From Zygnema circumcarinatum SAG 698-1b (Eukaryota > Plantae > Zygnematophyceae), in NCBI GenBank assembly GCA_037447605.1, contig CM074814.1, positions 1,426,001-1,490,000 on the forward strand: a stretch of 64,000 nucleotides of DNA, in the 5' to 3' direction. Positions 1 through 64,000 of this stretch are shown in pieces. The notes beneath the pieces are model-generated. The model had not been told where the DNA came from. It searched no databases and saw only the letters and a program-made list of their open reading frames with translations. Numbering within the stretch: position 1 is the stretch's first letter; every line of letters starts with the position of its first letter. The translations under genes and the position numbers were made by a program.

Positions 1-256
1 GTCGGTAGCCAACCAAGGCAAAGGCGAACTATGGCGCGCCCTCAATCCTACGACCACACCGGTCCTTCTGACAAGCATAGGTCTGCTCCACACGGGATGG
101 CCAGTGCTGTAGTTTCTGCTTTGCCTTGGTTGACTTAGACGTGCCTGTCGACCACACTTTCTGCATATTGAGGAGAGGCTCTGTGACTGTCGCAAAAAGG
201 GTCTGTCTCGACTGCATCGTCACGAGCTTGGAAGGAACGCCTGAAGAGAGAAGTTT

Positions 257-3013
257 TCACATGCTGCCCTTTTCTTGATGCCTCAAGTCCCACTTCTGTC
301 GAGTGTGCTTCACTATCCATGGATGCGTCAAAACCTTCGAGAGCGGCAGCCTCTCCTCTGTGCCTCGCACAAGCAGCTGCGGTTTCTTGCAAGCAAGTAC
401 GGAAAAGCGATGTTGTCAGACTCCAGAAATTGACTTTGTTCAACACGGCTTTGCGCTGAAACTTGACCCGCCCATTGACAAAGACCTTGCTGATCGTATC
501 AAGCACCAGCTTCTCGTGTTACACGTGAAAAACTTCCAGTTTAAGGTTCAAGCAACGTCAGATTCCACATCTCAAAGGAAGACACAAGAAACCAACATTG
601 GTACGCGTAAGAAATGTAAACTAATGATGAAAAATCGAGATAATCACGCAAACATTGAGCGTGGAAGTCTTGGAACTACCGCGCTGTGAAAGACAGACTC
701 ACCTTTGAAATAAGGTCCTTCGCATCATTGCTCACTTCTGGCCGTGGTGGAAAGTGGAGGTCAACTTGAATTATGCTGTCGAAAAGAATACAGAACACTG
801 AATAAGGAAACGTAGACAGTCCATGCTTTTTTAGACGGCATTTTTCCAGTAAGACAAATATTATATAAAGAACAACAAGAAGTGAAGTATATTAAGTTGC
901 CATGTTTGCAATTTACGCCGTTGAGCATGAAACCTGACATTTAGTACAAATAGGCAGTTGAGCTCACGACATAACCAGAGTGTGTTAAAGCTTACCGCTT
1001 GTATGTTTCAGTATGTCCTTCCGCCTCAAATGGTGGTAATCCGTAGAGAAACTCATAGCAGAGAACGCCCAAGCTCCAGATGTCCACACTTGCGTCATGC
1101 TCCTCATACTCAACTGCCATTTGTGAAGTCAAAATAGGAGCACGAATCGTCGGCTTGATGTAATCTTACAGCAGAGACAATGGAAAAAATTGAGCAACAG
1201 GCCTCCGCAGCTTTTGCTTACAAAAGCAAAGTTTCAAGATCAGACACACGGTTAGAACAAGCAGTTTCTATAAAGTACCGATAGCCTCAGCAAGTTGAGC
1301 CTTTCATACCCATTTCTGGGGGAAGATAGTCCAAAGTCCCGCACAGAGTCTGTCGTCGACTGTTTGGCGTATGAACCGACCAGCCAAAATCTGAAATTTT
1401 CAAGTCACCCTGCAAAACATATCGCAAGCTCAGCGTCTGAAGGGGGAAGACACTTTTGACGACTGCCCATACTGTAAATCTCATGTTCATGCCAATCCAC
1501 TACAGAAGAAGAAGTAGTAGTAGATTGTCCCATCTTCCTGACAGAATCTGGAGCCATTGTGGCTGTGGGGGAAGATGGTCCTTGTTAAACAATTGAGTCT
1601 TTATCCGTTGTCTTTTGGTCAACCCAGTGCATTAGGCTATGGTGGAAGAAGACAGTAGCACTTACATCCGCGCTGATGAGGAGATTTTCAGGTTTGATGT
1701 CTCTGTGAATCACGTGCTTGGAATGGCAATATTGAAGAGCTCTTGCCAAAGAGGCAATATACTGTACAAGTCACAGCAAGATGGGATTACCATTTGTCAA
1801 TCCGCTGTTGCATAGAAAACAGCGAGCTGGATTTGTGGATAACATGTTTGCTGCTATAAGTTGTGTGGGAACTACGTCACTCAGCATTGTACAAGCACTT
1901 TAGCTCCACAGGAAAGCACCTCCCAAATTCTTATATATTTATGTGAAAACCCGTTCTGAAACAACTTCTGACGCAGCATTTTGGTTAAATACCAAAACTG
2001 CAACCAGTAAATCTGGTTGCTTTTGCCACTTCAGCCACTCATTTCCCTTTCTCCGTGATCGTCCCTACATTGCATGCTCTAACACTTGTCCTCTCTCCCT
2101 TCCTCCTGCTCCCTCAGCTCCATCCAAAGAATCAACTGTGCATTCAATCTGCTCGACCGAGTCAAAACCACAACACATTCACAAGCGATGGTAGAACTGT
2201 ATCGTAAATATGGCGTAACCTACCATAGCTGCACGCTTCTCATCGAAGTAGTGATGCTTCTGAAGCTCTTTGTATAGCTCTCCTTTTGGAGCATATTCCA
2301 ACACGAGGTAGACTTGAGTCTGCACAAAGTGGAGGAAAAGCTGTATTCATCATCAAAACGAAATAAAAATGTATATTCGCATCGTCAGCATTCGAAATGT
2401 GCAATGTGTGACAAAAGCTTCCTCGCACTTGAATATGATGTGCCTGTATTGCAGCCTTGAGCAGCTACCAAACCTTGCAAGAAGCAACGTCCTAGATTGC
2501 GCTTTGAACACCACTACCACTTACCTGATCATAAAAGTAACCGTACAATCGTAAGATGTTTGGGTGTCGTAGATGACTCTGAATCTCTATTTCTCGTCGA
2601 AGTTGATGCTCTACCTGAGATTGATTGATTTGGCTTTTTTTCAACACTTTTAGAGCCACTAACTTTTTGCTCTGCGTGCCATGCAACAGCACCAACACAT
2701 CACCCGAAACTCACTGCGGTGAAAATCTTCGAATCACTTTCTTCAATAACAATACAAGGAGACTGCAGGCTACCACTAGTAGCATATTGTAGATAAGAAG
2801 CAATGTTACAAACAAGCAATTTGATCTTAAAAGGAGCTCTAGGTGCAAAAGAGTAATTTGACCTACTCTTTTTTCCCGCGCCAGGTACACGATGCCAAAT
2901 TTTCCGCGGCCAAGCGGATTTCCGACATCGAAATCACTCAGCTGCCATCGCTTTTCCTCACACTGTTTTTCCAGTAACGATTCCTTTCCTGTTTCTTCAG
3001 AATTTTGATCCAT
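257..3013 (-). CDS. AUR: Aurora kinase (Ser/Thr kinase), multi-exon
   Basis: Spliced exons read [27 protein letters not shown] (2867-3013), [11 protein letters not shown]...[27 protein letters not shown] (~2525-2670), [33 protein letters not shown] (~1315-1413), [25 protein letters not shown] (~1000-1115), [24 protein letters not shown] (~703-777) and a last exon [22 protein letters not shown]...* (257-376). These are diagnostic Aurora motifs. The start codon (3013) may be preceded by another exon. Confidence 0.95.
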
Positions 3014-3846
3014 GTTCACTCATTTAAATGAAGGCAATGAAGGTGAGAACCTTCTCGCTGACCAAAAACTGATAACGTACTTTCGTTCATTAAATTGGTA
3101 CTGGTTTTGCCCTATGCCTCAAAATCAGAAGGTCACATGCACATCCTGACGTCAGCCCTAGCTGTCCTTACTCAAGCCCCTGCAATTTACGACACAACAC
3201 GAAAACAGTCTTCTCCTCGCTTCGAGCTGACCCTGCGCGGATCCCCCTCTTCAGTTCCTCTCTCTATCCCTCCACTCCCGTTTCGCTGTCTCCCACCTCT
3301 CTCACCTCTCTCGCCCTGCGCTTTGCCTCCACCTGACTCTCCCTCCGTCAATGTCTCCCTTCCAAGCGCTCCCTCTGTCACTCTACCTTATCTTCTACCA
3401 CCTCCTCCCTCGCTCTACCTCTCTCCCCCTCTTTCTGCCCCGCTCCTCTCTGTCTCGCTCTCACTCTTCCTCAGTCGACTTCTCACTCTCTCTCTCTCTC
3501 TCTCTCCCTCTCTACCGCCCTCCTCTCCACTCTGCACCTCCTCCCAGCTCCCCTCAAAGCAGAGGTCTGAGAGTCATGGCCGGGCGCCTTTTCACCGCCG
3601 CGAACTTCATATTTTAATCGAGCAATTTCCAATCACAAGTCACCACGTGTACAAATACGCCCACATGGCGTAATGTTATTGGTAGAGGCCCAACTACCTC
3701 TCGCTACGGAGGCCGCCCGCGGCGAGGGCTGCGACGCGGCAGCGCGGGAAACACATTCGAAAAAGAAGGCCCAAAAACGAAAAAACTGTTTCGAATAAAA
3801 ATTTAGAAAGTAGAAATAATTTGATCAGTGGGCAGGCCCGGATAGC

Positions 3847-4185
3847 TTCAACGGTCAGAAACATTACCCGTCAGCCAATCGGCGACGATGGGGATACTCA
3901 CAATGTAATTTATTTCGTTGGCGGTCAGCAAGACGAGAACACTTCCCTTTGGAAATTGGGAAATTTGGGCTCTCGAGTCCTAACGATGCAAAAGCCACCA
4001 GTAGGGCGTGTCAGACAACCAAATGTTACGGATATTGAGTTTTTAGTAGTACTAAAACCGATGTTACTAAGTACTGAAATTTACGGCGTTCCCGAACCTA
4101 AACCGAACCGAACCGAACCGAAGTCAGCTGTGCCAAGTCAACGGGTCAATGTTGTGAAGATTGACCGCGCGGTTTACTGAAACGG
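3847..4185. promoter_or_regulatory. MSA-like (MYB3R) elements upstream of Aurora kinase
   Basis: TTCAACGGTCA at 3847-3857 is one mismatch from the MSA consensus YCYAACGGYYA. Further AACGG cores at ~4140 and 4181; (AACCG)n run at ~4101-4121. Confidence 0.4.
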
Positions 4186-5404
4186 GCACTTCTCCGCACG
4201 ATTTTGTTCGCACTCAAAAGAGGCGCCGAGGACGTGCAAATGGCGAAAATCGCGTAAAATCTTTGAGCCATTTCTGCACACGTGGCGAGCCGTGGTTGGC
4301 CTATGTTAAAATTAAAAATTAACCGGATACGAGCGGAGGACGGCCCTCACTTTGAGTTTGTCGCGACGTGGCGGCGCTTCGCTCCCGCGCGGGCCGTGAC
4401 GTGACGTGACGCCCGCTGTTTGGGCCGGTTTTTGCTTTTGTGCGGTCGCGGGTTCGAGGGCGGAGGGCCGCGCGAATGAAAGGGGGAGGGGCGGAGACGG
4501 CGAACAAAGTGGAGGGAGGACAAGACCGCGAAAAACGGAACTCGGGGATATTCGTTTTACTAACGTTGACTAGAAATATCGACTTTTTAGTATTACAAAA
4601 ACATTTTAAGTCTGACACGCCCTAATATAACAAGCTTATTCGGAATTGAAAGCTTCAGCCTTCAGCAGTGTACACCAGTGCAGTAACAGCGACATGCTTC
4701 TGTAAAATCAAATTTCTTCTAATTCCAAGAGACATTCCCAAGTGGATCATTTAACTCCACCCGGCTTTCTCCAGATGAAAGGGAAGCTTCGACCACACAT
4801 CACTAAATGAATCGTTCTCGAGAAAGGACCAACTTCCCAACATCAATTCAATCACCAGGCCAGGACAGTGTTGCCATGGCGCCGGACTTTAGAGACCCCC
4901 AGACCGTGAACCCACCCTTCCCACTTCTTATTCCAGAACAGTGGGGCAACACGACAACAGAATCCGTTCGATCAGAAAGGGGCCCTCTGCGAGTTCCCAG
5001 AGCCAGTCCTGGCCGGGTGCTGAACCTTAAGCTGCTCCTGACAGCACTAATGTTCAAGCCCAGCCTCTTCCACTCTGCCAAGCTCTTTCACACTTGACAA
5101 GGCTCAACCAGCCTGAGCTTCTTCAAAGACAAACTCCACTTGTAGGCCTCTAAGCACAATGCTTCCGATTTCGGCAAACAGTGATCTACTTTTTGCATGG
5201 TCACAATCCTGCAATAAGTCGTCCACATGATGATGACTCGCTGACAAGGGCTGGCCGAAGTGTGACCATCTAGTCTGTAGGAATCAACTAGTGTAGGAGC
5301 CCCAGCATTTGTAGGGCACTCGGGACAGCATTAATAAAAGTGAGTAGCAATAACACGAGGAAAAAGAAACAAAAGAATAATGACTAACCTAAATAAACGT
5401 CACC

Positions 5405-8400
5405 TTAAGTGACGGCTTCCGGAGCGGAGTTGCAGTAAGAGGTGTTTAAGCAGAGGACCTTCGTGCCAGAGAGGCTCACCAACACTATCGCCACTCCCAG
5501 CCCCAGCCCCCACCATGTCCTCCTGCGATCTACTCCTGCAGCCCTCGTTAGGAGCTCCGTTCCTGCAGCAGGAATCAGGCAGCCGCATGCGAGGACCATC
5601 CAGTAGTCGAGGCCCCTATAGTCGATTCCGGCACCCATGGCCCCCCATGCCCCAACTGGCCCCGCAAGGCCTGTGAGAGCTGCAGCCATGAGGGCGGTAG
5701 AGCCGCTCTTGTTGGCCCCATACATGGCGCTCGCTACAGCTATGCCACGTGGGAGTCCATGGAGGGCGACTGGCAGCAGCATGTACATCCCCAGACCCTC
5801 TGCATGGGGTGCTGCCACTCCCAACATGAGGCCTTCCGAAAGAGCATGGCCCACGACTGCTCCACATGCCAGCATAGCTGCGAGACTTATGGGAGTCATC
5901 CACTGTGACTTTTCCATGGGGAGGATCTCGCCTGCTGCACTCTTTTTACTGACAGCTTTCTTTCTCAATAATCGAGAGACTCCTAAAAAGAGAAATGCGC
6001 CTGTGTAGAGTAAACCCATTATATGGACGATGCCCATCTTCCCTCCCAGCAAGAGCTGCATGGGTCGCCATAAGGCGAGAGCAAGCATCACTCCTCCCGA
6101 TAGACCCGCCAGGACTGTGGAGTGGAGAGGGATGAGCCTTCTGATGAGAACGACAAGAAGGCCTCCAAGAAAAGGCCCCAGCACGAAGAGGAGGGAGTAC
6201 AGTGTGGGGCCAAGATATTCCCATCTGCATGAGACATGCCTCAAAATGTAAGCTTCAGCGCCCACTATGTATGATAGCATGACTGCACACGGGTTTCTGC
6301 AGGTTAGCATTGACCTCGTTTAGACTTAATTCTTCACCCATGTTTTATCTGGATACTGCACTGCCTACAATCAGCAATTGCTCCCAAGTTCTGGAAATTG
6401 CATCATTTCACCACTGAGTGCTAATTTCATTGAAAGAACCATATATCTCACCTCGGAGGTCCATCCATGCCCTGCAGGAGCGTCCCAACACCTTCCATCA
6501 CAGCCACAGATATTGTTGCAGCTGACGCAACATGAGATGGATTGGATTCCTGCAGTTCAGCAGCCAGGGAAATCAAATCATCAAATGCTGCACGGGATGC
6601 TTTGCAGCAGTGGATATTGAGAGGACACGATAACTAAGTGGTTACTGGTGACTATATCCTACACGCTAAGGTGACAAAAATGCTGTATAGGAAGCGACTA
6701 TGAACAAATGTAGGCCCAATAGCCCCAACAGGTAGCTTAGTGGTAAAAAGGCAGCTAAAGAGACTAAAAAAAAAAAACAGTGCCGGATTGAAGCACAGAC
6801 GGCGACATATAAATTTGAAAACGGGTGCAAGTTCAATGGTTGAAAACGACTCTGCAATCAGGAGTTCCATTCATCGCTCTATGGCCAGAGACACAGTTTT
6901 CAAAAAATAATATCCGACTTTCCACTGCTCTGTATGCTGTAATTCCTCTCTCCCTTTCTTTCTTTCTTTCTTTCTTCCTTTTTTCTCCTTTCTATACTTT
7001 TCTCCTTTTTCCCTTTCTCTCTTCCTTTCTCTCTCAATGTAGAACATAGCTAACAACGTACTGCAAGTGTTGAACTAGTGAGGAATGGGCTTTTCTACCC
7101 AAGTGATGATGCGATTTTCATACTACTAGTCACCAACCTAGAAGGTAATAGTAGACCAGCATGTCAGAATTGCAGGACTGTACCAACGCCTCGGCCTACC
7201 GTATTAGGCTTTCAATTCAAGGACCTCCCCTGCTAGACCCTACAAATTTTCAAGGGCACGGAAGGTGCTATGCTTTTAGTATGCATTCAATTCAACTTAG
7301 CGACTACAAGTATTCACTGCGTTAAATTTTCCAAAAGCGTGAAGCCACAAATGCCACACCTCGATCAATTCAATTATAGTAAACGTAGCTTATGGATCGA
7401 TAACTCTTTGAACCCCCGCCAAAACTCCGCTTCAGTTATATGCTCATCCAGGTCACCGTTGCGGCAATACTTATTCTTGCTATTTAGAGAGTTCCGTCCC
7501 AGGCCATAACGAGCAGGCCATTCTAGGCAATGAAGTTTCTTGACGCACAGTAAAACCTGTCCGAACTGCTCACCTTCAAGCTATCTGGCATCACTTCGCC
7601 AAAAACCATCCAGATCATGCAACCTGCTGCAAACCCCATGCAGATTGGCAGGAACTGGTTGAACGTTTCGGCACACAAGAAGGCCGGCACCGCGACAAGA
7701 GGCTGCCATCCTCCGCAAAACACAACAAATGTAAGGTAAAAGCACTTCCATCGCCACTTGATAGAGGAATGGAAAGAAGGAGCTCAGGATCGAATGCACC
7801 ATCATCCCTTGACACATGTTCTTAGAATTGACTGTAACCTGCGTAATTGAGGTGACATCTCTAATCACGAGGCATACAGAAGCAAGTATCCATGTTCACA
7901 GGAGTACGCATCGATATGCAAACCATACTCAAGGAACTGACCTGAGGAAGGCTGGTGAAGATGCTCCACAGCATGGCCTGCCTTGCGGGTACACCCCGAG
8001 ATGCCATAACCATACTCACAGCGAGTCCCTCGGGAATGTTATGCACTGCGATGGCAATTGTGACAAGCAGACCTTGCGCATAGCCTGTTGGTCCAGCAAA
8101 TGACACTCCGACACCGGAACCCTCGCCAAATGAATGGAGGGTCATGATGGCAATAATGAGGCACATCTTTTTTGCATCTGCTCCCTTGAGCTCCATCATT
8201 TTAACGTCCCCGAAACTTTCCAAAACCTGCACACACAACTCAAGCCTGCTCAAACACAAACCGCATAGCTGAAACAGTTTCACCAGCAAGTTCAAAGCGT
8301 CCACACAGTGAACCTCGCTTTGAAAAAGTCAAGTCAAGCAGACGAGACATACTTAGAAGCTTACTTTCATGAGGATTGACACGCCTTCCGCTATCTAAAC

Positions 8401-8947
8401 TCAGTCAGCTTTATCAGAAGTGAGCTTCCCTTACCTTCTGACTAACAAGAATAAACAGTCCGCCCAAAAGAATTCCCAAAACCACACATTCTCCTCCGCC
8501 GTGCGCCTGCCCTTCTACGACAAGGTCAAAGCTGGCTGCCAGCATAACCCCGCATGCGATGCCATTGCAAATCCCCTGCCAGGCGGCTGCAAGCTTGAAA
8601 AAAAAGAAAGGTAAGGCACCAAGGCCTGTTGCAGCAGCCATAAGGAATGTCAATACGGCGACGGTTGACACTGGAACATGCGGCCGTTCCACAACTCCTT
8701 TAGTCAGAGCTCCTAGCCCTAAAGTCTTCAGACTGGCTACGACGGCTGGAGACTTTCCGTCATTTGGCTTTGCGATCGCGAGGGTCTCTGAGGCCCCTCT
8801 GTTTGCAGTGCTCAAACTATTTTGCTCCTCTTGGTCGCTTTCTCCAAGGCAGACGACTAACAAAGTGGCACAAACAGCCAGAGCAAGGTACCGTCTCCAT
8901 AAATCGCACTCCCTCTCGCTCCGAACCAGGAGCGTGGGAGACGGCAT
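5405..8947 (-). CDS. ZIP-family (ZupT/GufA-like) metal transporter with two ZIP repeats
   Basis: Exons ~8430-8947, ~7960-8230, ~7580-7705, ~6455-6550 and 5405-~6300. ZIP signatures LHSFGEGSGVGVSF...IAIAVHNIPEGLAV and a second repeat GHALSEGLMLG...VALHGLPRGIAVA; many hydrophobic segments; N-terminal signal-like stretch. Confidence 0.93.
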
Positions 8948-9130
8948 GGCGCAACTCCAGCCCTGGTACTGCTTCAGGAGATAAACAGGGGGGCTTACGG
9001 GTACCCTGATGCAGAGTAAACTATTCAATGAACACACAACGGATGCAATAAACAGGAAACATGCATAGGTTAAAGCGGGGAAAGCGGCATGGGAAGTCGA
9101 CTACAGTCGAACAGTCGGGAGTCCAAGCGA

Positions 9131-9195
9131 AGGAGAGAGAGAGAGATAGAGAAAGAGAGACAGAAAGAGAGAGGAAGAGGGAGAGAGACAGAGAG
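9131..9195. repeat. GA/CT microsatellite in ZIP gene leader
   Basis: Interrupted (GA)n tract; reads CT-rich on the transcribed minus strand. Confidence 0.85.
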
Positions 9196-10156
9196 TTAAG
9201 GAGGTTGTGACAGGAGCAAGTGGCAACCAGCGCCAAAAGGGAAAAGGAGCGACTCCATTGCTGCTCTGTCCTGATTTGCGCCAATCACAGCAGGTCACGT
9301 GTCATAACATGCATACGTGGCACTTCCTCATTGGCTGTCTTGTCAGATGTAGTACCCTGCAACACGCCAGCCGCCCCCCCCCCGCGCTAGATGAGCCCCG
9401 GCGGCCGAATGCCACGACGCGGCATTTGGTGGGGGTCGGTTCGGAGATTCCCCGAAAGGAAGGAATCATTTGGGCCGCCGCCGGGGGGATCCGGCAAAGG
9501 AAGGCCGCCTGAACCGGCCCCGGCGGGGCGGCGCTGACTTGGCCGCCCGACCCGATCTGGGGGCGGGGAGCCGTCCGATCAGGGTTGGGGGACAGGGCGG
9601 CCAGCGTGGCCGTCACTTGACGCGACCGAAATTGACTCCGTACGCTTCAGGCTGCCAACTCAGCGACGACATTCGGTTTGTCGCCAGTGGCGGTTGACGT
9701 GGCACTTTCCCATTGGTGGGTGGGTCACAAGTACAGCAGCAGAGTCGAAGATATTCCAGCTCAGATGAGCGCAATCTTCGGAAATCGTCTGTTGCAAGGA
9801 ACGGGTACTTTACAAATTATTCAGTTCAAGAGTTTCAATTTATGATCTCCTTTTTAAGAGTACGGAATCTAAATATTGCAAGTTTCCGACATGGATTAAG
9901 CACTTACGGAACGTTTCTAGATCCATGAATCAGGGTTCCCGTAAAGTAAAAATAGATGTTCAACGGAACGGAGTGTTCCATGCTGGTCAGCGTTGTCTAG
10001 GATCCGAGTTCGAGTTTAGGGTTAGGGCTAAGGGCCGGACTGGGACTGGGTCCTGGGAGGTGTACCCTAGTCCCTTGGCCCTCGCAGGCAGTTCTATCAG
10101 GGTGAGAGAGGAGAGGGCAGTGCGAGGGAGGGGGTGCAGGTTCTGCCTTCTGAGCG

Positions 10157-13100
10157 ATGGCGCCTGTGGAGGTGGCCAGTCTTCCTGTGCTGCAAGCTCA
10201 AATCAAGCGCGACCCGGGGGGATATGAGCAGGAGTTCCTCATGCAGTACCGCCACTATCGAGCTGCGCTGGCCATGTTCTCGCTGAAGCCGAGCGCGGAG
10301 AGCAAGGAGTTTTGCGACCTCGTCATGTTCATGTCGCAGGTGGCGAGCTGCTATCCGAAAGATGCCTCTTCGTTTTCATCTGATATCATGACTCTGTTGG
10401 ACACACACGGGCCTTCTCTCCACCCATCAGTGAGGCGGCACCTGGTGCAAGCTCTCATTCTATTGCGCAGTCGGAAGGTGAGAGCTGCTCTTTCGGAAAT
10501 TCTCGTGTTGCACTTTATGGAAGGCGCCTCCCGGAGGTACCTTTTGTGGAACTTTAGGGTTTCTCTGAAGGCTGCGAAGAGGCTGATTTCACGCAGGTCG
10601 TTGATCCTACGGACCTCCTTCCGCTCTTCTTCAGACTCTTTCGGTGCACAGATAAGGCGCTGCGACAATTGCTCTTTTCACATATCGTGCATGACATTAG
10701 ACGGGGGAATGCAAAACATAAGGATGATCGTCTGAATCGTTACCTTCAGAATTTTCTCTATGGCATGGTCCAGGTGGGTCTCTTTGACCAATGCCTTCTC
10801 TCCTGTAATGACTATCGAAGCAACATAACAGGACATAGCAACATGGGGTTGCCTTTTGGAATTTTAAGGTCGGTGACCATGGGCCATTAAAGCGCATTAT
10901 AGGACAAGACGTAAAATTTCAGAACACATGCTTATACTGTAATAAACGAGATATTAGAAGCTGCTTTCCGTGAAAGAAATTTGCTCTTGAATGATGGAAC
11001 CCTGCATTCTTGTGAATCACTCCAAGGTCGGAAGTTTTTTTAATGTGAAATTTGAACTCGTTCATTTACAGTTTACTTATCGTAAAGAATAGTTACAAGC
11101 TTACAAGTTTACTTTGGGAGCATTCATTTTGTCTAGTTGACGATTACTTATAAATAGAGAGTGATGCCAGTTGGATGGTAAGAAGGAGCTGAGGGTAGAT
11201 GGAAACTACACTTCACATGTTAAATCTCCATTTATCTTGTTTAAGATACTCTGAATGAGGTGCTTCACGTCAATGAAGAAAAAGCAGAGTCAGGAGAAAC
11301 TGGCGTCTACAGCAGTTGATTCGTGATAACGAAGAGGATGTTCACTCGAGGCATTGGATTATTGCTAGAGTGAACGGCGAAAGAGAAGGGTTGCATGGTT
11401 TCTTACCCTAAGTATGTGAGTGAGGAGGTGCTGATACTGGTGGGTCCCGACCATTCTTTGGGACAGGATGAAAATGAGACAGCAGCAAAGAAATCCTTGG
11501 CTGTTCTGATAGAGCTTCATCGACGCCAAGTTTGGACTGATGCGAAAACAGTTAACGTCATTTCCTCTGCGTGCTTCCACAAATCCACTGGGTAAGTTGG
11601 TTTCAAATCAGAACGCACAGAGAGATAACTGAAGATAACATAATTCTCTGTGCCTCTTGGATGTGAGGCAATTGAGAACCCGGCCTACTGCTATCGCCGT
11701 TAAGTTTCCTAGCGAAAATTGTCTTTTTATTTGCCATGTTCTCAGTCTTCTTGCAGATGTTGTTGTGCACGTTGTCAACAGTTGATGAGATGGTGGGACT
11801 TGCAGGATCATGGTTGCGGCTCTCAAATTTTTCCTGGGCTCGGATCAGAATGGTGATGGATCTGACACGGAGGAAGAGGACGATGATGAGAATAAAAAGA
11901 GCACCCAAGTTACGCTTGATCGAGAGGCTGTCTACAAGGTGATGATAGGTCTGTGGAATACTCGAGGACTATATCCAGAGTCTGTGGACGGATGAATATT
12001 TTCACAATTGCTAAATATTAAGTTTTTCTTGTTAGCTGAAATCCAAGTTCCCACCCTTGTTGTCGTCACCTACTTCTTATCACTTTACGGCACATGTTTC
12101 ATCACGGATTCTGCCAGCATAGGTTTGTCGTTGCCATAAACAAAAACCACACTGTAAGGGTGGGACATAAGTATAGAAGTGATCATGTTCACCTTCTGCA
12201 CTGCCCTTTAGCGCTTTATTTGAAGGGCTAAAGGAGCTGTATCTACAACACGTTTTGACACCCTTCGTGTACTCTTACTGACAAGCATTCGTGCTGATAT
12301 TTGTTTCACATATGGAGTCAAACAATCAGTCACCAGAGCATATGCTTTGTCTGGATATGCTGACTCTGAGAAGGGACCAAATGGGCTGTGGGATGGGTTG
12401 TGTACAGGCGTATAACAAGGGCACTAATTCAAGCAAGAAGAAAAAACAGGCGAAATTGCAGCGTGTTTTGCACGGTTTGAAGAAGCAGCAACGAGCAGCT
12501 TCCGGAGGTGCGACTGGGCAGGCCAGTTTTGCAGCGCTGCATCTACTGCATGACCCGCAGGTGCATTCCTGGAGTGTCCTGCATAGCCAAGGGGCTAAGT
12601 TCCCTTAATTCTTTCCCTTTTTTTTCATCTTTTTATGGAGTGATTCCATGTAACAGGGCGTGCCATCTTGATGGGTTTGATGAATAACAGTCAAGTGCTT
12701 GGATTCCTTTCACGTAGCCTGCTTTATGCTTCAGTGGAAAGAAGTGGATGTCAGTCTTAGCAATTGTCTCGGTTTGCCGTGTGCAGGGTTTCGCAGAGAA
12801 GTTGTTTGCAACTCTCAGGTCTTCTAATGAGCGGTTTGAGGTATTCACTCCATCCATACTCAGTTCAGCCTTTGTCTACTCCCTGTCCTCTAGTCCTCTC
12901 TTCCCTTTTACATCTCCGTCTAACCCGTTCTCTCTCACACAATCATCACACCGCTGCTGCTGACATCTTCCTGTATCCATTTTTGCCGCACTCCTAATCC
13001 ATTTGTGGGGCAAAGTGCAGGTGAAGCTTCTGATGATGAACGTCATATCGCGGGTGATTGGGACCCATCGCCTACTTGTTCTCAATTTTTACCCCTTCCT

Positions 13101-16100
13101 CCAGAAGTATGTACAGGTGGGCCTTATCTTAGCATTTACCCGCAGTGATTCCAGCATGTATACAAACTGAAAAGCTACATGAAAGGGCTTTACTAGGTGT
13201 AGGTGCTACATTTATGAGTGCCACCGTCCCTTCGTTTTTTCTCCCTCCCTCCTTTTCCTTTTTGTGCATATCGTTCCCCTGCCTACCTCTCCGTCCTTCT
13301 CCTACACTCCAACGCACCTTAATCGGCTCTGCCTCTCTCACACGCTTTCCCTCCGCCCCCCCTTCCTCCCTCCCTCCCTCTCCCACATATGTAATGTTTA
13401 TATTGATTGGCTTTAACTTGACTTGTCTGTGCCATTTATGGTGCTTTGCAGCCTCATCAGCGGGATGTGACCCAACTTCTTGCGACTGCAGTGCAGGCAT
13501 GCCACGATCATGTAAGCTGCAAAAATGACCCGGTTAGGGTGACTCTTTGTTGGATGCATGGACTATAGGTTGTTGGAAGAGATTTACGCCGGGGGAAAAG
13601 GGGGTAGTTTTTGGGGAGATTAGGGTGATTAGAGTATCTTGCGGTTAACATGTTGTATAAGAAGAGTGGGGTGTTTTCAGGTGCCGCCAGATGCAGTTGA
13701 ATCGCTGCTTCGTCAATTAGTTAATCAGTTCGTACACGATCGAGCAAGACCCGAGGTGAGAATTTGGTTTCAGTATCTTTGTCAGCAGCCACTTCTGTTT
13801 CCCACTTTGCAGCTCAGCAGCTTTCACACCATTGATACGTTACTGACTAACAGAAATTGTGATGGCTGCATATGTTGAAATCAGGTCATAGCTGTTGGAC
13901 TTAATACAGTGCGGGAGATGTGTGCACGCATGCCACTAGTACGTCTCTATAAACCTCATCTTCCCCTTCCTCCCTTTACCTTGATGCCAATTTCCCGCTC
14001 ACTCTCCCAATTGCTTTCTCATCCCTTTCCCTTTTTTTCCGCCTCTTCTCGCTTCTCTCCTTAGCCTTGGCGTATCCCCCTCCCTTTCGTCCTTTTTCCA
14101 CTCTCGTTCTTGTTCCTTCCCCTCTTGCGATTGGTCTCTGTCCTTTTCCCCTCTCCCACTTGCTGACCTCAGCTCCTTCATCGGTTGGGTTGCAGCTTAT
14201 GACGGAAGAACTTCTGCACGATCTCGCTCTGTACAAGAAAAGCAAGGAGAAGGCTATTGTTTCCGCAGCTCGGTCTATTATAGGCCTTTTCCGGGAGGTG
14301 AGATGCTTGAATTGGCCGAAGCAGCTTAAATCTGGGATATCCACTGTCGCATTTGCAGCAATTATGTTGAGAATTCTCTCTTCTGATGTGTTGGTGGCAC
14401 CCCCTGCTCGCGAGTTGTGAAACACTTTTCAGTACTCGGATGTTCCTTGTTGAATACACACCACTTTTTCTGACCAAGTGAGTGAGTTGGTTGGTGGAAT
14501 AACAGCTTGCACCATCTCTGCTCGAGAAAAAGGATCGAGGTCGCGGGGCAGACATTACAGCGACTCTGAAGGCATATGGGGAGGCAAAAGATGTGATGGA
14601 AAGTGTTCCGGGGATAGAGTTACTGCATGAAGCTTCAGAAGAGGAGGAGGAGGAGGAGGGTGATGAGGACCAAGAAGAAGATGGAAATGATTCAGATGAG
14701 GAACCGAAATCTGCTGAAGTCGAGAAGAATGGAATACTAGCAATGTCGGAAGATGGTTCTGAGGGGGGAGAGGATGATGAGGGCGAAGAGGATGGAGAGG
14801 AGGAAGAGGAGGAAGATGACGCAGATGAGAACGATGATGACGAGGACTTGGAGATGCAGGAGGAAGTAGAAGATGCTTCGGAGGATGAAGGCATGAGTGG
14901 GAGTCAATTAGACTCAGAGGATGAAATCGACGGGCAAGCTGATAGTGGGAGTAGGCTATTAGCGGCAGAAACCGCTGCAGAAAGGGCTGGTAAAGATGAG
15001 ACTGACACTGCAGAGGAGGGAAACCAAGAGAGTGCCGAAATATCAGACCAGATTCAAATTAATGGGGAGGACAAGGGGAGTGGAGACAAGCAAGGGGTGG
15101 AAGGGACTGCTGTTGAAGGGACAAGCCTACGAGCTTTGAAGAAACTTGCAGGTGATAAGCTGAAACCAAAACAGGTTGAATCGGCAACTACCACTGCAGG
15201 AGAGGAGGATGGTTTCCTTTCCAACGAAGACTTCCAGCATATTCGCCGCGTGCAGGTCTGTTTAATACCCTGAAAGAGGCTTTGGTCACGCCTGTGCTGA
15301 AGGGGCAATCAGAAGTTTACCCTGAGGTTGAGTAAACCAGAAGAATTCGGGAGGCTGAATCCTTTTGCTGAAATTGCTGAAGTTACTCGTTCAAAGTATG
15401 CTGATTTTGCTTTTTGATTTTTGATTTTGTTTTTTTTTTTTTCTGCTCGCCCTGACTCAAATTAGCCAGCAATTCCGAGTTAAGATGTAAAATATCATTG
15501 CATTCGAGGAGTCAAAGATTAATATAAAGAGTATCCTTTGTTTGTTTGTTGCTTTTGGAAACGCGCAGGCAAAGCGGGCAGTAGAAACAGCCATGGCTCG
15601 GCATGGTCTGAAACGGGGGAAAAATGGAGATGTACAACCTTCTGTAACAGCAAATCTAGCTAATTTGAGTGAAAAGAGAGTGGACCCTGCCGCTCTTGAG
15701 GTGAGTTCTACTGCTGTTTTCCTAATGCGCTGTGTTGTCTGAGGAGGATGGGAATGAATATGGTGTCGTAATGTCCGGAGCCTCTGTCATTCCAAAGGAA
15801 GCTTGTAAGGGAAAGCATTAAAGTAACCCAGTTTCCTGCGCTCTGCGTTTGCAGGCTTCTATCAAGAGAAAACGGGAGAAGGAGGAGCGCATGTCTAGTG
15901 TTATGGCGGGGCGTGAAGGCCGGGAATTTTGTGCGAAGGCGGCCTTAAAGCAGAAAAAGGTGCATATCTGAACTGAGGAAAAGAGTCAAGCAATTGCATG
16001 GAGCAACGGAAACTGTGCTGCAGTTTGTCTTTTCGGAATCTTGGGGCAAGGTGGGGGGGGGGTATTTTAGAACCAATCACTAAAAAGACTGGGAAAGGCT

Positions 16101-16375
16101 TGGATCAATCTATCAAGAGGCGTGTTGGTCAGAATCAAGGAGGAGGAAGGAAGGGTGATGAAGTATCATTATCTTTTGTTTCTGTCACTGATATTAACAA
16201 TGTCCATACTTGTGGGATGGGGCAGAGTGGGGGCTTGACGAACCGGGAGAAGCAAAGGAGGAAGAAGGTGCCCTTGGGTGTGCACAGGCAGCAGATGAAG
16301 GTGCGAGCCTCAAGTAAGAGAGGGGGCAAGGGCGGAAGTAAAGGGTTCAAAGGCAAGAAGGCTTGGAAGAGCTAG
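10157..16375 (+). CDS. SDA1: SDA1 homolog (pre-60S ribosome biogenesis factor), multi-exon
   Basis: N-terminus [19 protein letters not shown]...QVASCYP, then [83 protein letters not shown], an acidic tract (14590-14930), [11 protein letters not shown] and a basic C-terminus [12 protein letters not shown]...KAWKS*. Confidence 0.95.
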
Positions 16376-16512
16376 GCGGCAGGGTGAGCCAGCTTCCGCC
16401 AGTGGCATGTGATCGAGGTTGAATTCTTAACCTCGGGCTGTCGTCTCAGTCAAATCGATTCTTTTAGTCCTCAACTACATTTGTGTTCGTGTTTGAGCAA
16501 TGCGTGGTTGGT

Positions 16513-17119
16513 TGTGTCCATCTCAAGAGACCCAGGCAAACACCTGATGCCGTAGACCAACCATATCTGGAACATCTCTAAAAGGCAGTTTGATACATAG
16601 TGAACAAGTGACTAGCAACTTACCTCTGGCACGGTGAATAATGCAAGTTGGCCATAGAAAGATAAAAAAAGAAGAAGAAGAAGAAAAAAAAGGAAAAAGA
16701 TCACCAAAAAAGTCTTCCTGCAAGCAAAATGCCCTAGAAGTAGTCACAGTACAAAACGTTTGTAAACTTCTACAGCATAGCCTAGCTTTCAAATCTTGCC
16801 GAAGAAGATGCCTTGAGGAGAGTGGACCTCCACCCCGCATTATTCCATTTCAGCTTCATTTCCACTTGGAGAACATTGAAGTAAACAAATCAACCGACCA
16901 ACCAACAAAAGTCTTCTACTTGTCAAAGGTTAATTGCGTGCGTGACGAAGTCACAGGCACGACCGTAGGGAGCGCAGTGAAACTAGCGAGCGAAGCGAGC
17001 AAACACACACACAAAAAAAAAGCAAACACACAGCAACTGACGGAGGATGCACCAAGCTGTCAGCGCACACTTCATGGGTTGAACGAGAAATCGCACCTCT
17101 CGGGTTGCATGCCTTGGGC
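16513..17119 (-). pseudogene. Inverted, rearranged copy of poly(A) polymerase genomic segment 19282-19840
   Basis: The reverse complement aligns at roughly 90-98% identity by eye with PAP 19282-19840 (end of one exon, a whole intron, both ends of the next exon, 110 bp of the next intron). About 106 bp of the exon centre is replaced by an A-rich tract (16648-16690), and ~105 bp is inserted at 16911-17015. Confidence 0.92.
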
Positions 17120-17338
17120 ATGGCGTGGTCGGCCTGTGTGCGTGAAGTCCCTCGCCGCCGGTGTCCGGCAGCCGCGCACTTGCAGCACTCGCTTGCCTCC
17201 ACGGCCCGGCCCGGCCCGCGGGTGCTTTCATCTCTGATGATGGAGTCGAGCAGCGCGAGCGACTGTTAGTGGCGGGCTCGAGGCGGCCGAGGCGAGGCGG
17301 GCCATGGACAGGACAGGGCCGAGAGGGGACGAGACCCT

Positions 17339-17433
17339 GCATGCCGGCCTGAGGCGGCGGCGTCCCGTCACGGTCACGGCGGCATGGATGGGTGCATGCG
17401 CTTCCATGCATGCATGGGCATGGATGCATGCAT
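17339..17433. promoter_or_regulatory. RY-repeat (CATGCA/CATGCATG) cluster
   Basis: ctgcatgc, tgcatgc, ccatgcatgcatgg and gatgcatgcatgg lie within ~95 bp upstream of the PAP gene. Confidence 0.35.
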
Positions 17434-17631
17434 GGCTCCGAACCGACCGGAGGGAGCCGAACGGCCGCCCCGGGCAGGCAGCGACTGACCAGAGAGGGGA
17501 GCCGCAATCTCGCGGTGGGTGCCCTGGCGGCCGGGCGGCGCAAAAACTGGCCGTTTGAATAGAAACGCGTTTGAACCGCAACTCGAATTTTCGCCGGAGG
17601 ACGCATTCGACCATTCAGGCGTCGCCACGTC

Positions 17632-17662
17632 TTTAGATGACGACATAAAAACGTCATCTAAA
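17632..17662. repeat. Perfect 11-bp inverted repeat with 9-nt loop
   Basis: TTTAGATGACG-acataaaaa-CGTCATCTAAA. Confidence 0.85.
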
Positions 17663-18226
17663 CGAAACGTTTCCTGGTCGCACTGCAAACTCGACGCTTT
17701 GAAAGCCTCAGGTTTACAGGTTGCCATTTGTTCAGAATAAAATTGGCTGCTGTTGGCTGCGGATCGAACCCTGCAATTTTGTAAATGGGGTATTGTTCGG
17801 CGCGGACCAAGGCCCAAGGGGGAAGGAAGGAATCGGCGGATAGGTCAACCGCCTGTATCCAGGGCTTTCTCTTTCTGGACCTGCTGCTTGCACGTCCCTC
17901 TCCCTCTCGCTCTCCTTCTCTCCCTGAAGGCTTTTGAGCATCTCTCGGGGGGTGTCTACAGGGCGGGGAAATCAAGGTTAGGTAGGGTCTAAGAAGGCTG
18001 AGGTACGGGTTGTGTTGTGGCAAAGATGTGGGAATAGGGAGCTTCGTAACTCAAAAAAAACGGGAATTAGGGTTTCGGTTGATAGCAAGCTTCTTGTAGT
18101 TGCAGAAGAATCAGGGGAAGAGGAATTTTTGGATTAGTCTGTAGTCGGCAAGGTAGAGGCTTTGTGCTATTTTAGAGTTTCAAACTCTTACAGTTTTTTA
18201 GGGTTTCTTATTCTACACGCGTTTTT

Positions 18227-23306
<5,080 letters not shown>

Positions 23307-25050
23307 GAATCCTCACATTCGGTATCCTTTCTCGACCAAAATAATGGATCCTATATGGAACTTCTGGGTCTGTGGGATTGCCTTTCTGACCATATTCTTG
23401 TACTTAATTTGCACTTACTTGTAAGCGCATAGCGTCAATGACATTTCTATCTGTTGAAGCTTTCACCTGCCTTGTCCTGTTAACTATGGAACTGGAACTC
23501 TGCACTCTGAACTTTTTTCCATTGATTAGTGAGTGGGAACTGCAGCCAGTTTGACTGGAGAACTTGGAGGGCATAGGTTCTTCTTGACGGCTGTCCAGAA
23601 ATGTTAACTCTTTCTATGTACATAGAAAAAAATCCGTGAAATGGAACGGCCTTGGTCGTCAGCCCGGTCCTGCAGCTTTGCTCAACGACAAGGAGACGGG
23701 TGGCCTTGGCTGCACCCGCAGGTTCAGAGTCAGCTTCCACCGACCCTCCGGTGCTCTGTCTCGCCTTCTCCCATCTCTCTCTGCCCTCTGAGGAGCTCCT
23801 TTTTGGCTCTTCTCCAATGGGGCTCTCTCTTTGCTCAAGTCCCACAGAAGCAACACAGGTCAAAGCTGTAGAGGGTTTGTATTGAAGGTAACCGCTGCGT
23901 CCCTTCATCGCATGCATGCATAGACTCTGGCTTTGGTGTATGTTCCGTCTCCGTCCGTAGCAGTGATTCTGTCCTTGGAGAGAGCGTCCCTAGAGGTGTT
24001 TGTTCCGTTGCTGAGAATTGCATTTGTGTGTTATGTTGCCTAACGAGTTGAAGTCACAGTCAAGCTCGGAGTCTGTAGTCTGTAGTCTGTAATCTGTCTG
24101 GACTGGGGCTGGAATTAAGCTTTGGTCTGACTCTTTTCAGACAGATGCCGAAGTGGGTCTGTTCTGTGCAGTTTGCTCTGCTCGTGCAGGGATGGGTCGG
24201 GTGGGTGCATGGCCTGTGCCCTGAAGGGACAGAGAAAGAGAGAGCGAGAGAGAGAGAGGACTGGTGGCCCTTAGAACGTAGAGAGGAGGACAGAGGGCTG
24301 CATGCGGGAGTCTAGAGAGGACAGGGGAGGAAGGTGCTTTTAGGGGATGATGTCAGCCAGCATTGACCTGCAGGGCAGGCGTGCTTTACGTGTTTAACTA
24401 ATTCTGTAATTTTTTCATTCATCTAATAAGCAACAGGGCTGCTTGGCTTGGTTGGAACATGCTCCAGTTGAGCTGGCTGGTGCTAGTTTGAATGTTTGTC
24501 TTCCCAATCTTCTCTCTTGAAGATGAGTGTGATTGCAAATCCTTTTGGGGGCAATGTGTCCATGTGCGGATGCATGCTCCCCTTCCGGTGTTGGATCTGC
24601 CTTGTGGTGTTGGAAGTTTGCTTCGGGGGAGTGGATGCTTTTGAGAACGTGTGTTGGACACGCATTTTCGCATTTGGTCGAGAGCACGGTCAAACAATAG
24701 TCAACGGCTGCACACCTTATCCACGGCCACTTTTGAGGTGAATCCTTCACGGCAATGCTCATTCCGGAGCTAGCAGGTGCTGAGCCTCCTGTGAGAACCT
24801 TGCTGAAAGCGCTTAAAGCAGGCCCTTAGAACCCTCGAATCGTTTATGCTCTTTCTCTGCTGCCTGTACTGCACACATGAGACTTGTAAAACCTTCACAT
24901 CCGAACGGGGATGAGAACATGCGAAAAGCGAACAGTTGGAGAACTATATGTCCAAATGTTCCACTATTTTGCGCCAAATTCGTTGCTGCTCATCGGCGGT
25001 TCCGCGCTTAAAAACGAAGAAACGGTCAGCTCTTGAATCTCCCGAGCGGC

Positions 25051-25168
25051 TATCCAACGGTCTTATCTCGCCTTTGTACACGTGGCATATCCAACGTTCT
25101 AGTTTTATACACGTGGCATATCCAACGGTCTAATCTCGCCTCTGTACACGTGGCATATCCAACGGCCA
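25051..25168. promoter_or_regulatory. Tandemly repeated G-box + MSA composite module
   Basis: TACACGTGGCATATCCAACG occurs three times (25077, 25107, 25145), plus TATCCAACGGTCT at 25051. TCCAACGGCCA (25158-25168) is a perfect MSA consensus match. Confidence 0.7.
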
Positions 25169-25308
25169 TTTTCTCTGCGTCCTTCGCACGCTGCCATTGA
25201 ACGGGTGGGCCTGCCCAGGAACCCGCCACGTGTCGGCAGAGCGGCCCTCCCTGCAGCGCCAGCTGGCAGCCCCCAGGAGCGCCCCCTTCGCCCCGCGGGG
25301 CCCTTGAG

Positions 25309-28300
25309 ATGAGGCCGAGGCTCCTCCTCGCCCGCGAGGAGAGGGAGAGGGAGCCAGGTGGCGCGCCCTCGGGGCGGCATGCCCTGCTCTGCGGCCCTCC
25401 GAGGAGGTCCTCTCTCCGCGCCCTCCGCCGCGCTCTGCGCCTGCTTGCTCAAAGCCTGCGCCGAAATGTCTTTTCTGTTCAGAAGCGGCGACATTCCGTG
25501 TGCTGATGTCGGAGAGCTTGGTGTGGTTGTGCTCTGTTTTGCGTTCATGCAGTGGGAAGACTTCGCTGCTTTTTCAGTACGCGTACGGCTGCTGTGCGGC
25601 GGATCCAAGTGCTCGCGTTGTGTTCATATGCAAGCGCAGCACGCTTGAGAGGGGGCCTCCCTGCCTTCCCAAGGTGAGAGCTTCAGAGAGATTTTCCTCA
25701 TTCCCTCCCCCTCTCTCTCTCTCTCTCCCTTCCCCCCGCAATCTGTACTACTGGCCTTTGCCAAACGTTCTTGTGCAAAATCATGTTCCGCGGCGACTTT
25801 TTTTTTTCGTCGAAGGTCGTTGCTTCATCTTCTTTCATTTTCTCTTGTTTCTTCCCCTTTTTATTTCTTTTGTTTTGTCTACGGTGGCGATTTGCCGTTC
25901 TTCTCGAGCACTTTGAACCTCTTGATCGTCCCCAAGGAGAACCAGTGTGTTAGGGAGAAAGGAGAAACTGTCTTAAGCGTATTTGTTTTTTTTTTGTACC
26001 TCACTCTCCTCTAACCTTCAGAGCGCAGAATTTCCCTTTGAATGATGTTTTAAAAAAGGGAAATTGGCAACGCTTGTCGCCAAAATGGTGGCGGGGAACT
26101 CACGCGCTCGTGATCATTTGCAAAAGCTTGCTTGGCTGATCTCTTACTATCTAGTTAACTGATAATTTTAAGTCGTACAGTTTCGCTTTTCCACAAGTCT
26201 TCATGTTTCCGCGCTCTATTTGCTGACCGTCTCTCTAGGAGACTATGGATGCAGGGAGCAGACATTCGATCCGAACCATACACTCGGTTTTTCTTAAGGT
26301 GTGATTTTTGGTCTCCCTTCTGCTTCAGGCATTTTTCGGTGCCCCGAACTTACACACTTTTGCGTTCATCATGGTCACTTCGGGTTTAGCTGCCATTAGC
26401 CTCTCCGGTGTCTTTCAGAATTTTACCTCAATGCCGGGAGAAGTACGATGCATAGGTTCAAGTCTCCAGGTACCAGTAGAATAAGGAAGGTTATTTTCTG
26501 CTAGGAGGTTAAGGAAGGCATCTCGATTTGAAGCTTGGACCTGACAATGGGCTGTATGCTCATAGTCCTTTATGTGAGGTAAGGGGAAATCGCTGTGTCG
26601 TGGATTTGGGCAGGTACTTGAACACGGATTCGGACATCAGAAAGTTCTGCGCTGGTCTCGCATTCCTTGGATTTTTGCCCCGACTTATCGTGATAGACGA
26701 CTTTTTTGAGTTCTTCACTGAAAGGTCAGTACCCTTTTCTAGATGCTCTTAGCCGCAGGTGCCTCCTGCAGACTAATATCAACCGTTTCCAAGAAATGCA
26801 TTCGATATAGAATTTTCTTGCGGCTGAGGATTATAGAAAGTATTACCTTCCTTGCAACTAGCGATCATTACTGTTCCAAAGGACATCACGTTCGAGTTGA
26901 AGGCTAATACTGATCGGTCGGTGGTTTCAAGTGAAACCATCAGTTTTCAGACAGATCGTTTTGGGCCTTCAACACGATCGCGAGATCTGCACATGGTCCA
27001 AACATTGGCTTTGGCACATGACGCAGCGAACTTCGCATCGTAAGTTCCTTTTCCTTTCCAACCCTTTCCGCACTGATACTCTTGAATAGAATGTCACAAC
27101 CCGAAAACAGTGGGTATTATTGGCTCCGAAGAAGGGGGTCCAAAATTGTTAAAGTGGCGTAACTTGGCCTTATCATGAGTTGTTGCCGTGTTGGAAGATT
27201 GTTTCCATTTGTCTTGCTCTTAAGAATCATTGTCGCACTTGACCTCGTAGTCTTTTGCATCTGCAACCTGGAAATGCATTATCAGCCTAAAGCATGACGA
27301 GATTAGCAACGGCCTTTTGAGTGGTGGGCTGTGCAGTGAGCTGCTGGCCCCTCACGCAGAGTGCGAGCTCTTAGTTTCGGACACAACGGTTGGAGACTCA
27401 CCGCGGTCGATGTACATCTACTCAAGATGGCTGCCTCAGATTTTCATCATAAACGGTAGAGCGGATCGGGTGCAGGTGGACGGGAACTTTGCAAGTTATG
27501 AAGACTTCAGAAAGAGGAATTGTTGGCTTGAGTAGAGCACGTTCTGCTCCACTTGTCTTTGGTTCGGCGATCATCATAGAATTGTTTGACTGCTCATTTT
27601 ATTGGGGGTCTTGCAGTAGATGAACTTTGGGTGCTCTGTTTTGTGGGAGTTGCATTGAATGTTTTCACAGGCCATCTCTTCTCAGCTGATGGACTTTTGT
27701 GGCTTACAAATTATGCGCTCATAGACCTCGGTCTTTACGCAATGCCCATCCAAGCCAACTTTCTGGCCTTAGAATTCTTTTTAAGTGAGGATGATTGTAA
27801 TAGACAATGCCAAACATATCCTTAGATTCCCTTTCTTGAAAGTCTGCACTTTTCCAAATCCAAAAGCATGATGGAATACAAGGTTGTTTTCTAGATACAA
27901 ATAATTTTACACAAAGTTCTTCAGGTTGATCTGCACAATCTTGTACTTTTGTTAAATGGTATACGCTAGCTAAGGCGCTTCCTGGTGCTACATCGTAGGC
28001 ACATTGACATCTTAAGTAATTAAATCCATAAACATATAAAGCTACAGCTACGGAAGGCCAATCTTCTGGTCTTACTTCAATTGTTTCCACTCCTTGATAA
28101 TCAAATCCTAAAGGTCTATGTGGTAACTTATGCGTTACAAGCCAAGCAGACAAACGTCCTTGCATTTGTGAAAAACTTGAAAAATACAGATTGGTCATTG
28201 CATACCTCCTGTTCCATTTTCTTCTGCATTGGTATATATCTTCTCGTATGATTGTGGTTCATTAATGAGTAAGGTATTTTCTGTAACAGCCTCAAAAGAG

Positions 28301-31300
28301 TTCTGCAGTATTTGTTCAAAAGGTGATTGGAGAGTGCTATTGAGGCCAATACTTGGAACTTTTCGAGTGATGTTTTGCTCATATTTACCAATATGTATCG
28401 CAGGTACTGGATTCAATCTATGCGTAAGGCTAAAACAACGATGCTTTTGATTTTGATTTAACTTATCTTGCCCAGTTTCCTGAGCGACTTTCTTTCTAAG
28501 CTTTATAATAGCGTCTACTATTGCTTCTGGTTTGGGTGGGCAACCTGGTAGATAGACATCTACAGGAATTAATTTGTCTACTCCCCTGACAGTGCTGTAA
28601 GAATCTGTGCTAAACATTCCACCTGTAATTGTGCAAGCGCCCATAGCAATTACATATTTGGGTTCTGGCATTTGTTCATACAATCTGACTAAAGAAGGCG
28701 CCATTTTCATAGTTACAGTGCCTGCGGTAATAATTAAATCCGCTTGTCGTGGACTAGATCTAGGCACTAATCCATATCTATCAAAATNNNNNNNNNNTCA
28801 ATTGAAGCACAATTTTGTACAATGAATCACTCATGGATTAATTATCTAATCCTTGAGAAACGTATTCTAACAATACTAAGTGGGGTGAAATTTTATATCA
28901 ATAATATTTATAGAAAGGAATTTGACCAATAAATTTTGTATTTCGCTATATTTAACTCTTCTGCATATTGACAAATATGCAAAACTACAACGATTACCTA
29001 GGTAATACACAGCCAAAATTGATATAAAAATTGCACATAGCAGACAATTTTTTGTGAGTGTGAATGCTTTTCTTTAGGTTAGTTGAATTATAGCTTTCTT
29101 TGTATTACTTCTATAGTCAACAAAAGTTTCACTATATTAAAAAATCATTGCAAGTATCTAGCTATAATCTTGATAACCATTAGATTAAATTGAAAGTCAA
29201 AATCAGGATTGTTCTATTCCTAATACTTATATAGCTGGTCAACCCAAGTTATAAATTTTAGTCAAAGTATATAAAAATTTAAGTAGTTAACAGATAAATC
29301 ACTAATATTGGGGTTGCAGTATTAATATACCAATAACCCAACCACAATATTAGTGACCTTAGTTTCAAGCCAATTACTAGCAATCAATGCAGCAAGGAAT
29401 GTATGAATTGTTGACGCAATTAATAGTTCTTTAAGTACAAATATAAGCAAATCTAATACAGCAAGTATACGCTTGAAAATGCAGTTACTTAGTCACAACT
29501 TAAGCGCTCATTAAAGACTTTCAATAAACAATAAGATATCCATATATGCCTATGAATAAATTGTCCTATCGATGCATGTTGTTACAGTGTAAATAAAAAT
29601 TCAATGTATTTTTTAAAAAACACAATTCCAAGTGTTGAGTTCCAACACAGAGTGATTGATTTCTTATAAAATAAACATATAAAATGCTTGCTCGAATCAA
29701 AGTGAAAGAATAGTTTTCAAACGCAAATTCAACTTCATGATAATCAAATCATTAGCATTCTAATTCTACATAACCTTAATAAGCATCTTGTAGTTCGTAA
29801 AAATCTGGAGTTATGTAGTCTTTACGCAATGGCCATCCAAGCCAACTTTCTGGCATTAGAATTCTTTTTAAGTGAGGATGATTGTTATAGACAATGCCAA
29901 ACATATCATAAGATTCTCTTTCTTGAAAGTCTGCACTTTTCCAAATCCAAAAGCATGATGGAATACAAGGTTGTTTTCTAGATACAAATAATTTTACACA
30001 AAGTTCTTCAGGTTGATCTGCACAATCTTGTACTTTTGTTAAATGGTATACGCTAGCTAAGGCGCTTCCTGGTGCTACATCGTAGGCACATTGACATCTT
30101 AAGTAATTAAATCCATAAACATATAAAGCTACAGCTACGGAAGGCCAATCTTCTGGTCTTACTTCAATTGTTTCCACTCCTTGATAATCAAATCCTAAAG
30201 GTCTATGTGGTAACTTATGCGTTACAAGCCAAGCAGACAAACGTCCTTGCATTTGTGAAAAACTTGAAAAATACAGATTGGTCATTGCATACCTCCTGTT
30301 CCATTTTCTTCTGCATTGGTATATATCTTCTCGTATGATTGTGGTTCATTAATGAGTAAGGTATTTTCTGTAACAGCCTCAAAAGAGTTCTGCAGTATTT
30401 GTTCAAAAGGTGATTGGAGAGTGCTATTGAGGCCAATACTTGGAACTTTTCGAGTGATGTTTTGCTCATATTTACCAATATGTATCGCAGGTACTGGATT
30501 CAATCTATGCGTAAGGCTAAAACAACGATGCTTTTGATTTTGATTTAACTTATCTTGCCCAGTTTCCTGAGCGACTTTCTTTCTAAGCTTTATAATAGCG
30601 TCTACTATTGCTTCTGGTTTGGGTGGGCAACCTGGTAGATAGACATCTACAGGAATTAATTTGTCTACTCCCCTGACAGTGCTGTAAGAATCTGTGCTAA
30701 ACATTCCACCTGTAATTGTGCAAGCGCCCATAGCAATTACATATTTGGGTTCTGGCATTTGTTCATACAATCTGACTAAAGAAGGCGCCATTTTCATAGT
30801 TACAGTGCCTGCGGTAATAATTAAATCCGCTTGTCGTGGACTAGATCTAGGCACTAATCCATATCTATCAAAATNNNNNNNNNNTCAATTGAAGCACAAT
30901 TTTGTACAATGAATCACTCATGGATTAATTATCTAATCCTTGAGAAACGTATTCTAACAATACTAAGTGGGGTGAAATTTTATATCAATAATATTTATAG
31001 AAAGGAATTTGACCAATAAATTTTGTATTTCGCTATATTTAACTCTTCTGCATATTGACAAATATGCAAAACTACAACGATTACCTAGGTAATACACAGC
31101 CAAAATTGATATAAAAATTGCACATAGCAGACAATTTTTTGTGAGTGTGAATGCTTTTCTTTAGGTTAGTTGAATTATAGCTTTCTTTGTATTACTTCTA
31201 TAGTCAACAAAAGTTTCACTATATTAAAAAATCATTGCAAGTATCTAGCTATAATCTTGATAACCATTAGATTAAATTGAAAGTCAAAATCAGGATTGTT

Positions 31301-34300
31301 CTATTCCTAATACTTATATAGCTGGTCAACCCAAGTTATAAATTTTAGTCAAAGTATATAAAAATTTAAGTAGTTAACAGATAAATCACTAATATTGGGG
31401 TTGCAGTATTAATATACCAATAACCCAACCACAATATTAGTGACCTTAGTTTCAAGCCAATTACTAGCAATCAATGCAGCAAGGAATGTATGAATTGTTG
31501 ACGCAATTAATAGTTCTTTAAGTACAAATATAAGCAAATCTAATACAGCAAGTATACGCTTGAAAATGCAGTTACTTAGTCACAACTTAAGCGCTCATTA
31601 AAGACTTTCAATAAACAATAAGATATCCATATATGCCTATGAATAAATTGTCCTATCGATGCATGTTGTTACAGTGTAAATAAAAATTCAATGTATTTTT
31701 TAAAAAACACAATTCCAAGTGTTGAGTTCCAACACAGAGTGATTGATTTCTTATAAAATAAACATATAAAATGCTTGCTCGAATCAAAGTGAAAGAATAG
31801 TTTTCAAACGCAAATTCAACTTCATGATAATCAAATCATTAGCATTCTAATTCTACATAACCTTAATAAGCATCTTGTAGTTCGTAAAAATCTGGAGTTA
31901 TGTAGTCTTTACGCAATGGCCATCCAAGCCAACTTTCTGGCATTAGAATTCTTTTTAAGTGAGGATGATTGTTATAGACAATGCCAAACATATCATAAGA
32001 TTCTCTTTCTTGAAAGTCTGCACTTTTCCAAATCCAAAAGCATGATGGAATACAAGGTTGTTTTCTAGATACAAATAATTTTACACAAAGTTCTTCAGGT
32101 TGATCTGCACAATCTTGTACTTTTGTTAAATGGTATACGCTAGCTAAGGCGCTTCCTGGTGCTACATCGTAGGCACATTGACATCTTAAGTAATTAAATC
32201 CATAAACATATAAAGCTACAGCTACGGAAGGCCAATCTTCTGGTCTTACTTCAATTGTTTCCACTCCTTGATAATCAAATCCTAAAGGTCTATGTGGTAA
32301 CTTATGCGTTACAAGCCAAGCAGACAAACGTCCTTGCATTTGTGAAAAACTTGAAAAATACAGATTGGTCATTGCATACCTCCTGTTCCATTTTCTTCTG
32401 CATTGGTATATATCTTCTCGTATGATTGTGGTTCATTAATGAGTAAGGTATTTTCTGTAACAGCCTCAAAAGAGTTCTGCAGTATTTGTTCAAAAGGTGA
32501 TTGGAGAGTGCTATTGAGGCCAATACTTGGAACTTTTCGAGTGATGTTTTGCTCATATTTACCAATATGTATCGCAGGTACTGGATTCAATCTATGCGTA
32601 AGGCTAAAACAACGATGCTTTTGATTTTGATTTAACTTATCTTGCCCAGTTTCCTGAGCGACTTTCTTTCTAAGCTTTATAATAGCGTCTACTATTGCTT
32701 CTGGTTTGGGTGGGCAACCTGGTAGATAGACATCTACAGGAATTAATTTGTCTACTCCCCTGACAGTGCTGTAAGAATCTGTGCTAAACATTCCACCTGT
32801 AATTGTGCAAGCGCCCATAGCAATTACATATTTGGGTTCTGGCATTTGTTCATACAATCTGACTAAAGAAGGCGCCATTTTCATAGTTACAGTGCCTGCG
32901 GTAATAATTAAATCCGCTTGTCGTGGACTAGATCTAGGCACTAATCCATATCTATCAAAATNNNNNNNNNNTCAATTGAAGCACAATTTTGTACAATGAA
33001 TCACTCATGGATTAATTATCTAATCCTTGAGAAACGTATTCTAACAATACTAAGTGGGGTGAAATTTTATATCAATAATATTTATAGAAAGGAATTTGAC
33101 CAATAAATTTTGTATTTCGCTATATTTAACTCTTCTGCATATTGACAAATATGCAAAACTACAACGATTACCTAGGTAATACACAGCCAAAATTGATATA
33201 AAAATTGCACATAGCAGACAATTTTTTGTGAGTGTGAATGCTTTTCTTTAGGTTAGTTGAATTATAGCTTTCTTTGTATTACTTCTATAGTCAACAAAAG
33301 TTTCACTATATTAAAAAATCATTGCAAGTATCTAGCTATAATCTTGATAACCATTAGATTAAATTGAAAGTCAAAATCAGGATTGTTCTATTCCTAATAC
33401 TTATATAGCTGGTCAACCCAAGTTATAAATTTTAGTCAAAGTATATAAAAATTTAAGTAGTTAACAGATAAATCACTAATATTGGGGTTGCAGTATTAAT
33501 ATACCAATAACCCAACCACAATATTAGTGACCTTAGTTTCAAGCCAATTACTAGCAATCAATGCAGCAAGGAATGTATGAATTGTTGACGCAATTAATAG
33601 TTCTTTAAGTACAAATATAAGCAAATCTAATACAGCAAGTATACGCTTGAAAATGCAGTTACTTAGTCACAACTTAAGCGCTCATTAAAGACTTTCAATA
33701 AACAATAAGATATCCATATATGCCTATGAATAAATTGTCCTATCGATGCATGTTGTTACAGTGTAAATAAAAATTCAATGTATTTTTTAAAAAACACAAT
33801 TCCAAGTGTTGAGTTCCAACACAGAGTGATTGATTTCTTATAAAATAAACATATAAAATGCTTGCTCGAATCAAAGTGAAAGAATAGTTTTCAAACGCAA
33901 ATTCAACTTCATGATAATCAAATCATTAGCATTCTAATTCTACATAACCTTAATAAGCATCTTGTAGTTCGTAAAAATCTGGAGTTATGTAGTCTTTACG
34001 CAATGGCCATCCAAGCCAACTTTCTGGCATTAGAATTCTTTTTAAGTGAGGATGATTGTTATAGACAATGCCAAACATATCATAAGATTCTCTTTCTTGA
34101 AAGTCTGCACTTTTCCAAATCCAAAAGCATGATGGAATACAAGGTTGTTTTCTAGATACAAATAATTCTTTTCGTTTTAGTTTCTCCACGCCTTAGTAAT
34201 GTTTGCACTCTTGTGGAGGGGATGATGCAGCAATTGACGAGTCTACGTTTTCTTTGAAGACCCTGCATGGAGGAGACAGCAGAAAGGAAGACGAAGTCAG

Positions 34301-34355
34301 GTACAGCATCGTCCAGAAGACGCTTCAATTCGAGAATGAAATCATGAGATCATGA
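25309..34355 (+). CDS. SWSAP1: SWSAP1-like RecA/RAD51-paralog-fold ATPase, 7 exons, 241 aa
   Basis: Manually spliced exons 25309-25406, 25553-25673, 26255-26298, 26614-26724, 26932-27039, 27337-27455 and 34231-34355 join in frame with GT-AG boundaries (726 nt). Walker [16 protein letters not shown]; Walker [12 protein letters not shown]; segments [32 protein letters not shown] and FSLK...[10 protein letters not shown] resemble plant SWSAP1-like proteins as I recall them. The family name is not database-verified. Confidence 0.75.
27731..28198 (-). pseudogene. ndhJ: ndhJ copy 1, 3'-truncated, six substitutions near the junction
   Basis: Matches the other copies except for changes at 27745, 27768, 27799, 27821, 27823 and 27830, and loss of the last 13 codons. 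Confidence 0.9.
28195..28787 (-). pseudogene. ndhK: ndhK fragment copy 1 (5' end lost at N gap)
   Basis: [63 protein letters not shown]...GCPPKPEAI; the N-terminal part is absent. Confidence 0.93.
29776..30285 (-). CDS. ndhJ: Plastid NdhJ, complete reading frame, copy 2
   Basis: [36 protein letters not shown]...[15 protein letters not shown]...[22 protein letters not shown]; conventional start probably at 30252. Confidence 0.95.
30282..30874 (-). pseudogene. ndhK: ndhK fragment copy 2
   Basis: Same translation as copy 1, offset 2087 bp. Confidence 0.93.
31863..32372 (-). CDS. ndhJ: Plastid NdhJ, complete reading frame, copy 3
   Basis: Same translation as copy 2, offset 2087 bp. Confidence 0.95.
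32369..32961 (-). pseudogene. ndhK: ndhK fragment copy 3
   Basis: Same translation as copies 1-2. Confidence 0.93.
33950..34167 (-). pseudogene. ndhJ: ndhJ 3' fragment, copy 4
   Basis: [31 protein letters not shown]...ELQDAY*; the 5' part is replaced by nuclear sequence at 34168. Confidence 0.92.
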
Positions 34356-35150
34356 AGTGATTGGAGGCCTACTGTCCTGGCCCTTACTGTATACAAAAAT
34401 AAAAGTGGGCTAAAGAATAAAAGGCAAACGGTGTACCATGCCGTGAAGCAGGGCAGGATTTCCTTCACTATATGGCGTAAGCACAGTCAGCGGGGTTGTA
34501 GCTGATGTGAGAGCAAGTAGATTCCTCCATGTAACTCTCCATCCTTTTGTATAACAATGGAGCTGAAGTGGCTTCACAATGTTCATCAAGCGTCGGACGT
34601 GTAGCCGTGGCCTGCTTTTCTTTTTAGTGCTGGGATTAAGCATTGTTCCAAAGCTGGGCAGCTAACCGACCAGTGATAGGGCTTACCTCCACCTCGAACA
34701 TTAGTTAGTTGCTCGGTTTGCATCATTTTGGAGCTCTGACCAATTCCAATTGCTTTTGGTACAAAACTAACCTTGTCAATATGTGCATAAGAGGCAAGGC
34801 TTGGGCGTGCTTTGTCATATTTAGGGCTTCATTGTTTTGGACATGTTGTTGGCCTCATGCGATCAGTCATCTCCCCGTCGCACTCTGTGGAAGATTTCGA
34901 GTTCAGAACTTTCACGAATGTCGCCCTCACAGATGTCCTTTGCTCTTCTTAGTTTCAGTTCCAGTTTCAGTTTCATTGCAGGCCTTTCAAGGACAGATCA
35001 TCCCACAGAGGTTCGCAGTTGCTGCAGTTGTTGTTGTCGCAGTTGCTGCAGCTGCCATCCATGCTCTCCCGCGGCCGTCATAGCTCAGGTGGCGAGAGAG
35101 CAGGGCGAGAGCGCGAGTCGGAGAGAAAGCGAGAGAGAGAAAGAGGTACC

Positions 35151-35197
35151 GGGAGGGAGGGAGGGAGGGAGGGAGGGAGGGAGGGAGGGAGGGAGGG
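35151..35197. repeat. (GGGA)11 tract, G-quadruplex-capable
   Basis: Eleven GGGA units plus GGG, preceded by a GA-rich tract at 35090-35145. Confidence 0.9.
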
Positions 35198-35741
35198 CCG
35201 TCCATCTGACGGCTGGATGGGGCGGCATCCGACGGGGGAGCTGGTGATAAAACCCGCCCTTTTTTTTAAGGCAGAAATCCCATCTTATTTTTACAGAAAT
35301 GTTGACATGGGGCAGTGGAGAAAGAGAGGGCAAGCAATCAAGCTTATCACAAAGCAATTGTGCGCGGTTTTTTAAGGCCAGCAGTACTGCCCCCCTGACA
35401 TGCGTGTCGTGTTGCGGCACTGATGTTTCTGTGAAGCATAGATAGGTCCAATTAATGCTGGTTACCGAGGCAACCTATGAATTGCCATACTGCGACTCAG
35501 GATCAACTTCACAGTTTTCCTCAGCTTCACAGTTTTCAATAAGAGCAATGTGACATATGCGGCCATATAAATATTACGTATCACTCCTGTCTGTTTTATG
35601 GCTTGACCTACCTTGGTCAAAGACAGACATAATTCCAGGAATACACCTTAAACCTTAAAGCTTGGTCAAAAAGGAATATCGTACACCGTAAACTAGTACT
35701 AACATGTATAAAGCGCAACTTGACTGTCAACTTTCCTGTGT

Positions 35742-36606
35742 CTATATTGGAAAGCAATTATAGAGCGAAGGGTAGACGGCTGTCGCGGGTTGTGACATGA
35801 TGCGGTTCCCTTCGGCCGCATTGCACACGTGCAGGACGAGGCCGACTGGCCAGAACACGACAGCTGTCGCTGCATACGCCACCGAGGCGAACACGAACCC
35901 GATCGGCTGCACACACAAAGGGACGGCAACTTCAGTTTAATGTTTCAATCATTTTTGAAAGCGCAAAGGGCTCGGCTCCAGTGGTGCGAAAAATATTCGA
36001 AAATACTCAATAGTGACGTAAGTGTGTGATCAGACAGCTTTAGAAGGTTCATCGCAGAGCATTCTGTACCATGAATACGTCAGCCAGAAGTCTGTTTTGA
36101 AAAAAGCAACGTTCTATTACAGACCTGAATACGTTAGCCACTGTGAAGAACTCTACAACCTGATGGCAAACACACGTCCTTGCTAGTAACTTTGCATGCA
36201 GTTCTATCTGTCGGAGTGCCTAGCGAGGGACCAGGCGCATTGCTAGTCCTAAACGTAGCTCATCAAGCAGCAGTTTAAAACTAGTTTGCAAGCATCTAAG
36301 CAAACTAGACCGATGGCTTCATTCCAGTCCGCCTCGGCATTTTACTCCGACATTTCCATGATTGCGAAGCTCAGTCTAACATTGAGCTTCTGTTTCCCTC
36401 AACTTACAACTGTCAAAATCATACTTTTGCTATCAGCTTTTTCGACCAGCATTCCCCAAGATTTCTGATTACAAGAACCACATGCACAGCTCCAGCCATA
36501 CCTTCACAGTATTGGTGCCGCCCAGCTGATTCCCTGTGAACTGCGGGCAGAGCACAGGCCCCGCCAGGCCTCCCCCGCTCGCCAAAGGCCCTCCGGCAGC
36601 CGCCAT
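35742..36606 (-). CDS. Small membrane micro-protein paralog A, 89 aa, two exons (36502-36606, 35742-35906)
   Basis: MAAAGGPLASGGGLAGPVLCPQFTGNQLGGTNTVK | PIGFVFASVAYAATAVVFWPVGLVLHVCNAAEGNRIMSQPATAVYPSLYNCFPI*. Donor AAG/GTATGG, acceptor GTGCAG/. Exon 2 is strongly similar to paralogs B and C. Not in the ORF track. Confidence 0.85.
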
Positions 36607-36730
36607 TTCTCCTTACAAAAAAGACTTTTTCTGTCCTCACTTGTGGCGCTGACCTTTCCTTTTTAATACTATATGGCGACTTGCCAGCGAGCGCACCTCC
36701 TGCAACCCCGCCGCCTGCCGGCCCTTTCAT

Positions 36731-36966
36731 TATATACTCCTGCAGCAGCCCTGATGACCGGCGGGCGCCCTCCAATGGCGGCTGCCGCGTGGGCCGTCCT
36801 GCACACGTGGCGAATTCCCATTGGGGGACGCTCGGCTGCAGTTCCAGCAGGCGGCGGCCGCCGGGGAGGAAGGCCACTTGGCGCCGAACGATCAGCCCAC
36901 GTGGCAAGCTAAAAGGGCGGCGCGTGGCGGAGTGGCCAAGCTCCGTCTGTTTCAGTCCGCCACGTG
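36731..36966 (-). promoter_or_regulatory. TATA plus G-box/ABRE cluster upstream of paralog A
   Basis: TATATAAT (minus strand, ~36729-36736); CACGTG at 36804 (ACACGTGGC), 36898 (CCACGTGGC) and 36961 (CCACGTGTC). Confidence 0.65.
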
Positions 36967-37194
36967 TCGCTGTGATTAGTCGGGTCATCGTACGGATTTC
37001 CGTACGACCAGTTTCCTTGAAGAACAGGACGAGCCAGTTCGGGTAGCTATAGAACCGCTCAGTTCGACAAGGTCCAGTTTGAAACTGTGTCACTGAGAAC
37101 ATGCTGCTGTGCAGAAAGTGGGCCTCGTGCGCGGCTCGTCCTTTAAGAGGGGACAGTGGGTCAGCGCCGCCTCGCCTCGCCTCGCCTGCTATGA

Positions 37195-37254
37195 ATGTAT
37201 GTATGTATGTATGTATGTATGTATGTATGTATGTATGTATGTATGTATGTATGT
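37195..37254. repeat. (ATGT)15 microsatellite
   Basis: About 15 perfect ATGT units. Confidence 0.92.
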
Positions 37255-37707
37255 ACGCCGCACTTTCTCACATGCTCCAAAGCGAGTGAGCGTAAAAATT
37301 CCACCCTTCCACCTGACAATGTTGGAACTTACATTCACCGGTATAACCACCGGTTCATGTGGTTTCAAGCAGGCTGAGAATTACAGTCCCTTGTTCCCTG
37401 ACAGTTTGGGAGCTTGCACTCAACTCGTGGTTTCAAGCAGGCTGAGAATTGAGGTGGACCAAGCAAGCAGCTCGACTGGAACACTGAGAAGATCACGAGC
37501 ATCTCTAAAGTATATTCACATTGCAGCCTCTGACCACAATACATCCTGAATACCAATCGCACCCGCAAAGGCGCGTTCCAAAATAGAAATGATAAGTTCC
37601 TTCGGCCAAACGAAGGCGAGGGCATTCTGCCCCAACAATTCTTTCGTGCAACTTTAAACTTGTTTGCAAGTTTGATGCTGCATAATTGAAGTCACATTCA
37701 GAATTGC

Positions 37708-40700
37708 TCATGTGCTCGAAGTGGGGTCCGAGTGGTTCCAATAGAGAACCGACCCCTTCCCGACCGGCCCGGACTCATAGCTGCGCGCTTTGAAGCCGCC
37801 GTATTCCCCATCGGCATATGCCACGCACAGGTCCAACATCTGCCGGAACACCTCACGATCCTTGTAGAATGCCTGGCTGCGAAACTCCTCTAAATCCATC
37901 CACTGCAGGTCCAACCCATGAATTCAAAAAAATCACTTCAATCACTTCACTTCGTATAAAGAAAAGGCAAGCATCCTGTCGCCTTCTTTAGGAAGACAGT
38001 GTACAAAAGCGCGTTCACATCCATGAATTGGAGATACTGTCAACCAAAGAATGTGAGCTACAGCAAGAGTTCGACCAACCTTGGCGTCTTCAATCTCCGC
38101 CTCCTGCTTTGTAATGTCTGACGAGAGGGGCCGAAGTGCGCAAACGAAGAAAAGATCGGATTTTCCAAAAGCAATTTGATGAGCTTGCCTGCAGCCCTCA
38201 GAACCGAGTTGCACTCTGAGCCTGTTTCCCCCTCATCTCACCGCATGTCCCTGTCTGTGGAACACACCAATCTGCCGCGAAAATTTACGAGGTTCGTTCT
38301 CCTGCTCTCATATCTGATTAGAGCATTCTCTGACAGAAAGCTACGCGATACTTCATTGGGCCTTGACTCAGATGCTGAGTCTGTACCTGAAGGTCAAAAC
38401 TGTCAAAAACTCCGTATCCACCTGTCCACACCCCACCTCTCCTAATGAATCTACAAATACAAAAACGAGCAACCTACTTCACCAAAGCAGATGACAAACA
38501 TTCGTCATGGAGATTGCCCTCTGCAAGCACTTTCAAGATAATTGAAGGGCTGAGAATGCAACATGCTGTTTCGGCAACAGAATCTTGAATGAGAACCTGA
38601 ACGGGAAAGAGCCCCCAATGTAACCACTTCTGCAATTCCTGCAATCACGCAGGAAAGCGAAAATGAGCAGACGCTTACCCCTGTTTCCTCTTTCACTTCC
38701 CGCACAGCGCCATCACAAATATCCTCCGCCTGCGGGCCGGAAAGTATGACAAAGGTCAGGTGTAGAAAACAAACTGCTAATTATAAAGACTAACTAATGA
38801 CTATGGCAATTCTCTGCCTTTCATCTTACGTCTGCATGGACTGATGTGGCAATCTCCACAGCAGATACAAGCTGTAAGCGTCCGCCTCTCACAAGTCAAT
38901 GAACTGCAGAGTGGCGCAACACAGATGGGGCGAGTGAGGTCTCTCCCTACCTCATTAACAAGTCCAGTTGGCATTTTCCACACTCCCATTCCGCGCAGAG
39001 GTCCATTCTTTTCCTGGATTGCCAGCACCTGAGAGCCCTCAACCGTTTCAGTGCAACTTTCGAAAGGACTTCACATGATTTAGTTCGATTAAAAGAACAG
39101 CATTCAAAGAGAAAAGAAGCCGTAAAGCAATGAAGGTATAAGTGAAATAAAGAGGCTGGCCCAAATCCTCACTCATCACGAATCATTGTTATCCAGTTCT
39201 AACCTACTGTACCATGCCTGAAAAGGTAGACGTGATTGGTTATGTGCTGTTTTACGATGGACGTTACAACTCAAGAGTCTCACTCTCACTGATATCGCGT
39301 CTAGGATAGGCAGAAGGAGAGATTCGTGATAGAGTGTAACTGTGCACCACTCCCTCGCTGCATATAACAAATTAGGTGCGAAACCCACTCAGTAAATACC
39401 CCGGATTCTTACCTGCCTCTTTTCGTTCATAACGAATGCTCCAATGCCGACCTGGTGTGAAGCATTTGGAGGAAGTGTTGAAGGAGTTGATGGCAGCCAG
39501 CGAGTAAGCATAACGTGGTTCGGCTCTGCATGGTGGTAAATGAAGCCTGCCTATCTTGCAACAAGTAACTCCGTGTCAGTAGTGCCACCAGAGATGGTGT
39601 CAAGGGCGGGTTTCGCATCGAAAAGCATCACTAGAAAATATTGGGAGAAAGACAAGAGGAAAAACGAACAAGAGTATTTTCATCAAGAGTTGAGCCCCTG
39701 AGGACTTTTGGAGCAATCTTTGATTCTCCGGGTTAATCCATTGAACAATAGTGGTAACGCGCTTTTCCTCGTTTGTAGCTTTTGTCTTCAAACTGCTAAA
39801 GACTCCTCTGTGCACATTCAGTGAAATTACCTCGATCGCAATGGGTACTAGCTTTGCATGAGCCAATGGAAGTTGTAGCCACACTCCCTTTTTCCCCTGC
39901 AACGCATAAATGCTGCAATTCAAGACTTTGCTAATCATTTGGACGCTAAGAGCCTAAAGCACGAATGGAGAAAAGGGTACACACAATTACCCAACGCCCA
40001 GCTCCCCAGACCCACCCTCTTTCCCCCTCCCCGCAAAACTCTTGCTTCTATCCCCTTGAATATAACTGGATAGTCTTCCAACCTTTTAGCCTTTCCGATC
40101 TCTGCGTCAAAAAACGCCTATGGAAACATCTAACGTTCAGCAAGAGCTAAGGCCGAGGCTGTTGGCTGCTTATGACAAGAAACGATGACAGGCAGGAGTT
40201 GGGCTGCACAAGGTTCAGATATGGCAGTACTAATCCAGTAAAATGTAATCAAGCTTCAATAGTTTAGGGTACCGCAGGATGTACCAGCGTCTGCCAAGCC
40301 TCCAAGGATGAATGGAGCTGTTGCCGGAACTCCCTCTCATCCAGCGGAATAGAAGAAGGGTTCACAATAATTCCGTCATATCGATCCTCTCTACCAATAA
40401 GTACCGCACCAGCTTGCACTTTGGAAAGCAGAGCATCATGTTGCACTTGAGGAAAACAGAAGGAGAGTTATAAACAAGGAGTTCAGCTGCAACTTCTGCT
40501 GGTTGAACAAATAGCTATAATACGAGATACATGGATGTACAGTGAATACGTCATTGGAAAGGTAAATGACGACGGATCTTGAGAGTGTATGTGAATGATT
40601 TCGGGAGAAATTTGAATTCTACAGGCATTCTCCGTTTCTCAGTACTCGTCCCTGCACACGCTACTAACGTCAACTTAGCCTATCCAATAAATTGGCGTAA

Positions 40701-41153
40701 CATACTCCAAGACACCCCGCAGCAAAGTTAGTCGTCCAGTTAACTAGTGCACTTAGCTGAGTCTACTAATCAATCAGATTGCAGATAGTTTTCCAATACA
40801 CTGAACAGGCTAATACCTGAAGTGCTCACTGAATCGTCCGGTGGCAATTGTGCAATCCCTGTGGCCTCCTCAGGAGCCGAAAGATCATCGGCGTCGGGCA
40901 TGAGATTAGAAGATATAGCTCTTGATCTGGGAGGTTTAGAGTGAAGGGAGGAACACCAAAAAGGAAGTTCAAACAGTCTGGACGCCTCAAAGACGGGGGT
41001 GTTGAGCAAGGCCGCTGGAGCAACGCCAGAGTGATGCACAAGCAGCTGTTTGCAAGAAGGCTGGAGCTGGCAACGAAGCCCTCCGTACCCAAGCGGGAGA
41101 AAATCTGTGCTAGCGAAATAAGTTATCCTGATGCGAAGTCGCTGCAGCTGCAT
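37708..41153 (-). CDS. Nudix hydrolase (plant NUDT2/NUDT8-like group) with transit-peptide-like N-terminus
   Basis: Exons encode EDRYDGIIV, GKKGVWLQLPLAHAKLVPIAIE, GFIYHHAEPNYVML.RWLP...LPPNASHQVGIGAFV, VLAIQEKNGPLRGMGVWKMPTG, a complete Nudix box G-LVNEA-E-DICDGAV-REVKEETG, FGKSDLFFVCALRP and WMDLEEF. Confidence 0.92.
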
Positions 41154-41589
41154 GGAATAAAGACTCCAGCAGCTTCATGCGTCGAGCACACGGCGTGGCG
41201 GCATCCTGCCGCAATGCGTTAGTGCAGCGACTCGTTGCAGTCCAATTGCCCTTCACAGAAAGCGCGCCAACAGGTCCGTAGGCTCTCATCAGAAGGGGAA
41301 AGCGACGCCTCCCACACAGAGGAGCCCTTTGCGACATTCGCAACCCTAATTTTGGGTATGGTGAGCTCGAGGTAGAGCATTCAGAGGGAGTAAGTAGTAA
41401 TCTCAGCGGAGGAGCCGCGCGGGAGGACGGCGATTCGTTCTCAGATAAAAGGGAGGAAGAAGGAAAAGGAGCAGATTTCCTGGTCACAGGAAGAGCTGCT
41501 TCTCGTCTCTGTTTTTCTGGCAAAGGGTCCTGAGCTTGCTCTTGGATTTTTTCTTCAGCTCCTGTTCACATCACTGAAGGCGACGGCTA

Positions 41590-43056
41590 ATGCGGCCATC
41601 AGCAGCTTCAAAGTCGGCCACCCAGGTCTCTTTGCTCACAATGTTTGCCAAAGAAGCTTTCAGCCTTTTGTGGCTGCGCAACTTTCGAGAGCCCTCAACA
41701 CGGCTTGCAAGGCGGCCTCCAGCTAAGAGCTCTTTAAGCCCTAGAGGTAAACAGGACCTCTCTGGTTCTTCCAATTTTCCTTCGCCTGTATCCGGTTCAG
41801 GCGCAAGCTTAGACACCGGATTCTCGTGGCTGCCTGGACGGTTTCTGCTCCCTCGAGGCCTGAGTGGTCCATTGCTTGACAGGAATGCCACTCCTTCTGT
41901 TGCTCCCGCGAAAAGCAGCCGCAAGGGTTCAAAGCCTGTTGGAGGTATCAGGACTACAGTGGCTCAGGCTGGTCAGGAGGAAGCAGTTGTTAGCCAGGAG
42001 AAGAGGAACGTATTGTCTAAAAGTGTTTGGCCAGAGGACGTCGAAAAAATCACTAAGAATTTAGAAGAAAAGTTCCCGAATAAAGAAGTGGGAAGCGCTG
42101 CTGTGGGAAACATCAGAGCAATGCTGCAACTTGGAGCGAAACGAGCTCAAATTCTGCGACTGTTTTCTGCCGGCGACACTTTCTATGATAAAGAGCATAG
42201 CAGTGCCCTGCTTTCAAAATCAGAAATTCTAAGCAAGTTTGGATTGCAATCCAGCGTGCTGTTCAAGGCTCTCTCGAAAACTTCTGACTGGCTGGCCACT
42301 CCGGATGTTGAAATGGCTCAAAATTTGGAATATCTGGACAAAGGCTTGGGTGTGAACAATCTGGGAAAGCTGGTCAGCGTTAATCCTCATGCATTGAGCC
42401 TTCCACTCGATGCAATTAAAGAGGCCGTAGGATATCTTCACGAATTGCAGATAGCTGATGCTGGGGCTGCAATTGGACGTAGTCCAGTCCTGCTGGGCAA
42501 GGGGAAAGGAGATCTCGAGTCAAGAATAAGTAATTTAGAAACTGTTTTGCAGCGGAAAGGAAGTGAAATTTGGATGCTCATTGCGAAGCAACCAGCGCTA
42601 CTTTCACGAAGCTCAGATACAATCTCGGAGTCTCACAATGGTCTGGTGGACACCTTTGGGAAAGATTCTGCCAGTAGACTTATAGCGAGTCAACCTCAGC
42701 TTCTTGGTATGGAGTGGGCACAACTCAGGGTCCCACTCGAAGGTTTGATTTCGCTTTTTACAAAGGACGTAGCAGTGCAGATGGTGATCACATGCCCTCT
42801 CTTGGTGAGCAGAAAGTGGAAGGGCACCCAGGAGAAATTTACATTCCTTCGAGAAACGATGGGGCGCAGCGTGGAGGAAATTCTAGAATGGCCCACAGCA
42901 TTAACTTCAAGTTTCGATGGCCGCTTGCAACCTCGCTATGAAGCTCTCCAGAAACAAGGAGTTGAAAAAGACTTCAGTCTGCGCAGCATGTTTGGTTGCG
43001 ATGATGCCACGTTCAAACGGAGATTCAATGTCGAGCTTCTCAAAAAAAAGAGGTAA
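41590..43056 (+). CDS. mTERF: mTERF family protein, intronless, 488 aa, organelle-targeting-like N-terminus
   Basis: Leu-rich ~30-aa repeats (QNLEYLDKGLG, NPHALSLPL, SPVLLG, QPALLSRS, QPQLLG, CPLLVSR) and a typical C-terminus EKFTFLRETMGRSVEEILEWPTALTSSFDGRLQPRYEAL...SLRSMFGCDDATFKRRF. Confidence 0.85.
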   Translation: MRPSAASKSATQVSLLTMFAKEAFSLLWLRNFREPSTRLARRPPAKSSLSPRGKQDLSGSSNFPSPVSGSGASLDTGFSWLPGRFLLPRGLSGPLLDRNATPSVAPAKSSRKGSKPVGGIRTTVAQAGQEEAVVSQEKRNVLSKSVWPEDVEKITKNLEEKFPNKEVGSAAVGNIRAMLQLGAKRAQILRLFSAGDTFYDKEHSSALLSKSEILSKFGLQSSVLFKALSKTSDWLATPDVEMAQNLEYLDKGLGVNNLGKLVSVNPHALSLPLDAIKEAVGYLHELQIADAGAAIGRSPVLLGKGKGDLESRISNLETVLQRKGSEIWMLIAKQPALLSRSSDTISESHNGLVDTFGKDSASRLIASQPQLLGMEWAQLRVPLEGLISLFTKDVAVQMVITCPLLVSRKWKGTQEKFTFLRETMGRSVEEILEWPTALTSSFDGRLQPRYEALQKQGVEKDFSLRSMFGCDDATFKRRFNVELLKKKR

Positions 43057-46020
43057 AAATTTCGACCCTTTATTTTGCAGTCCTCGCCATATCTCAACAA
43101 CTGGACGAGCACCTGATGCTGTTATTGCAGCTTTTTCCCCTCGTTTCTTCTTGTCTAATGATCGCTGTGTCTCATGTCGAATTGCCCCGATGTCCCTCCT
43201 TGTAGGCAATGCACGGATGCCACACTCTTGTTCGGAATTTACTTTTTTGTAAATTCTATAGTGCGTGAACTCAAAGACGGCTGACCCGAGTGGATGCGCG
43301 AGATGTTGATGATTATGGCTGGCTACAACATATCAGAAAGTCATTGGACACGGTTGCAATTGACTATGCACTGAATCATGGAGGAACGCGCTGACGAAAG
43401 GCCCTTTTTTTGTGCAGGAGTTCTTCAAAGAAGCCAACCTCTGATTCTGAGGTCTGATCATTTGGCTCCTCTCAAGGAAGTAAGTTGGCACTCCCTCGGT
43501 GGCTTGCGCTTCTTTAGCTTTCGGATCTGCTGCCAGGGCTTGTCTTTGCCTGTGAGGAATGCACGCTGTGCATTCTCGCTATGCTCCAGTTAACTCTGCT
43601 CCAGTTAACTCTGCTCCAAGCAGGTGGCTAGAAACTTTAGAAGCATCATGTGGAGCAAAGAAACAGTCTCGTCTCAATTCTCTGTATTTCCATGGTCAAG
43701 ATGGCCGATGAAACCCATAAGAGAAACGGGATGCCATGTGGGATGCATCATGGAGCCGATCTATTTTACTTGCTCATTCATGGGGGGGATATGAAACAGG
43801 CCCTTCCTACAGCACAGCCGCATATTGTTACTGTGCTCTGGACACGTGTGATTGACGAGCACATTGCTCTGGAACGAGGTTGGACTCGTTGCTAGGATTT
43901 GTTCACGCCTTCTTGAAGGAACTGCTGAATAGGTGTGACTGACTCGTGTACACAGCGTAGACAGCGTATACAGCGTAGACAGCGTGACAGCCACCATAGA
44001 TTTGACGATGCGTGCACTGCCTTTACCTGTAGGATAGGCAGGTGACCAGGACTCCAAGCGGCAGCTAGAAACTTGCAAATGTTGGCAACATGAGCGTGCG
44101 CTTTACCTTCACCCACCAGTGAATGAGTCACACATGGCGATGGTTGAGACGACTTTGTGAGACAAATGATGACTATATGCGGCATAACCAGTGATAGGTT
44201 AAATTGACAACGAGCAGAACGCATGTGCAATGTACATAACACAAGCAGCAATTGGTTCCAGTTGGTAGATGAAGAATGTTGAAGATGTCTAAAAATTCAA
44301 AGTATCGAGGCTTTGAAGGAAACGGCTTACAATTGGACTTCTCATAAGAGTTTATTTCTGGCGCTTGGCCAAAACCACTTCGACGTCGCTCAACCGACAA
44401 CCGCCAGCTTCCGGGCGCAAGGACATCTCACAGTCTTCAAAATAGTTTTCCTAACGAACACACCCAACCAGGAGAATGTTGAGGGTCGTGTTTCGGATAC
44501 GAAGGAGAGGAGTTTGACAGAGGCGCAGGAATGCTTCCAGCCGCACCATTTTCAGAGAATTGATGCAGCTTCTGGTATCGTATTTCATTTCCAAATTAGC
44601 GTATCTAAACGGCTGGTTACACGTGATTCTGCACCACCATGTACAGAGGGTAGGTACCTGAATTTTTCCCAAGTTGTACTGATGAACTAGGGTGAGTAAT
44701 GCCATGAAGCATCTCTGGGGTTTTGCGTGCGTTCCGGGATCCTCAATGCCTGAAACTAGAAAATATGAAATCGGGAGGGCAGGACAGATTAGTTGACTGC
44801 CTTCTGAAATGTAGTTTCAGGCAGTCTGCTGTTAACACAGTACTTAGCAAAGTTAAAACTGTCAACGGTCAAATTCACTCTCATCAAACACATGCAAGGA
44901 ATTTCGTTTCTCAAAGGATGTGGGAGGGGAGTTTTGGAGGAGGGGAGGGAGCAGAGACGGGTAGAGGAAAGGGAGGGGGGGGAGAGATGGGGGAGTGAAA
45001 GGGTGAGGGAGAGGAAAAGGGAGAGGGAGAGAAGGACGTGGACAGGAGGGAAGTGAGGGTAGGCGGAGAGAGAGGAGGCAAGACCGATTGGTGGGCAGAA
45101 AACGGAAGGAAGCGGCGTTTGGTGGCAGTGAGTGAATTTGGGCGAGTGCGAGCGGCATTAGGAAAGGGAGAGATTCACTGTCTGCTACCCAGAACGTGAA
45201 ACCAGCTGAGAGGGACATAACTGCAGTGCCTCACTATAGAATTGAACCGAGTGTGCAGGAAAGTATTCTTACATGTAGTTGATAAGTGATCGACTATTGT
45301 TTTTAACGATGTTGTCATCTCTCTTTGCTCTTCATATCGCCTCTTTAAAAACAAAGAGAGGTGTTTCAGCATTGACGCCACGCCACGCTTTCGCCCATCG
45401 CATGAGAGCAAACCCCACCCAGCTCTCGTTAGACAGCGGATGAGTGAAGTGCAGGTAAAGTGAAGTAGTCGGAGTTCGTGAGAAAGAAAAAGGAAAAGGA
45501 CGAGAGCACGAAAAAGGGGAAGGCAGAAGTGGGGGAGGGGAAACGGCAAACGGAGAGGGGGGAGAGAGAGGTGGAGAAGGACAAAGAAGGAAGGAGATGG
45601 CAGTAGGAACGACGAGGGAGGGGCGGAAAAGTAGAGGGTAACGCATTAAGAAGCCAGTCATGATCTCTGAAGTAGACATTTTTCAAACAGTAATTCGCAG
45701 TATTCAGTTGAACAGTGTATTCTGTTAGATGAATTATATGCTTTTAAACTCAAAGTCGATCATTCGATATTTCCTTTATATTAGGTTTGGCTGATGACCT
45801 GGGTCAATCACCCTTACCGCTTTATGGTAGTAACAGAGCAGTAGATAATAGATGTACCACATAAATAGTTCACGTCAAGTTTTACATTTCTGGTGAACCT
45901 AAACTGAAACACTAGAGTTCGTTTTGTTGGTGAAGGCGGATTGGTCCACAAGGGTTTCTTCATCATGTCAGGCAGCCAGAATGCAGCGCGCTAGGGCATG
46001 CATATTGAAAATGTTCAAAC

Positions 46021-49000
46021 CTAGTTGTTTCTGAGAAGATTTGTTACCTGTTGCGAGCGCTCTGCATATGCCGCTGCCGTGATCAGATCATCCAATCTAT
46101 ACCTCTTCCGAACACTTGATGGCAATGTCACACTTGTCCCCTTCGATGTGGGTGTCTGTTCAACCTCTCGTTCAGACTCAGTATCGCTTGGAAGGTCAGT
46201 TTGGGGCTCTTGATTACTGTTTTCTTGAGGTGATGGGATACATGCTGCATGTTCATGCAGGTGGTCGTCCCTCATTCGGGCCATGCTTGGCACCCATGAA
46301 GTTTCGGAATCTTCTGAACACTCGTCAGTATCACTAAATACCGCAGTGAATGATTCGCCTCCTTCTGCTTGTGCTTCATCCCTGAGGTCCCTCACAGTAC
46401 GTTCAGTTGTATGGCAGGGAGTTGCTTTTCTCTGAGATCCTAAAAGGGATGCCGAGTCATTAGAGCGATGCTCAAACTCAATAGGCAGTTGACTTTGCCA
46501 TGCGTAATTATCCCAGTGCCCGTTGTCTGATCCATATTGCGTCTCCAATGGTGGAGAAAAGTTCGGTCCAAAAGAGGTTTGTGTATGAATCAGACCCCTG
46601 TCGATCAACTGCTGGGAAACGTCTGCTAAATCTCGCTCATCTTCATCCAAAGTTCCATAATTCATGGAGTCTTCCAGGGTATCCAGCGTCCAATTCATCT
46701 GCCTTTCGTATAAAACTGGAGATTCATTCTCTGCTGTACTTATGTTGTTACAATTGCGCGGATATTCTCTCGGGCTCATACCATAGTCAGTTTGCAAATC
46801 CTCTAAGTAATGGGACTCGGTAGTGTCTTCCTCCCACATGCGACCAAGTTCTGATTTCCCGCCAGGCGACATTGGCGGCGAAAAAGTGGACCAATGTCGA
46901 CGTGCATCTTCCTGCGAGCTGATGTGATCTCGGTCGTAATTCGAATAAGCATGACAGTAAGAACTTGATGAAAAAGTTGTCAGAGTTTCCGAAGGGCTGA
47001 CAAATGGTGAGGCTCGAGGGTCTGGAGAGTCCTGCTTTTGCCCTGGAAGGAAAAAAATCACAAAGTACACTATTGATTCCTTTCTTGCAATGATGGAGCT
47101 ATACAAATGTAAGACCTGCCGAACAGTTTGACTAAGTAACGAGCAACGCTAGTGTACAGTCTTCAACCGAACACACCGAGAAGTGGCTCATACGTTGTAG
47201 AGAGAGCTGCACTCTCCTCAAATCTAACCTTGCCAGTGACACTCCTGAAACCACGACAAGAATTGAAAATCGAAGTGAAAGCGAATGGCACCCACATATT
47301 ACCTGGAAATGGTTCTGATGCACAGCCTTCAGCATGATCAACATATTGTCCCAAGTCAGCGCTTGATTCCGAAAGAAACTCACTCGGAATCTGCAAGATC
47401 AGAAGAGACGATTAAGAATCATCTTCAGGAGGACATGTCGGTTGGGATGATTCAAATAGCTTCCGAAAGATTTTGGAACTTGAAGGAACATAAAGAACAC
47501 CGTTGGTTGAGATAATTCGTGCCTACATCAAAAATATCTCGATGTAGCTGATGCAGATGTTCGAGGAGGTCAAAATCACCTAAAGCCAGAGAAAGGAAGA
47601 TGGTGAAGAAACGAGACTACAAATAGAGTCCTAATTGGTTTGGTAGACATAGTGTGATGTAGATAATGAGAAAAGCAATCGATCGAGGGGGCGAGATCAC
47701 ATATGTACACGTTTAGAAGTGTGAAACTTCGTATTACAAGCAATGGTGATGGGTTCGTCCGCTCACAAGATGATAAAGCCGTCCGCATGAGCCCAATCCC
47801 TACAACGCTCGGTGGCAGGTAGTCTCCTTCTCCTGCCAGTCCTGCGATGTTGGGGGGAGGTCGCAACAGCTGCTCCGCATCACGAACAAACCTGCAATCA
47901 CAAAGTCAAAGCAAATTCAGGGGACTGTTTAGATCAAAGTCACGTGGACGCGACGAGGATAAAGCGAAGGCAAATAATATGGCAATGAAATGAGCAAAGA
48001 AGCAGCAAAAGGAAAGGAAAATCTCCTCGTTCTAGATTGTTTAGGATAGGCGGGAAGCCTTCATCATGTTGGTGATCCAACCCATGAAAAAAATCGACAT
48101 GCGCAATCGTTACAGTGAAATGAAACCTTTGAAGAAGGATAAAGTGAGCAGTTGTCGCTCCTTGGATTGACAAGCATACCCTGCTGTTGCTCTCTAAGAA
48201 CCTTCAATATATGGCTAGAATGAAGGAAAAAGGAGGTCCCCATACCTGAATGTTCGCCTGTTTATCTCTCTCAAAGCCACAGGGTGAAACCTCTGAACGT
48301 CCTCCTCACTGAAACATATTTTTCCCAGTGGAGCCATCTGCGCTCACGGTCCTCGCCCTGAGAAATCAGTTACCATGGGTAAACTCATGTGCCCCACCTA
48401 GTTCCAATATAGACAAGAGGACCAGCAGAAGAATCACAAAGGACTCACACTGTCTGCTGTATCACGAGCCCGAGCGACCTTCAGTCTTATTTTTTTATGT
48501 TTCTTTTCACCGTGGCTGTCCAGTGTTTGGTCCTCCTGCTTTTCTAGATCCGTGTCATCACTGATGTCTTCTATTGGGTCCAATTTGTCCTTCAGTCCTC
48601 TCATGGACGAATGATGGACCATATGATCCCAGGTTTCGTCAATTGGATCGATCATATCACTGTGAGCAACAGGCGATTTGTCTTTTGCTTGAAGAGAAGG
48701 TGGCGCTGTTGTTTGCAATAGTGGAAGTGAAGAGCGAGGATGACAAGACAGCAGAGTTTCCGCTGAAGCATTCCTTCCTGGTCCTGTATAAGTACGGGCC
48801 TCAAGAGGGCCCAGATTGCGATTCATTGCCGTTTCTGTACTTATCGAGAAGCCACACTTTGTAGAGCAAATGGTCGTGGTTGATATTGTTTCTTGGTCAG
48901 TTTGTATATTATCCTCGTCGCACGACATGGTTTCGGCGGCTGGTTGCACCTGTGCAAGGAAAGATTCTTGTTTTTGTAGGGATTCATGGAGATACTTCAT

Positions 49001-51224
49001 TGTCGTTAGTCTAAACTACATTCATTGGCTCTAGCTTTAGCCAAAAAGATATGACAACCGGCATTCCTCTGTTTCATCATCCACTGTAAAGCTACACCGG
49101 AAAAGCGAGCAGCAGGAGCATTGTTAAAACCTACTTCGGTTCGGAGATGCCCGCCAGTAACGAGCTCTTCTAGTTCTTTGAAGCCTCGAGAATCAAAGAT
49201 GGATACTTCAGCCTGTTGTACACGATTCGAATTGCCGCTGTTCGGCTTCGGAATCGTCACTTCAGCTTCGATGGTATCGCCCTCAAGTGTGAGTTCCTTG
49301 GTGATCGGCAAGATGCTATGCTTAAATGGACTCAAGTCAAATTTTTGCAAGTTATCGATTTTATCGTCTGTGATGAGGGAAGTAGATCCCTCGAGATGAA
49401 GTCTTCCACATGAACTCAAAACATAAAACATATCGAAATATGTCAATTTAACGTTTGGTTTCCCTGCCAGTGAAATTCCTTTCGCTTCAATGAAAGTGTC
49501 AAAACGAAAAGCAGTAAAAGATAATATGGCGACTACTGGCTCTGCAGTCAACCACGTTAGCTTTTCTGTTTGAAGATACGTTTTTGGTTTACCTTTCAAT
49601 GAGGCTGTCCAATGCCGTGGTTACTTCCTTATCAAGATCAAAACACAGGGCACTCTTGGGAAGGAAAATATTTGAATGGCGATGTACAAATTCTTCCTAC
49701 ACCGCCTCACAAAAGCCAAGAAAAGTTAACGGAATAAGGCCCTTAGCTGACTGCCGTGCCGTGCAGTATTTTAATAGGACTTATCACAAAAACATTATAT
49801 TGGATGCAAACTTCACTAAACCAGGTCCCCATGCTTACCAGTTTGTCAGCTAAAGGTGCAAATCGCATCGAAGTTCTACCAATTTGTTTGGTGGTTCCAT
49901 TCTGATGAAATGACAGCTTGCCATACGTAGAGGTAGGATCCCCAGAACTTCTCGTTAATGTTCCAACATCCATCCCGAGATTGCTTATCAAGGACACAGC
50001 CGATTCATAGTCATCCTGACATAAAAAGGCATCGTCTACAACAGTCCCTGCGCCAGACTTATATTCATGTAAGCATTCACACTATTCACAGGTTGATGTT
50101 AGCAGAGACTAACAAGGGAACTCCTCAGGCGATGTCAGAAAAACATCACACGCTGAATGGTTTTGAAGGTTACGGGCTTGCGATGAAACTTACCAGAGGG
50201 ATAACTGGTCTCGCTCGTGGACTTTCGGTCCTCCTTGCAGAGTTTTTTCTGCAGGCCCTTGTGATGCTTGATAGCATCGGTTGTTGATTTCACCAAATTT
50301 TCTGCACTTCTTCCGTCAGGACGAAAACTTGCGGCTGGTTTCAGTAGATATAATAGTACACAATAAGCCTATTCACGACAAGCACTTAATGATGAAATAA
50401 CTTTGAAAAAAAATACTCAGAATACTCATGTGGGAACATGCCGGCGGAAAAACTGACGTGTATAGACACACCTTTCATGGATCGAATCAACTGCAACCCA
50501 AACCTCACAAAGAAATCCTTAAGGGGGGTAGAGAATAAACGAAGGTGATAGTCGCTTCTTCTACTTTCGTGCTTTTTATAATAGTTTATAAAAAAGCCCG
50601 TAAATGTGGTCCGTGTGTAAGTGACAATCATAGCTATCAGCAAACTCATTCAAAGTGCAGGCTAAGTTCAGAAGCAACATGTGCCGGACACAGAAATAAT
50701 CTTTAGTTCGTCTGCTACATAACAAGTTGAAGGTAGAAAAATATAAATCCACATATCACGACGAAGAGTGTATTTCTGGGAGCGATAGCCAACCTCCACT
50801 CGAATATGTACGTTAGTTGAGGCCGCATTGACGTCTTCTTTCGTTGCCGCTGCAGGTGGTTTGTCATCTCCTTCCTGTTCAGAAAATGCAACCAAGCACC
50901 AGAGTGTCAATCAAAGTTTTGGTTTCATGATGAGAAACTCTAGTCCAGGTCCTCCAACATTTGAAGGGCAGATTTGCAGGACAGAAATTTCAATGAAATT
51001 CCCGCTTCCAACAGCCGCCATCACCTTATGCTTACAGGTTGTAACTGAATCAAACCTACCATAAACGGTGACAAGGCTGCCGCGATGTATTTTACTTCGA
51101 AAGGGTTTTTCTTATGCCTCCTGTGTTCAACATCATCTGCCAAAGCAAGGACCGAGACAGCCATGCCTCTCTCATATTCATCCATCCGCTTCCCTTTCCC
51201 TCTTCCTGTCTTCATCGCACTCAA
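46021..51224 (-). CDS. Large multi-exon gene of unknown function
   Basis: A chain of open segments bounded by GT/AG sites, e.g. ...YIAAALSPFM/gt (~51054), cag/EGDDKPP (~50875), ...LIRSMK/gt, cag/ASFRPDG...SYPS/gtaag, cag/GTVVDDAFLC, EEFVHRHSNIF, ag/FVRDAEQLLRPPP (~47890), and a ~340-aa acidic terminal exon from ~47044 to the stop at 46021. No family recognised; start codon and several boundaries are uncertain. Confidence 0.6.
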
Positions 51225-51721
51225 GCTTTTTTTTTCTAAAAAGCCTCTTGAGCGGCTGCCACGTTTGGAGATGCTGAAACAAATCCCAGCAGGCAGTCTG
51301 CACGCAAGGCGAGGCCTGCAGCAGGACTCGACTCAGGCCGCCGGCCCCTGCCAGCGCATGCACTCAACAGCAGGTACCGTGCGGCCCACTGAGGGCTTCC
51401 TCTTCGCTGCAAGAGGTCTTTCCAATGTTCCTGACAGGCCCTCTACGGTGGAGGTCGCTTTTGAAATATATAGTGCTCAAAGACATGGACAGCTCCTATA
51501 TGGAACAGTGGGTTACTTTGCTACCTGAAAAAAAGCCCATGGCCGGTGGAAAACTAAAAGGAAGTGAACAACGACGTGAGGAAAGGAAGTTGTTGTCAAT
51601 GTTTGCTCTGGACTGCCGCTGGAGAGGGCGTGGAATAACATGGTGGCCATGGCGGAAGGGAAACAAGGGTGCTTGTTGTGCATGGCGTACACTTGTGTTG
51701 GGACTTAGGTCCGTACAGTGT

Positions 51722-51841
51722 TGTCCCATGGTGCGACCACAAGTTCCCATAGTGCGACCAAAGTTCCCTTAGTGCGACCAAGATGTCCCATAGTGCGATC
51801 AGAATATCCCATACTGCGACAAAACTGTCCCATAGTGCGAC
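51722..51841. repeat. 21-bp minisatellite, six copies, core TCCCATAGTGCGAC
   Basis: Cores start at 51724, 51745, 51765, 51786, 51807 and 51828. Confidence 0.92.
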
Positions 51842-53044
51842 GTGCGTGCGACGAGTCGACGCCGGCGAGAATCGATGCATGCGAACAAAATTCGTTCCCA
51901 CCCACAGAGAAATGGTCCCGAGTGCGAGGACGTGCGGAGGGACCGGGAGGGAAGGGAGGGAAGGGGAGGCGGGGCGGCTGCAAGGGGCTGCATGGCGAGC
52001 AAGCGCGACCTCGATCGTGTGACAAGCTATCACGTTGTGTGTTGGCAGAGACAGGGCTGCGAGGGAGAAAGGCAAGGCTCATCGAATGGGAGCTTACGAT
52101 TCAGGAATTGGTTTCTTAAGGTTTTTTCTTGGAGAGACAGAGTTACAGAGTAGAGGAGACAAGAGATATGCTCTGTAATCCTGACATTAAGAGTGGCACT
52201 ACATATTGGGTGGGTTCCGGGTGGTAATTCACTGAGAAAATATAAAAACGTTGAGGTTGAGGCTTTCCCCTGGGAAGAGTTGGTCCATATTGTGTGAGAT
52301 TTATATGTGCTTGTGTCGAGTGCCGCAAGCTTGTGCGAGATCCGAAGAAGTAGGTCCTAAAATAAGTGCTGGTTTCCCTGTCTGGCGCAGCCACTCACGC
52401 TGCGTTGATGCCAGTGCTTGCGATAGTGTCGTTGGCGAGGGCAAGAAGAGTATTAAGTAAGTATTACGAAGAGTATTAAGTAAGTATTTGGTCTTTTTGA
52501 TGGATTCTTATTGGTATTATGCTGCGTGGGATTCAGGATGAACATTTACTTCCGAACGTCGCGCAAAAGTACTGGTTTTTTGGCTTTTATGATTGTAATG
52601 CTAAGGAACGCAGGCTGGCTAATGCAAGAGTACCCTGTTGCACATGTTTTGAGTTGCCTTTATATGTTTTAGCGAAGGGTTCAGCGATGTCGGATTCGTC
52701 GCATGCACATGGTCCAAAATCGACGAGGCTGAGTGAACTCTAGTGGCCGGGGCTGCACTTAAGCATTGTCGTAACGAGCAGTTCAGTCCGCAGTCTCTAA
52801 CTGAGCATGCCCTGTTGCATTTCCATTGCATTCCAGGTTGAGGAGGTCTACGGCGGAACGACCGAATTCCCTGACTGACTCTTTTCAAAAGCGGGGGGGG
52901 CTTGACGAAGTCAGTAAGGTAAAGGCTGTTCATCTTTTTATGATTCATCGTGAAGTAAAAAATGCCTACACTTCTATTAACTGTTTCTTTAGCGCTGTAC
53001 CTATGTTGATCCTTTACTGCGGATGCTTTTGACCCTGAATGCAG

Positions 53045-53838
53045 ACTCTGAAGAATCCATAAGACCAAGCGAAGCAATCTGGCCCGGAAAAGTTGAGATC
53101 GTATCAGGAAACTATTGAAAATTTGCAAAAACAAGCCAAAGGCGCTGCTTCTGGTGCAAGCGGCAGCCTGCAAGACACGATTGAGGAATATCAAGAGTAC
53201 ATCCAAGATCTGTGAAACAAGCTCAAGGAGAGCGGCTTAGAGACTCTGCACAATCTCCAGCGGCAGGGAAGCGATGGTTATGAGCAAGGGAAACAACGCG
53301 CATCGGAAGTAGGCCAAACGGTGAGGATAATGTGGATGAATATGGAGAAACTTTGTCAAGAGCTGCGGGAAAAGGTGAAGAACGTGTCCAGCAGTATTCT
53401 GAAGGCGCAAGAAATAAGGCGCATGAAAATAAGGATGTTGCAACGGAGCAGGGTCAGCGAGGATACGACGCTGCTGCCGAGTATGTTCAACCAGCTTAAG
53501 GTCTAGCCGATAAGCTTTCTCAGCAGGGTGGTGATAGCGCAGAAGGAGTGGGCAGCCAGGTATACGGAGCTGGAAAGGACAGTCTCGACAGAGCTTCGGA
53601 GTATGTGAAGGGGAGTCAAGATTCTTCCGAGGTGTTTGAAATTGCAAACGATAAAGTGTCTGCAGCATCTGCGTCAGTGCAAGTCAGTGCCAAGAGCGTA
53701 CGAGACACTTACCATGAGAAACTACAGGGAACTAAAGACGATGCAAAGAAATATGCCAATGATGCATGTGGCGCAGCAAAAGATTACGTCGAGGGCTCTC
53801 AGGATCAGGCCCGGAGTATGCTGCGTCTGCGAAGGTAG
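53045..53838 (+). pseudogene. LEA-like pseudogene, paralog of the 61016-62840 gene
   Basis: TLKNP*DQAKQSGPEK...QAKGAASGASG aligns with AKNRYEDSKQIGAEK...KAKQAASSAAG. In-frame stops at 53060, 53213 and 53497; frameshift near 53320; LEA-like composition (AKDYVEGSQDQA). Possible upstream exons at ~52687-52917. Confidence 0.75.
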
Positions 53839-54771
53839 CTTTTGAGTGATTTGCTGCGTTAGCTATGCCTAGCTGTTCTACAGTCTAGCGAGTTGACTTT
53901 GGCTTCCTGTGGGATGGGAATGTTGCAGAGGGGAATATATGACTAGAGTTAACCAGATAGAGCAGAGAGCAGAGAGAGGCAGAGAGAAAGACAGGGAATA
54001 ATTCATTCCTTCATCTGATACCATGTGTTTGAAAACCAATCATTGGCAGGCACATTGCATGAGCTGAAACGAGGGCTCGGTCACAGGCAATACACGCGCG
54101 GTAGGAATGCGAGTATCGAGTTTTCGATGAATAGGGCATGTCAAACTTATTAAAATCGAACGATACGGCGTTCTTAAGTATTACTAAAGATTGTTTATAC
54201 GAGGTATACTTTTACAGGCGTATTGCTATGTCCCCGGCGTATTCGTTTTGGTAGCAGATTGATGGCAGCTGTTTTTTCAGTAGCACTGCGATTTTCAAAT
54301 TTGACTCTCGACAACATATTTTTTATATTTCAGTGCTAGATGATTCTTTTTCTTCTGGGCCCTGTTGTTTTTTTCCAGTTTACCATTGACGAATGACAGA
54401 GGTACGAATGTAATCACAATTTCAATGAATTCCACAGGCCAGTACAACCAAAGCCACATTTTTTCAAGCCTTTTGACAAAGGAAGGTTTATACTCTGGTG
54501 AATTAAGCTGCATGCCCCCCCCTTATTTATAGCTCGTAAGCACACGGGGCGGCTGCGCACATGGAGACTAGATTCTACTCGTGTACTTTTCTCTCGACAA
54601 AGCGACATCACCTGGTTGCAACACTGAACAACTATTAAGCGTCTGTCCATTCTCCTCATTATACAGAAGATAACCCATATTCACAGAGCAGATACCCCAC
54701 GTAACAACACCTTCCCCTTGGTTTTATAATGAGGAACGCTTGCCTACGCTTGCTTACTAGCAGGTGGGTCT

Positions 54772-55520
54772 TTAAATTGGTAGGCACGCGTAGACAGAGG
54801 GGTAAATACTTGATGCTGGCATAGAGATTATGCGAGAACCCTCATAGCGATTGCAGATATAGAGGATTAGACCGATAGGCCAAAAGACGACTGCTGTCAC
54901 CGCAAAGCAGATCAGCGCCAGAACAAATGAAATAGGCTGCACACATAACACACATCTGCAGATCAGTAACAATGCACATAGCAAGAAATGGGACTGAAGC
55001 TCTCTTCACAACGACAATGTGCACTCCAATAATGTAATTTTATTCTGAAGTTTTAAAACTTGCTTACAAATGCGAAACGATAATCAACATGAAAAACAAA
55101 TCGCAAGAACTAGGAACAAAACGGCAGTTGGATAAAAAGCTCCGACGACAAAAACCTCGCAACCAACACACTCCAAACCAGCCTACTCATGCTAGTAATT
55201 TCCATGTCTGCGAGAATGCGGCTCATCTAACAACAAGCGAGCATCGTTCAGCAACAGTTGATGCAAAAGACCCTTCCCCGCGGAGCCTCTTGCAGTCATC
55301 ATAACAGGACAAGCGCCTTAAGCATGTATCGAACTACCGCATAAGCCACAACAAACCGGACCCTAACCGGGATCCCATGAATGCCTTAAAACGTCCTCCT
55401 CCCATTGTCAACTCCTTCAAGAGCCGCAGGACCCACCTTGCACCGCCCCGGGAAGCAGTTAGGGCAAATAACGCAGTTTGTCCCTCCCAAAATCGGCCCT
55501 CCAGCCGTCACTGATGCCAT
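54772..55520 (-). CDS. Small membrane micro-protein paralog B, 82 aa, two exons (55437-55520, 54772-54936)
   Basis: MASVTAGGPILGGTNCVICPNCFPGRCK | PISFVLALICFAVTAVVFWPIGLILYICNRYEGSRIISMPASSIYPSVYACLPI*. Donor AAG/GTGGGT, acceptor GTGCAG/. Confidence 0.87.
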
Positions 55521-55633
55521 GGCTACCGGTCTCCGCTACTGACTCTGGCCTTGGATTCCTCACTTGCAGCAAAAATCGCAGGGCGCAACTCTTCAAGGAA
55601 AGCTCTCAGCAAAAAATGAAGTTCCCTTCCGCC

Positions 55634-56050
55634 CTATATAATGGCAGCCAGCCGCCGCCTCCCTGCCGCCCGGCCGGCACCGACGACACGTGGCCCATTG
55701 TCCGCTGCCAACGGTTGCCCGCGATGCGTCAGACAAGCCCACGTGGCGCTTCGCGGTTGGTTTGACCGAGTCGCGGCCACGCGTCGGCCGGAGCAGTGGC
55801 CTCAATCACGCCTCCTGTCCGTACGCGGCGCCACGTAGCGCAATACCGCGCCTAAGCGCTCTGAGCCGTCCGATCGCGCGGGCCGCCTATCGGCGCGCCC
55901 TGAGGCCTCCGCGTGGGGGGGGGCCGCTGAGGGCAATGGATGGCGGGGCAACGAGTTTGGAAAAAGGCGCGCGGGGGATTGGGAGGGGGGGAACACGCAG
56001 GCGAGAAGGAGCCAAATAGGAGCTCGCTACGTGGGCCAAGTGTACACGTG
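55634..56050. promoter_or_regulatory. Bidirectional promoter with G-box/ABRE cluster between paralogs B and C
   Basis: TATATA at ~55634; CACGTG at 55687, 55740 and 56045; CCACGTAGC at 55831; TACGTGG at 56028; ACGCGT (CE3-like) at ~55780. Confidence 0.65.
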
Positions 56051-56249
56051 GTGGATTCATATTGGAAGGTGCGCCACGATGGCTCGGCCCAAGGGCCTTG
56101 AAAAGGCCCGAGGCTGAAGGTGAGCCTGGCGAGGAGGGGAGCGCTTTTGCAGCTGGGCTCGCTCTGCGAGGGAGGAGGGAGAGGTGGAGGGGGAGGAGGG
56201 GCGAGGGGGCGGGAGGAGGAGAAGCAAGTAACACTGAGGCGACGGCGCC

Positions 56250-57445
56250 ATGGACTGCTGCTTCATCCCCATCTGCATTGAGTGTGGAAGCCCGGACAAT
56301 CCTTGTGGATGCAAGGTCTTCCCGCCTGCCCTACCTTGGCCTTCCAGCTACACGGAGATAAGTGAGAAGAAGGGAGTGAAGTGCAATATTTCAACCAAAT
56401 TGCTTGAAATTCATTATGTTTTCATTATTATTTTATATTTTTAAGTATTCTTTTACCCTTTTGTGCATAATGTTTCCTCTTTCGTGGTCACGGCTTGATT
56501 TTGTGACGTAGATACAGTCATATCAGCGTGCGCCTGGCCATCTCTTTCTATAGGCTATCACTACTCTACTCCTTGGTTCCTTGCCTGCTCCAAGATATTT
56601 TATGGGTATCTTCCGGTTCTTTCTCTGGATTCCCTTTCATCTCTCTCGATTTTGGCTTCTCTATGTGTACAAATACCTCCATTACTATTGCGTAGGCTTT
56701 TCCTATTATCAGCTACCTCTCTGTTTTTCCTCAGACGCTTAGTTAATTATTAGTTCAAATGGTAAGTCCTATATGAGCACGTGCGGTATTCGAAATCATG
56801 TCCTTCTAAGCGCCTTTCACCCCCCCTACCTTTATATTGCTGCATCTCTTGCCAACGCGCGTCTGGCATTCTGCAAACCATTTCCCGTATTTCTTTTCTC
56901 ACCTTTAGTCGCAGACGTCCTTTCTGTCAATCCTAAAAGGCTGCACTTATTTCTGATGAGTGTCTGGATCTTAAGAAAGCTTCTAATCCTTTTAAGGTGC
57001 ATCGCCTACTTGCGGGCTTCACTCTAACATAGAGCCACTGTCCGCTTTCCTCCATTAACGGTTCTGAGAGACATACGATGATTCACCTTCAAAATGTTTA
57101 TTTCATACGCCCTCCTAGTTCCACCTCGCGTCAAGCATTTCTACTTGTTGATTGTTTCGTTTGCAGTCAAGGTTCCAGAGGTTAGTTATCCAGGAATCTA
57201 GCCTGGTGCTTGACCATGCATGGAGAAGGATGGTCAAAGACTGATATGAGCTCCGTACTTGGTGGTCGTTGGCTGGGCAGATCCTGGGCCCTACTTTGGC
57301 CTTTATTGCATTCGTAGTGGCTGCCATCATTGAGTGGCCTGTTGGAGCCCTGGTCTACTGCTGCAGTCCTGACTTAGGGCGTCGCATTATGGGACATCCG
57401 ACATTTGTGGTCTACCCAAGCGTAAATAGCTGCATTCCCATCTGA
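56250..57445 (+). CDS. Small Cys-rich membrane micro-protein paralog C, 76 aa, two exons (56250-56315, 57281-57445)
   Basis: MDCCFIPICIECGSPDNPCGCK | ILGPTLAFIAFVVAAIIEWPVGALVYCCSPDLGRRIMGHPTFVVYPSVNSCIPI*. Exon 2 is the same length as in A and B. Closely resembles an uncharacterised land-plant small-protein family as I recall it (not database-checked). Confidence 0.9.
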
Positions 57446-58751
57446 ATCTTGCTGCAATTACAAGAACCATCTTGGCAATGCATGTACAGCAGTCTCAAGC
57501 ACGTTGTCAGGCATGTGGGGCATTGCTAGAGGTCAGCTTGAAGTGTGGTCCGAAACTCCCCTCTGAACCAAGCAAGCGCCTCTATTAGTCTCGTCACATC
57601 TGGCGTTTTATTGGCTCTTATGTACATACACCTTTTACGCAATTTTAGGGAAGAAGTGGTCCTCCCTCCAATTTTTGTCAGGCCGGTCATTGCACCCGCT
57701 AGCCAGGTTCAGGTTACGTTACAGTCGAACTAAGGGTTTGAAGTGTGGAATGCATCACTCTTGCCAGACGAGTTGCAGAATTTGCACTTTTTGATTGCTT
57801 TTTGAAAGATATGCGCTGGTGTCCACTTGTAAACTAGTGCTCTTTAGTGTAATAGTGTAACGTTGTCAGTGCAAAGTTGTGTTGAAGTCGTAATCTAATT
57901 GGGGCAAAACCATTCACACTATTCATCAGGAAAGAGGTATATGTTCTGATTCAAAAGACTGTTGTCGCCGCTCAGCTCACCTGCTATCGCTGACACATGC
58001 ATACGTGAAGAGGTTGATTTCACTAATTTTTGGTAGTTAAGAGTCTTGATGCTGTAACCTGCATTCGTAGGTTAAAACAAGCGTTTGCCCATTTACTAAC
58101 TTCTTTTCCAAAGTCAAAGATTGTAGGAGTAAACTTGTTCACTAGATGAAAGGGGGATGAAGATCTTTGGTGTGCGCTTGAGGTACGTAGCAGTTTCAAA
58201 AAGGAAGGCAAATGATGACACGGCTCACAGTGGTGTCTCATCCACCCAAAATGAAGTGGAAACAGTTCATCAAAGGCACGCACCATGCCACATCCTGAAA
58301 GGCGTTACGAAATCATGCCATACATGAAATTTATTTCCCAGTGGTTTTGAAAAAATGGCAACTTAAAACTGCTTACACAGGAAGAATCGACAGCTATCGA
58401 CATTCGTCATCGAAGTACAACACCATTCTTTCTATTCGCTGAAGGGCGCTCTAATACTCATTATCACGAATGAGCACCTCAAACCTTTGGAGTGAGCTCT
58501 GGACAAGTACTGATAAAAAAATAGACTATAAACAGGAGAGTTAAGTAACCTGCAATCCTGGGACCCCTCCTTTATAACATGGAGACACGTAAAGAAGTTG
58601 GAGCGCGTTTTTAAAATCTCGAACTCATCCCATGTGAAGAGGTGGACCCCGGACATATGCTACAGTTGGCATGCCAGCAGAGCTAACAATGAGCCCTGTC
58701 TTCTCACCTTCGATTAAGTTGGCAGTGTCATTCCTCTCCCAAACGGCTCCC

Positions 58752-59828
58752 TCATAACCCAGCTTCGAGCGGCTGCGCAGACTTTGAGTTCTTCTGTATT
58801 GCCTCCAACTTTCTTTGCGCGAGTTCATTGAACCGGTCCTTCAAGTGTTGGAACATGGGATGCAGAGGAGGGCCTCCCTCAGGTTGCACGTGCACTGTTT
58901 TGCGGCCTGTCAATCCGTCAGTACGAAAGGCCACCCGCCCTTCTCTGAGTGCAAAAAGAGTGTGGTCACGGCCGATGCCTACAAAGTCTCCAGGATGAAA
59001 GCGTGTACCCCTCTGCCGCACAATGATGTTGCCAGGAATGACTTTCTGCACCAAATGTTAGAAGTGAAAAACTCAGTGACAAAACATTGACCATCAAGGG
59101 TAAGAGACAAAGGTCACTACGAGTCAATCATCAAGGCTCATTACTAACGAAGATCGATAAAGGGAATTCGCTTTGATAAATAGGAAAAGATGAGAATGGT
59201 TTCAGCAGACACATACTCCAGGAGCAGCCAGGAAGCTTACTTGACCATCCGATTTCTTCACTCCCAAATTTTTCGGTAGCGAATCACGTCCATTCTGTGT
59301 GGAGCCACCAGCTTTTTTCGTCGCATTTCGACAGAAAAGCAGCGGCAAGGCAGCATTGACGCCGGAGAGTGCTCCTTCGTCTGCAAAACAGCGTATCGGG
59401 GTTCTCAGAACGAGATATGAAGCATGAATTCTTCCAACGAACACATGCGTACGATCAAACATTAACTGTTGATGTGACGATGGAGAATGCAGAAGAATGG
59501 TCGGCTGATCCCAAGTTTTCCACAATCGTGATATTGAAGTTATAATGAATTGAACCCCGTGGACACGAGCATCAAGAGACAGTGAAAACCATTCAAAAAG
59601 TCCTTCTTAACCATAAATTCCAGGTTTAAAAAGGGGTGAAGGGAGTGCTTTCATTCAGCGGCCTAGACTCTGTTCGACCTCTCCCCCAATCTTTGTGCAA
59701 TTTCCCGGCCGTGAGGATGCCAACCCTAAAGTGCACGAAGGCCTACCTGCAGTTATAGCCGCCCGCGCTCCTTGCGCCGCCCTCCCTCCGCCCGAGCGAG
59801 CCGCCGCCGCCCTGACAGCCGCGTACAT
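58752..59828 (-). CDS. RPL27: Ribosomal protein L27 (bL27), probably mitochondrial
   Basis: [28 protein letters not shown] | [40 protein letters not shown]...GRKTVHV...LHP; Ala/Arg-rich presequence [14 protein letters not shown]; C-terminal extension typical of the mitochondrial form. Confidence 0.94.
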
Positions 59829-59840
59829 GCCGATGATCGC

Positions 59841-59921
59841 TTTTAGGGTTAAGAGCTTAACCCTACAAGCTTGTTTTTTCTTAGGGTTATGGGCTCCTTC
59901 CCTCCCTCTCCTTTTAGGGTT
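59841..59921 (-). promoter_or_regulatory. Telo-box-like AACCCTA cluster in the L27 leader
   Basis: TTAGGGTT at 59843, 59881 and 59914, and TAACCCTA at ~59858. Confidence 0.55.
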
Positions 59922-59944
59922 ACGAGCAGAGAAAGGAGAGGCTA

Positions 59945-60509
59945 CCTGTAGAACCGAACAAGTTGAGAAATTGAGAAACGAGTTTACTTAATAATTTCTC
60001 AATCTTGTTGAATAGGGTTGTACTTTGAACATTCGAGGTCGAAACTTTTTTGATTTAAGAAAGCGAATTTTTTTGAAGGAAAAAGTTCGAAGCCCCAATT
60101 GGTTCGGTCGCGCGTGCGGATTCCAATTTTTGCCGCGTTGGTTTGCGCTTTGAGGGATCTGGTTAACCCGGACCCCATATTTCCGTACGACTCTTCCCGC
60201 GACCCGATCAACAATTTATGTACGACAAACCAGGTCCACACGCTTTGCGATCCGGAAAAATCTCAATGTTGATCGGTGGACCCAAGGAAAACTCAAATTG
60301 AACATGAACGATAATTAATTGTTCAATGTTCACTTGGCTCTCCATACAAAATGCATTCAGAAAAAAATCTAGGAATCTATTTCTCATTTCTCAAAATGAA
60401 TCGTGTTCACAAATATAAGGTTTTCTGTGAGAAACTGGTTTTGAAAGTTTTTTTTTTGAGAAGCCAAAATCTTTAATTTCTTTTTTCTCAACCTGTTCGG
60501 TTTTACGGG
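59945..60509. mobile_element. MITE-like non-autonomous element, ~565 bp
   Basis: 26-bp terminal inverted repeats CCTGTAGAACCGAACAAGTTGAGAAA / TTTCTCAACCTGTTCGGTTTTACGGG (3 mismatches); AT-rich non-coding interior with smaller internal inverted repeats; no clear target-site duplication. Confidence 0.6.
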
Positions 60510-60733
60510 GCACTGCCTGATACGGGCACATCCTTGTCTATGATTCTACTGCTGCAACTGTTTCCATGTGAAATTCGCTGAAATATTGATTTGGTACAAG
60601 GATTCGTAGTTCAGTTAGGGTAGATTCCATGATGAATTTCTCCGATACAGTGAATTTCCACATGGATATTACGTCGCCAGTTCTGCGGAAAAGCGCAGAT
60701 CCTCAGCGAGACAGCTCAGCTCGGTTGCTGTTG

Positions 60734-60900
60734 TGCCACGTGGCATGTTCAGGAGGACCTCAACACGTGTCAGGACGAGAGAGCAGCGGAATCTTCTGTA
60801 TGAGCCAAAGCAGCCACTTCACGGACCGTCCGATAGAGCTATGATTCGCAGAAGACCATTAGGCGCGCCAAGTAGACATGCCACGTGGTCTTGCCACGTA
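60734..60900 (+). promoter_or_regulatory. ABRE/G-box cluster upstream of LEA gene
   Basis: Perfect palindrome TGCCACGTGGCA at 60734-60745; ACACGTGT at 60763; CCACGTGG at 60881; GCCACGTA at 60893. Confidence 0.75.
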
Positions 60901-61015
60901 GGCATGCGCTGACAGGAGAGAGGGCCCCTCTTGTTGGAGGGGAGGGGAAGGGAAGCCGCTGCGCCTGCCGCATTGGAGATCGCTTCTGCTGCCACCGCTA
61001 CCTCTGCCTGCCGCC

Positions 61016-62840
61016 ATGGCTTCCAAGCAGGGCGAGCGAGGACGGGATTCGGAGAGACAAGTAGCGGAGAAGGTAAGCCCTTTGTGCAATTCTACCTTCC
61101 GTTTTTGTCTTGCCTGCTGCTTGGGTTTTTGTAAGTCGTACAAGCTAGAAAAGAGGCGGGAGGTTTTGAATGCTTAACGAAAGGAGGTATTGATGAGAAG
61201 GCAGAAAACTCGCCAATCAGCCGGGAATTTTCTCGTTGTTTTGCTAACGGCTATGTACGGCAATGTTCTAATGTCCCCAGGATGCGTCAGGTGCCACTCT
61301 CGACACGCTTATTCAGTATCGGAACGCTGCACAAGCGAGGTCAGCAGAAGCTATTCAAGTAAGCTATCGTTAGCCCCTATTATTGCCCCTTAACTTTCGG
61401 CGAAAGACTTCAAAGCAGGCTGATAGGTTTCTCTTTGTGTGATACCTGCTATTATAGTTTGTGCAATTTAAATTGTTTGTGGTGCCAATGTGAAATATTT
61501 TATTGTTAAGTACTGCGCGGCTTCTCTTCTTACCGGTTCAGGATAGACACAGTGGAAACGCACACAATCTACAAATGACTTAAGAAAAAACTGTTAGTCA
61601 ATTCTGATAAAAACGCTTGCTTACTCCTGGTGTCTCGGGAACAGCGATCTCCTGCTAAACTTATTGCCTTGTTTGGTGTTTGACTTGCACTTGCAGGCAG
61701 CTAAGAACAGGTACGAGGATTCCAAGCAGATTGGGGCTGAGAAAACCTCGCAACTCCGGGAAGCTGCCGAGCAGAACTACGACAAGGCAAAGCAAGCAGC
61801 CTCGTCAGCGGCTGGTGACTTCGAGGGATGGCTCCAGGAAAAGTACAATGTAACGAAGCGTGGAGCGTCTGAAACAGCTCAGCATGCCCAGGACGCACTG
61901 CCTGACACTAATAATTCCAGAAAGATACACGAGTCCGGCGAGAGTGCCGGAGAGGCATCTGGACAGGTGAAGCAAGCGACAGCTGACTCTTCTGATGCCT
62001 TCATTGCCAAGGCTAAGAATGCTCAGAAGCAAGCAGGTGAGATTGCACAACAGGGACAGGAGGCTGCAGAAGAAAAGTCTCAGGGAATTCTGGAGAGTGC
62101 AAAGCAGTATGCGCAAGGCATTTATGGTGCAGCTCTCGGGCGTGTGAAGTCCACACCGGACGAAGTTCAGGACAGCGCTGCCAACGCAAAGGTATGCCTG
62201 TTTACCTTCTGACGCCTAAAATTTTCTTGGCGACATAGTGACTATTCTCATCCGTGGGTTTCCTTGCCAACGAGGCAGTGCTGTAGCAATTTGTGTTCGA
62301 GGAGCAATACCAACTTACAAAGCTATGTTGCACAAACGCTGAATGGTTTTTGGGCAGGAACAAGTTGCAACAGACCAGGACATGAAGGAGAAATCCGGAC
62401 AGTCGTACGACATAGCCGAGGGGAAAGCTGGACAGCTGTATTCTTCAGCTCAGGAGCAGACTGCTCAAGCCTACTCTGGCGTAAGAGAGGCTGCAGGCGA
62501 TTTGGTGCAGGGAATCAAAGAGAGATTGGGATACGCTGGAGAACAAGTGACCCAGGCAGAGGCAGCTGGGACAGCAGGAGGTGCAGCCACAGCCGAGCAC
62601 AAGGCGAGTGAGCCAAGTTCTGAGACAGAGGGCAAATCCGCTTCAGTCCTTGAGACAACAGGAAATGTGGTTGTTGGAACTCTGCAGTACGTTAAGGAAG
62701 CAGTACTCGGATCAGGCAGTGGCGATATCAACGAGTCCACGTCATCAGCAAAGACCGATGCGTCTGCAGGATCTGGTACTTCTGGAGTCTTCCAAACTCT
62801 ATCAGGGAAAAGGGCAGCCAAGAAAATTTCCAAATTATAA
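61016..62840 (+). CDS. LEA-like (group 3/LEA_4-type) hydrophilic protein, 3 exons
   Basis: MASKQGERGRDSETSSGE /gtaag; exon 2 (~61701-62190) with A/E/K/Q-rich amphipathic repeats (EAAEQNYDKAKQAASSAAG, ESAKQYAQG); exon 3 (~62358-62840); almost no Cys or Trp; ABRE-rich promoter. Confidence 0.75.
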
Positions 62841-64000
62841 TTCTGAAACTGAAACTTTCGTTAGCTTTAGTATCAGGTTTTGTCCGCATGGTCGCATGGA
62901 TTGTCAGCGAGGGGTTTAAATAAGTCTCGCTTGAGATGGCGCTCCTCGAGACCAGTCAGATATCATTTGCGGTCTTTGCAGCTGGAAGAGCTCTCTGACG
63001 AGTCCCTAAGCTCCACCTGTACAGATGATCATGCACCGTTGCTGGCCCATGTCTCCGTCCATGAATGAATTACCTTCAGCATCCCGATTTCCTCTTTCGA
63101 CACAAAGTTTGAAATTGTGCATCCAGACTAGTCCATTCACTTAGCAGGTAGGCGGAGAACGTCTCGACGGTCTGTTAGGATACAGTGGAAGTGCGTAGAG
63201 CAATAGTGGTGCAGGCTTGGCCACTGAAGCAGTTAAGTCTGGCATGCAGGTGGGCGAGAACTAATTTCAAGAATCTTCAACCCTATATCCAAACTGTAAC
63301 AAGGATGCAAGCTGCTGTTTTTATCCGAATCAAGTTCAAAATATCTGAAAGAGTTACATTCTAAGGCAAAACTTTCCGATGGTGTTTTCCGGGATAATTT
63401 TGAGTGACTTGATGGGCTTACGTCTCGGTCTCAAACGATTTTTTTATGATATGCTTCACTGAATATGACCTGCACAATGGTGTTTCATTTCTGCCCGCTT
63501 TACTTGGTGAATGATTTAAACATGACATGGATCTTTTTTTAGCTTTGTTTAACACTTGGCCCACGCAAATGCCACTGTAAGGTTCACTGCCACGGCTTAT
63601 TAACGGTTGCACTGGAATGAGAGTAATTTTGTAGTTTGAAGTCGTAGAGTTAATTTGAAGGGTGAGTTCTCTCTTTAAACGTGCAGCTTTGTTTTGAATT
63701 TAACACGTTTTAACCCTCCGTATCAGAATAGTGTCGCGTCGGCTTGAGGAACAAATACGACGAGGTGAATTGCAACTGCGAGTAAGCAGGAAAGTTCGAA
63801 AAAGAAGCCGCCAACGAGGAAACAACAAGCTTACTGTGAAAAGAGTAAGAATTACAAAAGTCACGAAATGAGGAGTAACACTTGAAATGCGACGAGAATG
63901 AAATTATAAGGAAACCGACGGAAGGAAAATGGTTTAGTTTGTGAAGGTGAATGTACAACAAACAAATCGAATCATGGGGGGAACATAGCCGTGTCTCCTA

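Follow-up and report, generated by a model that had tools for sequence, protein, structure and literature searches.

Three genes of a conserved small membrane protein family in Zygnema circumcarinatum, two of them on a divergent branch

A 64-kb stretch of genomic DNA from the alga Zygnema circumcarinatum (the window) holds three two-exon genes: A (36606-35742, minus strand), B (55520-54772, minus strand) and C (56250-57445, plus strand). They are probably functional paralogs belonging to a conserved green-lineage family of small single-helix membrane proteins of about 70-90 aa, variously called Little protein 1, SALP1 or cold-regulated protein. Judged from their sequences, gene C is a canonical member of this family and A and B form a divergent subfamily outside the canonical members. 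The locus is not a new kind of system, and the label "system" that the first-pass annotation had given to the three genes goes beyond the data.

Gene structure and paralogy of A, B and C

Each of the three genes begins with an ATG exon that closes with a Lys codon, AAG, with GT directly following. Reading of the sequence placed the second exons at 165 nt each, including the stop, with no in-frame ATG upstream; a splice is therefore required. The predicted introns are all of phase 0 with GT..AG borders, and summing the exons gives products of 89, 82 and 76 aa for A, B and C, respectively. Exon 1 of gene A (36606-36502, minus strand) encodes 35 Gly/Ala-rich residues with one Cys, and is separated by a 595-nt intron (36501-35907) from exon 2 (35906-35742), which encodes 54 aa with F-W-P-V-G in the membrane helix, followed by G-N-R-I-M, Y-P-S and C-F-P-I. 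The relative P0001 aligns with this product throughout: its residues 1-36 match exon 1 from end to end at 69% identity, with the same final V-K, and residues 37-90 match exon 2 without gaps at 74% identity. The uninterrupted open reading frame of this relative in L001 matches the join of the two exons, which supports the intron position. Gene B, on the minus strand, has a 28-aa exon 1 (55520-55437) with four cysteines arranged as C-x2-C-x2-C-x4-C-K, a 500-nt intron (55436-54937) and a 54-aa exon 2 of the F-W-P-I-G type (54936-54772), which comes nearest to P0002 of Mesotaenium endlicherianum, at 63% identity. Gene C, on the plus strand, has a 22-aa exon 1 (56250-56315) with seven cysteines and the canonical C-I-E-C-G...N-P-C-x-C-K, a 965-nt intron (56316-57280) and a 54-aa exon 2 (57281-57445) that reads, again canonically, G-P-T-L...E-W-P-V-G...G-R-R-I-M-G-H-P...Y-P-S...I-P-I. 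The two-exon models proposed earlier, with a phase-0 intron after Lys and a second exon of 165 nt, thus hold in all their coordinates and features.

The exon-2 peptides of A, B and C align without gaps and have 16 invariant columns, among which are W-P-x-G, G-x-R-I, Y-P-S and C-x-P-I, in agreement with the common pattern noted on first reading. When a profile of these peptides was run against all six frames of the window, it matched A, B and C only (E 2e-34 to 1.5e-32; next best 0.37), and no further copy of the family was found there. Between the paralogs, identity is 65-80% at second codon positions and 30-37% at third positions, while pS is 0.68-0.85, which is saturated, and pN is 0.27-0.43. 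Since pS is saturated and pN low, the three genes are old and under purifying selection. The dN/dS check suggested for exon 2 gave pN well under pS between the paralogs and also for gene A against its nearest relative, P0001 (pN 0.137, pS 0.786). The claim that all three belong to one family was upheld: they are true paralogs, with a resemblance far beyond chance, as measured by codon-position identities and by the ability of the profile to recover an independent family elsewhere.

In the chlorophyte Monoraphidium (L005:1552-1933), an intron with canonical GT..AG borders can be fitted where gene C has its own. None is present in the coding regions that were checked in the moss Physcomitrium and the flowering plant Punica. 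Sequence comparison indicates that the phase-0 position after Lys, common to A, B and C, is old.

Family distribution and predicted membrane structure

We searched 1.84 billion proteins, with results reported as cluster representatives, using the profile of the three exon-2 peptides. At the E<=1e-3 threshold this returned 49 representatives, of which 27 also passed E<=1e-10, with the best at E 1e-23. Matches came from flowering plants, the conifer Cryptomeria, the clubmoss Diphasiastrum, the mosses Physcomitrium, Ceratodon and Sphagnum and the liverwort Calypogeia, and further from the zygnematophytes Spirogloea and Mesotaenium, the chlorophyte Monoraphidium and the chytrid-like fungus Caulochytrium. 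Together with their motifs, these matches confirm gene C as a canonical member of a conserved family known from land plants, as had been proposed; the description of the family as one of land plants was too narrow, since it extends to zygnematophytes, a chlorophyte and one chytrid-like fungus. Nor is the family undescribed. Its members carry the source names "uncharacterized", "cold-regulated protein" and "Little protein 1" (the last a UniRef name), and one review treats Little protein 1 and SALP1 as the same protein, the rice form of which was shown to confer salt tolerance. The tie to rice OsSALP1 rests on these database names and on that one review. Grass members of the family are 74 aa long, a length like that of OsSALP1, although this agreement does not test the tie, and seed-plant members are about 70-84% identical to each other.

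A C-terminal domain of approximately 54 aa is carried by A, B and C alike, comprising the W-P-x-G helix, G-x-R-I-(M/I), P, (Y)P and a terminal (I/F/L)-P-(I/F). In the family alignment, the N-terminal knuckle C-x2-C-G...N-P-C-x-C-K is nearly invariant. Gene C has it; B has four cysteines in another spacing that end in C-K, and A has a single Cys. The Glu of the helix (E-W-P) is conserved in at least 90% of the family and is present in C, with Phe in its place in A, B, P0001 and P0002.

All three products are predicted to be small (76-89 aa), with one central membrane helix and no N-terminal signal peptide. Their best 19-residue hydropathy windows score 1.8-2.5. AF2 models were built on the full-length relatives P0001 and P0071, standing in for A, B and C, and reached moderate confidence overall (mean pLDDT 64 and 73). 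Each consists of one helix of 29-32 residues at pLDDT 84-93, with short C-terminal helices and a disordered N-terminus. Hydropathy and models agree with the earlier prediction of membrane micro-proteins. A Pfam scan of the six exon peptides at E up to 10 gave only chance-level transmembrane matches and none at the cut-off, and a word search with exon 2 of gene C, a short query, found no candidate sharing three 5-residue words. V-ATPase subunit e2 was the sole match in a sequence search of the PDB, at the chance level of E 0.83. In the ESM Atlas, the shape search gave nothing with a TM above 0.4; the feature search returned, as no more than a lead, a streptophyte cluster of 65 aa with a score of 0.91. 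A literature search for the motifs EWPVG, NPCRCK and GRRIM yielded nothing relevant.

The FWP clade

In the tree, A and B fall in one clade, named FWP here, with an SH-aLRT of 100; A pairs with P0001 and B with P0002 of Mesotaenium. These two, P0001 coming from one sequencing sample, are the only outside members of the clade, which contains no land-plant sequence. A word search with P0001 returned only P0001 itself, and a scan of JGI metagenomes for FWP-type genes gave 130 pattern matches, none of which was confirmed. The FWP clade is an algal branch, apparently undescribed, that lost the membrane-buried glutamate of the family. Of the separate subclade first suggested for A and B, the distinctness has stood, with members found in three sources; its novelty is limited to the branch, since the parent family had already been described.

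Gene C shares with SALP1/Little protein 1 its length class, the cysteine knuckle, the E-W-P-V-G helix, G-R-R-I-M-x-H-P and the Y-P...I-P-I tail, and linked multi-copy clusters occur in the moss Syntrichia too. In contrast, A and B have Phe for the buried Glu and neither G-P-T-x-G nor K-G-R-R, and the algal genes have the phase-0 intron that the Physcomitrium and Punica coding regions do not. A and B belong to an old derived branch with Phe for Glu, in which the helix no longer starts with G-P-T-x-G and K-G-R-R has been lost, gene A additionally having given up the cysteine knuckle. Such FWP forms, with no charged residue in the helix, probably have a different partner or act as modulators. As a natural variant clade without the buried Glu, they offer a contrast for testing the role of that residue.

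Promoters, proposed function and alternative explanations

The promoter of gene A (36730-36966, minus strand) contains TATATAA at 36736-36730, 130 nt before the ATG, and the G-box/ABRE element CACGTG at 36804, 36898 and 36961. It is one of only four clusters in the 64-kb window with at least three G-boxes per 500 nt. Genes B and C lie head to head on a common intergenic region of 729 nt (55521-56249), which carries three G-boxes (55687, 55740 and 56045), additional ACGT cores, a TATATA for B at 55640-55635 (-120) and a purine-rich tract before C. The G-box/ABRE clusters upstream of all three genes suggest stress or light control; light-regulated and other genes use G-boxes too. Aligned with MAFFT, the promoters of A and B revealed no general conservation beyond common motif types, and we therefore claim no conserved promoter module. 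With the promoter clusters and the family literature taken together, the stress link proposed for these genes is plausible.

In that literature, a review places SALP1 (little protein 1) in the plasma membrane and describes three linked duplicates of it that are up-regulated in desiccating Syntrichia, and Little protein 1 is also among the drought-up-regulated genes of Physcomitrella. In rice, OsSALP1 is reported to raise OsP5CS expression and proline under salt stress and to confer salt tolerance (Yuan et al. 2016). In the favoured explanation, G-box/ABRE-binding bZIP factors would switch the algal genes on under water-related or light stress, and the proteins would insert into the membrane without a signal peptide. 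The gene C form has an N-terminal four-cysteine knuckle and a helix of approximately 30 residues with its buried glutamate in E-W-P-V-G; after the membrane come the basic stretch G-R-R-I-M and then a short C-terminal helix that closes with I-P-I. The proteins probably act in the manner of OsSALP1, as small membrane modulators of ion and osmolyte balance, most likely through binding of the conserved helix to a larger membrane partner. RCI2/PMP3 (PF01679) proteins, likewise tiny membrane proteins that are induced by stress and influence salt tolerance, provide a functional analogy only; they possess two membrane helices and are unrelated in sequence, and A, B and C have no Pfam match up to E 10.

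An alternative would make the family a small accessory subunit, constitutively part of some conserved membrane complex (a transporter or pump, for example) and not dedicated to stress, with A and B as isoform subunits and stress induction as a secondary matter. The very wide and tight conservation, from seed plants to chlorophyte and chytrid-like fungus members, is in keeping with this, a fixed partner is suggested by the buried Glu and the invariant W-P-x-G of the helix, and the one PDB match, though at chance level, was to a V-ATPase subunit. However, no partner is known, the literature reports stress induction and a salt phenotype, and G-boxes cluster in the promoters; we consider this alternative unlikely. 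It and the explanation as stress proteins are not mutually exclusive. Quite unlikely, in our estimate, is a more specific proposal in which the FWP branch (A, B, P0001 and P0002) is a zygnematophyte-specific, neofunctionalised offshoot of SALP1 that acts as partner or antagonist of the canonical form, with B and C co-expressed from one bidirectional G-box promoter. If such co-expression were true, the stress module of these algae, which stand nearest to land plants, would have two components, of which land plants later kept the canonical protein alone.

It is highly improbable that A, B or both are decaying duplicates or chance reading frames beside a real gene C. The loss of the knuckle in A and of the conserved Glu and basic patch in both might be read as decay, but neither frame is broken, both genes have canonical splice sites, and their stops are in register. 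Moreover, pN is far below pS for A against its relative (0.137 and 0.786), each of the two genes has a relative of its own in another alga, and TATA boxes at -130 and -120 stand with G-box clusters near them. Equally hard to credit is that the three genes encode secreted, cysteine-rich signalling peptides like TAXIMIN (TAX1/TAX2, TbTAX). The likeness is loose: both are small plant proteins, conserved down to mosses, that contain cysteines and a hydrophobic core and end in I-P-(C/I). TAXIMIN is targeted to the secretory pathway and has an N-terminal signal peptide; its mature peptide, C-terminal and 46 aa long, contains six conserved Cys and three conserved Pro. The N-termini of A, B and C are instead Gly/Ala-rich or Cys-rich and not signal-like, their hydrophobic helix lies in the middle, and one or two Cys follow it (two or three in the whole exon-2 peptides). 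The 49 profile matches, with P0040 left out, either carry the W-P-x-G/G-R-R-I-M domain or are low-complexity noise. The TAXIMIN-like layout once seen in these genes is accordingly dropped, as both the signal peptide and the six-Cys mature peptide are absent, and the sequences showed no match to TAXIMIN.

As paralogs of the Little protein 1/SALP1 family, the three genes place it in an alga close to land plants. Few small membrane proteins of the green lineage are as conserved as this family, which has no Pfam model or structure, and one paper was found on its function. The head-to-head pair of a canonical and a variant gene, with its G-box/ABRE clusters, is of use in studying stress regulons before land plants. 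The window also holds a copy of plastid ndhJ, with a 90% cluster shared with the desmids Staurastrum and Closterium.

Gene structure and the exon join

The coordinates that the first-pass annotation had assigned to A, B and C agreed exactly with the regions we read and the exons we translated. On the minus strand, A comprises exon 1 at 36606-36502 (35 aa) and exon 2 at 35906-35742, and B comprises exon 1 at 55520-55437 (28 aa) and exon 2 at 54936-54772; C lies on the plus strand, with exon 1 at 56250-56315 (22 aa) and exon 2 at 57281-57445. Each second exon measures 165 nt including the stop codon. B and C are arranged head to head with 729 nt from ATG to ATG, and A is located approximately 18 kb from this pair. 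Every exon 1 opens with ATG, its last codon is AAG (Lys) and GT comes directly after it; the predicted introns of A, B and C (595, 500 and 965 nt, respectively) all carry CAG at the 3' end. Direct reading revealed no in-frame ATG in the upstream extension of any of the three second exons, and therefore none could be translated without a splice. The exon-2 peptides (54 aa each) aligned without gaps, with 16 columns invariant across all three, and an exon-2 profile run against the six frames of the window matched A, B and C alone (E ~1e-33; next best, 0.37). These data indicate that the three genes are real and the observation correct, with the splice joins predicted.

Exon 1 of A aligned end to end with residues 1-36 of P0001, a relative of A (90 aa; two assembled contigs from runs SRR8128904 and SRR8128905), both finishing in V-K, and exon 2 aligned end to end with residues 37-90. 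On the contig carrying P0001 (L001), residues 1-90 form one uninterrupted ORF with no intron, and a TATA-like box (L001:240-260) is positioned ~128 nt upstream of the ATG. L001 may therefore derive from genomic DNA, with the gene lacking an intron, and not from a transcript; under either reading, its ORF supports the joined reading frame predicted for A. The coding regions of the Physcomitrium (L003), Punica (L004) and Caulochytrium (L006) members contained no intron. For Monoraphidium (L005), a canonical GT..AG intron at 1552-1933 fits the identical place (AAG/gt at 1551/1552, cag/GTC at 1933/1934), and this join restores the family consensus N-P-C-R-C-K-V-I-G-P-T-L-G. The deposited Monoraphidium minutum model (P0047; L005:1501-2095) uses a non-canonical join that differs by two residues, and is probably wrong by those two. 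Since an intron fits the same place in Monoraphidium and L003 and L004 are intron-less, the phase-0 intron after Lys is probably an old feature of green algae that the examined land-plant genes lack.

Family identity and spread

Pfam returned no model for the exon peptides of A, B and C, and a sequence search of the PDB returned no relative with a solved structure. When 1.84 billion cluster representatives were searched with the exon-2 profile, 49 proteins matched at E<=1e-3, 27 of them at E<=1e-10. Nearly all of the matches that were read had the same domain, and most had an N-terminal C-x2-C-G...N-P-C-x-C-K motif. Placed taxonomically by cluster look-ups and a word search, family members came from many flowering plants (Amborella among them), Cryptomeria, Diphasiastrum, the mosses Physcomitrium, Ceratodon and Sphagnum, the liverwort Calypogeia, the zygnematophyte algae Spirogloea and Mesotaenium, the chlorophyte Monoraphidium and the chytrid-like fungus Caulochytrium. 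The Caulochytrium protostelioides gene (L006:1501-1734) encodes a clear 77-aa member (C-I-Q-C-G...N-P-C, W-P-T-G, I-P-F) and adjoins an M17 peptidase gene; either the family predates the green lineage, or this member reflects transfer or contamination.

Labels in UniRef and NCBI are mostly "uncharacterized", with some reading "Cold-regulated protein" or "Little protein 1". A review (PMC8558194) equates little protein 1 with SALP1, which it describes as a plasma-membrane protein, and states that the Syntrichia caninervis genome has three closely linked duplicates whose levels rise together in desiccating tissue. Drought-up-regulated genes of Physcomitrella include "Little protein 1" (PMC5054160), and a passage in PMC12819948 that cites the original paper (Yuan et al. 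2016) describes OsSALP1 as a "novel little membrane protein", which raises rice salt tolerance via higher OsP5CS expression and proline. Our equation of the present family with that of OsSALP1 rests on these shared names. OsSALP1 is presumably 74 aa long, as are the grass members of the family. The family to which C belongs already has a name, and one of its members has been characterised; A, B and C are therefore not a hidden, undescribed family. A suggested TAXIMIN-like layout fails on TAXIMIN's defining features.

The FWP branch and selection on the copies

Almost every row of the family alignment has W-P-x-G, and in at least 90% of rows the residue before it is Glu. A and B instead carry Phe at this position, start the helix with P-I-x-F where the family has G-P-T-x-G, and read E-G-(N/S)-R in place of K-G-R-R. 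Outside A and B, only two of the family sequences found had this FWP pattern: P0001 and P0002 (67 aa; Mesotaenium endlicherianum). Neither a word search that took P0001 as query nor a search for genes of the FWP type in JGI metagenome contigs found a further example, and no land-plant member came to light; the branch occurred only in zygnematophytes and the algal material of runs SRR8128904 and SRR8128905. In a maximum-likelihood tree built from 105 domain sequences (54 columns), A, B, P0001 and P0002 shared a single long branch (length 0.8, SH-aLRT 100), which bears out the earlier proposal that A and B form a distinct FWP subclade. Within what was searched, this subclade is also undescribed. 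A paired with P0001 and B with P0002, the Mesotaenium protein being B's nearest relative. Together, this pairing and the search results indicate that the A/B duplication is older than the split of Zygnema from the sources of P0001 and P0002. With 54 columns, the tree does not fix the place of the branch within the family; its apparent nesting among flowering plants is a long-branch effect, to be disregarded.

Paralog pairs were 65-80% identical at second codon positions versus 30-37% at third, and Nei-Gojobori counts gave a pN of 0.27-0.43 against a saturated pS of 0.68-0.85; for A and its closest outside relative, pN was 0.137 and pS 0.786. These contrasts indicate that A, B and C are old copies, with proteins maintained by purifying selection. 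The suggested dN/dS check on exon 2 thus falls well below 1, with no exact value because synonymous sites are saturated.

Predicted protein form, promoters and neighbouring sequence

AlphaFold2 models were built for P0001 and for the C-like Sphagnum protein P0071 with a 65-row family alignment. The A-like P0001 model has a disordered N-terminus, a helix at 36-64 (pLDDT ~85) and two short helices, and that of P0071 a low-confidence Cys region followed by helices at 19-50 (pLDDT 88-93) and 52-71. Searching by shape turned up nothing meaningful, and no signal peptide was found. In the canonical, C-type form both helix flanks are basic and so favour neither orientation. As modelled, the protein would be a single-pass membrane protein, inserted post-translationally because at this length termination would precede the emergence of the helix. 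The buried Glu and invariant W-P-x-G suggest a fixed contact within the membrane, and the four-Cys motif could bind a metal ion or carry a lipid modification.

CACGTG occurs 27 times in the window, and just four clusters reach three or more sites within 500 nt. One lies upstream of A (36804, 36898, 36961) and another between B and C (55687, 55740, 56045), most of their sites being of the ABRE form (G/A)CCACGTG(G/T). TATA boxes are found at -130 in A and -120 in B; the promoters could not otherwise be aligned. By motif count, this arrangement is consistent with regulation by bZIP factors that bind G-box/ABRE sites, as in many water-stress and light genes. The other two clusters (three to four G-box/ABRE CACGTG sites) are at 25079-25232, where three sites share the near-identical context (G/A)TACACGTGGCATA, and at 60737-60887. 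ORFs near these two clusters had no Pfam match; the clusters may point to additional genes regulated by stress or light.

At 27685-33200, a low-GC (0.32) block encoding plastid-type ndhK (Oxidored_q6) and ndhJ (Complex1_30kDa) is present in three tandem copies (period ~2087 bp). This looks like either plastid DNA that was inserted into the nucleus and triplicated or an artefact of assembly. One of the ndhJ copies exactly matches a public protein, and the 90% cluster of that protein contains desmid ndhJ (Staurastrum, Closterium). Both this match and the kinship of B with the Mesotaenium protein agree with a streptophyte alga as the source. Elsewhere, ORFs matching mTERF (41590-43056), the poly(A) polymerase RNA-binding domain (21280-22524) and a ZIP zinc transporter (5405-6310) point to ordinary nuclear gene content.
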